Shown here piece by piece: positions 1 through 64,000 of a stretch of DNA of 64,000 nucleotides. Within the stretch, counting starts at the first letter, position 1, and every line of letters starts with the position of its first letter. A model generated the notes under the pieces. The model did no database searches. It saw only the letters and a list, made by a program, of their open reading frames with translations, and was not told the origin of the DNA. The translations under genes were made by a program, and so were the position numbers. The DNA is from a virus (Duplodnaviria; Caudoviricetes): the IMG/VR virus record IMGVR_UViG_3300032007_000009. One strand, 5' to 3'.

Positions 1-2
1 AT

Positions 3-218
3 ATGTCATTAGATATATTAAAAAAAGTAAATGAAATATTAAAGAAATATCTTGCTCCTAAATATAAAGGTCTAAGTGATGACGAACTTCAGAAAAAAAT
101 TGATGAACAACAAGAATTCTTAAATAAACATAAAGATGATAAATATGTAACTTTAGATAGATATCCAATTGAATTCATACGTTTTAGTTCAAGAGATTTA
201 AAAAATTTAAATAAGTAA
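3..218 (+). CDS. hypothetical protein, probably the 3' end of a gene truncated by the window edge
   Basis: ORF starts at the window edge and ends in TAA. Confidence 0.6.
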   Translation: MSLDILKKVNEILKKYLAPKYKGLSDDELQKKIDEQQEFLNKHKDDKYVTLDRYPIEFIRFSSRDLKNLNK

Positions 219-257
219 AAGAATATAAATACATAAAAAACATAAAATAAAATAATT

Positions 258-623
258 ATGAAACATTTACAAGATTATATTGTTGAATCTTCAAAAATTA
301 ATGAAGGTGAAACAACATCTAAAACTATTACTTTTGATTTTACAGATTTAGAAAATGCAGAAGAAACTCTTAACTCTCTTAAAGATAAAGAAGGTGTGAC
401 TGTTGAAGAAAATAAACTTACATTAACTATTAATTCAGATAATGTAGATAAATTAGATACTGTACAAGACATTCTTCAACAATTTTGCAGTACAATAAGA
501 AATTCTAGTAAAAGAACTAATAATGAAGAATATGCACAAAAAACTGTAGAATTTGAAAAGAAAGTTAAAGAAATGAATGATGCAATTGATGAAATTAAGA
601 ATCCTCAAAATGAAGAAGAATAA
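258..623 (+). CDS. putative internal head protein with capsid-targeting-like N-terminal tag
   Basis: N-term MKHLQDYIVE; acidic; TATAAATA at 224-231 upstream. Confidence 0.6.
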   Translation: MKHLQDYIVESSKINEGETTSKTITFDFTDLENAEETLNSLKDKEGVTVEENKLTLTINSDNVDKLDTVQDILQQFCSTIRNSSKRTNNEEYAQKTVEFEKKVKEMNDAIDEIKNPQNEEE

Positions 624-670
624 TGTAAATATATTTTATTTACTATATATCTTAAAATTCATCATCTAAT

Positions 671-763
671 AGCCGTCTAGGTCCTTCTAAACCCATCAAA
701 TATATTTTTAATATAATTTATCACATGAAAAATATGATGGTTCTAGAAGGACCTAGAAAGGCT
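671..763. repeat. long imperfect inverted repeat (about 35-bp arms) between convergent genes
   Basis: agccgtctaggtccttctaaacccatca...tgatggttctagaaggacctagaaaggct around an AT-rich spacer. Confidence 0.85.
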
Positions 764-1137
764 TATTTATAAATTTTGTTATTTATAATTATGTAATCAC
801 TATCTTCTAGATTTTCTATTTTATTTATTTCATCATTTGATAGTTTATATAGATTATTAAAATTATATTTACATAATTTAATTTTATTGACAATAAGATT
901 AATTTCTTTTTGATCGTCATTAGTAACAAATAAATATTGTTCATTATTAATGACTTTATAACCAAAAGGTATAGGATTACCTTTAAATAAATAAATCATA
1001 TTGACATTAGCGGTATTTGTTAGAAAATTACTTAATGAGTCCTTTTCTTCAATTTGTTTTGTTTCTATTAAATAATTTTCTATATTATATTTTGATATAA
1101 TTAGATCTTCAATGTTATTAATATTAACTATGTTCAT
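763..1137 (-). CDS. hypothetical protein
   Basis: 124-aa ORF, divergent from 1210. Confidence 0.7.
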   Translation of the reverse strand: MNIVNINNIEDLIISKYNIENYLIETKQIEEKDSLSNFLTNTANVNMIYLFKGNPIPFGYKVINNEQYLFVTNDDQKEINLIVNKIKLCKYNFNNLYKLSNDEINKIENLEDSDYIIINNKIYK

Positions 1138-1176
1138 AAATTAAAAAATATATTTACATTTATATTAAAAATAGAA

Positions 1177-1188
1177 TTTATTTTTATA
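1177..1188 (+). promoter_or_regulatory. candidate late-promoter motif TTTATTTTTATA
   Basis: same motif lies upstream of several structural operon starts. Confidence 0.4.
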
Positions 1189-1209
1189 TAATAAAATAAA
1201 TATGTATAA

Positions 1210-2385
1210 ATGAATAATGTTTTTAATGTAACGAAGGATAAATGGCAACGTCCTTGGAACATAGAAGCTTTTGATGATTTATATAACAGAGATGAACGAT
1301 TCTTTGCAATAGTTGTAAAAGGACTTATATCATGGTTAAATAGAAATATTATTTTATATAACAAATCTATTAATCATTTTATATTTAATACTGGTTCTTC
1401 TTATTTATATGTAGAATCTAATGGATATGAATATTCATTAAATGAAACATCTGGTGAAGATACTATGTATATGGAATTACCAAGATGTATTTTGGAATTA
1501 AATTCTATAAATATACCTACAGAAGAATTATCTGCTTCATATTCACGTGGTTTTTATGAAAGACGTTCAGGTAATATGATGAATGGATATAATGCAGAAA
1601 TTAAAAGATTGCCGTTAGAATTAACAATTAATGCAAAATATTATCTCTCTAATTTCAACGAAACTATAGTATTACTTCAAGAGCTTTTAGATAAAATAGT
1701 ATTTCAGAAATATTTTAATATAACATATTTAGGACAAGAAATACAATGTTCTATTGAGTTTCCTACAGATGTTAATCCTGAAATTAATAAAATAGATATG
1801 ACTTCTCCTGAACCAAACCAGAGAAATATATCTTTAGATTTTAAAATTGTAACAAATTATCCAATTATTAATGAAAGAACAGAAATACCTACAGATAAAG
1901 TTATTGCTTCATTTGGTAGAGAAACTGTATTGACATCAAAAGATAATGAAACAGATATAATTAAACATGGTAGTATTATAGATGATGAAAATAATGGATT
2001 TAATGATGTTATAGAAGAAACAAATAAAGAATATTCTATAATAGATGAAGACGATCCAAATTATGATGTTATTTATGAAAATAATGGATGCATTGTTTCT
2101 ACGTTAATTGAAAATAATGAAATATCTTATATTGATGCATCATATGTTACTAATTTACTAGAAAAAATTAAATATAATGCATATGATGAACAATATGATG
2201 AAAATAATGATGGTGTAATAAATTATAAAGATTTAAAAGAAATTATACAAAAATTAAATAGATCTTTAGATGTTAATATTGAATATGATTCATTTATAAA
2301 TAAATTATATTTAATTCATAATAATACAAATGAAACAGAAGAAATAGATTTATCTAAATATAAAGTAGTTTTTAATAATGAGTAA
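1210..2385 (+). CDS. T4 gp15-like tail sheath stabilizer/terminator with acidic C-terminal extension carrying an EF-hand/dockerin-like loop
   Basis: LPRCILELNSI...LPLELTINAKYY...LQELLD resembles gp15; DENNDGVINYKD loop. Confidence 0.5.
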   Translation: MNNVFNVTKDKWQRPWNIEAFDDLYNRDERFFAIVVKGLISWLNRNIILYNKSINHFIFNTGSSYLYVESNGYEYSLNETSGEDTMYMELPRCILELNSINIPTEELSASYSRGFYERRSGNMMNGYNAEIKRLPLELTINAKYYLSNFNETIVLLQELLDKIVFQKYFNITYLGQEIQCSIEFPTDVNPEINKIDMTSPEPNQRNISLDFKIVTNYPIINERTEIPTDKVIASFGRETVLTSKDNETDIIKHGSIIDDENNGFNDVIEETNKEYSIIDEDDPNYDVIYENNGCIVSTLIENNEISYIDASYVTNLLEKIKYNAYDEQYDENNDGVINYKDLKEIIQKLNRSLDVNIEYDSFINKLYLIHNNTNETEEIDLSKYKVVFNNE

Positions 2386-2659
2386 ATTAGGAAATAAAGA
2401 TAATAGTTTCGGTAAGAATTATAGTATAACTATAGCAAATGGTACTGAAGAACAGATGTCTAAAATAGGTCAGCTAGAAATTTATAATTCAATTATTATT
2501 TCTGTTCCACAAGTTAATGGAAATGACGATATTAATAAAGCATCTTTATGGGTAACTGATTCTGAAGGAAATTTATTAGAATTAGCTGTCCCAATACAAA
2601 GAATCATTAATTTAGAAAATAGAATAAATGATTTAGAAAATACGATAGGGGCTCAATAA
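2378..2659 (+). CDS. hypothetical structural protein with C-terminal coiled coil
   Basis: overlaps upstream stop; RIINLENRINDLEN. Confidence 0.7.
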   Translation: MSKLGNKDNSFGKNYSITIANGTEEQMSKIGQLEIYNSIIISVPQVNGNDDINKASLWVTDSEGNLLELAVPIQRIINLENRINDLENTIGAQ

Positions 2660-2678
2660 AATGAACCCCTATTTTTTT
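2645..2678. terminator. intrinsic terminator between convergent genes
   Basis: ataggggctca-ataaaa-tgaacccctat followed by T-run. Confidence 0.7.
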
Positions 2679-4629
2679 AGAATAAACCTAATTTATCTCC
2701 AATTGTAGAACCAAGATTTTTTGAACCTGTCGTTAGCCAATCTTTAATGTCAAAATTAGATATTATATTTTTTGTTTTTTCCCAGTCTAAAGCAGAATAA
2801 TTACTAACTTTTGATTGTTCATATGCAATTGCATTTTTTGGATCATATGTATAAGATCTCATGGTATTAATATTTGTACCATCTTTAAGTGCTTTAAGTT
2901 TTTGTTTATAATAAGCTGAACCTATTCCATAATCTCCATAAATATTTCCTTGTGGTGCATATACTGATTTAGAAGAACCCATTAATCCTAAAGCAAAATT
3001 AGTACCTAAACTACCTAATAAATTATTGTTTTCTGTAAACATATTATTCATAATTGCTTCAGTTGCATCAACAGCTTTCTTATATGATCTAGGACTATCT
3101 AATATACCTAATATTGTTCCACCTTGTGTATTACTTCCAAATGTATCTTGTAATGCTTTATATCTTCTTAATTGAGCGTCATGTGCTTGTTTATATTTAA
3201 TTAATGTTTGTTTTGTATCTCCATTTATTTGAAAATTAGAATAATTATTAAAATAAAAACCATTAGTACCGAACATCATTTCATAAAATTCATTCATTTG
3301 ATGTTCTACACAAGTATCATATTTTATAATTATTTCATTACCACCTAATTGATATGGGGTTTCATTTGTTAAAACATCTGGAATAATTTTTGCAAATGAT
3401 TCCATATCAAATTCACAATTATATAATGAATATATTTTAAATGATGGTATATCTGAATATATACTTTCATCTTCATTACTTCGATAATTATTATTTCCAA
3501 TTAATGGGCTACTAGTACCACCTAAATTTTTATATTTTACTATATCTCCTTTTTTACTTGCATAAGTAAATCCCAAAAATTCTTTACTTTGATTTGTTGT
3601 ATATGATGTATGTAAATATCTTAATGGTGTTTGAAATAAAATAATTGACATATTAAATTTACGAAGATTTTCAGGTATTATTTCCTTATGATTATAATCA
3701 TCAAAACATGCAAATTTATATAATGACATTAATGTCGTAAGTCTCATATCTATTGCATCATGCATTACCTCAATAGATATGGTTCTATCTTTACTAAATT
3801 CTGTTAATACTGGATTTGATAATTTATCTAAACCTTTAACAGATTTAAAATACCAAGGAGCATTAGTATTAATATAACTTAATATAGAAGCAAATTTATA
3901 TAAAGCATTAATTCTATCTGCAGGTCTTTCTTGTAAATAATCATCACCAAGATAATTTAAGTATTTTGCAGCTGTATTAACTCCACTAGTCAAATATGCA
4001 GAATTAAGTAAAGATCCAAATAAACCATGACTAGTATTAAAATCAAAAAATATTTTAAAATAAAACCAACCAGGTTCATCAAATATATTTCCTACTTGTT
4101 TTTGCCATAATGCTCTTTCATTAATAAAGTCTTGATAACCCCAATCAGGTAACTTTAATTTAAATATATCACTAAGTGATGAATTATTAATTTGTCCTCC
4201 ATCTTTAATATTTTGGGCTGTATAAAAATTCTTATCTTTAGATATTTTATGTACATTTATTAATTCATTACCTCTATATTTTAATAATTCATCATCTTCA
4301 TTATATTTTTTTACAATTTTTTTATCAATAGATGATGTTTCCATTCTTTCCCTGCTATTTGTCTGTCCATTTAACATATTTTCAGTAGTACCTTCAAATA
4401 TATCTGATTCAGTATTAGAACTTCCATAAGTAGATGATAATTGATCAACATATTGTTTACTAATTCCTTTAATATGTCCGCTTGCATCATATTCATATTC
4501 TTCATAACCTTGTTTACCCGTCATATTACGTTGACCAGTTCCTTCTAAAAAACCATTAATAATTCCACTTCTAAGATTTTCTTTAGCAGCATTAGTTACA
4601 GTAGTTGCTATACTTGATAAAAAACCCAT
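2677..4629 (-). CDS. putative virion tail/baseplate protein
   Basis: 650 aa, in operon with baseplate genes; family not identified. Confidence 0.5.
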   Translation of the reverse strand: MGFLSSIATTVTNAAKENLRSGIINGFLEGTGQRNMTGKQGYEEYEYDASGHIKGISKQYVDQLSSTYGSSNTESDIFEGTTENMLNGQTNSRERMETSSIDKKIVKKYNEDDELLKYRGNELINVHKISKDKNFYTAQNIKDGGQINNSSLSDIFKLKLPDWGYQDFINERALWQKQVGNIFDEPGWFYFKIFFDFNTSHGLFGSLLNSAYLTSGVNTAAKYLNYLGDDYLQERPADRINALYKFASILSYINTNAPWYFKSVKGLDKLSNPVLTEFSKDRTISIEVMHDAIDMRLTTLMSLYKFACFDDYNHKEIIPENLRKFNMSIILFQTPLRYLHTSYTTNQSKEFLGFTYASKKGDIVKYKNLGGTSSPLIGNNNYRSNEDESIYSDIPSFKIYSLYNCEFDMESFAKIIPDVLTNETPYQLGGNEIIIKYDTCVEHQMNEFYEMMFGTNGFYFNNYSNFQINGDTKQTLIKYKQAHDAQLRRYKALQDTFGSNTQGGTILGILDSPRSYKKAVDATEAIMNNMFTENNNLLGSLGTNFALGLMGSSKSVYAPQGNIYGDYGIGSAYYKQKLKALKDGTNINTMRSYTYDPKNAIAYEQSKVSNYSALDWEKTKNIISNFDIKDWLTTGSKNLGSTIGDKLGLF

Positions 4630-4646
4630 TATTTAATTTAATATTT

Positions 4647-5624
4647 TTATAAATAATATCCAAAAGTATTTGTTAACTGCATATCTTTATTTACAACAGA
4701 ATTTTCATTTAAATATTTAAATGGTATTTCATATTCTATATTATTTACTTTTGAATACATTTTTGCAGAACCTTTGATATAGTTTAAATATATAACTTCA
4801 GAATCTAATATATTTTCATTAGTAATTTTTAATTTAGATATATCATAATCAGACATTTTTTGATAATAGTTCCAATAATTTGTTAAATCAATTTTAATTT
4901 TTGTATATGGTTTACCATTATGAATAATTATAACTTCAGATGGCATCCAATATTCTGTGTTTTTTAATTCAATTATACGATGTGATTTTTTATAATATTC
5001 GCAAGCTTTATCAAATATATCTTTATAAATATTTTCATTAATTGTTTTTATTAAATTTTCTAAATTATTTTTAACATCATTATTTATGTAATTAATACCT
5101 GGTTCTAATGAAATATAAATGTATCCATCTTCATTATAAACAATATTACAATAATAATTTTCTGTATTAGTATTATTATTCTTATATTGTCTAAAATCAT
5201 TAATTCTGTTTTTATTTATATTGACAATATTATATAACATAATTGTCGCAATATCATTATTTACTAAATAATCAATAATATCATTTATATGATTATCTAA
5301 TATATCTGTAATTTCTAATAAGAATTGCTTATTATTAATTTCTAATGAATTTAATTTCTCATATAATATAGAATTTTTATCATTTAATAAATTTATAAAT
5401 TCCTGTTCATAATCTTCATTAGAATTTAAGCAATTTAATAAAATGTATAAAAAATTATTATCTATATATTTAGATACATAAGATTTTATATATTTATCTA
5501 ATGCATCATTAAATAATTCTTTATGAATAATGTTATATTTATCTGATACATATTCATTTAATGCAACAGGTCTAGAATCATATAACATATTATTATAATT
5601 AGATATTGATTCGTAATGTTTCAT
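4647..5624 (-). CDS. hypothetical protein in baseplate operon
   Basis: 325-aa ORF abutting 5625. Confidence 0.7.
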   Translation of the reverse strand: MKHYESISNYNNMLYDSRPVALNEYVSDKYNIIHKELFNDALDKYIKSYVSKYIDNNFLYILLNCLNSNEDYEQEFINLLNDKNSILYEKLNSLEINNKQFLLEITDILDNHINDIIDYLVNNDIATIMLYNIVNINKNRINDFRQYKNNNTNTENYYCNIVYNEDGYIYISLEPGINYINNDVKNNLENLIKTINENIYKDIFDKACEYYKKSHRIIELKNTEYWMPSEVIIIHNGKPYTKIKIDLTNYWNYYQKMSDYDISKLKITNENILDSEVIYLNYIKGSAKMYSKVNNIEYEIPFKYLNENSVVNKDMQLTNTFGYYL

Positions 5625-7190
5625 TTAATTTTTAGAATTAATTTTAAATTTAGGTACTGTATGTAAATTATTATAACCAGAATTCTGTCCTTTACAAAAT
5701 AATGTTAATGTTTGATATATTTTACCAGCATTGGTATCATATTCAAATTCTATTCCATCTACATAATACCAATCGGTTAATTTTAAATTCAATACTTGTT
5801 CTCCTTCAGATTCAGATAAATTTAAAGATTCTTTATATTCTACATCTATATCATCTGGTTTAACATCATTTGAACCCAAAATATTACTTGCTTGTGATAA
5901 CATTATTTGTTTATTAAATGTATCTTGTTCATAAATTTGTATACCTATTAAAGTACCGCGTTGTATTCCCAAATTAACATTTTCCAATGTAACTTTCAAT
6001 AATGATTGACGTTTTTTTCTAAAGAAATGACTACGTATTGCCTTTTGCGTTTGTAAATCATATCCGTCTTCATTAAAATTAAAATGGGGAATTGGTCGGT
6101 TTGCCCCTGTATTATATTCCTCTAAATGTTCACCATCTACAGAATTTTGTTTTGTCTGAATTTCTAATGTATCTAATTTAGTATATGTTCCTTCCCAATT
6201 AATTGTATAAATTCTTTCTAATGTTCCTTTGTATATTGCATCATTATCTGAAACTAATTTATATGATTTAATAAACATATTTGAATTCAAAGGCATTTTA
6301 TTTAAGTTTGTAAATATTCTAGGAACCGTTGTAGGTTCTGATTTTCCAATACCTTGAGAAGTTCCATCTACACCAACATTAGCAATAATAGTTAATTCGT
6401 TTTCTTCAATATTTTGTTTTAATATCCAAGGTATATTAACTAACACAATATAATTATAAGGATCAATCCATGCATCTAATATATTATCTTCATCAGTACC
6501 TGAAAATTCTAATTGTTGTTTAATAAATTCACTAAATCTTGTAGTATGTATATTTCTTATTAATCTATCTTCAACTTCCTTTGTTTGTTTAGTTGCAGCA
6601 AAACCTAATCCAGTTAAACTTGATATTTTATGTAACATTTCCCAAGTATTTGCTTTTATGTTTCCACCCTTTTGACATTTAGTTGCTGAACATACTGATT
6701 CCATCCAAATATGTCCAGTATTAACTTGTCTTAATGTATCTGCATCATATGTTCCATAATATGTTACAACATCATTTGAATTATTGATACTTACATTAAA
6801 TATTCTAAAATGCATTAATATTTTTTTATATGTTTTATCAACTGGTGATATTATACAAATTCTTATATATCCCATCATTCCTGTTGTATTAATTTTTGTT
6901 TCATTCTGATGTCTATCTTTAATTTTTACAACTATTTCTGGTAAGAAATTTGTAAATGATAAATGCATATATAAAATATCTATTTTTGGTATATTTCTAT
7001 CATTAATAACAATTAATGGATAACATATACCATCTATCTTTAAAGAATCTGAACTTGCATATGGATTAACTACACCATATTCATTTGGTTCAAATCCAAT
7101 ACTTTCAGAAAATAAAGGCATTGCAATATTTTGGGCACTTTTAGCTGGGTCATGTAAAACCTCAGGATCTAACCAATTAACTTCTTTCAT
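5625..7190 (-). CDS. putative baseplate hub protein (gp27/GpD-like)
   Basis: follows gp53-like gene; C-terminal LKVTL..NLGIQRGTLI..WYYVDGIEFEYD..QTLTL pattern typical of hub proteins. Confidence 0.45.
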   Translation of the reverse strand: MKEVNWLDPEVLHDPAKSAQNIAMPLFSESIGFEPNEYGVVNPYASSDSLKIDGICYPLIVINDRNIPKIDILYMHLSFTNFLPEIVVKIKDRHQNETKINTTGMMGYIRICIISPVDKTYKKILMHFRIFNVSINNSNDVVTYYGTYDADTLRQVNTGHIWMESVCSATKCQKGGNIKANTWEMLHKISSLTGLGFAATKQTKEVEDRLIRNIHTTRFSEFIKQQLEFSGTDEDNILDAWIDPYNYIVLVNIPWILKQNIEENELTIIANVGVDGTSQGIGKSEPTTVPRIFTNLNKMPLNSNMFIKSYKLVSDNDAIYKGTLERIYTINWEGTYTKLDTLEIQTKQNSVDGEHLEEYNTGANRPIPHFNFNEDGYDLQTQKAIRSHFFRKKRQSLLKVTLENVNLGIQRGTLIGIQIYEQDTFNKQIMLSQASNILGSNDVKPDDIDVEYKESLNLSESEGEQVLNLKLTDWYYVDGIEFEYDTNAGKIYQTLTLFCKGQNSGYNNLHTVPKFKINSKN

Positions 7191-7195
7191 ATATA

Positions 7196-7657
7196 TTAAT
7201 AAAATACTACACCAAGTGATTTATCTATTATGAAATTTGAATCACCAATAATTTGTTCATTTGGTGATCTTGTTTCATTTTTACGTTTTTGATAATTATT
7301 TGTATCTTTCTTTTGTATTGTTTCTGTTTTTTCATCTTCTATAAAATCTGATGGTGTTCTATGTTTTTTTATGCATGATTCTAAATAAGTTATTGAAGGT
7401 ATCAATAAAACATCATCTTCATTAAGTTCAAATGGATTACTAATTCCATTTATCTTGCAAAGTATATCTCCATATTTATCATCCCCATACATTGCTAATG
7501 ATATTAAATCAGGTCTCCCAACATAATATTCATTAACAATAAGTGGATAACCTAATGGTACTATATCTTTATTATATGTATCTGACATTAGGTCTATAAA
7601 TGTTTCGTTATTTCTAGTAACTTCTGATTTTAATTCTATAAGTTTATAATCTAACAT
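7196..7657 (-). CDS. baseplate wedge protein (T4 gp53-like, LysM-like fold)
   Basis: RPDLISLAMYGDDKYGDILCKINGISNPFELNEDDVLLIP. Confidence 0.7.
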   Translation of the reverse strand: MLDYKLIELKSEVTRNNETFIDLMSDTYNKDIVPLGYPLIVNEYYVGRPDLISLAMYGDDKYGDILCKINGISNPFELNEDDVLLIPSITYLESCIKKHRTPSDFIEDEKTETIQKKDTNNYQKRKNETRSPNEQIIGDSNFIIDKSLGVVFY

Positions 7658-7698
7658 ATATTAATATTATTTATATATAAAAATAAATAAAGATACTG

Positions 7699-7726
7699 AA
7701 AGTGGAGATATTAATATCCCCACTTT
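7699..7726 (-). terminator. stem-loop, probable terminator after 7750..8511
   Basis: aaagtggagata-ttaa-tatccccacttt. Confidence 0.55.
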
Positions 7727-7749
7727 ATTTAGTATAATATAATTATTAA

Positions 7750-8511
7750 TTATGCTCCTCTTACATAAATATTATTACCAATTCTTAAATAGTTTAATTC
7801 AGCATAACCACCAACAGGAATTACAACGGTTAATGTATCTCCATCAGGAACTTTAAGTAAACATCCTTCAGGTATAGCACTATTATCTGAATGTGATGAA
7901 TTTTGTGGAACTGTTATGGTTACTTCATTTTCAGTATTAGTATTTATATATATTATATCCCATACTTCTTTATTACCAAGAGCTGGTGTATTAGGTACAT
8001 GATATGCATGATTTACATCTTCTGCAATATCAACAGTTGTTACATATGAACGATTAAGTTTATTTGTATAAGAATTTTCTACAACAATATTATTATAAAC
8101 TAATGTACATAATTTATTAAATATTGATAAAAATTCTGAAGAATCAGATATTACTTTATCATTACCATTTTCTAAATTACCGTTTTCAATAATTGCACCA
8201 TTCCAGTTAATGAATAATATACCTAATCCTTTATTACATAAATCTAATGGACGATCCCATGATGGGTCACCATTTGCCATTAATCTTCTAAAACTTGATT
8301 CACTTAAATTTGTAAATGCATTAGTATAACCACCCAATCCTTTACCTAAATGAGTAGAAATATCGGTATATACTACACCATTAATTTCTTTACCAACTAT
8401 ATTAGTTCCTTTCCAATTTATTTCGTCGGTTAATATGCTTTTATTATTATTTCCATATTCATACTTTTGGTTTTTTTCACTATATCGGTATTGTCTAATA
8501 TCTAAAGCCAT
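7750..8511 (-). CDS. putative tail fibre-associated structural protein
   Basis: INWNG motif shared with 39331..42405; beta-rich C-terminus. Confidence 0.5.
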   Translation of the reverse strand: MALDIRQYRYSEKNQKYEYGNNNKSILTDEINWKGTNIVGKEINGVVYTDISTHLGKGLGGYTNAFTNLSESSFRRLMANGDPSWDRPLDLCNKGLGILFINWNGAIIENGNLENGNDKVISDSSEFLSIFNKLCTLVYNNIVVENSYTNKLNRSYVTTVDIAEDVNHAYHVPNTPALGNKEVWDIIYINTNTENEVTITVPQNSSHSDNSAIPEGCLLKVPDGDTLTVVIPVGGYAELNYLRIGNNIYVRGA

Positions 8512-8513
8512 AA

Positions 8514-11465
8514 TTAATTATTTTGATTTATTTTTATATTAAATTGAAAATCTATTTCATGAAATAAATATACGTTGTATACTCCTTTATTTATTGTAAT
8601 ATTATTATATTGTTTTACAACAGTTTCATTTTCTCCAATAATATTTAATAAATTATTATCCATAGCATCAGTTACAGATAAGAATTGTGGTAATACTACA
8701 AGATAATCATTTGTGTCAAATGGAGTAGGAGTTTCTCCTTCTGTATATAATAAAATATTTTCACCATTATTTGTACCATTTGATACATAACTTGTTGTAT
8801 TATCTGAATTATATCTTAAACTACCATATTGTAATCTTCCATTTATTAACTTACCTAAATAACTCCATCCTCCATAATAATAAATAATACCATCATTAGT
8901 ATTTGCATTTGCTAATCTTAATCCATAATTTTTATCACCTGTATTAGTACCAAATGTTGGAATTTCATTTAATATTTCTACTGTGTTTGTATCATCATTA
9001 AGAATATAATTACTATTTGGTAATTCAGTATATACACCATTATTTTGTGTAAATTTTTGAGCCGATATGTATATTAACCATTCAATTTCTAATTTCTTAA
9101 ACAATACATATGGTTTATCAACAGAAGTTAACTGATTATTATAATTAGGGTCTGTATAAATTAATTCTAAATATATATTTGTATTTTCTTCAGTGTTTTC
9201 ATCTGAATGATATGTTAGTTTACTATTAACAATTTCTAAATATGTTTTATCTAAGTTATCATCATTTTGATTATTTATCTTATTATCACTATTTAATGGT
9301 CCTATTTTTATTGCATTTTTAATATCTGATAAATTAGTAAATATATAATTATAAGCATTAATAATTTGTCCATTATAATATTTGAATTTGATAGTTTCAT
9401 TATCAGTTAAGTTTTTATCTATTGTAACATCTAATCCACTATCAACTCCATTTGATGTAACTAATTCATTATTATACTTAAATTGTAATCCTTTATTAAT
9501 ACTAATTTCTATTAATCTATCAGCATTAATATTTTTTATAAATGTTTGATCACCATCTGTATTGTATCCATGATATGAAAATAACCAAACTAAACTATTG
9601 TTATGAGCAGTTCCTGATGAATAAGTTCTAAATATAAATGGAACTTTAATAGTATATCTTGCATTAATTACAATTGTTTCAGGTAAAACATTTTCTTCAG
9701 TCCCGTATGATATACATTGAGGTTCATTATCATAAATAATTGTTGCATGATTTTGTGCAGCTGGTTCAATATTATCTTTGAATCTTAATTTAATATCTAA
9801 ATAATCATTTGGATCTGTAGAATTTTGTTTATCATTAATATTTAATTTAACAAATGTATTAGAACTAATATTTTCAGAAGCAGTTATTCTATTAGAAAAT
9901 AATGCAAATACATCACCAGTTGATAAAGGATATAATATTTGTCCAGATGTTAAAGTATATTCTAAAGTTCCCCAATTTAAATTAGGTATTTCTAATCCTT
10001 CATAAGTACATTTATATACATTATAATTATGAGTTTCATTGTTTTCATCTACTACGTTTGAATCATATATAATAGTCTGTACTATTGTATCATTTACAGT
10101 ATCTTCTTTAACAATAATAAATCTTAATAATGTACTATCTGGATTACCATTATTATTTTTATATGTAAATGATTCTGGTGCTTTAATAGTAAATTCAAAT
10201 TTATTAGAATAATTAGTAGTATTATCTTTTTTATTTAATCTAATATATTCAGAAGTTGAACCTTCATCTATATCAGTTATAGTAAACCCATTTGATAATG
10301 TCAAAATACTAGATAAATCACTTGAAGTAATTTCTGCATCAGATGATGTTACATATAATTTTAAATTTCTTACAAATTTAGGATTAATCTGTAAAGATAG
10401 TTTCTTTGTAGCATTAGGCATTATAAATATATTGTTTGAAACTACTTCATTATTTGCATATAATTTAATGTCATCAGAATTATTATATGTAAAGTTAATT
10501 AATGTATTTGAACGATTAACTCTTATACCTTTTGTAAAATAACTACTTAATGTACTAAATTTAAATGCTAAATTTGGCTTATTTATTCCACTATCAGGTA
10601 AATTCTTATTAACTTTAACTCTATACATTACATATAACGCAGGTTTTCTTCCACCTTCAGAAAACTCTTTATATGGTATACCCCAAGTTACTTTTTCAAT
10701 TAAACTAATTTCTTCTAAATTATATACAGTATATCCTTCGTTATTAGTTTCTGTGATACTTGTACAATATTCTGGAGCCTTTTCACAATTACCAATTAAT
10801 TCATATGTTGAAATATCACTGTTTTGTGAATCTGATAAAATATTAAATGATGTAATAGGAACTGATATTAATGAATTATATGATGATGCTTCAAATCTAA
10901 CTATCATATAAAATATATTATCTTTAGAATCAATAGTATCAATATTCCAAATATAATCAACTGAATTATTTCTAGGCATATCTTTTAGTCTAGAATCTGT
11001 ACTTAATGTATCCCAATCCCATCCTTCTGTATTATTGTTATTAATAGTTGTTCCATTTGCATTACTTATTGTATCTTTATCGATGTATACACATAAGTTA
11101 TCATTAGAATCTTTATAAAAAATTGAACTTAATTCATAATTATCAACTTTTGCTTGTGTATTAAGTGAAAGCAAACCAGATTCTTGATCAAAATTTAACA
11201 CAATTGAATATGTATCCATACTAATTGAATTATTAACTTGATCAACATTAATAAATTTTGTTAAACGGTTTCCTCCAAGCCAAATATTTCCTGAACCTTT
11301 ATTATTTGCATTAGGTTTAATACCATCTCTGACACCAGATTCAGTTTGTTCGGTAACGATAACAGCAAATGGATAATCATTAGATAATTCATGTGCAGCA
11401 TCTTCAGTAGGAATATTATTTACAAATGCGATTTTTTCAAATAAAGATATATCGTTGTTATTCAT
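8514..11465 (-). CDS. large beta-rich putative structural/tail protein
   Basis: 983 aa, N/T/S-rich; C-terminal domain resembles the repeats in 42433..44259. Confidence 0.55.
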   Translation of the reverse strand: MNNNDISLFEKIAFVNNIPTEDAAHELSNDYPFAVIVTEQTESGVRDGIKPNANNKGSGNIWLGGNRLTKFINVDQVNNSISMDTYSIVLNFDQESGLLSLNTQAKVDNYELSSIFYKDSNDNLCVYIDKDTISNANGTTINNNNTEGWDWDTLSTDSRLKDMPRNNSVDYIWNIDTIDSKDNIFYMIVRFEASSYNSLISVPITSFNILSDSQNSDISTYELIGNCEKAPEYCTSITETNNEGYTVYNLEEISLIEKVTWGIPYKEFSEGGRKPALYVMYRVKVNKNLPDSGINKPNLAFKFSTLSSYFTKGIRVNRSNTLINFTYNNSDDIKLYANNEVVSNNIFIMPNATKKLSLQINPKFVRNLKLYVTSSDAEITSSDLSSILTLSNGFTITDIDEGSTSEYIRLNKKDNTTNYSNKFEFTIKAPESFTYKNNNGNPDSTLLRFIIVKEDTVNDTIVQTIIYDSNVVDENNETHNYNVYKCTYEGLEIPNLNWGTLEYTLTSGQILYPLSTGDVFALFSNRITASENISSNTFVKLNINDKQNSTDPNDYLDIKLRFKDNIEPAAQNHATIIYDNEPQCISYGTEENVLPETIVINARYTIKVPFIFRTYSSGTAHNNSLVWLFSYHGYNTDGDQTFIKNINADRLIEISINKGLQFKYNNELVTSNGVDSGLDVTIDKNLTDNETIKFKYYNGQIINAYNYIFTNLSDIKNAIKIGPLNSDNKINNQNDDNLDKTYLEIVNSKLTYHSDENTEENTNIYLELIYTDPNYNNQLTSVDKPYVLFKKLEIEWLIYISAQKFTQNNGVYTELPNSNYILNDDTNTVEILNEIPTFGTNTGDKNYGLRLANANTNDGIIYYYGGWSYLGKLINGRLQYGSLRYNSDNTTSYVSNGTNNGENILLYTEGETPTPFDTNDYLVVLPQFLSVTDAMDNNLLNIIGENETVVKQYNNITINKGVYNVYLFHEIDFQFNIKINQNN

Positions 11466-11523
11466 TATATCAATTATATTTATATATTTAATAATATTAA
11501 TTTTATGAAACTAATGTTAATAA

Positions 11524-13152
11524 TTAATAATCAGTTTTCATATGATGTAATTTATTTTTTACATTATCTAATGTATTTAAATCTTCATTATATTTTATCC
11601 AATGCATATGATTGAATTCATCATTTAATAGTAAATCCCAAATATAGTTATTATCTATATATTGATTATATTGAGGTGTACTTTCTGGTATACCATTAAT
11701 TTGCATTACAACATCATCAATAGGACTTTCTGAATTACATATTAATCTTAAATGTAATTTTCCTGTAGATTGCATTGGGTTTTCAGTATCTAATAACTTA
11801 ACTTGATAAATTCTACAATTTACTGTTGATAATTCATTAAATGATATTGGTATTATAGTATAATCACTAACAGTGTCTTCTCCTGTTTTTTTATAAATTC
11901 CTGTTGCACCAGTCCAATTAAATTCACTATTAAATGTTACATATTCTATTAAATGTAATTCATAAGATTTACTTATACAGAATGTAAATACATTATACAT
12001 ATTACTTTTTAAATCAATATATACATCAGATATATCTCCATAATTTGTTTTTTCAATATATACTAATGATTTATCAAAATTTAATATATCATTAATGTAT
12101 TTAGGTGTTTCTAAAGCATTTTTTATATTAAGTAAACTATATTTTGTTTCCGCAGGTGCATCTTCTCTGAAATTAAATTCACCAAAGAAATATGATAAAT
12201 AAGATATACCTTTTACATAGAATGGTTTTAATATTATTTTTTCATGTTCTAAAATAATGTTTTCTAATGAAAATATAACATATTTTTTATTCGTAAAATT
12301 CAAATCTGGATATACTTTATATTTTGAAGTAGGTGTTCCTTTAACAGTAACTTGTACAGAATTAATAAGTTGTACACTATCCATACTACTTACAATATAT
12401 TTATCACTAAATGATAAATTGATATATAACTTTCCAGTTTCTGCATTAGTATTGAATTGTTTTTCTTGATATGTTTGTAATTTTAAATTATTATCGAAAT
12501 AATCATTAGAAGATTCATAATAACATATATTAACATTATTAATACCATCAGAATCATGTTTATTATATGAAATAATATAATTAATACTACTAATTTTAGA
12601 ACCAATTGGTAAACTTATACTATCGACATTAGTTATGTCTATTTCTTTTGTTTCTATAATTGATGTTCCATTATTTATTATGTTACCATCAAAATATGTT
12701 AATTTCTTTTCAATATCAATTACTTCAAAATCTTCATAATAAGCAGGTCTATCATGGAAATATACATCATTTAAATTAATTTCATTTTTATTTGAATCAT
12801 ATATAATAAGATCTGGTCTAAAATTATTTAATTTATTATCTACAGTTTTAATAGTAGAAGTAATTGATTCATCTAAATTAGTTAAATGTTTATTAATTTC
12901 AGCATTATCATTTTCGTATGATTTAATTATATATTCTGCAGTTATTAATTCACCTTTAGATTTAAATCCATAACCAGATGCTAAGAATTCATTACCTAAA
13001 TATACATAATTTCTTAATGTGTCATTTTCTTTTGTTTGATATATAATCAAAGCTCCTTTATTTTTTAAAGCTTCAATCATACCAGAATGAGTAGTGACTA
13101 TGCATTTTAAATATTCACCATTAAATCTGCTTAATGTATTTTCTTTATTCAT
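11524..13152 (-). CDS. putative structural protein
   Basis: 542 aa in structural block; short coiled coil then beta-rich region. Confidence 0.55.
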   Translation of the reverse strand: MNKENTLSRFNGEYLKCIVTTHSGMIEALKNKGALIIYQTKENDTLRNYVYLGNEFLASGYGFKSKGELITAEYIIKSYENDNAEINKHLTNLDESITSTIKTVDNKLNNFRPDLIIYDSNKNEINLNDVYFHDRPAYYEDFEVIDIEKKLTYFDGNIINNGTSIIETKEIDITNVDSISLPIGSKISSINYIISYNKHDSDGINNVNICYYESSNDYFDNNLKLQTYQEKQFNTNAETGKLYINLSFSDKYIVSSMDSVQLINSVQVTVKGTPTSKYKVYPDLNFTNKKYVIFSLENIILEHEKIILKPFYVKGISYLSYFFGEFNFREDAPAETKYSLLNIKNALETPKYINDILNFDKSLVYIEKTNYGDISDVYIDLKSNMYNVFTFCISKSYELHLIEYVTFNSEFNWTGATGIYKKTGEDTVSDYTIIPISFNELSTVNCRIYQVKLLDTENPMQSTGKLHLRLICNSESPIDDVVMQINGIPESTPQYNQYIDNNYIWDLLLNDEFNHMHWIKYNEDLNTLDNVKNKLHHMKTDY

Positions 13153-13172
13153 TTTAAATTCGTTTATAAAAT

Positions 13173-16100
13173 TTATTCAGTTAATCCATCAACTAATGAA
13201 GTATTTTGTACTGTTGTAGTTGATTGTGTATAGTCATAACTTGCTTCTATAGTTAAAATATAATGTTCAATATCTCTAATTGGTGTAGTTCTAATATCAA
13301 ACGCCAATGTCTTTTCAATTGTCTTTTGATCATTTACATCAGAAGATAAGAAGCATTCAAATAATAATGGAACAGATAATGATGTACCTACATCTAATAT
13401 CTTATATTGATTTTCTTGTTTAGTATCACATAATACTTGTGTTTTATCAAATAATTCAGGAATAAAGAATGCTCCATTATAATATGATAAATTATTGTTT
13501 ATTGAAAGGTTAGCTGCGAAATCTGTCATAGACATTTTATTAGTTAGATAAACTGCAGTACCACCTTCATTTGATGCAATTAAGTTTTCATATTTCAATA
13601 TATAGTTATTATTTGATGTATCAGCATTATTGTAAAGATACATGTTTTCACTAGTTATAATATCAGTATTAGTATCTTTAGTATAAATTTCAGTTGAAAC
13701 GGTATCATCTCCAGATATATCAATAAAGTTTAATGAATTATATCTAGTATTTGAATTAGTTATTCCTTCTTTAGAAATATAAGGTAATAATACTTGTTTA
13801 TTATTAACATTTATATAGTTCAACAAAAGCCCAACGAATGTAGTAGATTTACCACTTGAAAGATTTGTATTATCTAATTGTCTTTGTGTTGATGTATCAT
13901 AATATAATGATTCTTTAGTAAATGGATTGTTTTGTCTAAAATATATCCATTGTCCTAAATGTTGACCCATTATACATTCCGAAGGAATTGAATAACCTTT
14001 TATTAGCATTGGTACTCTTTCATAATCTTTATAGTATTGATTAAAATAAGTATTGTTTGCTTCTAATAAAGTTTTATTAATATCACCAGGGAATATACTA
14101 TATAACTTAATAGGTATGTCACCAGTGTTTTTGATAATTAAATTCATTTCTTCTTTTCTAAATGAATCATTAGTATCATTAGCTAAGTCATTAATCTTAA
14201 TCTTATTTGCAGTTAAGTTAGATAATTCAATCATATTTTCACCAAATTGCAAATATACACTATATTTTGTATTAAGTGTATCATTAATCATATTCTTATA
14301 TTCAAGAAGATCATTATTTATTCCAATTAATTTATCTTTTAATGATATAAGTTTATTCTCAGGTGTATTAAATCCTGAATAAATATTTTCAGGCATATGA
14401 TAGAATATTTGAGAATTATCTACAAGCTTATTGCTTACATGTTCTTGATAACCTTCTTTTAATAGTGTTCTTAAAAATTTAGAATTATTTACATCTTCAT
14501 TATTAGTATCTAATATAGATGATATTTCATTTGTCTCTGTATATTCAACAGGAAAATTAACTGTTACTTCATTTGACCATGGTGTATATAAGTTAATAAA
14601 TGGTTGTCCAATATTATACTTATATCTTATTCTTACAATAACATCTTCACCTTGTGTAATAGGGATATCAATCTGATTCCATTTAATAATATTAGATGTT
14701 GTATTATAATTTGAAAATATTATGTTATATGTATTAGATTCATTATCAAATTTAAGATATCTTTCACGTTCTATATTATTAAGCTTATTCCAATCACTGA
14801 ATATAACATCAGAATTACTTAATACAGATGTAGAATCTTTAGATATTGATTTATATTTATATTCAACATCTAATCCAATAAGTTCACATTTCATACCAAA
14901 TGTTGAATGTAAGAAAGCAACTATAGGAGATTCATTTGATGAATCATATTTATCGCATGCATCAGTAATACCTCTTATTCTATATTTAGCTTTATCTATT
15001 CCTTTTACATCTCCTTTAATTTGATTAATATTATCTACAATATTAAGTAATTGATTTTCTAATGTTAATCTTTCATCATAATATGTTGTAAGTTTACTAC
15101 GTAATGATTCTTGTGTTATTGAAGATTCTTGTGAAAAATCAGTAGTAGTCAATTGTGTATATACTTGATCTACATTATCTCTTATAGTTCTAAGTTTAGC
15201 TGTTATTTCATTTCTTTGTTCATGTAATTTAATAATGCTTTCAGAAGTATCATCATCAATTAAGTGATTATTAATTCTTGTTACTTTTAATATTGATTCA
15301 TCATTAATATATAATGTACTAGTAACAAAATTCTTTAATTCATCACTTTCAGTTAAACGTCTTAATTCTTCTGATGAATAATTTGATGTCTGAGGATATG
15401 CTAATTCAGTGATACCAACCATCATATCTCCAATATTCTTACAATATGAATTATAATATTCAATATAAGAAACTTTATTTCCAGAATTATTAAGAATGAA
15501 ATTACCATCATTATCTTTCATATAAATGTTATTCAAATTTAAATGAATAGCATTTGATAATGTGCTTTTAACATTATTATATATTGTACCTAAGAATATT
15601 ATAATATTTGGATTTTCTTCTAAAGGAATATCAACATAATGATATTTGTCATATGAATTAGTATAAAGCTCCAAAACCATATCTGAATTTTCTTCAAATG
15701 TTTGTAAAGCTACATGTCCAATTACTTCTTCAATAACAACTATATGATCGTTATTGTCATTTTCATTTGTAGAATTTTCAATAGTATATAAATCTACAAT
15801 TTTATAAATAACATATGTATTAGAAAGACATAAATAATCACCTTTTTTCAATATATGAGATATAGAAGAATCTTCTTTATCAGTATATGATATTGAACTT
15901 AATCTTACAATATATCTTAAAACACCAGTTGCACCATTACCGTCTGAATAATAAGGATTTTCAGATTCTTCAGGTAATTCTTCTATATTAAATGTAGCAT
16001 TATATTTATTTTCTTTAATAGGTAAATCTAATACACTGTCATATTCTTCATAATCAACTCCTAAACTTCTATCATATAAACCATTCTTAACATCATTATA

Positions 16101-16631
16101 TGTTTCAAAGTTTCTAAGATATTCAGCATCAGCATCATTATATATAACAAATTTCTTCATATAGATTTGCTCTATATTATCAGTTAAATTTGATATATTT
16201 AAACGTATATATGTTTTAGGATTTACTAAATCTTTAAATATATTGTTTTGTTTAATATTAAAACCAATAGTATCAATATTTGATACAGTTGGAGATGATG
16301 GTGCTGTATTAGATTTAACTAAAGACAATTTAAACATATCTGAAGATCTATGAAACCATGCTTCTCCAGATTTAGGAATATTAAACAAATTAGAAATAAT
16401 ATTATCTATTTGTTCAATTTTATGTTCTAAATATATAAAAGATGGTATTTTTACTTCAGATGTAGTATTATCTCCATTTACTATGCTAACTGATATTTGA
16501 GATGATGAAGTAGTTAATGCTTGATTCATTGCATTAATCATGCTTAATGCATTACTCATCATTTTCTCAATATTAACATAATATTCTTTTAATGAACTTG
16601 ATGTTGTAGGTGTTATATTATTATTATTCAT
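13173..16631 (-). CDS. large putative virion structural protein
   Basis: 1152 aa with central coiled coil, in structural block. Confidence 0.55.
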   Translation of the reverse strand: MNNNNITPTTSSSLKEYYVNIEKMMSNALSMINAMNQALTTSSSQISVSIVNGDNTTSEVKIPSFIYLEHKIEQIDNIISNLFNIPKSGEAWFHRSSDMFKLSLVKSNTAPSSPTVSNIDTIGFNIKQNNIFKDLVNPKTYIRLNISNLTDNIEQIYMKKFVIYNDADAEYLRNFETYNDVKNGLYDRSLGVDYEEYDSVLDLPIKENKYNATFNIEELPEESENPYYSDGNGATGVLRYIVRLSSISYTDKEDSSISHILKKGDYLCLSNTYVIYKIVDLYTIENSTNENDNNDHIVVIEEVIGHVALQTFEENSDMVLELYTNSYDKYHYVDIPLEENPNIIIFLGTIYNNVKSTLSNAIHLNLNNIYMKDNDGNFILNNSGNKVSYIEYYNSYCKNIGDMMVGITELAYPQTSNYSSEELRRLTESDELKNFVTSTLYINDESILKVTRINNHLIDDDTSESIIKLHEQRNEITAKLRTIRDNVDQVYTQLTTTDFSQESSITQESLRSKLTTYYDERLTLENQLLNIVDNINQIKGDVKGIDKAKYRIRGITDACDKYDSSNESPIVAFLHSTFGMKCELIGLDVEYKYKSISKDSTSVLSNSDVIFSDWNKLNNIERERYLKFDNESNTYNIIFSNYNTTSNIIKWNQIDIPITQGEDVIVRIRYKYNIGQPFINLYTPWSNEVTVNFPVEYTETNEISSILDTNNEDVNNSKFLRTLLKEGYQEHVSNKLVDNSQIFYHMPENIYSGFNTPENKLISLKDKLIGINNDLLEYKNMINDTLNTKYSVYLQFGENMIELSNLTANKIKINDLANDTNDSFRKEEMNLIIKNTGDIPIKLYSIFPGDINKTLLEANNTYFNQYYKDYERVPMLIKGYSIPSECIMGQHLGQWIYFRQNNPFTKESLYYDTSTQRQLDNTNLSSGKSTTFVGLLLNYINVNNKQVLLPYISKEGITNSNTRYNSLNFIDISGDDTVSTEIYTKDTNTDIITSENMYLYNNADTSNNNYILKYENLIASNEGGTAVYLTNKMSMTDFAANLSINNNLSYYNGAFFIPELFDKTQVLCDTKQENQYKILDVGTSLSVPLLFECFLSSDVNDQKTIEKTLAFDIRTTPIRDIEHYILTIEASYDYTQSTTTVQNTSLVDGLTE

Positions 16632-16634
16632 ATA

Positions 16635-17912
16635 TTATTGATATTTCCATTTTATATTATCTAAAGTTTCTTTTACTTCTTCTTTAAATTCAGATATTTC
16701 TGTTTTTATATCATTTTCAAATGAAGCAATTGTTTTCTTAACGTTATCTATTGATTTATTAGTTCCTAGATTATTTATAACAGTTTGTATTTCTTGTAAT
16801 CTATTTTCTAATGAAGAAATACGTTTATTAGATTCTTCAAATTTATCTAAAATATCATTCATTCTAGATAATACTTGAGTAAATGTAGCAAAGTTAACTC
16901 CTTTATCTGAACTTTCAATATCATTAGAATATTTTGTTGAATAAGGAAAAGGTTTAAATTGTGTACTTATTAATAAAGACCAAGAACCAGATAAACCTGT
17001 ATCAAAATCTCTAATTATTTCAATTGGGTTATCTTCTTCTTTATCACCATTCATCCAAATACCTAATGGTACATTATGTCTATATTTATTAGAATCATTT
17101 AAATTAATAATATAATTATTTGTATCTTCATCGTCATATCCTAATATTGTATCATTATCATCAATATCTATATTAATAACTTCATATAAAGGAATTATAA
17201 CATTAAATTTAATTGAATCTGATTGAACATGTAATTTTGATACTGATAATGAAGTAATATTACTATCTATATAATATTTCTTTGTGAATGTTGTGTTATA
17301 ATCATATACAGGATAAATTGATTCATAACCTGGAATACTATTAATATTATCCCATCCATAGATATTGTCATTGTCAATAATTAATGATTCTATTTCTGAA
17401 GTTACATCAGTTTTTAAAACTTTACAAGCATGCAAAGAAAGTAAATCTAATGTACATATTATATCTGTATAAATTCCATTATAATCTTGCTCAGTAATAT
17501 CGCTTATATACATAGTGAAATTATCATCAAATATAGAAGATGATGTTTCATTATGTATTATATTACCCGCTTCATCTAAACTTATTTTATATGAATTAGA
17601 TTCTTCATCATATGTTAATACCTGATTTAATGCTTCAAGTAAATATGATATAGGAGATAACTTATTTTCAATATTATTAACGTTATCTCTTAATATTGCC
17701 AATTTATTTTCATAATATGCTACTAAAAACTTAATGAATTCAGGTTTTGTAGTACTATTTAAATTATTAATATATAAACATAAAAATCTTGAAGGAAATA
17801 ACTTTGTATTAACACTCAAGAAATTTCCTGTCATTGATTCTGCATAATTACTGAATGTAAGGAATTTACTATCAGGTCCAGTTGTATAGAACAAATTAGT
17901 TTTTCTTTTCAT
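16635..17912 (-). CDS. putative structural protein with C-terminal coiled coil
   Basis: 425 aa; first gene of minus-strand operon; TTTATTTTTATATAAATA upstream. Confidence 0.55.
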   Translation of the reverse strand: MKRKTNLFYTTGPDSKFLTFSNYAESMTGNFLSVNTKLFPSRFLCLYINNLNSTTKPEFIKFLVAYYENKLAILRDNVNNIENKLSPISYLLEALNQVLTYDEESNSYKISLDEAGNIIHNETSSSIFDDNFTMYISDITEQDYNGIYTDIICTLDLLSLHACKVLKTDVTSEIESLIIDNDNIYGWDNINSIPGYESIYPVYDYNTTFTKKYYIDSNITSLSVSKLHVQSDSIKFNVIIPLYEVINIDIDDNDTILGYDDEDTNNYIINLNDSNKYRHNVPLGIWMNGDKEEDNPIEIIRDFDTGLSGSWSLLISTQFKPFPYSTKYSNDIESSDKGVNFATFTQVLSRMNDILDKFEESNKRISSLENRLQEIQTVINNLGTNKSIDNVKKTIASFENDIKTEISEFKEEVKETLDNIKWKYQ

Positions 17913-18064
17913 TAAAAATCAAATAAGATATTACTATTTATATAAAAATAAATAAAACTTCAGATTATTGAGATTTAAATTGGTAAAAAATGATTACATA
18001 AAAAAATATAATATCAAATTTTTAAAATCTATTTTAAATTATAAATATAATAAATGTAAATATT

Positions 18065-18526
18065 ATGAATCGTAAAAAGACAGGTGTAAGGTATTTGAAG
18101 ACAAATTATGGAGTAAAGAACGGACGTACAGCATGTTATCTTAAGTTTGGATTGTGTTTGGATAACATTCCTTTTATTGATATGCTGGAAAATAATGATG
18201 AATTTAATCTATTCTTGAGAAAGAACAATGTTGAGTGGTGGACACTTGATGAATATTTTGAAGGTGAAAATGATTATCAACCACATCTTATAGGGGAGTG
18301 TATTGGATATGCATTCTGTGATCCAACAGATACATTTGATGAGTCTCTTGGTAAGAAGATTGCGTTGACACGTGCCCAGTCTGGTGCATTTGATTTTGTT
18401 AATAATTTCTATCAGTTTGTTCAAAATATCTTTTTGAAGGCTGCTAATGAATTTGATACACTTGGAGAAAATTCAGAGCTTGCTAAGGAAAAATGTAATG
18501 CACATATTAATGAACTAATTGGATAA
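18065..18526 (+). CDS. conserved phage hypothetical protein
   Basis: AFCDPTDTFDESLGKKIALTRA motif common in small phage proteins. Confidence 0.7.
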   Translation: MNRKKTGVRYLKTNYGVKNGRTACYLKFGLCLDNIPFIDMLENNDEFNLFLRKNNVEWWTLDEYFEGENDYQPHLIGECIGYAFCDPTDTFDESLGKKIALTRAQSGAFDFVNNFYQFVQNIFLKAANEFDTLGENSELAKEKCNAHINELIG

Positions 18527-19266
18527 TGAAAGCAATAATATTTGATTTAGAAACAACTGGAGTAGATAGATCTCATGATTATATAATACAATTTGCTGCT
18601 TTAAAAATTGAAACAGATAATGATAGTATTATTGATTCTAAAAATATCTATATAAAACCAGAAGGTAATTATTCGATATCATTAGGAGCTTATTTTAAAC
18701 ATAAAATAACTCCTAAGTTTTTGGAAGATAAACCAACACTAAGAGATGTTGGTCCGGAAATTGTAGAATTTTTTAATGATGATTCGGCAATTATAACTTA
18801 TAATGGAAATAGTTTTGATATTCCATTTTTGAAAATTGAACTTAATAAAATTGGGTTAGATATTGATTTTATAAATAAAAAAGTATATGATGTTTTCTTA
18901 GAGGAAAAAGAAAGAAATTCTAATACATTGGAAGAAACTTATAAAAGATATAAGAAAAAGACAATGGAAGAAAGTGGTTTAACCGCACATGATGCATTTT
19001 CAGATATTAAAGCAACATATACAGTTTATAAGGCACATTTAAAAACTGGAGAATATAAAGAAGATTCTATATTGACAGAAGATTCAACAATTAAGTTAAT
19101 GAATTTTGAAGGTAATATAGTTCCATGTTTTAATATTGGAAAATATAAAACAATTTCTCTTGAATATGTATCTAACATAGATAAAGGATATTTACAATGG
19201 TGTATCAGTGATAAATGTAACTTCCTCCAATCAACTAAAGAATATATTAAAAAATATTTGAAATAA
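18526..19266 (+). CDS. DnaQ/DEDDh 3'-5' exonuclease (Pol III epsilon/ExoX-like)
   Basis: FDLETTG, YNGNSFDIPFL, AHDAFSDI; C-terminal FNIGKYK...YLQW. Confidence 0.9.
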   Translation: MKAIIFDLETTGVDRSHDYIIQFAALKIETDNDSIIDSKNIYIKPEGNYSISLGAYFKHKITPKFLEDKPTLRDVGPEIVEFFNDDSAIITYNGNSFDIPFLKIELNKIGLDIDFINKKVYDVFLEEKERNSNTLEETYKRYKKKTMEESGLTAHDAFSDIKATYTVYKAHLKTGEYKEDSILTEDSTIKLMNFEGNIVPCFNIGKYKTISLEYVSNIDKGYLQWCISDKCNFLQSTKEYIKKYLK

Positions 19267-19297
19267 TATTTAAAATTTACAGTACTTATTCTATATT
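19263..19297 (+). promoter_or_regulatory. bipartite early/middle promoter candidate ATAATATTTAAA-N16-CTATATT
   Basis: same elements and spacing at 28702, 30662 and 59453. Confidence 0.6.
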
Positions 19298-19319
19298 TAA
19301 ATAACAAAAATAAATAAAT

Positions 19320-19946
19320 ATGAGTGAGTACTGTAAAATTACATTAGTTAAAAGAGAGAACGTTAATTGTTCTTCAATTACTGAAGATGAGTTTGTAAAA
19401 ATGATGTTTTCTGATATTCTTGAGGCTGAGGAGAATTATAATAAATTGTATTGCCCAGATTATGTAGCAAGCATCATCCGTCATTTTGAATATATTCTAC
19501 AATCTACTCGTAATCGTGCTATAAAGTACGCTGAAAAGAAGTGGAAAACCGATAAGAAGCGTAACGAGTATGTTACTAATGAGGTTACTAAGGCAAAGAA
19601 GAATTTCAATGTAGATTCTTATTATTATGGTCTCTCATTCTTTGATTTCGATGTACACCCTGAATCAAATGGATTATCTGGTGACTGTTGTATTTCTATT
19701 AATAGAATGACATTTGATACATTACGTAGATGTTTTAATTCAGTGAAGGATAATTATTATTTTAAGAATTCATTAGGATGGAAACTTGAGTATGAATGTC
19801 ATGAAACCAATCATAGTGTTTCATTCAGACCACATATTAATTTGATAATGCCTGAGGATATTGAGGCAAAATATTATAAAGCCAAGGAGGATCTTGCTGA
19901 AGATATTCGTAGATTTTATGCAACTTGTAGATATCCTGGAGATTAA
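19320..19946 (+). CDS. hypothetical protein
   Basis: 208-aa ORF with its own promoter motif. Confidence 0.75.
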   Translation: MSEYCKITLVKRENVNCSSITEDEFVKMMFSDILEAEENYNKLYCPDYVASIIRHFEYILQSTRNRAIKYAEKKWKTDKKRNEYVTNEVTKAKKNFNVDSYYYGLSFFDFDVHPESNGLSGDCCISINRMTFDTLRRCFNSVKDNYYFKNSLGWKLEYECHETNHSVSFRPHINLIMPEDIEAKYYKAKEDLAEDIRRFYATCRYPGD

Positions 19947-20126
19947 ATTGTTGAATATATGAAATATACATCTAAAGAAGAAACAATAAATACTGTATCT
20001 TAATATTTAATAATGAATCTTAAGAAATATATTTCTTTTGAGAATTAATGAAATACATATTGGGATTTAATTACAGATATGCGTAAAGATATATTAATAA
20101 ACAATTGGAAACTTAAATAAATTAAT

Positions 20127-20744
20127 ATGAAGATTAATGAATTAATTAAGGCAGTAACAAAGGATTATATGCCTATTAAGAAAAAGGTAATGGAAGCTCA
20201 AAGAGAAGGTCTTGAGTTATCAATTGAAGATGAGCAAACTTATTTTGAGTTAAATACAACTCTTGAACTTTATAAGGTTCTTAAAGGTATGTTCATGGAG
20301 GAAGCAACAAAGAATAAGGATATGATTAATGACCTTATTAAGAAGGGAATTCTCCATACTGAAATTAAGCAAGCTGAAAAGGATGGTAAGAAAATTGATG
20401 TAGAAGTTATTATGGAATCAATGGACTTCCGTATTGATAATGTTCCTGAAGATATTCAAAAGAGTATTTTAGAAAAGATGGTTAAGTCTCATAAGGAAAA
20501 TATAGAAAAGAATTATAAGAATAATCCAGAACTTTTACGAAAAGAATCATTTGAATTATATATCATTGAACAATTCTTACCTAAGGAAGCCACAAAAGAA
20601 GATATATTAAATTATCTTAATGAATATTACCCAAATGGAATTGAACAAAAGTCAATGGGTAAAGTAATTGGTGAAATAAAAAATGCATTTGAACGTGCAA
20701 ATGGTAAGCTTATTGCTGAATGTGTAAAATTAAAGATTAATTAA
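20127..20744 (+). CDS. GatB/YqeY domain protein
   Basis: ELYIIEQFLPKEAT...MGKVIGEIK...ANGKLIAECVK. Confidence 0.75.
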   Translation: MKINELIKAVTKDYMPIKKKVMEAQREGLELSIEDEQTYFELNTTLELYKVLKGMFMEEATKNKDMINDLIKKGILHTEIKQAEKDGKKIDVEVIMESMDFRIDNVPEDIQKSILEKMVKSHKENIEKNYKNNPELLRKESFELYIIEQFLPKEATKEDILNYLNEYYPNGIEQKSMGKVIGEIKNAFERANGKLIAECVKLKIN

Positions 20745-20745
20745 C

Positions 20746-20952
20746 ATGAAAGTATTTGATTTAATTTGTGAATTAACTCATTTTGATCCTTATTGTGAAG
20801 TATTAATTCAAGATAAATCTGGAGATTGTGAACCATTTACATTGAAAGATTTAGCATGGAATGGAACTTCTGATGATAATGATAAGATAAGAGATTCAAG
20901 ATATAAATCTACAGAATTATATATAACACTTGATAAAGAAATTGAAAGATGA
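20746..20952 (+). CDS. hypothetical protein
   Basis: MKVFDLICELTHFDPYCEV, typical small phage protein; coupled ORF. Confidence 0.7.
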   Translation: MKVFDLICELTHFDPYCEVLIQDKSGDCEPFTLKDLAWNGTSDDNDKIRDSRYKSTELYITLDKEIER

Positions 20953-21473
20953 GAATGTGGACAAATAATAACGCAAAGAATACTTTCGTTATCGACAAAT
21001 CAAATGGTTATCCAGTACAAATTACAACAAATGTAACTGAAAAGACTTCATGGTTAAATATTTTTACAGGACATGGTATTGAACAAATTAATCCTGAAGG
21101 TACTGGAGATATACAAGTAATTAATGGTAAAAATTATCATTGGGTTCCTCAAAAGTTTTATGATCGTGGTCCAGGTGGTGATTATTCTGATGAAGAATAT
21201 AAGAATGTATTTTTGAATCTTAGGTATCATGGTCATATTGAAGATTATGAATCATATTTACAAGTATTGAAAAGATATGAATATAAATATGATAATGATA
21301 AAGAACTTCGTGCACTTATTGCAGAATATATCAATTTGAAGAATCTTAAGTATACAAAATCATTCAAGAAGGTAACTTGGAAATATTGTATTCCTATGAT
21401 AGAATCAAATGATTTAGAAAAAAAGTTCTTAAAAATCGAAAATCAGTTAATTCATATTTTCAATAAGATTTAA
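20949..21473 (+). CDS. hypothetical protein
   Basis: ATGA overlap with upstream gene. Confidence 0.75.
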   Translation: MRMWTNNNAKNTFVIDKSNGYPVQITTNVTEKTSWLNIFTGHGIEQINPEGTGDIQVINGKNYHWVPQKFYDRGPGGDYSDEEYKNVFLNLRYHGHIEDYESYLQVLKRYEYKYDNDKELRALIAEYINLKNLKYTKSFKKVTWKYCIPMIESNDLEKKFLKIENQLIHIFNKI

Positions 21474-21503
21474 TATGAATAACACAAAGATACATATTAA
21501 AGT

Positions 21504-21534
21504 TATAGCTCAGGTACTTTGTATCTGGGCTATA
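21504..21534 (+). terminator. stem-loop, probable terminator
   Basis: tatagctcaggtac-ttt-gtatctgggctata. Confidence 0.55.
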
Positions 21535-21577
21535 TTTACATTGATTTATTTTATAATTGTAAAATTTATTTGGTAAT

Positions 21578-21949
21578 ATGACAAAAGATTTTAAATTTAA
21601 TCTTGATGATGTTGTATACTTTATTGGTGAAGGTAAAATCTATCAAGCAAAAATTTGTGAAGTAAGATTTGTTGCAAGATTTGAACAAACAAATAGTGGA
21701 AACTGCGGAATATATAATACATATAAACCAGTATTATATGAGGTTTATAGACTTTATACACATCATAAAAATGGAGATACAATAAATACTAATGCAACCC
21801 ATAAATATTATGATGGTGAATATTGTGGAACATCTTGGTTTACTATAGATGAATTGTTTGAAAGTGTTGAAGATGCATTAATACATTTAAGAAGCACAGT
21901 TAAGATGTTACCTAAATATCAAACATTAGAAGATATTAATAAATATTAA
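21578..21949 (+). CDS. hypothetical protein
   Basis: FKFNLDDVVYF start typical of phage SH3-like proteins. Confidence 0.7.
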   Translation: MTKDFKFNLDDVVYFIGEGKIYQAKICEVRFVARFEQTNSGNCGIYNTYKPVLYEVYRLYTHHKNGDTINTNATHKYYDGEYCGTSWFTIDELFESVEDALIHLRSTVKMLPKYQTLEDINKY

Positions 21950-22011
21950 CAATACATTATTAAATCTTCTAATTGTGTTTTTCTATATTTATATATAAAT
22001 AAGTATTAATT

Positions 22012-22821
22012 ATGTTAGATAGAGAAGAAGTTTTATCACAAGCAGTTAATGAATGTTATAGGGAAATGTTTGCTAAGGCACAACCTATGGCAGATTGGGA
22101 TGCTTTAAATGCAGAATATAAAGCAGGTAAGATTGATGAAGAGAAAGATGGACCTGTATATAATCGTCATTATCTTTCTTATGAAGAATATGTTTATATT
22201 ATAAATAAGTATCTTGATGCTTATCATATTGAATCTGATTGGGACGATTACATGGAGATACTTGAACAATATCTTACTTTAGGTGGAATAAAGGATAAGT
22301 ATATTAAAGGATATACTGATGAAAATGGTAATCATCACCCAGGAACTCGTGGTTATGAAAAGGTACCACCTTTGAAAGAACATATTAAAAAAGTATTATA
22401 TCCATTATTTGATACAGAAGTTGAACATGATTTAGCTGTAAAATATGTTACAGATAAAGTAATGGAATTAATTCATGACTGTAAGAATTATTATTCATTC
22501 AATATTGATGAACAAAAGTTCAGAAATACATTGGCTTTCGGTGCAACTCCAACATCAAATATGGAAATCGTTAAAAAATGGTGGAAAGACCATTATGATA
22601 TTGATGTTGAAATAGAAGAACGTAATCCTATGCTTCTTTGGGAAATGGATTATTATGGAGATAACTTCGAAGAAGTAATGGAAGAGGAATATGGAGAAAA
22701 CTGGAAGGAAATCTGGGATCAAAAATGGAAAGATAATGTTGCTAAAAAGAAAGCTGAAATAGAAGAACGTTTGAAAAAGATCCGAGAAGATTATAAAAAC
22801 TTAAAGGGGGATGAAGAATAA
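22012..22821 (+). CDS. hypothetical protein
   Basis: 269-aa ORF; CTATATTT upstream. Confidence 0.8.
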   Translation: MLDREEVLSQAVNECYREMFAKAQPMADWDALNAEYKAGKIDEEKDGPVYNRHYLSYEEYVYIINKYLDAYHIESDWDDYMEILEQYLTLGGIKDKYIKGYTDENGNHHPGTRGYEKVPPLKEHIKKVLYPLFDTEVEHDLAVKYVTDKVMELIHDCKNYYSFNIDEQKFRNTLAFGATPTSNMEIVKKWWKDHYDIDVEIEERNPMLLWEMDYYGDNFEEVMEEEYGENWKEIWDQKWKDNVAKKKAEIEERLKKIREDYKNLKGDEE

Positions 22822-22954
22822 TGGAATATATTTACCAATCAATGGAATAAATTATAATAAGTTAATTGATGAAATAGAAGCTAGAAAATGTGGGGTATTT
22901 TGTATGAATCCTTTTAGGAACATTATAATAAAACCAAATATAGATTTAATTTAA
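22811..22954 (+). CDS. small hypothetical protein (47 aa), not in ORF track
   Basis: MKNNGIYLPINGINYNKLIDEIEARKCG...; exactly fills the gap between neighbours. Confidence 0.5.
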   Translation: MKNNGIYLPINGINYNKLIDEIEARKCGVFCMNPFRNIIIKPNIDLI

Positions 22955-23272
22955 ATGGAACAAATAATTTCAAAAGATATTCTTTTAACAGCAGGATTTG
23001 AAGATATTACTTATGATTATGAAAAACAATTTCATAAAGAATATGATGATTTAGATGATTATGTTATATTAAGACGTTGTACTGATGATGTAGATAAAAA
23101 TCCTGGGAAAACATTGAAGCTTGATATTGATAATGGATTAACGAATAGTGGCCGTGCTTGGTATTTACATATTGATAATTGTGATTGTTGTTCAATTGGT
23201 TCGGCAGAAATTAATACAATTGAACAGTTTAATAAATTAATGGAAATATTTGAAAGTAAATTTAGATTATGA
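22955..23272 (+). CDS. hypothetical protein
   Basis: 105-aa coupled ORF. Confidence 0.75.
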   Translation: MEQIISKDILLTAGFEDITYDYEKQFHKEYDDLDDYVILRRCTDDVDKNPGKTLKLDIDNGLTNSGRAWYLHIDNCDCCSIGSAEINTIEQFNKLMEIFESKFRL

Positions 23273-23775
23273 AAAATATAATAGACATATTATCTGATAT
23301 ATATAATAGATTATATGATTGGAGTTGGCCCATTGGATTTTTTGGTTTTATTGGAATATTAGTTGCAACAGGAATTACTCATAATCAAAATATATTTATC
23401 ATAGGTTCAATTACATTAACTGTATTTTATGTATTTATATTTGGGTATATGTGGTTATATCCATTTGAATATCTTAGTGAAAGATTTACTTTATGGATTC
23501 ATTCGTTCAATAAATATAAGTTATCTAAAAATGAAGTTAAATTATGGAATAATATAATTCAAAAAGCACAAGTCGGATATAATGAATGGTGGGATATAAC
23601 AAAAGGAAATGATATGTGTGGTCCTTGGATTAAAGATTATACAGAAGAAGAAAATAACTTATTAGATAAAATACATAAATATTTTTATGGAGATGGATGG
23701 TATGTTTCTATGCCGATAAGTTGTGCTCAAGTAAATTATGTTATGTATGAAGATATAAAAAATAAAGTCAAATAA
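23269..23775 (+). CDS. membrane protein with two TM helices
   Basis: two hydrophobic segments in the N-terminal half. Confidence 0.75.
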   Translation: MKNIIDILSDIYNRLYDWSWPIGFFGFIGILVATGITHNQNIFIIGSITLTVFYVFIFGYMWLYPFEYLSERFTLWIHSFNKYKLSKNEVKLWNNIIQKAQVGYNEWWDITKGNDMCGPWIKDYTEEENNLLDKIHKYFYGDGWYVSMPISCAQVNYVMYEDIKNKVK

Positions 23776-23777
23776 TT

Positions 23778-24638
23778 ATGGCGACAAAAGAAGAACTTAT
23801 TGATAATATACAATGTTGGGTATTCAATTTTAATAATTATTGGGAAGACCCAGTAACTGAAAGTGAATTTGTTAAAAACACATATGAAACATGCGATTTA
23901 ATAATTGCTTATTGTAATATCATTAAAGCTAAACAAAAGAAACTTGGTAAAAAATATGATGAGCATCCTAAAGATGTACAAGAAGCTATATCAAAAATTA
24001 TATCATTAGTTTCAGATGGTCGTGATTTATGGCATAAAGTAAAATATTGTAAAATTGGCGGTAATATATTTGATCTATTAGAAATAGGTAAGCATATAGA
24101 ACCAAGAGAATATGATCATCATGTAAATGAAACTGGATATCTTGATTTTGAAGATAAACCAATGGTAAGATGTCAACAGATTATTGATGATTGTGAAGAA
24201 TTAAAAGAAGTATTGAATTCTGAAAAGGAAACAAAAAACTTTAAAAAATTTGTTGGGAAGATTCTTTATTGGGAAAATTATGAATCTGGTTCTGCTGCAA
24301 TAAAAATTGATAAAATCAATAAAAACAAAAAAGGAGAATTTACTTTTGATGGTATATTGATTACTTATGAAACAGTTAATGGGCATTGTGATGGTGATGG
24401 CTTTATAATGACTGAAGTAGAAGATTTAAAGTTTAGTGAAATTCCTTATTGCTATTGTGAATGGGATACTGAAGAAGATGCGTATGAATCTTTAAGTGGA
24501 GCAGAAGAAAAAACAATAAAAGACATATATACAGATTTAAAGTCAATATCAATGAATTTAGTTGAACAGTATTTTTCTTGTAGAATATATGATCCTAAAG
24601 AGGAAGAAGTAGAAGAATACGATGAAGACGAAGAATAG
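23778..24638 (+). CDS. hypothetical acidic protein
   Basis: 286 aa ending in TAG. Confidence 0.8.
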   Translation: MATKEELIDNIQCWVFNFNNYWEDPVTESEFVKNTYETCDLIIAYCNIIKAKQKKLGKKYDEHPKDVQEAISKIISLVSDGRDLWHKVKYCKIGGNIFDLLEIGKHIEPREYDHHVNETGYLDFEDKPMVRCQQIIDDCEELKEVLNSEKETKNFKKFVGKILYWENYESGSAAIKIDKINKNKKGEFTFDGILITYETVNGHCDGDGFIMTEVEDLKFSEIPYCYCEWDTEEDAYESLSGAEEKTIKDIYTDLKSISMNLVEQYFSCRIYDPKEEEVEEYDEDEE

Positions 24639-24661
24639 TATTTATTTTTAAATAAATAAAC

Positions 24662-25003
24662 ATGAATACTGATATGCAATCAATTGTTGATTTTATTTTA
24701 AGAGAAGAAGCTATTAAAGAAGAACTTTATATTAAGCAAACAATAATGGAAACAAAAGGTGATCCTATTGATGAACAATGGCTTAATGATGAAAAACCTG
24801 TAATGACAAAAGATGGTCGTCAAGTAATTATTACAGAAATTGATATGAAAGAAGTACCCAATATTATTCATGGTCAAGTAAAAATGAAAACAAAATTATT
24901 TGATTATGAATGGTTAGATGATGGTACATGTCAAAAAGCACTTGACCAATTAGGTAATCCAAAGAAACCTGAAGAAGCAGATAATTTAGTAAAAGCAATT
25001 TAA
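24662..25003 (+). CDS. hypothetical protein, possible tagged internal protein
   Basis: MQSIVDFILRE near N-term; TTTATTTTTA upstream; PVMTKDGRQV motif. Confidence 0.7.
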   Translation: MNTDMQSIVDFILREEAIKEELYIKQTIMETKGDPIDEQWLNDEKPVMTKDGRQVIITEIDMKEVPNIIHGQVKMKTKLFDYEWLDDGTCQKALDQLGNPKKPEEADNLVKAI

Positions 25004-25123
25004 AAAAATTAAAAAATTTTTAAAAAATTAAATATCAAATATCTATATATAATTATATAATATTAATTAACTTAATGTTTAATCCGAGTCATATGTCATT
25101 GACTCATAAAAACCAAATATATA

Positions 25124-26212
25124 ATGACAAATAATACAAATAAACAACGCTTACTTACAAACGCAGACATTAATGGTGATGTAGATTTTCCAATGTTTAA
25201 AACTGAAAAGGAAAGAATTAAGTATATTACAAAAGCTTATGGAAATATGTCACTTGCGAAAGCATTTTCTATTTATTATGGAGTAGATATTGCGCCTGAA
25301 GTTAAGCAAAATAAATCTATTAATAATGTAGTAACAATTGAACTAGGACAGATTTATTCAGGTTTTGTTAAATCATTTGATAAGAACGGAATAGTATTTG
25401 AACTTCCTGGTGTAAAAGATGAAATTATTTCTAAGGAGAATTTTAATGATTGTGCTACAGAAATTAATACTTATTTACTTTCTCATAACAATAAACTTAT
25501 GTTTGAGGTACGTGAGCATAAGAATAATCGTTATGTAGTTTCTGTTATTAATGCGTACTATAAGAATTGGTTCAATACTATATCTAAGGCTATTCAATAT
25601 GAGCAAGGAATTAAGGTTCATATCGATAGTTTGGTTAAGGGAGGATATCTTTGTCATACTGATATTACTCCTATCTGTCAGTTAACTGGTAAGAAGTATA
25701 CCCATTCTGTGTTTATTCCAGGTTCTCATATTGTATTGAATATTGAACGTGATTTTGAACAATGGATTGGTCGTGAGGTAATGATTGTACCGCAGAAGTT
25801 TGTAGAATTCCGTCGTGATTATAAAACAGGAATGACAGAGAATTCTTTAGTTGGATCTCGTAAGAAGGTTCTTCAGATTTATGGAATGAATAATATCCAT
25901 GAAATCTATAATAAGTGGGCTCTTGCTAAGGCTAATGAAAATGTAACATATGTACCTGAAATCTTTGATGGTGTTGTAACTGGTATTATAAATTCAAATA
26001 ATAAGACAGGTATTTTCATTGAACTTAATGATAAATATATAACTGGTCTTATGCCTATAGATGCATCAGATCTTTTGGATTATAAACCAGGAGATAATGT
26101 AAAAGTTAAAATATCTGAATTTGAAGTTCAGGAAGGAAAAGATCCATTTATTTATAGTAAGAAGGGGATACTTCTTAAGAGTAATGTTCGTCCTGTTTTT
26201 GAACTTGCATAA
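25124..26212 (+). CDS. ribosomal protein bS1-like multi-S1-domain RNA-binding protein
   Basis: three OB/S1-like repeats: LGQIYSGFVKS; KGGYL..VFIPGSHI; GVVTGI..GIFIEL..TGLMP..YKPGDNVKVKI. Confidence 0.7.
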   Translation: MTNNTNKQRLLTNADINGDVDFPMFKTEKERIKYITKAYGNMSLAKAFSIYYGVDIAPEVKQNKSINNVVTIELGQIYSGFVKSFDKNGIVFELPGVKDEIISKENFNDCATEINTYLLSHNNKLMFEVREHKNNRYVVSVINAYYKNWFNTISKAIQYEQGIKVHIDSLVKGGYLCHTDITPICQLTGKKYTHSVFIPGSHIVLNIERDFEQWIGREVMIVPQKFVEFRRDYKTGMTENSLVGSRKKVLQIYGMNNIHEIYNKWALAKANENVTYVPEIFDGVVTGIINSNNKTGIFIELNDKYITGLMPIDASDLLDYKPGDNVKVKISEFEVQEGKDPFIYSKKGILLKSNVRPVFELA

Positions 26213-26227
26213 TATATATTATAATTT

Positions 26228-26350
26228 ATGACATTTGAAGATTGGAAAGAAAAAAAGAGAAAAGAAAATACTAGTGGTTATAGTATGTGGGTAAAAATAC
26301 CTGATGAATATTTACGTAGTTGTAATGAAAGTTGGGATCGTCCTTATTAA
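26228..26350 (+). CDS. small hypothetical protein (40 aa), not in ORF track
   Basis: MTFEDWKEKKRKENTSGYSMWVKIPDEYLRSCNESWDRPY; ends just before a terminator. Confidence 0.55.
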   Translation: MTFEDWKEKKRKENTSGYSMWVKIPDEYLRSCNESWDRPY

Positions 26351-26353
26351 CAT

Positions 26354-26386
26354 AAAAACCTGAGATTCTAGAATCTCAGGTTTTTT
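26354..26386 (+). terminator. intrinsic terminator (perfect palindrome)
   Basis: aaaaacctgagattctagaatctcaggtttttt. Confidence 0.8.
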
Positions 26387-26470
26387 ATTTATTATTAAAT
26401 TTCATATAATATTATTGAAATTTTTAAAATTTATACTATATTTAAATATCAAACAAATAAATTTATAAAT

Positions 26471-26716
26471 ATGAAATTTAAAGACGTTCAAATTATTAAA
26501 AGGGGCGGTTTTTTTAGTTCTTTTAAAATAATTGCATCTTATCATGATTATTTTGATGAACAAGAAGAAATAATTAATAAGATTACTATTTTTCCACCAC
26601 ATAATGGTGATATTATTTGTATTAATGATAAAAATAAACATATAAAAAATTATCTTAAAGTTTCTTATTGTACTATTGATTATATTGAAAATAAATTAAC
26701 TATTTGGTGTCGTTAA
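26471..26716 (+). CDS. hypothetical protein
   Basis: 81 aa; TTGAAA..CTATATTT upstream. Confidence 0.65.
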   Translation: MKFKDVQIIKRGGFFSSFKIIASYHDYFDEQEEIINKITIFPPHNGDIICINDKNKHIKNYLKVSYCTIDYIENKLTIWCR

Positions 26717-26717
26717 T

Positions 26718-26972
26718 ATGCATCCAAAATTAAAGAAATATTTAGACAAACATCCTGTTGTTGAAATTTATAGAGGGTATGAAATTCGTCAAGAGGAAGG
26801 ACACTGTTATATTGTTGATGCTGCATTTGCAATATATTCTACAACATCAACAAGTCTTAAAGCATGTTATGAATTCATTGATGAATTAGTAAATGCTAAT
26901 GTAAAACAATATGATAATGAATCGGTTTGTAGATATCTTATAGATAGAGATAATAAAAAACGTAAATATTAA
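26718..26972 (+). CDS. hypothetical protein
   Basis: 84-aa coupled ORF. Confidence 0.7.
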   Translation: MHPKLKKYLDKHPVVEIYRGYEIRQEEGHCYIVDAAFAIYSTTSTSLKACYEFIDELVNANVKQYDNESVCRYLIDRDNKKRKY

Positions 26973-26976
26973 TAAT

Positions 26977-27834
26977 ATGTGTGAAGTAGGTATCAATTTT
27001 AAAAACATTAATTTGTATAATGCTGAAATGCAAAAGGGTATGGAAGATAAACTATTTTTTATTGAACGACTACCTAAGAATCAAAATTATATGTTCGTTG
27101 ATTTTGGTTGTGCTGATGGTAGTATGATTAATGCATTGGCATCTATTTATAAGGATAACCCCAATAATGTTTATATTGGTTATGATATCTCTGATGAAAT
27201 GATTAAATTATCAAAATCTAATTATCATGGACCAATATATGCCAAAGTTAAATTTACAACTAATTGGGATGATTGTAGGAAAAATGGAAGTAATTTATTT
27301 GTAAACCGTAAGAAGGTACTTATTTTATCGTCTGTGATTCACGAAGTTTATTCTTATGCAAAAGATGAGAATGATATTGTAGATTTTTGGAATAAGGTAA
27401 CTTCAGATTTTGATTACATTATTATACGAGACATGTGTCCTTCTAAGGATATTAATAGAGATGCTCGTAAAAGTTTGACAAATGCAATTGAAACAAGTTT
27501 AAAAGTAACAAATTATCAACTTAAAGATTTTTCAGAAATATGGGGTACATTTACAAATAATAAAAATGCCATTCATTTCCTACTTAAGTATCGTTGGCAA
27601 GTAAACTGGGATCGTGAGGTACATGAAAATTACTTCCCTATTTATGTTGAGGATTTAATTAAGAAAATTACTGATAAAGAGTTTTATAAAATTGATTATC
27701 TTGAAAGATTTAGAGTTCCATTTCTTGATAATTGTATCAAAGAAGATTTTGGAATTGAACTAGAGGATTATACACATATTAAAGCAATCTTTTCGAAGAA
27801 ACAACTTGCACCTGCTGATGATTATAATGATTAA
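26977..27834 (+). CDS. class I SAM-dependent methyltransferase
   Basis: FVDFGCADG, IGYDISDEMI, LSSVIHEV. Confidence 0.8.
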   Translation: MCEVGINFKNINLYNAEMQKGMEDKLFFIERLPKNQNYMFVDFGCADGSMINALASIYKDNPNNVYIGYDISDEMIKLSKSNYHGPIYAKVKFTTNWDDCRKNGSNLFVNRKKVLILSSVIHEVYSYAKDENDIVDFWNKVTSDFDYIIIRDMCPSKDINRDARKSLTNAIETSLKVTNYQLKDFSEIWGTFTNNKNAIHFLLKYRWQVNWDREVHENYFPIYVEDLIKKITDKEFYKIDYLERFRVPFLDNCIKEDFGIELEDYTHIKAIFSKKQLAPADDYND

Positions 27835-27854
27835 TTTAATAAATATTTTAATTT

Positions 27855-28196
27855 ATGGAGTTGAAGATAACACATAAGGAACTTAAACATTTTTATAGAA
27901 TCATAGAAATACAGGTATTTTATCATAAACGTAATGGTAAAATGATAGCATGTAAACCAACTATCGAGTATAAACGCGAAGTATTTGATTCTTTTGATAA
28001 AGCAGAAAATTATCTTATAGAACATTATGGGTATAATTCTTGGGTCAAGGTAAACGAAACCAGTGATTCTTATAGTTCTAAACCTTATTATGAAATAATT
28101 AACGGATATTCATGTATTCTTAGATACAAAAATAGTAATAATTATAGAATTTGTTCATATAGTATTGTTGATTATTATGAAGATATTTTAGAATAA
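27855..28196 (+). CDS. hypothetical protein
   Basis: 113-aa ORF. Confidence 0.7.
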   Translation: MELKITHKELKHFYRIIEIQVFYHKRNGKMIACKPTIEYKREVFDSFDKAENYLIEHYGYNSWVKVNETSDSYSSKPYYEIINGYSCILRYKNSNNYRICSYSIVDYYEDILE

Positions 28197-28212
28197 TTAA
28201 TATTTAAAAATT

Positions 28213-28689
28213 ATGATAATTGGAAATTTTGCACTTAAAACTGTACCTAATGGTAGAATAGGTAGTACAGGTAGACCATTACATGATTATGTTTTGGTTC
28301 ATAATGAATTTGAAAAATATTGTGAATATGAATCAAAATATTATTTTATTGAAGCTCCTCAAAAAGAGAATGGAATCTATAGAATAGTATGTGGGTATGT
28401 AAGTTTTAGTTCTGAACTTGGAAATATTGGTGTTACTGGAGAATATATAAAAAATAAAAGATATACTTCAAAATGGCTTCAAAATTTTGTTCCATATTAT
28501 GGAGATAAAATTTCCAATAATTATTTTAAAGTTGATTGGAAAAATAATGTAGCTATATTTGAAACATTAAATGAAGCTCAGGAAGTATGTAATTTATTTA
28601 ATAAACAACTTAAAGAAAAAAGAAAAGCTGATAAACACAAAAAAGATTTAGCGGAATATGAACGTCTAAAAAATAAACTTGGATTGTAA
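28213..28689 (+). CDS. hypothetical protein
   Basis: 158-aa ORF. Confidence 0.7.
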   Translation: MIIGNFALKTVPNGRIGSTGRPLHDYVLVHNEFEKYCEYESKYYFIEAPQKENGIYRIVCGYVSFSSELGNIGVTGEYIKNKRYTSKWLQNFVPYYGDKISNNYFKVDWKNNVAIFETLNEAQEVCNLFNKQLKEKRKADKHKKDLAEYERLKNKLGL

Positions 28690-28701
28690 AATATTTTTTC
28701 T

Positions 28702-28736
28702 ATAATATTTAAATAGTTATTAGAAATTACTATATT
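28702..28736 (+). promoter_or_regulatory. bipartite promoter candidate upstream of mdh
   Basis: ATAATATTTAAA-N16-CTATATT. Confidence 0.6.
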
Positions 28737-28768
28737 ATATAACATAATTATTATTAATAAATAAAAAT

Positions 28769-29695
28769 ATGAAGGTATCAATTATTGGAGCAGGTAACGT
28801 CGGAGCAACCGCAGCAATGAAAATCGCAGCCGAAAATTTTGTAAATGAAGTAGTTTTGCTTGATATCAAGGAAGGTGTTGCAGAGGGCAAGACCATGGAT
28901 ATTATGCAGTCATTGATGATGACTGATTCCAATACAATCGTTATCGGAACCACAGGCGATTATTCAAAGACTGCAAATTCAGATGTTATTGTTATTACTT
29001 CAGGTGTTCCTCGTAAGCCGGGTATGACACGAGAGGAGCTTGTTGGTGTCAACTCAAAGGTAATGACAATGGTTCTTGATGGTGCAACTAAGTATTCTCC
29101 TGATGCAATTTTCGTAGTTGTTTCAAATCCTATGGATACAATGACTATGATGACTGTCAATTATCTTGGTAATGAGAATTGGCGTAAGGTTATCGGTATG
29201 GGTGGTATGTTAGACTCAGCTCGATTTGAATATAATATCCGTATGAAACTCTATGCCCATTATGGATTTGGTAAATATGATATTGGTGCAAAGGTAATTG
29301 GTGGTCATGGCGATACTACAATGGTTCCTCTTGTTGAGAAGGCAACTGTTAATGGTAAACCTCTTACAAGTTTCTTTACTGATGAGGAGATTGCCGATAT
29401 TGCTGAGAAGACAATGAAGGGTGGAGCTATTCTTACAAAGATGCTTGGGACATCTGCTTGGGAAGCTCCTGCACAGGGTATCTGTGAAACAGTAAAGATG
29501 ATTGTATTTGATAAGAATATTCTTGTTGCTTCTTCGGTTTACCGTGAGGAATATGACCTCTGTATTGGTTCTTTGGTTAAAATTGGAAAGGATGGTATTA
29601 ATAATGTATTTATTCCTGTTGAACTTTCAGATGAAACAAAAAATAAGTATAACGCATCCGTTGAAGCTGTTAGGAATGTAAATTCCGCACTTTAA
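28769..29695 (+). CDS. mdh: malate dehydrogenase (LDH-like)
   Basis: GAGNVG, TSGVPRKPGMTREEL, VSNPMD, LDSARF, GGHGD. Confidence 0.95.
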   Translation: MKVSIIGAGNVGATAAMKIAAENFVNEVVLLDIKEGVAEGKTMDIMQSLMMTDSNTIVIGTTGDYSKTANSDVIVITSGVPRKPGMTREELVGVNSKVMTMVLDGATKYSPDAIFVVVSNPMDTMTMMTVNYLGNENWRKVIGMGGMLDSARFEYNIRMKLYAHYGFGKYDIGAKVIGGHGDTTMVPLVEKATVNGKPLTSFFTDEEIADIAEKTMKGGAILTKMLGTSAWEAPAQGICETVKMIVFDKNILVASSVYREEYDLCIGSLVKIGKDGINNVFIPVELSDETKNKYNASVEAVRNVNSAL

Positions 29696-29717
29696 CACAG
29701 TTTTATTGATTACACTG

Positions 29718-29753
29718 AAGCAGGGGCGTTGTGAAACACTCCTGCTTATTTTT
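29718..29753 (+). terminator. terminator after mdh, GNRA (GUGA) loop
   Basis: aagcaggggcgtt-gtga-aacactcctgctt then atttttt. Confidence 0.7.
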
Positions 29754-29768
29754 AAATTATATAATAAT

Positions 29769-30059
29769 ATGAATCAAATTATATTAGAACAAACTTGTGA
29801 AGTATGTCCAGAACAATATTGGGCATATAAAGGAAAACATCGAATTGGTTATATCAGATTGAGATGGGGTCATTTTACATGTCATTATTTACCGACAGAA
29901 AATTTATCAGATAATGATATTAAATTAGTTGACCACATATTTGAAAATGACGAATATAAAGGATGTTTTGATAATGATGAAGAGAGAAATTATTGGTTGG
30001 AGAAATCCAAACAAGAATTACTTAATTACTATAACAAAAATAAATATATTACATTTTAA
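29769..30059 (+). CDS. hypothetical protein (start reassigned to ATG 29769)
   Basis: QTCEVCPEQY...GYIRLRWG; the track start lies upstream of the terminator hairpin. Confidence 0.7.
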   Translation: MNQIILEQTCEVCPEQYWAYKGKHRIGYIRLRWGHFTCHYLPTENLSDNDIKLVDHIFENDEYKGCFDNDEERNYWLEKSKQELLNYYNKNKYITF

Positions 30060-30104
30060 TTGTAATGTAAGACATTTACAAATAAATAATTAAAATTTTA
30101 AGTT

Positions 30105-30578
30105 ATGATAGGAACAGTTACTTTTAAGAAATTCACGGGTGAAAAATTGCCAAGTATTTCTGATTACATTAAGACATACTGTGCTGAACATAAGGAGTTT
30201 CCTATCGAGATCATAGTTGGTACAGACTCACAAAATAAAAGGTCAGTAACAACTTACTCAACAGTTGTTGTATTGTACACACCAGGCCACGGTGGCCACT
30301 GTGTTTTCAAGCGTTGGAATACTCCTAAAGAAACAGTACGTCAAGTTAGACTTCTTAAAGAAGTTGAAGAGTCAATTAACACAGCCAATGAATTGGTTGA
30401 AGCGGGTTGTCCAAAACCAAAATATATTGACCTTGACTTAAATCCTAATGCAAAATATGCATCTAATGATGTATTTCAATCTGCAAAAGGATGGGTTGAA
30501 TCTTGCGGTTATGCAGTACGTTTTAAGAGCTTAGGACCACTTGTAACATCAGCAGCAGACTGGCTTGTTAAAGCATAA
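30105..30578 (+). CDS. RNase H-like YkuK/DUF458 family protein
   Basis: IIVGTDSQ, RLLKEVEESI, IDLDLN, SAADW. Confidence 0.8.
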   Translation: MIGTVTFKKFTGEKLPSISDYIKTYCAEHKEFPIEIIVGTDSQNKRSVTTYSTVVVLYTPGHGGHCVFKRWNTPKETVRQVRLLKEVEESINTANELVEAGCPKPKYIDLDLNPNAKYASNDVFQSAKGWVESCGYAVRFKSLGPLVTSAADWLVKA

Positions 30579-30580
30579 AT

Positions 30581-30610
30581 AGAGGTACTTCTGTACCTCT
30601 TTATTTTTTT
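30581..30610 (+). terminator. intrinsic terminator
   Basis: agaggtac-ttct-gtacctct followed by T-rich run. Confidence 0.8.
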
Positions 30611-30661
30611 ATTTAAATTTTTCATATAATGTAATTTTAGAAAATTAGCATAATTTTTCTA

Positions 30662-30696
30662 ATAATATTTAAATTTTATTTTTTATATACTATATT
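30662..30696 (+). promoter_or_regulatory. bipartite promoter candidate
   Basis: ATAATATTTAAA-N16-CTATATT. Confidence 0.6.
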
Positions 30697-30724
30697 ATAT
30701 CTGTAATTTAAAATTAAATAATAT

Positions 30725-31444
30725 ATGTTAGTTACATTAAATTGGATCTCAGAAAACTACAACAAATACAATAAACTTTGTTGGAATGGACAACTTCCTA
30801 ATATTGTTTTTAAGATTTCTCGTTCAAAGAAAACTTGGGGATATGCTTCATTTAAGTATGATTATCCAAACAATACAATTATTCCTGAGATGATTACAAT
30901 GTCTAACTACTATGATTCTCCCGAGGAAGTTAAATTGAATACCCTTCTTCATGAGATGATTCATATCGCAGATTACACATTTCATCCAGAGCACTTCATT
31001 CAGAATAACAAAAGAGTATCTGGTCATTACTATGACGCTCATGGTTATTGGTTCAAAAAAGAATGCAATCGTTTGAAGAAATTTGGTTTTAATGTAACAA
31101 ATAAAGTTGAGAATTCTGAGATTAAGGTTTCAAGAATGTCAGATAAAGCAAAGATTGCAGAAATGCACAAAGTTAATAATGCTCTTATCTGTGTAGTTTA
31201 CGGTACAAATTGTAATTTCTATTTTAAGACAGATATTTATAAAGTAAATTATCTTAAGAAAGAGTTAAAGAATTATACTTGGTATAAGATTGGTGATATC
31301 CGTAAGATTAAGTTCTATACTTTTAAAGATGAGAAATATGCAACTATGAGATCTTGTGGAAAACGAGTTCGCGGGTGGCATGCAGATAATAAGAGAACAA
31401 TGAATTTTCTCGAGAAAATTAATGCAACAGATTATATTTGTTAA
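30725..31444 (+). CDS. SprT-like zinc metalloprotease domain protein
   Basis: TLLHEMIH plus AHGYWFK. Confidence 0.85.
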   Translation: MLVTLNWISENYNKYNKLCWNGQLPNIVFKISRSKKTWGYASFKYDYPNNTIIPEMITMSNYYDSPEEVKLNTLLHEMIHIADYTFHPEHFIQNNKRVSGHYYDAHGYWFKKECNRLKKFGFNVTNKVENSEIKVSRMSDKAKIAEMHKVNNALICVVYGTNCNFYFKTDIYKVNYLKKELKNYTWYKIGDIRKIKFYTFKDEKYATMRSCGKRVRGWHADNKRTMNFLEKINATDYIC

Positions 31445-31474
31445 ATTTGAATAAAAAAATTAAAGATAAATAAT

Positions 31475-31891
31475 ATGAAACATTATAGAATTATAGAAAC
31501 AGGAGAAGGTTTTACTGTTCAAGATAGATTTCTTTGGTTCTTTTGGTTTGATTGTTCAGAACCATATTTTATATATGATGGTTGTGATCTTGTTAAAAGA
31601 GATTCCCAATGTTGGTTATATGACACTCTTAGTGAAGCAAAAGGAGCAATTGAAAGAATGAAACATATGTTCTATGATTATAAAGGACATACAATTATTT
31701 ATTATATGGATTACAATCTAGAAAAACATTTTGTAGATTTGGATTCATCATATAAAGATTATAAAGGAGATAAAAAATATAAAATTTTTGGAGATACACT
31801 TGATGATGTTAAACAAAAAATTACATACGCCGAATGGGATAAATCAGTAAAAAGAGATAAAAAGAAAACTAAGAATATATATTACGTATGA
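31475..31891 (+). CDS. hypothetical protein
   Basis: YRIIE...VQDRFLWFFW motif. Confidence 0.7.
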   Translation: MKHYRIIETGEGFTVQDRFLWFFWFDCSEPYFIYDGCDLVKRDSQCWLYDTLSEAKGAIERMKHMFYDYKGHTIIYYMDYNLEKHFVDLDSSYKDYKGDKKYKIFGDTLDDVKQKITYAEWDKSVKRDKKKTKNIYYV

Positions 31892-32157
31892 AAGAATATA
31901 AGAAACCAATGACAGTTAAAGATTTAAGAGATTATCTTGATGAACTTATATCTAAAAGAAAATCTATTGGGCACATGACTATAGGTTTTTGGGTACCTGA
32001 TCTAGAACTGGAGAATGATGAAGACTTTTCTGCGTTTAATCATCATAATACATTTAATCTTCATAAAGAAGATATTTATATGAATGAATGGTTTAATGGA
32101 GATACTTGGGATGAATCAAATGATAGTTATGAATATTTAGAAATCAAAGTTGGATAA
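31888..32157 (+). CDS. hypothetical protein
   Basis: MTVKDLRDYL-type small phage protein. Confidence 0.7.
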   Translation: MKEYKKPMTVKDLRDYLDELISKRKSIGHMTIGFWVPDLELENDEDFSAFNHHNTFNLHKEDIYMNEWFNGDTWDESNDSYEYLEIKVG

Positions 32158-32158
32158 T

Positions 32159-32440
32159 ATGTTAAGTAAGACAAATTCAATTTCATGTGGTCCGTATGTA
32201 TTTCAACCAACGAAATATGATGATAATGGGGATTTATATTGTATGATTGTCAAAAGACATACATATACAGATAAAAGAACTAAACATACGTTCGTAAATG
32301 ATAAATGTAAATTGACAGGACTATACAAATTTGATGAAAATAAATTTGAAATCATTTATACGACTCCTGAATTTATGAATAGAGGACATAAGAAATTACT
32401 AAATTGGTTTTTGAAACAATATGATTGGTACGTAGAATAA
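32159..32440 (+). CDS. hypothetical protein
   Basis: ATG immediately after upstream stop. Confidence 0.65.
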   Translation: MLSKTNSISCGPYVFQPTKYDDNGDLYCMIVKRHTYTDKRTKHTFVNDKCKLTGLYKFDENKFEIIYTTPEFMNRGHKKLLNWFLKQYDWYVE

Positions 32441-32481
32441 TAATTAAATAATATAAGTTAAACAATTAAAATTTATAAAGT

Positions 32482-33033
32482 ATGAAGAAATTTATTTTTA
32501 GTTTTTTGTTTTTGATTTTGTGCTTGACTTGTAATGCACAAATTAACTTTACAAATATGTCAGATGTTGTTCAATGTAATTTGAGTAAAAATGAAATTTA
32601 TTCAAATATTATGCAAAATTGGACAAATTTAAACGGAGCAAATCAAAAAGGAATTAATTCTCTTGATTATTGTGATAAAGACGCAGGCGTAATTAATATT
32701 AAAACAAAAATTTATTTAGGATGGCATAAAGTTAATATGTTATATGGATATAATGGTTATGCTAATTCAATAATTACATATAGAATTAAAGATAATAAAT
32801 ATAAAGTAACATTGGTAACAAATACAGTTACATTTGAATGGTCTGCAGAATCAAATCCAGAATCAGAAACAGTTGATATTAAAGAGCTTTATCCAAAATA
32901 TATTGCAAAAACTAAATTATATTATATTAAAAAATCATCAAATGATTTAGTATTAGAAAAAATGCCAAATATTATGAATACTTATTTTAATTTATGTAAA
33001 ACGTTACATATCAATAATGAAGATGATTTTTAA
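32482..33033 (+). CDS. secreted/periplasmic protein, DUF4468-like
   Basis: signal peptide ending CNA-Q; DKDAGVINIK...YRIKDNKYKVT. Confidence 0.55.
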   Translation: MKKFIFSFLFLILCLTCNAQINFTNMSDVVQCNLSKNEIYSNIMQNWTNLNGANQKGINSLDYCDKDAGVINIKTKIYLGWHKVNMLYGYNGYANSIITYRIKDNKYKVTLVTNTVTFEWSAESNPESETVDIKELYPKYIAKTKLYYIKKSSNDLVLEKMPNIMNTYFNLCKTLHINNEDDF

Positions 33034-33045
33034 CATAAATATAAC

Positions 33046-33076
33046 AAAGGAGACCTATTTAAATAGGTCTCTTTTT
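33046..33076. terminator. bidirectional terminator
   Basis: aaaggagacctatttaaataggtctcttttt between convergent genes. Confidence 0.8.
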
Positions 33077-33079
33077 ATA

Positions 33080-35554
33080 TTAATTATCTAATTCTGAAAT
33101 TGGTTTAATTTTATCTGTATAATTTGATAAATAAGTTTCAGTTTTATAATATTGTAATGATTCATCAGGAACATATATTTGTAAATTATCATTATTTGAA
33201 TTAATAAATATATCATTATTTATAACACAATCAGTACTACGTAATATAAATTTTAAATTTTCATTATGTCCTTCAAATACATAATCATTTATATATTTTA
33301 CAGATGAAGGTATATCAATTAAAGTTAATGATGAGCAATTATTAAATGTAAAATCATTTATTATATTAACAGAATTAGGTATATTTATTGATGTTAAAGA
33401 ATAACAATCAGAAAATACACTTCCTCCTATTGATGTAACAGAATTAGGTATATTTATTGATGTTAAAGAATAACATTGATAAAATGCACTTTGTCCAATT
33501 GATGTTACAGAATTAGGTATATTTATTGATGTTAATGATGTACATCCTTCAAATGCACTTTGTCCAATTGATGTTACAGAATTAGGTATATTTATTGATG
33601 TTAATGATGTACATCCTTCAAATGCGTAATCTCCAATTGATGTTACAGAATTAGGTATGTTAATTGATGTCAATGATGTACATCTACGAAATACACCTTC
33701 TCCAATTGATGTAACAGAATTAGGTATATCTATTGATGTTAATGATGTACATACATAAAATACATAATTACCTATTGATGTTACAGAATTAGGTATGTTA
33801 ATTGATGTCAATGATGTACATCTACAAAATACACTATTACCAATTGATGATACTGAATTACCTAATGTTACTGATGTTAATGAAGTACATCCTTCAAATG
33901 CTTCCCACCCAATTGATGTTACAGAATTAGGTATGTTTATTGATGTTAATGAAGTACATTCATAAAATGCACCTTCTCCTATTGATGTTACAGAATTAGG
34001 TATATCAATTGAAATTACATATCTTGCATAATTTTCATCAAATAATTTATCAATTACTGTTAATTTATGATTAAATATAATTTTTCCAATTCCGTTTTCA
34101 AATGTATGTAATATATTGTTTTCATTAATAAAATTTTTATTTATATCTAATTTTATACGAGCTGTATATGTTATAGTATTATATTCATTTTCAATAAATT
34201 CATATTCTGAAGTTTCTGGTTCTGAATATTCTGAAATTGGTTTAATTTTATCTGCATAATTTGATAAATAAGTTTCGGTTTTATAATATTGTAATGATTC
34301 ATCAGGAACATATATTGATATTAAAGAATAACAATCAGAAAATGCATAATCTCCAATTGATAATAATGAATTACCTAATGTTACTGATGTTAATGATGTA
34401 CAATCAGAAAATGCATAATCTCCAATTGATGTAACAGAATTAGGTATATCTATTGATGTTAATGATGTACAATTACTAAATGCTCCAGAACCAATTGCTG
34501 ATACTGAATTACCTAATGTTACTGATGTTAATGATGTACATCCAGCAAATGCTTCCCACTCAATTGATGTAATTAATGTTTTTGAAATATCAATAGTTTT
34601 AGCTTCAGAAAGATATTTTGGTAATCTTATTATATTATTTTCACAAAGTATTTTACCAATTCCATTTTCAAATGTGTGTATAATATTACCACCAAAATTT
34701 GAATATAATTTATATTCAATATCATCAACATTAATATTTAGTTTTTCATCAGATGTATAAGTTATAGTATTATATTCAGTTTCTGTAATATTATCTGGAA
34801 TATCATCATTTAATATTGTATAATTGTTTGAATGTTGATATAAATCTTCTAAAGAATTAAATGTATTACCAACATTCTTACCAAATATTTTTTTATTATC
34901 TTCTAAAGTATATTGAGATCTACATGAGTCTTTAATATATACATAATTTGGATATAATGAATATAAAGAATTATTTTTAAATTGTATATTATCTCCTATT
35001 ATAATTAATTTTATATTACTTGAATTACTAAATGTAGAAAATGCATAAGGTTCTATTAGTTCAATTGAATTTCCAATATAAACATATTTTAAATATGAAG
35101 AACATTCAGCAAATGAAAAACTTTTAATATATTTAACTGAATCTGGTATAATAATATAACTTAATAATTTACATCCATAAAATGCCTGTTCTTCAATTGA
35201 TATAATAGATTTTGGTAAATTAATTGATTTTAATGATATACAATCTTTAAATGCTTTTGGTGGTATATATGTAACATTATTATCAAATACTATTTTACCA
35301 ATATTATTTGAATGTGTATGATAAATAATATTTGCACCAAAATTTTTATTTTGTAGTTCTATTTTTTTAAATGAATTATACGTTATTGTATTATATTCAT
35401 TTTCTATTACTGGTTGTATTGGTTGTGTTGGTTCTGAATTATTAATTATATTTTCATATTCTTCGTCTGAAATATTTATAGTTTGATTTTGTTTATTTTT
35501 ATAATTTTGTACCATCTTTAACCATAAATATTGAGATCTATTAATTGTTTTCAT
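33080..35554 (-). CDS. BspA-type (TpLRR/LRR_5) leucine-rich repeat protein with three LRR modules
   Basis: 23-aa repeats [23 protein letters not shown]. Confidence 0.92.
33360..34570 (-). repeat. 69-bp tandem LRR-coding repeats in two arrays
   Basis: recurring ccaattgatgttacagaattaggtat...gatgttaatgatgtaca; boundaries approximate. Confidence 0.9.
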
Positions 35555-35667
35555 AATTATAATATTCTATTTTTATTAAAAATAATTAATCTTTATATCT
35601 TATAAAATAATTTACATTTGACTATATTAAATTTATAAATTTGTAAAGAAAAACACATTAAATTAAA

Positions 35668-35699
35668 ATGGGAGTTGATCCCATATCTCATTAAGAGAT
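35668..35699 (+). promoter_or_regulatory. tandem hairpins in DNA polymerase 5' leader
   Basis: atggga-gttga-tcccat followed by atctc-attaa-gagat. Confidence 0.5.
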
Positions 35700-35727
35700 T
35701 TACATAAATATATTTTATTAACTTTTT

Positions 35728-38508
35728 ATGATACTTGATAGAACATGGAATAAAAAGGATCAAAAATTAACAATATCTTATATAGATAAGTTAGGTAATC
35801 GTAAATTTTTCTCCAAATATATTCATCACATTAAGTCTTATGAATATGATGCAAATGGAGAATTTCCAACATGGAATGGTAAACGCGCAAATAAAGTATT
35901 TAAAGATACTTTAAATTATACTCCAAATGAGTTTGATATTTTGGAATTTATGTATGAATTACCAAAAGAATTAAATTCTGAAATGCATGCTCAATATTTT
36001 CCAAAACTTTACACGTTTGATATAGAAACCGAAATTAGTTCAGAATTCCCAGACCCAAATAAAGCAGAACAAAAAGTAACTGCTATATCTTTAGTTGGGC
36101 CTGATTTGTCATGTATTGTTTATGGACTTCATAAACTTAATGATGATCAAATTGCATTATTTAAGAAAAGATATTTAGATTGGATTCAAGAAAATGAATT
36201 CGCAAGAGATTTTGTTAAATCTCAAGGAAAAGAACCAAAAGTATTATATCAGTATTTTGCTACTGAGGAGGAAATGTTAACTCATTTCTTTACAGTGATT
36301 ATTCCAAAGATAGGTTGTTTAGCAGGATGGAATAGTTATGGATTCGACTGGTGTTATTTAGTTAATCGTATTAAACGTTTGTTTGGACAAAATGTTGCAA
36401 TGAATATGATTCGTAAGGCTTCTCCAACTGGTGAAATTAAACAATATAGTTGGGAAGAAGTTGGTGGTGAAAAGAAAAGATGTCCAGGCCCATGTCATTC
36501 AATTATTTTGGATTATATGGAAATCGTAAAAGGATATGATTATATATTAAGACCTTATGAATCTTATTCTTTAGATTGGGTAGGTAATGCTGCAGTTAAA
36601 GCTCATAAGATTAAATATCAAGGAACTTTGCAAGACTTATATGAACGAGACCCAGAATGGTATTATTTCTATAATGCTGTCGATAGTCTTATCACAATGT
36701 TGATTCATTATAAGTTGAAATCAATTGAATCTCCTTGTGCTGTATCGTCAGTAACATTGGTTCCATTACAAGCAGCATTTGGACAGGTTGCATTAGGTAC
36801 TGCAAATGTATTTGAAGAGTTCTATAATAAAGGAATGAAAGTTGTATGGGACTATGATTCAATTGAAAGAACAAAGATTCCATACGAAGGTGCATTTTGT
36901 GGTTGTGTCCCAGGCCGATATGAATTTACAGTTTGTTTTGACTTTGCATCGCTTTATCCATCTCAGGTAAGAACTTGTAATTTGTCATTTGAGAACTTCT
37001 ATGAAAATAAAGTTGGTCCTGATAGTTTTGGTAGATATACAACAATGAAATGGACTGAAGCAGATCTTGAAAGATTTAGAAAAGATCCAAATTACTTTGT
37101 TACTGTTATGGGTAATGTATATAAGAATGATCAAGACTATGCATTCCGTCGTATTCAAGCAAACCTTAAAGTATTGCGTGATAAATACAAATATACAGGA
37201 CAGAGAATTGAAGCAGAATTGATAGTTGAAATTGATAATATCTTAAAGCATAATAATGAACATATAACATTCCATCAAGATATTATTGATTTGATTAAAG
37301 ATAAATTTAATAAGGTTCAAGAGGATCTTTATAATATGTCTGAAGATGAACTTAAGAAATTTAGAGTTGAATGTGAAGATCTTCGTCACGAATATTCATT
37401 GCTTGAGCTTGCACATAAGGTCTTGATGAATGGTTTGTATGGAGCATGTGCTAATCAATTCTTCTTCTTCTTTAATGCTTCTCTTGCTGCAGATATTACA
37501 GGTGAGTGCCGTCAATTGACAAAAGGTATGTGGCATAATCTTGAAGAATGGTTCCATGAAGGTATCTGGGAACGTAAAGATCTTTGGGAGAAGTTTGAAT
37601 TTGCTCTTGATGAATCAAAGCATGATTGGTTTAGAAAACAAACTGTAAGCTGCTATAGTGATACAGATTCAGTTTATGTAACATTTGGCAATTTCTTTAA
37701 GTGTATGACTCCAGAATATAGGAAGTTATATGATACAGAACGTAAGAAAGTTGATTGGGTATTAAAATATTGTAAGGAATTCCAAGATAAACTTAATAAT
37801 AAGTGGTGTGAAGAAATGTATAATCCTCGTCATGGTAAGAATGTTCATGAGTTTGAATTGGAGACAATATCTTATGCACAAATTTGTATTAAAAAGAAAA
37901 AGTATCTTAAAGGATATGCATTCGTTAAAGGAAAATATTATGATGAACCAAAAGTATCGGGTACAGGTATAGAATTGATTAAATCAACAACTCCTAAACT
38001 TTGTAGAACAATACTTAAAGATCTTATGAATAGTCTTATGTTTGACTATCATGAAGAAAATAGAACTGAATATATTATGTCATTTAATAATAAAATTCAG
38101 GAATATAGAAAACAATTTTATAAAGCACCTATTGAAGATATATCACAATCTGTAGGAGTCGGTGATTATAAGAAATATGTAATAAATGATAAAGGGATAT
38201 TAGAATTAGGAAAACAATGTCCTGTATCAGTTCAAGCTATTGCAAGATTTAATTATTTGGCAAATAAGAATAATGAAAGTAATAAATGTCAGTATTCTGG
38301 AAAAATTAAATATTATAATATTCGTATTAACGAAAAACAAGAAGGTTATTTCGGATTCCCTGCTGGTGAATTACCTTCATGGGCACCACAAATGGATAAA
38401 TTAACACAATGGCAAAAAACTGTAATTGATCCTATTAATAGATTTTTGGAAGTTATGGATATTCCAAAAGTAAATGCATCAAATACAGTTCAATTATCAT
38501 TATTCTAA
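35728..38508 (+). CDS. family B DNA polymerase (T4 gp43-like)
   Basis: FDIET, GWNSYGFD, YNAVD, DFASLYPS, KVLMNGLYG, YSDTDS, KKKKY. Confidence 0.97.
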   Translation: MILDRTWNKKDQKLTISYIDKLGNRKFFSKYIHHIKSYEYDANGEFPTWNGKRANKVFKDTLNYTPNEFDILEFMYELPKELNSEMHAQYFPKLYTFDIETEISSEFPDPNKAEQKVTAISLVGPDLSCIVYGLHKLNDDQIALFKKRYLDWIQENEFARDFVKSQGKEPKVLYQYFATEEEMLTHFFTVIIPKIGCLAGWNSYGFDWCYLVNRIKRLFGQNVAMNMIRKASPTGEIKQYSWEEVGGEKKRCPGPCHSIILDYMEIVKGYDYILRPYESYSLDWVGNAAVKAHKIKYQGTLQDLYERDPEWYYFYNAVDSLITMLIHYKLKSIESPCAVSSVTLVPLQAAFGQVALGTANVFEEFYNKGMKVVWDYDSIERTKIPYEGAFCGCVPGRYEFTVCFDFASLYPSQVRTCNLSFENFYENKVGPDSFGRYTTMKWTEADLERFRKDPNYFVTVMGNVYKNDQDYAFRRIQANLKVLRDKYKYTGQRIEAELIVEIDNILKHNNEHITFHQDIIDLIKDKFNKVQEDLYNMSEDELKKFRVECEDLRHEYSLLELAHKVLMNGLYGACANQFFFFFNASLAADITGECRQLTKGMWHNLEEWFHEGIWERKDLWEKFEFALDESKHDWFRKQTVSCYSDTDSVYVTFGNFFKCMTPEYRKLYDTERKKVDWVLKYCKEFQDKLNNKWCEEMYNPRHGKNVHEFELETISYAQICIKKKKYLKGYAFVKGKYYDEPKVSGTGIELIKSTTPKLCRTILKDLMNSLMFDYHEENRTEYIMSFNNKIQEYRKQFYKAPIEDISQSVGVGDYKKYVINDKGILELGKQCPVSVQAIARFNYLANKNNESNKCQYSGKIKYYNIRINEKQEGYFGFPAGELPSWAPQMDKLTQWQKTVIDPINRFLEVMDIPKVNASNTVQLSLF

Positions 38509-38514
38509 ACAAAC

Positions 38515-38545
38515 AAAAGGTATACTATAAAAGTATACCTTTTTT
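38515..38545. terminator. bidirectional terminator
   Basis: aaaaggtatact-ataaa-agtatacctttttt. Confidence 0.85.
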
Positions 38546-38570
38546 ATATTAAATTAATTTATTTTATTTA

Positions 38571-39212
38571 TTAATCACCTGTTTCAAAACCACCACTACT
38601 TACTTTACTAAAATATTTTGTAACTACTTCACTTAGTTTTTCATCTTTAATAGCAATTGCCTTTATAACTGTACTAGTATTTAATGTAATTGATTCATTA
38701 TATAAAGTACTTTCTGAATTAGGTTCAGTATTATCTATTGTATAATAAATATTTGCTCCTTCAGGACCACTAATTGTTACTTGTGTTGTTCCAGTAAATT
38801 CAGTTTCACCACTTATTATTGGAGCTTCAATAGTTTCTACTTCAACCTCTGCGGTTGATCCTGTTGCTCCAGTAGCTCCAGTTGGTCCTTGTGGTTCAGT
38901 TACTCCAGTTACACCTGTTGCTCCAGTTGGTCCTTGTGGTTCAGTTACTCCAGTTACACCAGTAGCTCCAGTTGGTCCTTGTGGTTCAGTTACTCCAGTT
39001 ACACCTGTTGCTCCAGTTGGTCCTTGTGGTTCAGTTACTCCTTCTGATGTAGTACTTGGTGTATTAGCAGCACCTGCAGGAACATACCAATCATTTGCAG
39101 CCATTGTAGCATCATATCTTGTTAAACCAGTTGCTGCGGTGAATTTTTCTTCATCAGTCATACCAGAAGTTTGAACTCCCATTATTTCTAGTCTTTCTTC
39201 TATTCTACTCAT
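38571..39212 (-). CDS. putative virion decoration protein: G/T/P repeat linker plus Fn3-associated (chitobiase C-terminal-like) domain
   Basis: [15 protein letters not shown] x4; APIIS...[10 protein letters not shown]...VIKAIAIK. Confidence 0.75.
38863..39042 (-). repeat. 45-bp tandem repeat, about 4 copies
   Basis: ccagttggtccttgtggttcagttactcc recurs every 45 bp. Confidence 0.9.
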
Positions 39213-39282
39213 TTTTATTTAATGTTATATTTCTATATAATTAATAATAAATATTTATTTAATTTAAATTATGTTTTTTACT

Positions 39283-39313
39283 AAAATAGGATATCCGAAG
39301 ATATCCTATTTTT
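39283..39313 (-). terminator. terminator
   Basis: aaaataggatatc-cgaa-gatatcctatttt. Confidence 0.8.
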
Positions 39314-39330
39314 ACATAGATATTTTATTT

Positions 39331-42300
39331 TTAAGCACCTGTAGCACCTGTAGCACCATTTTCAAGTGTAGTAATTCTACCTTCAAGATAATTAATGTAT
39401 GCAACCAATGATTCATATGTTAATGATGAATTATTAGTTAAATTAGATAATACACCAATTCTAGAATTCAAATCAGTTAAAGCAGTTGCAACAACTTCTT
39501 CATTATCAATAACGTCTTCCTTAAGTGCATATTGATTTAATACTGAATCATCAAATGTACCTGTATCACCCTTTGGACCAGTTGCACCTTGAGCACCAGT
39601 ATCACCCTTTGGACCAGTTGCACCTTGAGCACCAGTATCACCCTTTGGACCAGTTGCACCTTGAGCACCAGTATCACCCTTTGGACCAGTTGCACCATCA
39701 GCACCAGTATCACCTTTGATACCTGTTACTTCCCCATGTTCACTAATCCAATCAGCAATTTCTTTTAATGTATCTAATTCTTCAGGAGCAGCCCCAACTA
39801 AATCTTCTATCTTTTGATCAACATAACCAGTTGTAGCATAATTAGCTAATGCAGATGAATCAAATGTACCTGTATCACCCTTAGGACCTTGAGGACCAGT
39901 TGCACCAGTATCTCCCTTAGGACCAGTTATACCTTGTGCACCTGTATCACCTTTTGCTCCAGTATCACCCTTTGGACCAGTTGCACCAGTATCTCCCTTT
40001 GGACCAGTTGCACCATCAGCACCAGTATCACCCTTTGGACCTTGTGGACCAGTTGGACCTTGTGGACCAACTACACCTTCTCCACCTTCTACACTACCTA
40101 GTATTTCTTGTACTTTTTCATCTACATATCCTGTTGTAGCATAATTAGCTAATGCAGATGAATCAAATGTTCCTGTATCACCTTTTGGACCTTGTGGACC
40201 AGTTGCACCAGTATCACCCTTAGGACCAGTTATACCTTGTGCTCCAGTATCACCTTTAGCACCATCAGCACCTGTATCACCCTTTGGACCTTGTGGACCA
40301 GTTGCACCAGTATCACCCTTAGGACCTTGTGCTCCAGTATCACCCTTAGGACCAGTTATACCTTGTAAACCTGTATCTCCTTTAGGACCTTGTAAACCTG
40401 TATCACCCTTAGGACCTTGTGGACCAGTATCACCTTTAGCACCATCAGCACCTGTATCACCCTTAGGACCTTGTGGACCAGTATCACCTTTAGCACCATC
40501 AGCACCTGTATCACCCTTAGGACCTTGTGGACCAGTATCACCTTTAGCACCATCAGCACCTGTATCACCTTTGATACCTGTTACTTCACCATGTTCGGAT
40601 ACCCAGTCAGCAATTTCTTTTAATGTATCTAATTCTTCAGGAGCAGCCCCAACTAAAGCTTCTATCTTTTGATCAACATAACCAGTTGTAGCATAATTAG
40701 CTAATGCAGATGAATCAAATGTACCAGTATCACCCTTTGGACCTTGTTCACCAGTGTCTCCCTTAGGACCTTGTGCACCATCAACGCCTTGACGTCCGTC
40801 AGTACCTTTTAATGATTCAAGCCATTCTTCTTGTGATAATGCATCTTTAACAAATTCAATTCTGAAATCTTCGATGTTTGCAAGTAATTCATTACCTTCA
40901 ACAGAATCAGTAAATTGTGTTAAACCTAAATCTTCAGGAATACTAATTAAACCATAAGTACGATCCACAAATACACCAGTACCTTGAGCATTAGCATCAG
41001 TTTGTTCAACCTTATCAGATGGTTTCCAGGTAAGTTTTTCTTCTCCTTGATAATAAACTTTAATAGTTGTCTTACCATCGAAGTTATGATTAATTACCAA
41101 CCATGGGAACCAATGTGGTCCGTATGGAGGCCATGTTTCACCATCGTGAGAAGCTTCAGATAAGTTATTGTTATAATAATCTTCTAATTGATTATGACGA
41201 GCTTCATTAAAATTAGTATGATCAACTATTATAGCATTGTTATATATTGAAACTAATAAATCAAGATATAATTCATAAGCAGATTTACCATCAGCGCCTG
41301 CAGCACCAGTATCTCCTTTTTCACCTTGAAGACCTTGAGCACCAGTTTCACCTTTAAGAGAAGCAATCCATTCTTCTTCAGATAATGCTTTTACTTCTTC
41401 TTGAGCTTCTTGTATTAATTCAACAGTTACCCATATATCAATAGGATCATTTTCTAAAGTATATAATTGAATTGGATCATTTGTTGCTAAAGCAGTAGCA
41501 ATATTGAATTGTTGACCAACGAAATCAGTAGCATTAGGATCTGTTGAATTATTTGAAATTACTTCAATAGTTGCACCACCTGCACGCATTTCAATTACCT
41601 TAGCTTGACCTTCACCATATTTAACTTCTTTATTAGAATTGTTCCAAGATTCAAATGCATAAATAGTAGGTTGAGCTTCTTGTTCATTTACTGTATCTTT
41701 ATAAATATCATATGCAGATTTACCATCAGCACCTGCAGCACCAGTGTCACCCTTTGGACCTTGTGTTCCAGTTTCACCACTAATTTGAGGAAGATTATTG
41801 ATTCTTTCATCTAAATCAGCTAACGCAGTTGCAGTTACGCGTGAAGCTTCTTCAAAATCTTCAATACTAACTTTTTCAGAAATTGTTTGTAATAAACTAT
41901 CTAATGCATTATCATTTTCAGATAATTTAGATGCAATTTCTTCCAAAGTGTCGAGTGCTGCAGGAGCAGCACCAACAACACTCTGTATAGCATTTTGAAC
42001 ATCAGTAGCAGTTTGGAACTGACTTATAGATTCTGCTAATGTATCTAATGCAGTTTTTGTTGCATAACGTTCATCAGCATCAGCAGTTCTTAAAGCATAA
42101 TCTTTAATGAAACCTAATAAGTTTTTAACTGTTTCTAATGTTTCTAATTGATCTTCATCTAAACTAGCAGTACCATTACCAATATTATTTTTAATCCAAC
42201 TAATTAATTGACCAGTTGTATTAATAATAGTATTTTCATCAATTTCCATCCCATTCCAATCAATGCTTACTGCATCAACAATAGGATTACCTTTACCTGC

Positions 42301-42405
42301 AGCAATTTTACCTTCTGAGCTATTGGTGATTTTTCCACCAATCATTGTAGCTGCACCCAAATTAATATTTGTAAAATTAATACCGTTTTGATTTAATGAT
42401 ACCAT
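39331..42405 (-). CDS. collagen-like tail fibre/whisker protein
   Basis: GXY tracts (GPKGDT), VGAAPxxLDTLxEIA x3, GKSAY..EEW..SLKG x2. Confidence 0.85.
39555..40790 (-). repeat. collagen-coding repeats with duplicated spacer modules
   Basis: 9n-periodic ccagtatcaccctt... units; [17 protein letters not shown] x3. Confidence 0.9.
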
Positions 42406-42432
42406 AATTTATATTATCTTATATTTAATTTT

Positions 42433-44259
42433 TTAATAAATAATCATACCAAATTCATCTCTTTGTTCAGTATAGATATTATATGTAACTTCATTAATTG
42501 TTACTGTTCCTATATTAGTAAAACTACTTGTTATGTCTGTTCCTAATCCATCTTTAACACGTAATGTACCTGGGAATGCAATATAATAATCTACAGAATT
42601 ATAATCAGGATTTAATACAATTGTATGAGTTTGTGCATCATAAGTATATCCATCTAATGTTGTACCAATTAATCTCCAACCAGTTGATGCTTCTGTAACT
42701 GGATTTGTAGTGGCATCATATTCAGTAGCTAAATCATTAGCAATAACTGTTTCTGCAGTTGGTTGTGTTAAACCGATGTACCAATACAAATCTTTTGGTT
42801 GTGGTTCTGGTTCATCACCACCTGGTTCATCACTACCCGATTCATCTTTATAATAAACTGTTGCAGAGAAATCAATGTCACTATCTTTATATATATTATA
42901 TGTAATATTTTCTATAGTAACTACATTGAATGGATTTCCAAATATTGGAGCTCCAGAAGCATCTTCACAAGTAAATACTTGAGGTAATATTACAAAATAA
43001 TCAACTGAACTAAAATCAGTAGTTATTGTAATTGTTTCAGGTATTAATGAATTAGTTTTTGTATATGAATTTAATGGATTTTCAATTTTTCTCCAACCAA
43101 ATCCTGAAGTAACAAAATTCATATTATTGAAATCTGTTGGTAATTCTGTACCAATATACCAATAACCATAAACTGTTGTTGGAACTATTACTTCTTCAGA
43201 ACTTGTCATAATGATATTTAATCTTGAAGTATCGTCATTAATAATTTCAACTACATCATTTGAAACTCTCCATAATGCATATGTTTCTGAATTAACATAA
43301 ACATCCTTAACAAATACAAATCTTGTATCAACAGTTTGCTTATCTGCCATAACAGGAGTTAATAAGTTCTTAGGAGTTACTACATACCAAGTCTTTTGTG
43401 TAGAACGACTATCAATACCTTTAATTAAATAATTAACACCATCAATTTCTGTATACTTAACAATATGCCATGAATTTGGTTCACTATCAGTTAACATATC
43501 ATCAGTAAGTGTAATATTAATTGATGAACCATCAAATGGATAATTTTGTCCTGCATACCAATATTTTGCTGTATTATCCACTGGATTAACTGGTGGAACA
43601 TTTCCATTAGTAATTGAATTAATTTCTTCAGTTACTTCTTCAGTTGTATTATTGATTGCTTCAGAAGCATTTTCAATTTCAGTAATAGTATTTTCAAGTT
43701 CGTTAATTCTTTCATTTAATGAACCTTCTTTATCAACATCAGTACCTGTGTTACCACTATTAGGAATAAATGTATCAAATATTTCTTTAGCGGCATCATA
43801 TTCATCTTTACGATTCAAAACTTCCTTTCTATTATCTTCTAATAATATATTGGCATCAGCTAAAATTGCATTTAATTTTTCTAATTGATTTTCTGCATTC
43901 GCCTTATTGTTATTAGCAGATATTACATTACCACCGTTTTGATAAATACCATCGGTATCGTTCAATCTAAGTTTTTCGTCAATTTCTTTAAGTTTATTGT
44001 ATATTACTTTATCATTTGTAAATTCTACAAGTTTATTATTAAGAAGTTGACGTAAAGCAAGTGCTCCATTTAATGCAGCATCAGCATTATTTATTGCATC
44101 TTCAATTTTTGATATAATTGAATTTGCTGAAACAATTATTGCTTCAACATCAGCAACATTTTGTTGAGCTTCATTATAATTTTTCTGAGCATTTGTCTTA
44201 TCAACATATGCACTACCAACGGCACCTACATATATTTGAACTTTCTTTATTTTACTCAT
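42433..44259 (-). CDS. fibre-like structural protein: N-terminal coiled coil plus three repeated beta domains
   Basis: long heptad region; three domains each starting YWY(A/I)G. Confidence 0.65.
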   Translation of the reverse strand: MSKIKKVQIYVGAVGSAYVDKTNAQKNYNEAQQNVADVEAIIVSANSIISKIEDAINNADAALNGALALRQLLNNKLVEFTNDKVIYNKLKEIDEKLRLNDTDGIYQNGGNVISANNNKANAENQLEKLNAILADANILLEDNRKEVLNRKDEYDAAKEIFDTFIPNSGNTGTDVDKEGSLNERINELENTITEIENASEAINNTTEEVTEEINSITNGNVPPVNPVDNTAKYWYAGQNYPFDGSSINITLTDDMLTDSEPNSWHIVKYTEIDGVNYLIKGIDSRSTQKTWYVVTPKNLLTPVMADKQTVDTRFVFVKDVYVNSETYALWRVSNDVVEIINDDTSRLNIIMTSSEEVIVPTTVYGYWYIGTELPTDFNNMNFVTSGFGWRKIENPLNSYTKTNSLIPETITITTDFSSVDYFVILPQVFTCEDASGAPIFGNPFNVVTIENITYNIYKDSDIDFSATVYYKDESGSDEPGGDEPEPQPKDLYWYIGLTQPTAETVIANDLATEYDATTNPVTEASTGWRLIGTTLDGYTYDAQTHTIVLNPDYNSVDYYIAFPGTLRVKDGLGTDITSSFTNIGTVTINEVTYNIYTEQRDEFGMIIY

Positions 44260-44388
44260 ATTTTTTATAATATTTTTATAAGATTATTTCTTTAAATAAA
44301 ATGCTTATAGCACTTTATTAAATATATTTATATATAAAAATAAAAAAGAATGAATTAAAAAAATAAAAATATTATAAAAATCAAACAT

Positions 44389-44422
44389 AAAAAAATGAGT
44401 AACAATTAAGTTACTCATTTTT
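44389..44422 (-). terminator. terminator after lysis pair
   Basis: aaaaatgagtaac-aattaa-gttactcattttt. Confidence 0.8.
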
Positions 44423-44425
44423 ATA

Positions 44426-45112
44426 TTACCATGATATTAATGAATATGTTACAGACCCACCAACTGTTAATCCATGTTTTTTACCTATAAAATCATATCC
44501 ATAAGTAATTGATGGACCAAAATGCCAATGTTTTTGTTTTTTTGTTGATAATCTAAATCCAGATAACTCTTTATATTTTACATAAGGATTTGTTGACTTA
44601 ACATAAATTTCATTATTTTTATCAATACCAACAGTATAATCAAAATTCATTATATCCTTAGTAATCTTAACTCCTAAACTATCATTATTATATTTTACAT
44701 TTCCTTCTAATATTCTAAAATCATTATTGAAATTAAAATCTTTTGAAAATCCTTTAGTTATAGTATCATGTTGTATAATGTATGCAGTATCTTTTAATTC
44801 ATTTTCAATTGTACCATTAACATATACTATTGAAGAAACTTTACCTTTTATTTTTAATTCTTCAATTTCATTATAAAGATTTTCATTTAATAATTTAAGA
44901 GTTTTTACATCAGATTCAAATGCTCGTTTTGTAGCAACTAAATTTCCATTTGAGGTTTTATAATACTTAATTGTATCATTTAATGCCTCGATGTTATTTT
45001 TATATTCTCCACTTACATTTGAACAACTGTTAATTGCAGTAAATAAACTAACACATAATACTAAGATTATTAGTATATATATAATATGTGTTTTTATGTT
45101 ACCAAAGTTCAT
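44426..45112 (-). CDS. putative spanin-like lysis protein
   Basis: N-terminal hydrophobic helix/possible lipobox, coiled coil, C-terminal amphipathic beta strands ending in W; downstream of murein hydrolase. Confidence 0.5.
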   Translation of the reverse strand: MNFGNIKTHIIYILIILVLCVSLFTAINSCSNVSGEYKNNIEALNDTIKYYKTSNGNLVATKRAFESDVKTLKLLNENLYNEIEELKIKGKVSSIVYVNGTIENELKDTAYIIQHDTITKGFSKDFNFNNDFRILEGNVKYNNDSLGVKITKDIMNFDYTVGIDKNNEIYVKSTNPYVKYKELSGFRLSTKKQKHWHFGPSITYGYDFIGKKHGLTVGGSVTYSLISW

Positions 45113-45130
45113 TCATATCATTATATATTT

Positions 45131-45778
45131 TTATAAGTTATTATATTCTTTTTGTAAAGAATTAATTTTTGTAGACCTTTTAATATTCAAATATGCTATT
45201 GTTAGTTCTTTTTCATATCTAGGATTTGATGCATATCTACCACCACCCTTAGTTACATATTTAGTTAATAAATGTTGTTCTGTTTTACCTTTAACTAAAT
45301 AATATTTTTTTAGAACTTGACAATAATGATTAATTGCTTTATCATAAGAATCATATTTATGTTTCATAACACCAAACATTGATCTTTTAGATGATTCTCT
45401 ACCAATACCCATAGTACCGAAATTAGTTTCAATTTGTGTCTGGGCCATCATAAAGCATATATCAATATTATGATCTAAACCAAATTGTACTAAATATTTT
45501 GGAATGAATTTGTTTGATTTAGGAGCCTTCCTATTTATGTATTTACTAACTGCACTGATTAATTCAGCTTTAATACTATCTTTATAATATACAGAATCAT
45601 ATTGTATTATATTTGGTATTGTTTTTTGTACTACACATGTTTTCTGAATATTATTTTCATTCTGATTAGTTATATTTGAACTACCATATACATATGATAA
45701 ACAAAAAATAACTAAAAATATTAATACAAAAAAAGATCTCTTGATTCTCTTGAATCTCGTGTTGTTTGTTTGTTCCAT
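45131..45778 (-). CDS. membrane-anchored murein hydrolase (glucosaminidase/GH73-like), putative endolysin
   Basis: N-terminal TM; MAQTQIETNFG, SMFGV, YASNPRY. Confidence 0.7.
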   Translation of the reverse strand: MEQTNNTRFKRIKRSFFVLIFLVIFCLSYVYGSSNITNQNENNIQKTCVVQKTIPNIIQYDSVYYKDSIKAELISAVSKYINRKAPKSNKFIPKYLVQFGLDHNIDICFMMAQTQIETNFGTMGIGRESSKRSMFGVMKHKYDSYDKAINHYCQVLKKYYLVKGKTEQHLLTKYVTKGGGRYASNPRYEKELTIAYLNIKRSTKINSLQKEYNNL

Positions 45779-46013
45779 AATTATTGTTTTACATTTTAAG
45801 CTTATATTTACCGCCTTATTATAAAACTCCTGTCACAAGTATATATAACTCGACTTAGCCAAAACTTTACACAACTTTCTGTGCAAATGTCACTTCATTT
45901 GACTCTTGAAAATCTAGTTGCTAAACTATATTTTATAATATAGTACTTTTATAAAAATAATAAATTTATATTATTTTAAATTTTATTTTTATAAAAAGGT
46001 ATATATTATAGAG

Positions 46014-46478
46014 GTGAGCAAGATATACGAAAATAAAATAAAAAATAATAAACCAAAAAGGAATAGTCGTTACCATCAAGGATATGTTCCACAAAAATTC
46101 TGTAGTAAATTATTTCAATCTGTAAAAGGTGAACCAATCATATATCGTTCAGGTTTAGAACTACAATTTATACAGTTTTGTGAGAATAATCCAAAGATAC
46201 GAAAATGGGCAAGTGAACCTATTAGTATTAAATATAAATGTAGATTAGATGGCAATGAACATGATTATTACCCAGATTATGTTTTGGAAACAATAGATGG
46301 AAGTAAAATAATAGTTGAAGTAAAACCTTATGGTCAAACAATAAAACCCGATGCAGTTGATTCATTATGGCTTAAAGAAGCATGGATACGAAATTGCGAT
46401 AAATGGAAAGCTGCAAATGAATTTGCTGAAAAAAATAATGCAAAATTTATAATAGTTACAGAAAAATTTTTTGAATAA
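46014..46478 (+). CDS. head completion nuclease (T4 gp4-like, TnsA N-terminal fold)
   Basis: IYRSGLE..FCENNP..KWASEP..YYPDY..IVEVKP..KWKAA..FIIVTE. Confidence 0.85.
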   Translation: MSKIYENKIKNNKPKRNSRYHQGYVPQKFCSKLFQSVKGEPIIYRSGLELQFIQFCENNPKIRKWASEPISIKYKCRLDGNEHDYYPDYVLETIDGSKIIVEVKPYGQTIKPDAVDSLWLKEAWIRNCDKWKAANEFAEKNNAKFIIVTEKFFE

Positions 46479-46596
46479 CATTAATATAAATAAATTTAAT
46501 GTTTGATGAATACCCTTTATAAGAAAATTACCAAAATGCTATTTATAAAAAATTTTAATCGATAAAAAATATCTAAATAAATTATATCAAAATATA

Positions 46597-46923
46597 ATGA
46601 AAACTATAGATAAATATATTATAGAAAAATCTGAAGTAAATGAATTTTTTAAAAAACAAGATGAGTTTACAAAAAAGATGATTAATATGTGGAAAAAGGA
46701 TGAACGTCTTAAACCATTTGATCTATATTTTAAATGGAAGAATCATGATATATCTACTGGGGAGTGGAGAAAAATAAGCAAAGAAAATATTCGTAAAATG
46801 AGATTTACAGCATCAGATATGCTTAATGATGAATATGATAAAGAAAACCCAGATGAAGAATTAATACAGATATTAGATGCAATAGAAATGGAACTTATAA
46901 ATATAGAAGGTCTTTTTAAATAA
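46597..46923 (+). CDS. putative tagged internal head protein
   Basis: MKTIDKYIIE N-term. Confidence 0.6.
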   Translation: MKTIDKYIIEKSEVNEFFKKQDEFTKKMINMWKKDERLKPFDLYFKWKNHDISTGEWRKISKENIRKMRFTASDMLNDEYDKENPDEELIQILDAIEMELINIEGLFK

Positions 46924-47375
46924 TGATTTATATAACACCAGATAATAAAAAAAGAAAAAATAATAAATATAAATCAATATTTTTTGCAGGAACTATAGAT
47001 AATGGAAATTCTATAAATTGGCAGGAAGAACTTTCTAAATTATTGGAACAACTTAATGTCAATATATATAGTCCAAGATGTTTAAATTGGAATCCTAATT
47101 GTACAAAGAATGAATTAATTAATCAGATTAAATGGGAGCAAAAACATTTAGATAATTCCGATATGATTATTATGGTTTTATTAGATAATTCAAAATCTCC
47201 TGTTAGTTTACTTGAATTAGGGTTATATGCAAAAAGTAAAAAGATAATAGTTTTTTGTACAGATAAATTTTATAGATATGATAATGTACAATTAACATGT
47301 GAAAAATATAATATACCATTAATTAATAGTACAGATATTGATATAATAGTAGAAAACATAATTAAATATATATAA
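46923..47375 (+). CDS. nucleoside 2-deoxyribosyltransferase-like protein
   Basis: IFFAGTID...WQ...SPR...QIKWE..HLD...SPVSLLELGL. Confidence 0.85.
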   Translation: MIYITPDNKKRKNNKYKSIFFAGTIDNGNSINWQEELSKLLEQLNVNIYSPRCLNWNPNCTKNELINQIKWEQKHLDNSDMIIMVLLDNSKSPVSLLELGLYAKSKKIIVFCTDKFYRYDNVQLTCEKYNIPLINSTDIDIIVENIIKYI

Positions 47376-47899
47376 TGAAACGATTATCATATATTATAGA
47401 AAAGGGTATAGAAAAGGGTGGAGCTAAAATTACTAACTCTGTTGATAATACTGATGAATATGATACAGTAAAACAAATTACTCAAGATACAGAAACACAT
47501 TATGTATCTGATTATGGGGATTCATCAAGATTATTAGATACTATGCGAGAACTTGGTCTTTTAGAGAAAGATCATGGTGATGGCGGTGTTTTATATCCTA
47601 ATGGATTGCAAGGTATATTAACTTATTGGTTAAGTTTTTCAAATATGCCTACATTATGTCGATTCTTAGTAGCATTTGATAAATATGCTGAGAAATTCTC
47701 TTACGATAAAGTTCATGATGGACAATGGCATATGTGTTTCGATATTCATGATGATCCTTTAACTGGTGTTGATAATAAGACAGTTACATATTTATTACAA
47801 TATAAATCAAAAACAAAGGATCTTGATGAAATTGATAAAGCTATTGATGATTTATGTGAAGAACTAAAAAATAAATGGGGTGATTATCCAGGAAAATAA
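47375..47899 (+). CDS. putative tagged internal head protein
   Basis: MKRLSYIIE N-term. Confidence 0.55.
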   Translation: MKRLSYIIEKGIEKGGAKITNSVDNTDEYDTVKQITQDTETHYVSDYGDSSRLLDTMRELGLLEKDHGDGGVLYPNGLQGILTYWLSFSNMPTLCRFLVAFDKYAEKFSYDKVHDGQWHMCFDIHDDPLTGVDNKTVTYLLQYKSKTKDLDEIDKAIDDLCEELKNKWGDYPGK

Positions 47900-47948
47900 A
47901 TTAATGAAATAGAAACATAAAGATTTAAAATAAAATATATAGAGGTAA

Positions 47949-48014
47949 TATATCAAATATACTGCTTATATTTGTAAAGTCTGTGAAAAATGGCATTTAG
48001 GAATTAAAAAATAA
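47949..48014 (+). pseudogene. start-less remnant of a small Zn-ribbon gene
   Basis: reads YIKYTAYICKVCEKWHLGIKK* with an in-frame TAA just upstream. Confidence 0.4.
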
Positions 48015-48041
48015 ATTAAATAAATAAATACATAAACAATT

Positions 48042-48809
48042 ATGAAATATATAAAAAAATATGAAAATGGTACAGCATATAATGCTGATAGTTTAATATT
48101 ACCTAATATATCTTTAATATCATCAGATAATAGTTTACATATGAATCCTGATACTAATACATCTTCTCAATATGATTATGTTGAAATAGGAGGAATTAAA
48201 TGGGCTACAAAAAATTTAGGTGCAACAAGAATAGGAGATTATGGATTATTTTTCCAATGGGGTGATACACAAGGTTATACTTATCAACAATTACTTAATA
48301 ATGAACATAATTTATCGATAGAAAATCATACATTATATAATTCTGAATCTAATAATTCAGAAGATGCAATTATAAAATATAATGAGACAGATCAAAAAGA
48401 AGAATTAGAATTAATTGATGATCCTGTTCATGCAGCATTAGGTGGTAATTGGAGAACACCAACTGAAACTGAATATATTACTTTATTTGAACATACAAAA
48501 CAAATATGGGTATATAATTATAATAATACAATTGGTGGTCTTTTACTTATTGATAGTAGTGATGGTGGTAAACAATTATATTTTCCTGCATGTGGGTATT
48601 TTGAACCAATTAATGCATCTCAAAATAATTGGGAGAGTAGTAACGAATATGCTAAATATTTGACTAGTACCGTATCTGGATTTTGTAATGGTATTGAAGT
48701 TGATATTATGGAATTCTTTGAAGATAAAGATGACTATCCTATTAATTATACTAATTTTACTTATGCATTACCAGTTCGAGGTATAATAGATGATAATTTA
48801 AATAATTAA
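48042..48809 (+). CDS. FISUMP/DUF1566-like domain protein
   Basis: YVEIGGIKWATKNLGA, FQWG, GGNWRTPT, LYFPACG, PVRGI. Confidence 0.75.
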   Translation: MKYIKKYENGTAYNADSLILPNISLISSDNSLHMNPDTNTSSQYDYVEIGGIKWATKNLGATRIGDYGLFFQWGDTQGYTYQQLLNNEHNLSIENHTLYNSESNNSEDAIIKYNETDQKEELELIDDPVHAALGGNWRTPTETEYITLFEHTKQIWVYNYNNTIGGLLLIDSSDGGKQLYFPACGYFEPINASQNNWESSNEYAKYLTSTVSGFCNGIEVDIMEFFEDKDDYPINYTNFTYALPVRGIIDDNLNN

Positions 48810-48811
48810 AT

Positions 48812-49615
48812 ATGACATCTTGTATAGTTACATTTATAAAAAATGAACATGAATATCTTGACGAATGGATTCAATATCATTTGAATTTAGGTATAAATCA
48901 TATATTTATATTTGAAGATATTGATAGTTTAAGTCATAAAAAAATTATTGACAAATATTCTTCAGATAATGTTACATTAAATAATGTATCAATATTAAAT
49001 ATTAATAAATCTAATTATGGGCATAGTTGGGATAAACTTAGACAAGATATATATTTTAGATTTGGATTGTTCTGGGTTAAAACCAATTATACCTATAATT
49101 GGTGTTTTCCTATTGATAATGATGAATATATAACTTTATCTAATAATGATTATACATTAGTATCTATTTTAAATAAATATTCTGATTATGATGCTGTAGT
49201 ATTATATTGGCAAAACTATAATGCTAATGGACATATAACAAAACCTGATTATACAAATAATGGACTTATTGAGACTTATACTCAAAAATGTGAACGACCA
49301 CATAAAGATCCTAATTGGAAGAATACTAAAATAATGTATAATATGAAAACATATAAAAAATATTATTATATAGCTTCACATTCATTTTATAAATTAATTA
49401 ATTGGTGTAAATCAGATTTTTCAAAAGAATTAGGCAATATTACATATGATAATATTTATTTAAGACATTATATTACTAAATCATGGGAAGAATATGTTTG
49501 GAAATTAAAAGTTAGAGGGATGTTTCATGTAAACCATAGAAATTATGATGATTTTTTTATAATAAATAAAGATTTAATTTCAAGAAAAGATGAATTAATC
49601 AAAATGATAAATTAA
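48812..49615 (+). CDS. GT-A glycosyltransferase (GT2/GT92-like)
   Basis: KNEHEYLDEWIQYHLNLGINHIFIFED; IDNDEY (DxD); LRHYITKSWEE. Confidence 0.85.
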   Translation: MTSCIVTFIKNEHEYLDEWIQYHLNLGINHIFIFEDIDSLSHKKIIDKYSSDNVTLNNVSILNINKSNYGHSWDKLRQDIYFRFGLFWVKTNYTYNWCFPIDNDEYITLSNNDYTLVSILNKYSDYDAVVLYWQNYNANGHITKPDYTNNGLIETYTQKCERPHKDPNWKNTKIMYNMKTYKKYYYIASHSFYKLINWCKSDFSKELGNITYDNIYLRHYITKSWEEYVWKLKVRGMFHVNHRNYDDFFIINKDLISRKDELIKMIN

Positions 49616-49636
49616 TAAATAATAGTATATTATATT

Positions 49637-50131
49637 ATGAAATCAATTAATAATTTTTTAACAGAAGAAAAATTAGAAAATATTTATACCAATTTGGCAA
49701 AAGGTACAATTTTATATATTGTACTAGATAAAGATAAATGGACAGATAATAGTAATAAACATAAATGTTATCAAATAACAGTTAAAGATGTTACAAATAG
49801 AGGTAAAGAAACTTTATTTAGTGGAAATAAAGTAAATACTACTTCTGTTACACTTGAATCAAATCCATTTAAGATATCTAACTTTTTAATATTTGATAAA
49901 CAAAATGAAACAAAAAAGGAATTTTTTGTAAAACGTATACATGCAGAAGGATCAATTTGGTATTTTGCAGGAATATCTAAAGAAGCAGTTATCAGTGCTT
50001 TAGATTCTAAATATCGTAAACAATTAGAAGAAGTAGATGATAAGATATTAAAACTTCAAAAGGATATTGAAGAGTTAAATACAGAAAAACAACAAATTGA
50101 AGATAAATTAAAAATTGAACTCGAAGATTAA
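49637..50131 (+). CDS. putative tagged internal head protein with C-terminal coiled coil
   Basis: MKSINNFLTE N-term. Confidence 0.55.
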   Translation: MKSINNFLTEEKLENIYTNLAKGTILYIVLDKDKWTDNSNKHKCYQITVKDVTNRGKETLFSGNKVNTTSVTLESNPFKISNFLIFDKQNETKKEFFVKRIHAEGSIWYFAGISKEAVISALDSKYRKQLEEVDDKILKLQKDIEELNTEKQQIEDKLKIELED

Positions 50132-50133
50132 TA

Positions 50134-50601
50134 ATGAAAAGATATTCAGAGTTATTTGAAAATAAAGACGATATTAAACATTACGTAGATGGTATTTTAG
50201 TATCTGAGGATAATAGAATACTAATTTTACGTCGTGCTAATTATATGAAGTTATTTGGTGGTTGTTGGGGATTTGTTGGTGGCTCTATAGATAAAAAAGA
50301 TAAAGATAGTAAATCTGCTATTATAAGAGAAATTAAAGAAGAGACAGGTTTAGAACTAACATTTAACGAACAACAAAAAATGAAATCTATAGATAAACAA
50401 GGACATGAAAAAGAAGATGGTTCAATAGGTTCTGATACAGAATATTGGTTAATCCAATTAGAAACAACTCCAGATATTAAAATATCTCGTGAACATTCAA
50501 AATATGAATGGGTTGGACCTGAAGAAATAAAAGAACGTAATCGTAAATTTATGTCAGATGTTTTTCATTACATACAAAAATATTTTAACGGTGATTTGTA
50601 A
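50134..50601 (+). CDS. NUDIX hydrolase
   Basis: GG..D...SAIIREIKEETGL Nudix box; ISREHSKYEWV. Confidence 0.9.
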   Translation: MKRYSELFENKDDIKHYVDGILVSEDNRILILRRANYMKLFGGCWGFVGGSIDKKDKDSKSAIIREIKEETGLELTFNEQQKMKSIDKQGHEKEDGSIGSDTEYWLIQLETTPDIKISREHSKYEWVGPEEIKERNRKFMSDVFHYIQKYFNGDL

Positions 50602-51266
50602 TGCCAATTATACATAAACCTGAACAAACAACATTAGGACACGTTTTTGATCTTAAGTCATTAGATAAGAAGGTATATACAGATGAAGAAATTAAATCTT
50701 TCAGATTGGATGAATCAATAAATAATCATCCATTAGCAAGAAAACCAACCTCTATAAGATCTAAATTAGCGTATAAAGAAATATTAAGAAACTTAAAACC
50801 AACAAAGAAATATGTATTACCTGGACAGGTAGTATTATTTAATTATTCACAACCAAAATTTAAGGAAGAACTTGAATATTATGATAATTATCCATTTTGT
50901 ATAAGTTTTGGTATTATAAGAACTGAAGATGGTAATATTCGTGAATGCATGTTAAATCTCCATTATTATCCCCCATTTACAAGAGCACGAATATTACAAC
51001 AAGTATTTACACATTTTAGACCATATTTTGAAAAATATTTTAATGAAGCAGGTACAAAACCAAATACTGTTATGTCTTATTCAATGTTAAAACATTTACT
51101 TAAGGTTAATCAGAAAATTGCATTTGGAACAAAAATGTATATTCCTGTACTTAGAGGTATTACATATAATATTCCTTCAAGGTTATTCCCAACAGCCTTT
51201 TACACAGAAGGTAAATTTAGTAAAGCAACATTACAACAAATATATCATTTTTGGAGACAATTTTAA
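50601..51266 (+). CDS. DNA end protector protein (T4 gp2-like)
   Basis: PGQVVLFNYSQPKFKEELEYYDNYP...LNLHYYPP..RA. Confidence 0.75.
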   Translation: MPIIHKPEQTTLGHVFDLKSLDKKVYTDEEIKSFRLDESINNHPLARKPTSIRSKLAYKEILRNLKPTKKYVLPGQVVLFNYSQPKFKEELEYYDNYPFCISFGIIRTEDGNIRECMLNLHYYPPFTRARILQQVFTHFRPYFEKYFNEAGTKPNTVMSYSMLKHLLKVNQKIAFGTKMYIPVLRGITYNIPSRLFPTAFYTEGKFSKATLQQIYHFWRQF

Positions 51267-51268
51267 TT

Positions 51269-52030
51269 ATGAAATACTTAAAACTTTTTTCAACACAAAC
51301 TCAATATCAATCATATATAAAAAATAATTGGATATCTCCACATATCTATAAAATACAAGAAAATAAAAATGTTGATTATGAAGATAAATATATACCACTT
51401 GAATACATAAGTAGTACTCAAACAGGTGGACAGTATATTGATTTAGGATGTCATTTAATGGAAAACACTGACGATATTAAAATTGATATTAAATTTAATA
51501 TTAAAGGTGTAGGTAAATCATCTTCAGGTGGCGATCCTAATTTGGCAACATTAATTTCATCACAACCAGAAGTTAGTCCATGGCCAGGATTTATATTGAG
51601 ACGTCAAGCGGTGGATAATTATAGAATTCATTTACAAACAAAATGGCAGTTTACAAATTCTGCAAAACGAGTTGGTGATGCTAAATATGATTCTAAATAT
51701 TTATCATATGTACAATCTGCTAATAATTGGATAAGTGTTGATTATCCAGGTATATATGAGTTTACAGAAATATTAGATAACATACCACAATCACAAGTCA
51801 ATGATTGTACATGTACATTATTCTGTGCATTAGATAGTTCAAATAATCCTTTTAGATATTGTTATGCTGATTTATATTATTTGAAATTTACAAAGGGAGA
51901 AACTGTTGTAAGAGATTTAGTTCCTGTTTTAAATAAACGTAATATTCCTGGTTTATATGACAAAGTAAATAAAAAATTCTATCCATCACAAGGAGATACA
52001 AATTTTGTAGCTGGTCCTATAAAATCATAA
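51269..52030 (+). CDS. putative lectin-like (beta-sandwich) accessory virion protein (start reassigned to ATG 51269)
   Basis: LEYISS..GQYIDLG ... VRDLVPV....PGLYDKVNKKFY....NFVAGP, a motif set seen in tail-associated proteins. Confidence 0.55.
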   Translation: MKYLKLFSTQTQYQSYIKNNWISPHIYKIQENKNVDYEDKYIPLEYISSTQTGGQYIDLGCHLMENTDDIKIDIKFNIKGVGKSSSGGDPNLATLISSQPEVSPWPGFILRRQAVDNYRIHLQTKWQFTNSAKRVGDAKYDSKYLSYVQSANNWISVDYPGIYEFTEILDNIPQSQVNDCTCTLFCALDSSNNPFRYCYADLYYLKFTKGETVVRDLVPVLNKRNIPGLYDKVNKKFYPSQGDTNFVAGPIKS

Positions 52031-52036
52031 ATAAAT

Positions 52037-52065
52037 TTTATTTTTATAAAATACTTATATAAATA
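52037..52065 (+). promoter_or_regulatory. late-promoter candidate (TTTATTTTTA plus TATAAATA)
   Basis: directly upstream of five consecutive tagged genes. Confidence 0.45.
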
Positions 52066-52073
52066 ATGAATAT

Positions 52074-52664
52074 ATGAAAGATTTAAGAACATTTATATAT
52101 GAATCATCTAATGAATTAATATCAATGATTAAAAGAATGATGGGTTCAGTTGATTATAATAAATTGCAATCGTGTTCTGAGCAAGATCAAGATAAATTTG
52201 ATAAACAAAAAGAAAATGAACTTTTAATTACAAAAGATTTTAATGAAGGTGATTTTACAATTATTGGAACTACTGAATATTATTCAAAAGTAAAAGATGG
52301 TGATTTTAATAAATTAAGTATAAAAGAAAAAAGTAAATTTAATACTCAAAATGGCGACTTAATTATTATGAAAAATGATAAACCAGTTTATTTTATTGAT
52401 GTTAAGATATCTGATAAATATTTAGGAACAATATCATTAGGATCATTAGTTAATTTCAATAAGGACGGATATTATCTTTTAATTTGTAAAACTGGTAAAT
52501 TCTTTAAAGTAATATCACATAAAGAAGTGGAAGATGCCGTTAAAAATAATAAACTTAATTTAAATGCTCCTGTTGATTCATATAAAGGATATGATGTAAA
52601 ATGGGAAGGTGAAGATATGACATCTGAATGGTTTATTAAAGGAAATGATCTTAGAAAAATATAA
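52074..52664 (+). CDS. tagged protein with PD-(D/E)XK nuclease-like motif
   Basis: MKDLRTFIYE; NGDLII...YFIDVKIS. Confidence 0.5.
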   Translation: MKDLRTFIYESSNELISMIKRMMGSVDYNKLQSCSEQDQDKFDKQKENELLITKDFNEGDFTIIGTTEYYSKVKDGDFNKLSIKEKSKFNTQNGDLIIMKNDKPVYFIDVKISDKYLGTISLGSLVNFNKDGYYLLICKTGKFFKVISHKEVEDAVKNNKLNLNAPVDSYKGYDVKWEGEDMTSEWFIKGNDLRKI

Positions 52665-52672
52665 TTATAATT

Positions 52673-53728
52673 ATGAAAAGATTTAGTCAAATAAATGAAG
52701 TATGTGCTACATCTTCAAAAAATCCTGGAAATTTATTAGTCAATACAGGAGTAACTAATCATTATACACCTATTCAAAATATATTAACAAATATTAAAAA
52801 TCTTTATTGTGTACAATTAGGTATTGTTGCAGATCAAGGTGAAGATGGAGTTTCTATTAAGTTAACTAGTTCATTATTTACAAATGAGCGTAAGGTTAAT
52901 GAATTATTATATACATGTCTTTATAATGATGTCAATTTTGAACAGTCTTCATTAGCTGCATATATACAAGCACAAGGATTAACTAAAATAACTAATGTTA
53001 ATATTGGAGGATATATTATTGTTTATTTTTCACCTGATGATATATCTACTGCAGAAGATCCATATTCAATGTGTAAATCATGTTGTCCAACTCCTGAAGA
53101 AGCTTGTGAATCAATTTTAGATGAATTTGAAATTACATCTATGATTAAAGAAGATGATGGTGAGGAAGAAGTAAAGAATATAACTTTAGAAAAAATAATG
53201 GAACTTATTGATTCTAAAGATAAAGTTAAAGCTGCTAAACAATTAGAATTATTAGTATCTCAAGAAATTAGTTTACCACGTGAATTTTATTTTGCTGCTA
53301 TTAAATTTAAGACTGATGACGAAGCAATAGCATTACGTTGGAAATATACTAAGAAGCTTCCTGGGGGTAAATCAACAGAAAATACTCGTTCAATTCTTCA
53401 TATATTTGGTAAAGGAGATGAAGGAATATGGGTACAAGATTTTGCTGAAGATTCTATTGTTACATTACCTGATGAAGTTAAGAAACTTATTGAATCAGTA
53501 TTAGATTTATTAGAAGCTAAAGAAACTGATGACCCTTCAATCTTTAAACTTGATGGTGAACGTAGAGAACGTAAGGATGATGAAGATGATAAAGATAAGG
53601 ATGATGACAATAAAGACGATAAAAATAAAGACAATAATAAAGAAGAAAAGAAAGATAAGAAGACTGATGATAATGATGACGATGGTGAAGATGATTCTTC
53701 TCGTGGTGATGATACAGATCTTCTTTAA
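52673..53728 (+). CDS. tagged internal/core-like protein with D/K-rich tail
   Basis: MKRFSQINE; low-complexity DDEDDKDKDDD C-terminus. Confidence 0.6.
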   Translation: MKRFSQINEVCATSSKNPGNLLVNTGVTNHYTPIQNILTNIKNLYCVQLGIVADQGEDGVSIKLTSSLFTNERKVNELLYTCLYNDVNFEQSSLAAYIQAQGLTKITNVNIGGYIIVYFSPDDISTAEDPYSMCKSCCPTPEEACESILDEFEITSMIKEDDGEEEVKNITLEKIMELIDSKDKVKAAKQLELLVSQEISLPREFYFAAIKFKTDDEAIALRWKYTKKLPGGKSTENTRSILHIFGKGDEGIWVQDFAEDSIVTLPDEVKKLIESVLDLLEAKETDDPSIFKLDGERRERKDDEDDKDKDDDNKDDKNKDNNKEEKKDKKTDDNDDDGEDDSSRGDDTDLL

Positions 53729-53741
53729 TTAAATATAAATT

Positions 53742-54101
53742 ATGAAAGATATTCGTATATTCTTGGAAGGTAAGACTATTGATGAAGTAACAATAAAAGA
53801 TATCAAAATAAAAAAAGAAGTTGATGTTGTATATTATTGCTATGATAAAGAATCATTAGATAAAGTTTCAAAACAATATGAACATGTTGGTAAGTATTGG
53901 ATAGATAAAGGTTTCTTCCTTGCAACATTAAAGAATAAATCAACATGGGTTGTTAATATGGATAAAGAATTTCATATGCATACTTGGAGACCTAATGCTG
54001 ATTTTATTGAATATAATGATAATGAAGAAGAATATACATATAAAGAACTTCTTGAATTACTTGAAAAAGGAGAAACAATGCTAGTTGTGATTAATAAATA
54101 A
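53742..54101 (+). CDS. putative tagged internal head protein
   Basis: MKDIRIFLE N-term. Confidence 0.55.
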   Translation: MKDIRIFLEGKTIDEVTIKDIKIKKEVDVVYYCYDKESLDKVSKQYEHVGKYWIDKGFFLATLKNKSTWVVNMDKEFHMHTWRPNADFIEYNDNEEEYTYKELLELLEKGETMLVVINK

Positions 54102-54118
54102 TATATATAAATAAAATT

Positions 54119-54661
54119 ATGAAAAAATTAAATGAATACATATCAATTAACGAAGGTGTAAAATTACCTGATGATAAACTTAATATCATTGAAAAATTTT
54201 TAAATGATGAAAATAGATATGACTTTAATAAAACTATTGTTTGTGATGTATTAAATCAGTTTGATAATGTAGCAACAGAAATTATTGCAGATATTGCGGG
54301 ATATTTAGTTGAAGCATACATTTGGGATCAAATGCATAAACTTATTACTAATAAAGAATTTTGTGATGTATGGTTTGATGGTAATAATAAGAGTAGTGAA
54401 GAATTTAAATTAAGTCCTTTGGCAAGACGAAACAATAAAGATAATAATGGATCTGCAATATATTGGGATTTTACTATTAATGGAATAGATGAAAAATTTG
54501 AAATTAAAGCACGTTCAACAAAAGAAGGTAAGAAAAATGGTGGATATCGTTTTACTGTAAATCAATCATCAGATAAAAATTTGATTTATATTTTAGTTGA
54601 ATATTCAATATCTGGAGATGAAATTAATATAGGAAATATTAAAATAACAAGAAAATTATAA
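54119..54661 (+). CDS. tagged restriction-endonuclease-like (PD-(D/E)XK, DUF3883-like) protein
   Basis: MKKLNEYISINE; GYLVE...YWDF...FEIKA...FTVNQ. Confidence 0.55.
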   Translation: MKKLNEYISINEGVKLPDDKLNIIEKFLNDENRYDFNKTIVCDVLNQFDNVATEIIADIAGYLVEAYIWDQMHKLITNKEFCDVWFDGNNKSSEEFKLSPLARRNNKDNNGSAIYWDFTINGIDEKFEIKARSTKEGKKNGGYRFTVNQSSDKNLIYILVEYSISGDEINIGNIKITRKL

Positions 54662-54679
54662 ATATATAAAACGACATAA

Positions 54680-54880
54680 ATGAAATCATTAGAAGAATTT
54701 GTTATTGAATCGGAAAAACAAAATGAAGATGTATTTGTTGTTTATTTTGGAGATGGTGTAATGGAAAATTTCTATTATACTGAAGATGAAGCAAAAGCTA
54801 AAGTCGAAGAATTAAATAAAGAAAATTCTGATGCAAAGGCTTCATATAAAAAAGAATCAAAATCAAAAATTGAAAAATAA
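54680..54880 (+). CDS. small tagged internal protein
   Basis: MKSLEEFVIE N-term. Confidence 0.6.
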   Translation: MKSLEEFVIESEKQNEDVFVVYFGDGVMENFYYTEDEAKAKVEELNKENSDAKASYKKESKSKIEK

Positions 54881-54904
54881 AATATTTAATATAATATATA
54901 GTTA

Positions 54905-54936
54905 AGTAGGATATCATTGAGATATCCTACTATTTG
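54905..54936 (+). terminator. terminator ending the tagged-gene operon
   Basis: agtaggatatc-attga-gatatcctact. Confidence 0.75.
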
Positions 54937-55015
54937 TTTATATATTTGTTTATAACATATTGAATTATTTAAATAATTATTTCTATATTAAAACTGTTAA
55001 TTAATATTAATAATT

Positions 55016-55483
55016 ATGAAAGTATTTAGATTAAGACATAAAAAATATAAAGGAGATGTTGTTTTTGGTCTTCCTTCACCTTATAATGAAAGTGTAGGTG
55101 AAAAAAAGATTAATGAATTATTTAGTAAGATGAAACCATGGATGCATGCTGTACCTTATTATAAGAAAAGTAAATTTAGTTTTGTTTCATCTAATGCAAT
55201 ATTAACATTTTTAAATAATGGTAAGTTTACTGAAGAAGAATTGAATGATGTAAATAATAGTTTCTATGTTGAAATATATGAAGTAGAGATTTGGAGTGCA
55301 GGATTATCTAAATTTTTATGTACATATTTTGATGATGAAATAATTCCTGATACATATGATACTATTACTATAAAAGAATTAATTAATTGGACATATAAAA
55401 CTGTTTATCAGGATCCAGTTCCAAAAGCAGATATTAACTTGAGTAAAACATCATATTATTCAGATGTTAAATTGTATTATTAA
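55016..55483 (+). CDS. hypothetical protein
   Basis: 155 aa; CTATATT upstream. Confidence 0.75.
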   Translation: MKVFRLRHKKYKGDVVFGLPSPYNESVGEKKINELFSKMKPWMHAVPYYKKSKFSFVSSNAILTFLNNGKFTEEELNDVNNSFYVEIYEVEIWSAGLSKFLCTYFDDEIIPDTYDTITIKELINWTYKTVYQDPVPKADINLSKTSYYSDVKLYY

Positions 55484-55531
55484 TTTAATGATTATTATTT
55501 AAATTATAATTATAAATTTAATTTTTAAACT

Positions 55532-56011
55532 ATGAAATTTGGAAAAGATTTTTTGTTTAAAGAGTTAGTTAACACATTTGCGTATACTACAGCAACTCAA
55601 AATAGAGATGTATATACAGATGTAAGTATTAATGGTAGACGTTATACAAAATACGGTACATTGCAAGCTGTAACCTTTGTAGGTAATTTGTATAAGACTG
55701 GAGTTAAGGGTGATGGTTATCTTAAGGAAGATGGCGCTCCAGTAAATAAAAATGAAAAGTATGTATTGTCAATTGGTATGTCTAAACAGCATCCTTGCGA
55801 TACAAAGGTAAATAAAGAGTTAGGATATGAAATGGCAATGATGAATGCACTTAATAATCCTATCATTTTAATTGAAATTAATGATAAGTTTACTTATCGT
55901 CGTTTCAGAAATATTGTGGAAGATTATTTAAACACAATAAAACTAGAATTTATTAAAACAAAGCAAGAAATAATTGCTGAGGGTGGAAATCCTAAAAAAT
56001 ATAATAGATAA
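55532..56011 (+). CDS. conserved phage hypothetical protein
   Basis: GMSKQHPCD..NKELGYEMA, related to the motif in 18065. Confidence 0.75.
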   Translation: MKFGKDFLFKELVNTFAYTTATQNRDVYTDVSINGRRYTKYGTLQAVTFVGNLYKTGVKGDGYLKEDGAPVNKNEKYVLSIGMSKQHPCDTKVNKELGYEMAMMNALNNPIILIEINDKFTYRRFRNIVEDYLNTIKLEFIKTKQEIIAEGGNPKKYNR

Positions 56012-56018
56012 TAGTTAT

Positions 56019-56046
56019 AGACCTAATTTTATATTAGGTCTTTTTT
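56019..56046 (+). terminator. intrinsic terminator
   Basis: agacctaat-tttat-attaggtct followed by T-run. Confidence 0.8.
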
Positions 56047-56104
56047 AATATTTTTACAGAGTAAAACTATATTACAAAATATAAAAATATATGATATATA
56101 ATTA

Positions 56105-56866
56105 ATGAAAATTTTTAATGCATTTGGAATAATACCAACTAATACTTATTCATCAGCTGGTTCTGATTATTATATTCCTAATTTGAAAGATGAAAAGGAA
56201 ATCGAAGTAGCACTTAAGGCATTTGAAAAATCTTACGGAAAGACAACAGAAGAAATTGCTGAGATATACAATGAATTTAAAAAGACTTATGATCATATTG
56301 AAGAAGCTGCAAACTTAACTCATTTATTCTTAGCAACATATAATAAACAACTTGAGGCATTCAAGAAAAATAGTCTTGAAAGAGCAGTAACATTCTTTAT
56401 TAATAATTATGTAGTATATGATGTTAAGAAACATGTTGTAGGTATTGCAATGAAATTAAACGATACTTTGTTTATTAATTCAGGTGTTAAAGTTGCACTT
56501 ACTACTGCTTGGAATAATCATGGACCTAATACCGATAATTTATTAAAACTATTAGAAGCATTGGGTATTGGTATTTCAGGTTTATATGTAAATAAATCAG
56601 GTTGTGGTAATCGTGGATGGGATGTTCGCGCATGTTTGGTTGATGAAGATTATGCAGGATATGTACATCTTTCACAGTCATATACAAAGGATTTATTAGA
56701 TGAAGGACAAAATATTATTTATTGTGGTGATAAGTTAGTACAAATGATGCTTATTCCAATTATTCATACAAAATATGTTGATTCTACTGAAGCTGAATAT
56801 AATAAAATCATGGAAAATTCAAAACGTGGAGATTCAGGATTTGGTAGTTCAGATGTAAAACATTAA
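56105..56866 (+). CDS. dut: trimeric dUTPase with large insertion
   Basis: SAGSD, NKSG, LVDEDYAG, GDKLVQ, RGDSGFGSS. Confidence 0.85.
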   Translation: MKIFNAFGIIPTNTYSSAGSDYYIPNLKDEKEIEVALKAFEKSYGKTTEEIAEIYNEFKKTYDHIEEAANLTHLFLATYNKQLEAFKKNSLERAVTFFINNYVVYDVKKHVVGIAMKLNDTLFINSGVKVALTTAWNNHGPNTDNLLKLLEALGIGISGLYVNKSGCGNRGWDVRACLVDEDYAGYVHLSQSYTKDLLDEGQNIIYCGDKLVQMMLIPIIHTKYVDSTEAEYNKIMENSKRGDSGFGSSDVKH

Positions 56867-56876
56867 TATTCAAACA

Positions 56877-57281
56877 ATGCAAAAAATTGAATGTACAGTT
56901 AAAGATATTCCACAAGAAATAATGTGGAGTGATTTATTTGAATTTAGACTTAAAACAGGTGATATAAGATTTACTGAATGTGTAAATAATGTTGCATTTG
57001 GAAATAATAAAAATACAATATATATATCATTTATTGATTGGGGTGATGATTATCATATTATTGAACATATAAAACAAGAAAATTTTAATGATGGAATTGA
57101 AATTGCTTTAGCTGATAGATGTGGTTCAGTTGTTGCATTATTTGAATTTAATGATTGTATTATTAAAGATATTGCTTCAATTATTCTTGATTATTGTGGA
57201 AATTATAAAACACCAAAAAATCGTTATATTGCTTCAATTGAATATAATAAAGTTTATAAAATAAAACCAGATGAAGAATGA
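56877..57281 (+). CDS. hypothetical protein, weak tail-tube (gp19)-like C-terminal motif
   Basis: LADRCGSVVALFEFNDCII...LDY. Confidence 0.55.
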   Translation: MQKIECTVKDIPQEIMWSDLFEFRLKTGDIRFTECVNNVAFGNNKNTIYISFIDWGDDYHIIEHIKQENFNDGIEIALADRCGSVVALFEFNDCIIKDIASIILDYCGNYKTPKNRYIASIEYNKVYKIKPDEE

Positions 57282-57451
57282 TTACTCCAGGATTGTTATC
57301 AGAATTATATGATAAAGCAAAAGTCAATTATGAATTAGCAGAGAATGATTATTTATCAACAGATGATATTGATTATTTGAAAGAGATGTGTGTTCATTCA
57401 GGAGAAATGCTTGCATACGGAAAATTATTAGAAATGTTAATACATGAATAA
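57278..57451 (+). CDS. small hypothetical protein (57 aa), not in ORF track
   Basis: ATGA-coupled, MITPGLLSELYDKAK..., overlaps the next start. Confidence 0.6.
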   Translation: MITPGLLSELYDKAKVNYELAENDYLSTDDIDYLKEMCVHSGEMLAYGKLLEMLIHE

Positions 57452-57773
57452 GAAGAAAATTTATATATCATTACCTATTGCTTTTCAAGAAGATACTGTT
57501 TATGATAGAAATAATCAAGCTAAAGAATATCTTCAAAGAAAATATAGAAAATATGAATGGGTATCTCCAATAGATTCCAATCATATTGATGATGAAGCAT
57601 TGGGAAATCATTTAGCTATTGAACGTACTGCATATTATATGGGTAAAGATATTGAACAAGTAATTCTTTGTGATGCAATACTTATGTGTCCTGGATGGGA
57701 AAATTCAAAGGGATGTAAATGTGAGAAATATGTTGCTGAAACTTACGGTAAAGAAGTATTATATATGAAATAG
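57444..57773 (+). CDS. DUF4406 family (deoxyribosyltransferase-like fold) protein
   Basis: KIYISLPI...CDAILMCPGWENSKGCKCE. Confidence 0.8.
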   Translation: MNKKKIYISLPIAFQEDTVYDRNNQAKEYLQRKYRKYEWVSPIDSNHIDDEALGNHLAIERTAYYMGKDIEQVILCDAILMCPGWENSKGCKCEKYVAETYGKEVLYMK

Positions 57774-57774
57774 A

Positions 57775-57802
57775 AAATGGGAAGTTTTAAAGCTTCCCAT
57801 TT
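57775..57802. terminator. bidirectional terminator
   Basis: aaatgggaagt-tttaa-agcttcccattt. Confidence 0.75.
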
Positions 57803-57803
57803 G

Positions 57804-58103
57804 TTATGGTAATATATCAGTTAAATAACACCACTTATCTTGATCTGTTAATTTTTTTCTATTATTATCAGCAGTATATTCACCATCATTCATATAATCT
57901 GCAATTTTGACATTATTATATTTATCATAGTGCTTCTTATTATTAATTTCTCCACCAACAATAATAATTATAGGTATAATTTTATTATATTCTTTATCAC
58001 CAGGTTTAATAAATGATGAATCTTCTGGTAATTCAGAACCATTATGCCATAAATTTTTAGTATCAATTTTTGATTCTAAAATAAATTCATTAATATTTTT
58101 CAT
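57804..58103 (-). CDS. putative tagged internal head protein
   Basis: MKNINEFILE; LWH...ELP...KWCYLTDILP. Confidence 0.65.
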   Translation of the reverse strand: MKNINEFILESKIDTKNLWHNGSELPEDSSFIKPGDKEYNKIIPIIIIVGGEINNKKHYDKYNNVKIADYMNDGEYTADNNRKKLTDQDKWCYLTDILP

Positions 58104-58126
58104 GTATTTCGTAAAAATATATTTTA

Positions 58127-58531
58127 TTAAAAATTATTTGAAACTAATAAGAATGATGTATCATCTCCTTCTGTTGAACTTCCATTAATAATTATTACAT
58201 CTTTAAAATTAAATTTAAATATTTCAAATTCTGGTTCATCTTCATCTTCACCAATTGGAATATAATTTCCATCTTCCCAATAATCATTATCTGACATCCA
58301 TTCAGAAAAATCTCCAGTTACCATTGCAGATTCCCCATATGAAAATGTTAAATTTGTATCTACATTTTCAAATATTTCATTTATATCACTATTCTTTATT
58401 TTTTTATAAAAATTTTTAACTAATTTTTTTGCTTCTTCAAATGAAACATTTGTATTATCAAAATCAATATTTTTTAAGATTTTTGATAATTCATTTTTAT
58501 TTTCTAAAATAAACTCTTTTAAGTTTTTCAT
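58127..58531 (-). CDS. putative tagged internal head protein
   Basis: MKNLKEFILE; TTTATTTTTAAATATAAATA upstream. Confidence 0.65.
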   Translation of the reverse strand: MKNLKEFILENKNELSKILKNIDFDNTNVSFEEAKKLVKNFYKKIKNSDINEIFENVDTNLTFSYGESAMVTGDFSEWMSDNDYWEDGNYIPIGEDEDEPEFEIFKFNFKDVIIINGSSTEGDDTSFLLVSNNF

Positions 58532-58648
58532 ATTATTATTTTATTTATTTATATTTAAAAATAAATTAAACAAACAAATATATACTATTAAATTTGAATT
58601 TTTTAAATAATATGCATTAACTTACTATATTATAATATAATTTTATTG

Positions 58649-58729
58649 AAGCCGGCATACTAGAAATAGTCACTGCGACAGTCGGGCATATTTTTTTTAC
58701 TTATGTAGAAAAAGTATGTCCGATTTTTT
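58649..58729 (+). ncRNA. candidate structured leader/small RNA overlapping a terminator
   Basis: GC-rich island after a CTATATT promoter; ACUA-GAAA-UAGU hairpin; terminator tcgggcata...tatgtccga-tttttt. Confidence 0.4.
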
Positions 58730-58756
58730 ATGTTTAAAAATATATGATTTTTTATT

Positions 58757-58900
58757 ATGGGTTATTACAGTAAAGGTTATCAAAGGGCTTTAGAAGCAGC
58801 TGGAGGAGATGAATCAAAAGTTCATAAAAATTATGGGTGGTATGGATCACCAACAGGAACTGAATATGACGATGATGGACGTCCAATTCCATTTACTTAA
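58757..58900 (+). CDS. micro-protein (47 aa)
   Basis: MGYYSKGYQRALEAAGGDESKVHKNYGWYGSPTGTEYDDDGRPIPFT. Confidence 0.55.
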   Translation: MGYYSKGYQRALEAAGGDESKVHKNYGWYGSPTGTEYDDDGRPIPFT

Positions 58901-58928
58901 ATTTATAAATAATATATTAGTTTTATTT

Positions 58929-59039
58929 ATGAAAGATAATTTTGAAATTAAATTTGAATGGAATATTATAGACCACAAAAATGTAGAAAGAATTGGAACT
59001 ATGTATTGTTTCAAAATATGCGAAATAAATATAAATTAA
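58929..59039 (+). CDS. micro-protein (36 aa)
   Basis: MKDNFEIKFEWNII...; internal ATG of track ORF 58809. Confidence 0.4.
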   Translation: MKDNFEIKFEWNIIDHKNVERIGTMYCFKICEININ

Positions 59040-59046
59040 TTAAATT

Positions 59047-59166
59047 ATGACAGAAGAAGAAATTAAAAGACATGAAACTTGGTATAACCAATATTTTGGA
59101 TATACACATTTAACACCAGAAAGAGAATGTAGAAGAGGTGCATTAACTACAAAATCAAAATATTAA
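59047..59166 (+). CDS. micro-protein (39 aa)
   Basis: MTEEEIKRHETWYNQYFGYTHLTPERECRRGALTTKSKY; aattATG context. Confidence 0.55.
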   Translation: MTEEEIKRHETWYNQYFGYTHLTPERECRRGALTTKSKY

Positions 59167-59172
59167 TTAATT

Positions 59173-59283
59173 ATGGCAACAGTTAATAGTGAAGATTTAC
59201 AAAAACAGAAAAATGACCCAGTTATTTATAATGACAAAGGTCACATTACACATGTTCCTGATTGGGCTTATAGTGATATGTAA
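59173..59283 (+). CDS. micro-protein (36 aa)
   Basis: MATVNSEDLQKQKNDPVIYNDKGHITHVPDWAYSDM. Confidence 0.55.
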   Translation: MATVNSEDLQKQKNDPVIYNDKGHITHVPDWAYSDM

Positions 59284-59286
59284 AAT

Positions 59287-59412
59287 ATGACATTAGATGA
59301 AGCTATTGAACATTGTAAAGAAAAGGTAAATGATACTTATTGTGGTCAAGATCATTTACAACTTATGAATTGGTTATTGGAACTTAAATCTTTAAAAAGA
59401 GCTAATATCTAA
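59287..59412 (+). CDS. small conserved phage protein (41 aa)
   Basis: MTLDEAIEHCKE...CGQDHLQLMNWLLELK. Confidence 0.65.
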   Translation: MTLDEAIEHCKEKVNDTYCGQDHLQLMNWLLELKSLKRANI

Positions 59413-59429
59413 ATTAGCTCTTTTTTTTT
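59394..59429 (+). terminator. intrinsic terminator
   Basis: aaaaagagctaat-atctaa-attagctcttttttt. Confidence 0.8.
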
Positions 59430-59452
59430 CATTTAATTTATTAAAAAATTAA

Positions 59453-59487
59453 ATAATATTTAAATTTTTATTAGACAATACTATATT
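59453..59487 (+). promoter_or_regulatory. bipartite promoter candidate
   Basis: ATAATATTTAAA-N16-CTATATT. Confidence 0.6.
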
Positions 59488-59514
59488 ATATTTATAATCA
59501 AACAAATATAAATT

Positions 59515-59649
59515 ATGAATACTTTTAATGTTTTTATTGGAATCTGTTTAGGTTTTATTGGTCTGATGTGGTTGAAAATGGATTATGATTGTGGAAATCC
59601 TAATTCAACTTGGAAAGATTTCTTTAAATATTTTTGGTATAATTGTTAA
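59515..59649 (+). CDS. small membrane protein (44 aa)
   Basis: MNTFNVFIGICLGFIGLMWLK...; first gene after promoter. Confidence 0.55.
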   Translation: MNTFNVFIGICLGFIGLMWLKMDYDCGNPNSTWKDFFKYFWYNC

Positions 59650-59661
59650 TAAGTAAATAAT

Positions 59662-59949
59662 ATGACACTTGATGAGGAAATGAAGCTTTGGGAAGACCGT
59701 TCAAATGATGAGTTCGGTCAGATCCTAACAAAGATTAAAGAAGCAACTAAGGATTATTTATATTCTTGGGAAGAATACGGTATTGAACAGAATATTCTTT
59801 CAATATATATTACTGGATATTCTTTAGATGGAGACCGTAAATATACTGCAACTCATATTATGGATATTTTGATTAATTACGATATTTATAATAATTATAA
59901 GAATGTTAAGACATTAGTAAATAAATTAATTAAACTTGCATATAAGTAA
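59662..59949 (+). CDS. hypothetical protein
   Basis: 95-aa ORF. Confidence 0.7.
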   Translation: MTLDEEMKLWEDRSNDEFGQILTKIKEATKDYLYSWEEYGIEQNILSIYITGYSLDGDRKYTATHIMDILINYDIYNNYKNVKTLVNKLIKLAYK

Positions 59950-59953
59950 TATT

Positions 59954-60355
59954 ATGATTAGACTTCAAAAGAAAATAAATGGATATTTTAATTGTTTAGA
60001 TAGTCAAATGTTAGAATATAATGTAGTTTTCGAATGTGTATTTATATATAATATTTTTGATTATTTTAAAGTTAAGAAAAATACTTCTATATTAATTAAT
60101 ATTATTGAACAAAATGTTAAAGATGTTATTTCTAATAATAGAATTAAATATTTTAATAAAGATAATTTAAATTCATATCAAAAAGAATGTAGTAAGTATA
60201 TTGATTTAAAGAAAACTAACAAAGCTCAAAGAAATATAGAAAATATTATTAAAGATCAATTATCAAAAAAATTCTTAGAATATAATTATAATATTGTTAA
60301 ATTTCAGATAATGCCATGTGATATATGTCATTCATTAAGAGCTGTATTAAGTTAA
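59954..60355 (+). CDS. hypothetical protein
   Basis: ATG after upstream stop. Confidence 0.65.
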   Translation: MIRLQKKINGYFNCLDSQMLEYNVVFECVFIYNIFDYFKVKKNTSILINIIEQNVKDVISNNRIKYFNKDNLNSYQKECSKYIDLKKTNKAQRNIENIIKDQLSKKFLEYNYNIVKFQIMPCDICHSLRAVLS

Positions 60356-60362
60356 TATTGAA

Positions 60363-60938
60363 ATGAAATTAAAAGGTAAATCTAGAAATCAAGCAAAAAC
60401 AATTATAAAACATATTGAATCACTCGGTGGAAAATTTCAACGAGAATGTCCTGGAGGTTCAATATATTGTTCATTAAATGCTATACGTCAAATTCGTATA
60501 TCTGACCATATAGCATTAAAAGGTGATATTGATAGAATAGATATTATTATTAAAGATTCTCAATATTTATGTATTTATTATAGAGATATTAAGATATATA
60601 ATAATATAAGTAAAGTTAAACAATGGATTGAAAATGTTGAATATACTATTGCAATAATATTAAGGAATATGGCTACAGTTAATATGATAAGTAGTCGTGA
60701 GTATGAATTTCAAATAGATAAATTAAAAAAGGAAATTAATCTTAAAGAACAGAAATGTAAAGAATATAAAGAAACTATAAAAAATATTAAATTAAAAAAT
60801 ACTGAATTAAGTAATCAGTTAACTTCTAAAACGGCAAAATTAGAAAGAGCTAGAAAATCTATTGAAAAAAATACTAAATATATTGAATTATACCAAAAAT
60901 TATTATCAGAATATAATAAATTAAAAAATAATTCATAA
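60363..60938 (+). CDS. hypothetical protein with IRISDH motif and C-terminal coiled coil
   Basis: SIYCSL...IRISDH; heptad tail. Confidence 0.7.
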   Translation: MKLKGKSRNQAKTIIKHIESLGGKFQRECPGGSIYCSLNAIRQIRISDHIALKGDIDRIDIIIKDSQYLCIYYRDIKIYNNISKVKQWIENVEYTIAIILRNMATVNMISSREYEFQIDKLKKEINLKEQKCKEYKETIKNIKLKNTELSNQLTSKTAKLERARKSIEKNTKYIELYQKLLSEYNKLKNNS

Positions 60939-61018
60939 ATAATGTAATAATTTTATAATTGAACAATATAGTTAATCTATATTTTATATAATGTTAAACT
61001 AAATATATTTTTTAAAAG

Positions 61019-62041
61019 ATGAGAAAATTTATTTTATGTTTGGTCATCATGTTTATGACCGTGTTTAGTGCTAATGCACAAATTGCTACAGAGAATTCAA
61101 ATGGGTTGGATAATGTTTATGTTGGTGTTACTGCCGGTGCATCTACACCACTTGATTTTAATTCAGTATTCCCAGTTAATCCTGCAGTAGGTGTTAAGAT
61201 TGGTAAGGAATTTACTCCTATCTTTGGATTTGAAGTAGAAGGTTTGGCTGTATTGAATGATAATCATTTTACAGATCTTAAGACAACAGTTAAGGCAACA
61301 AATCTTAATGTAAGTGGAGTATTTAATCTTTCTAATGTATTCTTTGGTTATGAAGGTAGACCACGTGTATTTGAAGTTAAGACAAATACAGGTATTGGTT
61401 GGCTTTATTACTGGAAGACTAATAAGAGTGCTTTAAGTTCTAAAACTGGTGTAGATTTTGTATTCAATATTGGAAAGCAACGCGCACATTCAATTATTGT
61501 TACACCAGCAATTTATTGGAATCTTAATAAACTTACTAATTTGGAATTTAATAAGCACAATGCTCAATTTGCTTTAATGGCTTCTTATATTTATCACTTC
61601 AAGACATCTAACGGAACACATCATTTTAAGACTTATGATATTGGAGCAATGACTGATGAGATTAATCGTTTGAATGATGAGCTTGCAAAGAAACCAAAGG
61701 AAGTTGTTGTAGAAAAGGTTGTTAATGTACCTGTTAAGTTGGATGAACGTGCAACAGGATTCGGTGTTAACGAAACAATTTATTTTGCATATGATAGTGA
61801 TAAGTTAGATGCTCGTGCAAAGGAAACTCTTGATAAACTTGGAGAAAATGGTGTTTATGCAATTGATGCATATGCTTCAAGTGAGGGTTCAACAGAGTAT
61901 AACTTGAAACTTTCTCAACGTCGTGCTGATGCAGTAAAGACATATCTTGAAGGTCGTGGTGCACGTGTTGATTCTGCTATTGGACATGGTGTACAATTTG
62001 GTACAACAACTGGTCGTGTAGCAATTGTTAGACTAAAGTAA
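61019..62041 (+). CDS. ompA: Bacteroidetes-type OmpA family outer membrane protein
   Basis: signal peptide SANA-Q, beta-barrel region, linker, IYFAYDSDKL..YASSEG..YNLKLSQRRADAVK. Confidence 0.9.
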   Translation: MRKFILCLVIMFMTVFSANAQIATENSNGLDNVYVGVTAGASTPLDFNSVFPVNPAVGVKIGKEFTPIFGFEVEGLAVLNDNHFTDLKTTVKATNLNVSGVFNLSNVFFGYEGRPRVFEVKTNTGIGWLYYWKTNKSALSSKTGVDFVFNIGKQRAHSIIVTPAIYWNLNKLTNLEFNKHNAQFALMASYIYHFKTSNGTHHFKTYDIGAMTDEINRLNDELAKKPKEVVVEKVVNVPVKLDERATGFGVNETIYFAYDSDKLDARAKETLDKLGENGVYAIDAYASSEGSTEYNLKLSQRRADAVKTYLEGRGARVDSAIGHGVQFGTTTGRVAIVRLK

Positions 62042-62066
62042 TAATTTTATAATATTTTATTTTAGT

Positions 62067-62099
62067 AAAGAGTATACTTTTAAAGTATACTCTTTTTTT
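62067..62099 (+). terminator. intrinsic terminator
   Basis: aaagagtatact-tttaa-agtatactcttttttt. Confidence 0.85.
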
Positions 62100-62161
62100 A
62101 TGCCTTTAATTAATAATCATATTTATTTTTATTTATATAATATGATATTTATTAAATTTAT

Positions 62162-64000
62162 ATGAGTAAATTTACAAACAATATAAAAAATGGATCACAT
62201 GGTGTTTTAAATGCATTAGGATTAAATTATTTAGAAAATAATAGTAGATTTGGATCAAAAACAAATACAATTACTCCAGGTGCACAAGGCGATATTAATA
62301 TGGTTGCATTATTTGCAGGTTTAGCTTTGGGTTTATATGATATAGGAAATATAAACCCTAATACCACTCCTGATAGATTTTATGAAACAATTAAAGGTTC
62401 AAAAAGTAAATCTATATATTGTTTAACAAAGAATATTTTTTCTACGTTATCAGAAACAAAAACTATTTTAATATCTATTAGAGATATATTAAAAACAAAT
62501 AATAAATCAAATGTATCTACTAATATTAGTAACTCATCAGAAAAAACATCTATGATGGTATCTACTCAAGAAATAAAATTTGATGAAAAAAGTGCTAAAG
62601 CATTTAACAATATTATTGATGGTATTATTAAACTTTTAAGTGCTTCAAATATTGATGATGCTAACATAAGGAAGTTTAAAGATATTATTGGGAACAATAA
62701 ATCAGATTTAAATGAATTATTTACAAATATTTCTAGTATCATTAATGGGGGGAATAATATTACTGGAGATATTGAAAAAATAGGAGATGCATTAAACTTA
62801 TTGAATTCAATATTAGATATTAAAAAAATAAATAGAAAATCATTAGATTATTTAGCTAAAGAAACTGGTGAAAATGGAACTATTGATATTATATTTAAAA
62901 ACATTATAAAATTATGTTCATCCGAAGTAACATTAAATAAAAATATTAATATATTAAAAAATATATTTGAATCATTATCAGTTGTAGCAAATATTGGATT
63001 AATACAAAGACAAAATATTAAAAAATCAGTAAAGTTTATAAAAAATGATATAATTGATTCATTAAAAGAAATAATTGAAAAAATTAATGATATTAGTGGA
63101 GGATATAATGAATTAGAAATTTCTATATCTAATTTAACTTCAATATTTAATTGTATTGCAGATATTCCCGAAATTGGTTTAAAAAAAAGATTATTACTTA
63201 GAAGAAATATTTTGTTTTTTAAAAATTATCTATTAGATTCAATTATAAGTATATTAAATTCTCTTATAAAAGTATCTAATAATGCTAATAAAGAAGGTAA
63301 TGAAGCATTAACAATTTTAAATAATCTTTTCAATACAATATTTAAAGTTGTTGATTTTAATTTTATAACTTTAATTAAATTAGACTTTAAACTTAGATAT
63401 TTAGAATCAATTATACGACAAAATATTTTTGAATCATTATTACAATCTATTATAAAAGAATCTTCAAATATTAAAAATAGTGAAGGGTCTTTAGAAGATC
63501 TTAATGATTTCTTTTTTACATTAGGAGATTTAGTAGAATTCATAAATAATATGGATTTAAAAAGTACAGGTTTTAAATTATTGTTCATAAATAAAAGTAT
63601 AATTGGTAATATTATTAATACAATTGAACTTTATAATAATTTATTAAGTGGTCAACAGATAAATTTAGATTCATTAAATAATATTAAAGTATTTTTTGAA
63701 AAATTTATTTCTGTTAGTGAAACAATCTTAAAAATAAAATATAAAGAATTATATAAAAACTTAAATGATTTAGATGAATTGATTGTATTAATGAGTCATT
63801 TAGAAGATTTACCAGATGAAAAACATTTAACAAATTTTCAAAATAGTTTAACAGAAATACTAAGTGCATTTAGTTTATATAATAATACTGAATTATCTCA
63901 AATTTTAGTATATTGTGAAGACAATATTGAAAAAGTAAACAATATTGTAATATCTCTTAATGATATAATTAAAAAATGGCCAACATTTAATAAAGATACT
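62162..64000 (+). CDS. long helical protein, tape-measure-like, truncated by the window end (absent from ORF track because it has no stop)
   Basis: open frame from ATG 62162 (MSKFTNNIKNGSHGVLNALG...), over 600 codons, amphipathic-helical; TTTATTTTTA upstream. Confidence 0.65.
   Translation, partial: MSKFTNNIKNGSHGVLNALGLNYLENNSRFGSKTNTITPGAQGDINMVALFAGLALGLYDIGNINPNTTPDRFYETIKGSKSKSIYCLTKNIFSTLSETKTILISIRDILKTNNKSNVSTNISNSSEKTSMMVSTQEIKFDEKSAKAFNNIIDGIIKLLSASNIDDANIRKFKDIIGNNKSDLNELFTNISSIINGGNNITGDIEKIGDALNLLNSILDIKKINRKSLDYLAKETGENGTIDIIFKNIIKLCSSEVTLNKNINILKNIFESLSVVANIGLIQRQNIKKSVKFIKNDIIDSLKEIIEKINDISGGYNELEISISNLTSIFNCIADIPEIGLKKRLLLRRNILFFKNYLLDSIISILNSLIKVSNNANKEGNEALTILNNLFNTIFKVVDFNFITLIKLDFKLRYLESIIRQNIFESLLQSIIKESSNIKNSEGSLEDLNDFFFTLGDLVEFINNMDLKSTGFKLLFINKSIIGNIINTIELYNNLLSGQQINLDSLNNIKVFFEKFISVSETILKIKYKELYKNLNDLDELIVLMSHLEDLPDEKHLTNFQNSLTEILSAFSLYNNTELSQILVYCEDNIEKVNNIVISLNDIIKKWPTFNKDT

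Follow-up and report, generated by a model that had tools for sequence, protein, structure and literature searches.

Why do a dozen proteins encoded in the window, the whole 64,000-nucleotide stretch of phage DNA analysed here, begin with nearly the same short peptide? A sequence-only reading of this DNA had likened these N-termini to the capsid-targeting sequence (CTS) of phage T4. All 12 of the firm tag N-termini that it listed are present, nine on the plus strand between 46597 and 54680, two on the minus strand (starting at 58103 and 58531) and one at 258. The last of these, MKHLQDYIVE (258..623, +, 121 aa), keeps its tag in the ortholog of G001, a relative that is 98% complete and has a portal protein 85% identical.

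The first plus-strand tagged cluster is headed by a promoter-like motif, TTATTTTTA (45983..45991, +), which lies approximately 25 nt upstream of an untagged gene with a GTG start that encodes a gp4-like head completion protein (46014..46478, +; 34% identity to T4 gp4, E 5e-21; PF08722). The tagged ORFs that follow are an ORFan starting with MKTIDKYIIE (46597..46923, +, 108 aa), which has a tagged homolog in G001, MKRLSYIIE (47375..47899, +, 174 aa), MKSINNFLTE (49637..50131, +, 164 aa) and a NUDIX hydrolase starting with MKRYSELFE (50134..50601, +, 155 aa; PF00293, E 3e-14). An untagged gp2-like DNA end protector comes next (50601..51266, +; 30% identity to T4 gp2, E 3e-8), and the matches to T4 gp4 and gp2 bear out the claim that the tagged genes lie near genes of these two types. 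A second copy of TTATTTTTA (52038..52046, +) is located 36 nt upstream of a five-gene tagged operon, which comprises MKDLRTFIYE (52074..52664, +, 196 aa; the body models as a PD-(D/E)xK nuclease-like fold), MKRFSQINE (52673..53728, +, 351 aa, with a long D/K/E-rich C-terminal tail), MKDIRIFLE (53742..54101, +, 119 aa), MKKLNEYISINE (54119..54661, +, 180 aa) and MKSLEEFVIE (54680..54880, +, 66 aa). On the minus strand, a third copy (58556..58564, −) is found 33 nt upstream of a two-gene tagged operon, in which MKNLKEFILE (58127..58531, −, 134 aa) is the first gene and MKNINEFILE (57804..58103, −, 99 aa) the other member of the pair.

The consensus of these leaders is M-K-x-(I/L)-x-x-(Y/F/W)-(I/L)-x-E, and the next residue is usually S, G or A. 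The 9-residue variants (MKRLSYIIE, MKRYSELFE, MKRFSQINE and MKDIRIFLE) and the 12-residue variant MKKLNEYISINE belong to the same tag class; approximately 120 orthologs of the NUDIX hydrolase from other members of the clade have canonical 10-mers, e.g., MKHITDWINE, and the form in the window is one residue shorter. A candidate that had been listed as possible (24662..25003, +; upstream motif at 24642-24650) is doubtful: its first ATG gives MNTDMQSIVDFILRE, and it is tag-like only from an internal Met, with no Lys2 and with Glu at position 11 counted from that Met. A hydrophobic core of at least 10 residues after a basic N-region, of the type found in Sec, Tat or lipoprotein signal peptides, is absent from the leaders; when 12-residue stretches of the first 32 residues are scored, the highest hydropathy per protein has a median of 0.16 and never exceeds 1.83.

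The contig has a G+C content of 25.8%, a composition that favours the residues K, I, N, Y, F and E, and the pattern might on this basis be attributed to chance, to AT-rich composition or to a single paralogous family. This explanation is refuted by the counts. The strict form of the tag is present at 25 of the 315 ORF starts of the whole contig, compared with a mean of 0.34 and a maximum of 3 in 1000 shuffles, and is enriched 139-fold at N-terminal over internal positions. The tag is thus real and far beyond chance. A scan independent of gene calling yields 31 tag-bearing ORF starts, and a broader definition gives 34 tagged proteins on the contig, or approximately 11% of its genes. These genes are clustered (20 adjacent pairs, compared with 3.5 expected and a maximum of 10 in 5000 permutations), and their 34 products fall into 32 BLAST families, which speaks against one paralogous family and agrees with the description of the proteins as unrelated beyond the tag. 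The identical DNA pattern occurs 0 times in the AT-rich phage CP220 (27% G+C) and 0-3 times in nine other phages.

The tagged genes may be co-regulated with the head genes, with which they share an upstream motif. Operons headed by TTATTTTTA include 23 of the 34 tagged but only 44 of the 281 untagged genes of the contig (p 5e-10), and the corresponding values in G001 are 18/36 and 86/550 (p 5e-6). The motif also lies upstream of the genes for the portal, the protease, the capsid protein and the gp4-like protein, but not of those for DNA polymerase, ligase and helicase; 11 of the 34 tagged genes have no assignment to a motif-headed operon. Two upstream motifs had been pointed out initially, of which TTTATTTTTA is informative, whereas TATAAATA does not stand out as a distinguishing late signal, ranking only 11th and 36th of the 254 A/T-only 8-mers in the two genomes.

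Across the genome, Shine-Dalgarno motifs are lacking (15/315 genes, below the control window). With respect to the host, this absence is the only feature that fits a Bacteroidetes phage. It is also compatible with an explanation at the nucleotide level, in which the tag would be an initiation optimum for genes lacking a Shine-Dalgarno motif, or a promoter-plus-start cassette spread by recombination, and the peptide itself would have no role. Translation generally works best with AAA as the second codon and with A/T-rich codons early in the gene, which favours such an explanation. Gene shuffling via regulatory cassettes is additionally reported for T4-type phages (PMC2839356, PMC4122927). However, among unrelated tagged genes the nucleotide identity beside the tag is at background (0.41 upstream and 0.37 downstream), and the codon choice within the tag is that of the genome. 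What is conserved is the class of residue (I/L, Y/F/W, I and E), with synonymous and conservative changes within orthologous families. In the 196-aa family (51-100% identity) and in the NUDIX family (68-88% identity), residues 3, 5, 6 and 9 drift and residues 4, 7, 8 and 10 are kept. The restriction of the tag to about one-ninth of the genes, in clusters, and the lack of any tag in CP220 despite its AT-rich genome are likewise at odds with the nucleotide-level explanation, which is considered very improbable. The tag is a pattern conserved in orthologous families and not a nucleotide cassette, and the family drift together with the background flanking identity indicates that selection acts on the peptide pattern.

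To define the constrained positions in a non-circular manner, ORFs were selected by M1, K2 and E10 alone from the 901 ORFs of G000 and G001. Met-Lys is combined with Glu10 in 79 of them, and with Glu at any of positions 7-9 or 11-13 in only 10-20. Information content peaks at position 8 (1.95 bits), position 4 (1.67) and position 7 (1.42), followed by positions 3 and 11, and falls off beyond residue 11. Mutagenesis of T4 IPIII assigned residues 4 and 7 to targeting and residues 8 and 10 to processing (PMC9026906). The constrained positions 4, 7, 8 and 10 of the clade coincide with those functionally mapped in the T4 CTS, a correspondence that concerns conservation, not function.

The CTS of the T4 proteins IPII and IPIII was described, along with the 10-residue leaders that gp24 and Alt carry, by Mullaney and Black (1996) and reviewed subsequently (PMC9026906, PMC3012670, PMC5694885). 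As read from AF158101, ipII and ipIII start with MKTYQEFIAE, gp24 with MAKINELLRE and Alt with MELITELFDE. Compared with these, the clade form M-K-x-(I/L)-x-(E/D/S/T)-(Y/F)-I-x-E-(S/G/A) has the same length of 10 residues, M1 and K2, an often acidic residue at 6, an aromatic residue at 7, I/L at 8, E10 and a small residue at 11, and in both cases the leader fronts otherwise unrelated proteins. The genomic setting is also alike: in T4, ipI is found close to genes 2 and 4, with ipII/ipIII next to the lysozyme gene e and nudE, and here the tags flank gp4-like, gp2-like, NUDIX and endolysin genes. The resemblance to the T4 CTS that was noted initially therefore holds for sequence, length, constrained positions and setting. 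There are also differences, in that position 4 is I or L in the clade and Tyr in IPII and IPIII, and the clade, which is known from sequence alone, has 9-, 12- and 18-residue sub-variants. The same pattern gives 20-27 matches per genome in the clade, 3 in T4 and 0-3 in other T4-related phages, and the broader definition gives approximately 34-36 in the clade (contig and G001), so that the proposed expansion of the repertoire, approximately 10-fold relative to T4, is evident; the tag system is a greatly expanded version of the known T4 system.

The small T4 protein gp61.1, encoded in the early region, starts with MKTFKEFIKE although it is not known to be packaged, and such a start alone is therefore no proof of packaging. 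This protein, as an example outside the proven head proteins, is in line with a different role, namely that the leader is an amphipathic helix that docks on another partner (a MoxR AAA+/VWA system, a host factor or a regulated-degradation signal) independently of the capsid. Hydrophobic residues 4, 7 and 8 do fall on one face of a helix, a helix is modelled from residue 4, and one of the tagged proteins is itself a MoxR-type ATPase. This alternative, which is regarded as improbable, does not account for an invariant Glu that falls exactly on position 10 and precedes a small residue, for the agreement with the mapped positions of the T4 CTS, for the promoter motif common to the head genes, or for the hydrophobic-x-Glu pattern in the clade's protease (residue 10) and capsid protein (residue 41).

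The latter two proteins were identified in relatives. A Peptidase_S77 protease of G001 (45.9 bits against a cut-off of 27, E 8e-13) is 29% identical to T4 gp21, its gene adjoins that of a Gp23-family capsid protein, and the same pair is found in 16 further relatives. A search of the phage's own 236-kb contig revealed neither gene; the contig is incomplete and lacks the head module, which presumably lies beyond its ends, and the relatives and synteny point to a protease and a capsid protein in this phage as well. The gp21-type prohead protease and the candidate cleavage sites that the sequence-only reading had proposed to look for are found in close relatives but not in the contig itself. The capsid protein has a conserved 41-residue N-terminal segment that ends in I-H-E, followed by S or A and then by a hypervariable linker. 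The protease of the clade has an invariant E10-T-L-G (compare LLIE-TWG of T4 gp21), an invariant L-N-E177 where the protease domain ends and, unlike in T4, a fused scaffold-like tail with 6-9 V-x-E repeats. These hydrophobic-x-Glu sites are suggestive as predicted cleavage sites, although an AT-rich proteome contains many such triplets by chance, so that only their conservation gives these sites weight. The portal protein matches phrog_213 and 2439 mostly T4-like records, and a gp6-like baseplate wedge protein is present; together with the homologs of gp20, gp4 and gp2, and of gp21 and gp23 in the relatives, these similarities indicate a T4-related lineage.

Behind the tag, the recognisable bodies are a NUDIX hydrolase, a ferritin/Dps-like protein, a MoxR-type AAA+ ATPase, a nuclease-like fold and DUF285 repeat proteins. 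Domain matches begin at residue 17 for the ferritin profile and at residue 19 for NUDIX, and in an AlphaFold model of the 196-aa protein, residues 1-10 are the sole low-confidence block. These observations support the tag as an add-on placed before unrelated domains, in agreement with the modularity proposed at the outset. No PHROG or Pfam matches to T4 internal proteins were found among the tagged proteins, and their bodies are unrelated to IPI, IPII and IPIII. Approximately 30% of the tagged genes are common to close relatives (those with portals 85% identical).

T4 IPII and IPIII are basic, whereas most of the predicted cargo of the clade, which contains recognisable enzymes, is acidic or neutral; the tagged set is slightly acidic on average, with a slightly negative median net charge. 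This mild acidity is what might be expected if the leader were a propeptide that the protease removes from prohead core, scaffold and assembly factors, which would then be degraded or expelled, with no lasting cargo and no injection. The D/K/E-rich tail of the 351-aa protein, which resembles T4 gp67 and the acidic linker of the protease scaffold of the clade, points in the same direction, and some tagged proteins, such as this one, may be core or scaffold components. As an account of the whole set, this is unlikely: folded enzymes (NUDIX, ferritin-like, AAA+ ATPase and nuclease-like) are poor scaffold material, and 32 unrelated families with such limited sharing between close relatives are atypical of essential assembly parts. 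In T4, moreover, a leader of the same kind is found on proteins that are retained in the head and then ejected (PMC3012670).

The leader is probably the clade's version of the T4 CTS. The tagged proteins would be made together with the head genes, and the short amphipathic leader would dock them, through residues 4 and 7, on the scaffolding core of the assembling prohead, around which the capsid shell would close. The gp21-type protease would then cut after Glu10, with hydrophobic residue 8 in the P3 position, which would free the mature protein within the head. Some or all of the cargo may exit with the DNA at infection, which is the least certain step. Being only ten codons long and not tied to the protein body, the address has come to stand in front of at least 32 unrelated families on this contig, and the genomic evidence makes it probable that the phage loads a protein cargo of unusual size and variety.

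A more far-reaching and tentative possibility is that the CTS has become a general, evolvable addressing system by which 30-60 proteins per virion lineage, including the NUDIX hydrolase, the PD-(D/E)xK-like nuclease, the ferritin/Dps-like protein and the AAA+ ATPase, are loaded and delivered with the DNA. If so, a genome sequence would directly reveal which proteins are packaged and injected, and the cargo would be the largest address-tagged one known for any virus. Should the leader act as it does in T4, the head proteome of an abundant, uncultured clade of gut and rumen huge phages would become readable from sequence, and the nuclease-like, NUDIX, ferritin-like and AAA+ proteins, along with many ORFans, would be candidate first-strike effectors. 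The sequence-only reading had gone further and proposed possible anti-defence or host-takeover roles and a putative protein-delivery tool for Bacteroidetes. A ten-codon address would then suffice for fast recruitment of cargo, as the small share of tagged genes common to relatives might reflect, and the clade would offer dozens of natural variants of the CTS, which already serves to load foreign proteins into T4 capsids.

Head-packaged proteins are also known in other phages. The Dar proteins of phage P1 are anti-restriction proteins that are delivered together with the DNA and counter host defences, but they enter the head in an order that depends on DarA and Hdf, and neither a short shared cleavable leader nor a gp21-type processing motif is reported for them (PMC9024508, PMC12810830). 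In phiKZ, 201phi2-1 and SPN3US, ejection and inner-body proteins are processed by a gp21-related prohead protease, with eight processed proteins identified in one study of SPN3US (PMC5694885, PMC7411985). These giant phages, only distantly related to the clade, resemble it in having many head-internal proteins (predicted ones in the clade); their protease cuts after Glu, their propeptides are thought to target the prohead, and paralogs can share N-termini. However, those propeptides are mostly longer than 100 residues, have A/S/G-x-E sites (PMC5694885) and provide no uniform 10-residue address, whereas the leaders described here are 9-12 residues in length (18 in one subgroup) and have I or L at P3.

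The window corresponds to positions 106281-170280 of a 235,986-bp IMG/VR viral contig with 25.8% G+C, and all twelve N-termini that the sequence-only reading had listed as firm are found where it placed them. Genome-wide scoring of the ORF starts on this contig with the strict pattern M-K-x-[ILVFMY]-x-x-[FYILVM]-[ILVFMT]-x-E reveals the tag at 25 of 315 starts, compared with a mean of 0.34 (maximum 3) when residues 3-40 are permuted in all Met-Lys proteins, and the core motif is enriched 139-fold at position 2 over internal positions. When every ATG with an open frame is scanned, 31 strict starts are obtained, and an upstream in-frame ATG is almost never present. Counting the 9- and 12-residue variants brings the tagged genes to 34, which encode 63-411 aa and lie in few clusters (20 adjacent tagged pairs, where 3.5 would be expected and 5000 permutations reached at most 10). 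Additionally, the close relative G001 carries 34 strict tags, and 1-3 tagged ORFs are present in the portal neighbourhoods of 16 of 16 relatives.

The leader is a peptide signal, and paralogy, composition or a DNA cassette does not account for it. Without their first 12 residues, the 34 proteins fall into 32 BLAST families, which bears out the earlier claim that they are unrelated beyond the tag; the only grouping comprises three DUF285 paralogs, and the majority are ORFans. The recognisable proteins include a NUDIX hydrolase (window 50134-50601, plus strand) whose domain begins at residue 19, a ferritin/Dps-like protein in which profile position 1 aligns at residue 17, a MoxR-type AAA+ ATPase and the DUF285 repeat proteins. 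Since these domains are unrelated and those of the first two start only behind the leader, the leader is an add-on. Among unrelated tagged genes, nucleotide identity within the tag is 0.64 at codon positions 1 and 2 and 0.58 at position 3, compared with 0.41 over the preceding 30 nt and 0.37 over the ten codons that follow, and the codon choice of the tag tracks genome usage. No likeness to export signals was found among the leaders. One identical back-translated DNA pattern of the tag, used for all phages compared, matches 20 times in the contig, 27 times in G001, three times in T4 and once in KVP40; in PAU it falls at no annotated gene start, and PTm1, Lak-B4, LR756500, GAP32, RaK2, Aeh1 and CP220 (27% G+C) yield zero matches or only ones with stop codons.

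The leader resembles the capsid-targeting sequence (CTS) of T4, in which ipII and ipIII begin with MKTYQEFIAE followed by Ala, gp24 with MAKINELLRE and Alt with MELITELFDE. To avoid circularity, a profile was built from ORFs of the contig and G001 chosen solely on Met1, Lys2 and Glu10, of which there are 79, versus 10-20 when Glu is required at a position nearby instead. Outside the selected residues, the information is highest at positions 8 (Ile in 55 of 79), 4 (Ile/Leu in 64) and 7 (Tyr/Phe in 51), is lower at positions 3 (polar) and 11 (Ser/Gly/Ala), and fades beyond. In T4 IPIII, suppressor substitutions assign targeting to residues 4 and 7 and processing to residues 8 and 10 (Mullaney and Black 1996, cited in PMC9026906), and the CTS alone suffices for packaging foreign proteins in T4 (PMC3012670; PMC5694885). 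Within orthologous families the tag pattern persists while the free positions drift: the family of the 196-aa protein (137 homologs, 51-100% identity) shows MKNLKTFILE, MKTLKTYLFE, MKDLRKYIFE and MKSLKAYVSE, and the NUDIX family shows MKHITDWINE, MKKLTDWINE and MKNLIDFIKE. The NUDIX leader in the window, MKRYSELFE, is apparently a derivative, one residue shorter, of forms like MKRYSDWITE. The genomic setting is also comparable: in T4, a few genes separate ipI from genes 2 and 4, and ipII/ipIII are neighbours of e and nudE, and in this contig the tagged genes flank gp4-like, gp2-like, NUDIX and endolysin genes; the tagged set is slightly acidic, whereas the T4 internal proteins are basic. In T4 itself, a protein that is not among the known head proteins also has a CTS-like start: gp61.1 (AF158101, 18966-19130), a 54-aa hypothetical protein adjoining the primase gene in the early region, starts with MKTFKEFIKE, so such a start does not prove packaging.

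Several variants of the tag are observed. MKNIIDILSD (window 23269-23775), MKNIANYIDD (contig position 105907; L006:18907) and MKSIEEIVKD (contig 197761-198048; L002:7761-8048, both L-stretches being of this contig) have Asp at position 10. Because Asp10 blocks processing of T4 IPIII yet permits targeting (PMC9026906), these proteins might be packaged uncleaved. Eight proteins have in common an 18-residue leader, MKQIT(S/N)YI(Q/K)EGLRINKNT (contig 801-2709 and 228866-231131; L001:801-2709, L003:18866-19897 and L004:4914-6131), beyond which alignable sequence is confined to three of the eight, the DUF285 repeat proteins; this leader may be a tag sub-class that serves a further function or holds another cleavage site. 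Another common start, MKY(I/L)K-x-(F/Y), is found on several untagged proteins, one of them a BspA-type LRR protein, whose genes are interleaved with tagged genes (window 48042-48809 and 51251-52030, the latter from an internal MKYLKLF; contig 87685-88992 and 190178-190636, both minus strand).

The contig encodes a gp20-type portal, a large terminase, a gp6-like baseplate protein and gp4 and gp2 homologs, and neither gp21 nor gp23 was found in its 235,986 bp. It is colinear with G001 (376,291 bp, 98% complete, portal 85% identical) from 272 kb through the G001 end, wrapping to about 87 kb. The missing gp21 and gp23 are apparently due to truncation, since the 87-272 kb block of G001, with the head module, falls outside the contig ends. 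The contig appears to be an incomplete piece of a ~290-380 kb genome, and an identical 196-aa protein occurs on a 289,687-bp contig. Two minus-strand clusters (contig 195-204 kb and 211-216 kb) were considered as head modules and rejected on their contents, which are an endolysin, a RimK-like ATP-grasp protein, a BspA-type LRR protein and the gp6-like baseplate protein.

The prohead protease that the reading had proposed to locate is present in relatives but not in the contig itself. In G001, a Peptidase_S77 protease (L056:790-2400) scores 45.9 bits (cut-off 27) and shares 29% identity with T4 gp21 over 120 residues; directly downstream lies the gene of a Gp23-family capsid protein (E 3e-28), with sheath-like and tube-like genes after it, and the protease-capsid pair is present in sixteen further relatives. 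The clade protease (L056 and its homologs in L057-L070) continues into a fused, acidic coiled-coil tail of 6-9 tandem QNWV-x-EEFAPEV repeats, which looks like a built-in scaffold, and the fusion may be chopped into ~12-residue peptides. Hydrophobic-x-Glu candidate cleavage sites matching the tag end are conserved in both proteins. The protease has an invariant E10-T-L-G at its N-terminus, for which the T4 gp21 counterpart, LLIE-TWG, is a likely autocleavage site (PMC9026906), an invariant L-N-E177 at the domain end and one V-x-E in each tail repeat. The capsid protein has a conserved 41-residue N-terminal segment that ends in I-H-E followed by Ser/Ala, right before a hypervariable Gly/Ala/Pro linker. 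Three ORFs considered as capsid, protease or scaffold candidates match no PDB sequence, most large window proteins have no PHROG or Pfam match, and the region has no megablast match in the phage collection.

From these sequence comparisons, the leader probably functions like the T4 CTS, in that it would direct proteins into the prohead and then be removed after Glu10 by a gp21-type protease. By analogy with T4, it is plausible that the tagged proteins are retained in the mature head and ejected into the host; effector roles for them are speculative. The tag system of this clade is a roughly tenfold-expanded, new form of the known T4 system. In the literature searched, a few T4-type proteins are described with a CTS and phiKZ-like phages with long propeptides; a term search for the CTS found no passage in a paper that covers related, T4-like huge phages of the gut.

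The model of the 196-aa protein (window 52074-52664) has a mean pLDDT of 89, with residues 1-10 as the sole low-confidence block. Its body best resembles PD-(D/E)xK nucleases (fusellovirus D212, Z 7.3; Hjc, HincII, EcoRV and RecU, Z 5-6), scores that fall short of conclusive on their own, and D95 and D109-x-K111 are invariant in the family. The 180-aa tagged protein (window 54119-54661) shows no relation to this nuclease-like family by hhalign. The 351-aa protein (window 52673-53728), which has no usable match in the ESM Atlas, has a D/K/E-rich C-terminal tail resembling the one in T4 gp67, and some tagged proteins may therefore be core components rather than effectors. Homologs in G001 exist for 10 of 32 tagged proteins, and nine of these ten homologs keep the tag pattern. 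Turnover of the tagged genes is not significantly faster than that of other small genes (29% versus 44% shared with G001, p 0.12). Amid the tagged genes lie nucleoside 2-deoxyribosyltransferase-like genes (PF15891, DUF4406; window 46923-47375 and 57444-57773) and a family 2/92 glycosyltransferase (window 48812-49615), and a glucosaminidase-domain gene (window 45131-45778, minus strand) lies just upstream.

Shine-Dalgarno motifs are essentially absent from the whole contig (15 of 315 genes, below the control window), which, together with PTm1 and Lak as the nearest named relatives, fits a Bacteroidota host without establishing it. Of the two upstream motifs that had been put forward, TATAAATA is not distinctive among all A/T-only 8-mers upstream of genes and was rejected as a specific late signal. 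By comparison, TTATTTTTA, usually followed by (T/A)ATA(T/A)A and mostly 20-50 nt upstream of start codons, occurs 27 times in the window versus 15.7 expected, including 45983-45991, 52038-52046 and 24642-24650 on the plus strand and 58556-58564, 7678-7686, 17943-17951 and 35577-35585 on the minus strand. It precedes the genes of the portal, the protease, giant virion-type proteins, candidate tail/baseplate proteins and the gp4-like protein, lies 70 nt upstream of the capsid protein gene and before the first gene of several tagged operons, and is absent before DNA polymerase, ligase and helicase. Operons headed by TTATTTTTA hold 23 of 34 tagged versus 44 of 281 other genes in the contig (p 5e-10) and 18 of 36 versus 86 of 550 in G001 (p 5e-6). 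This motif is a candidate late promoter element, different from the bare TATAAATA of T4. In G001, the protease-capsid pair is immediately preceded by two giant ORFs of 1614 and 2830 aa (198967-212398; L038 and L039), each of which has TTATTTTTA.
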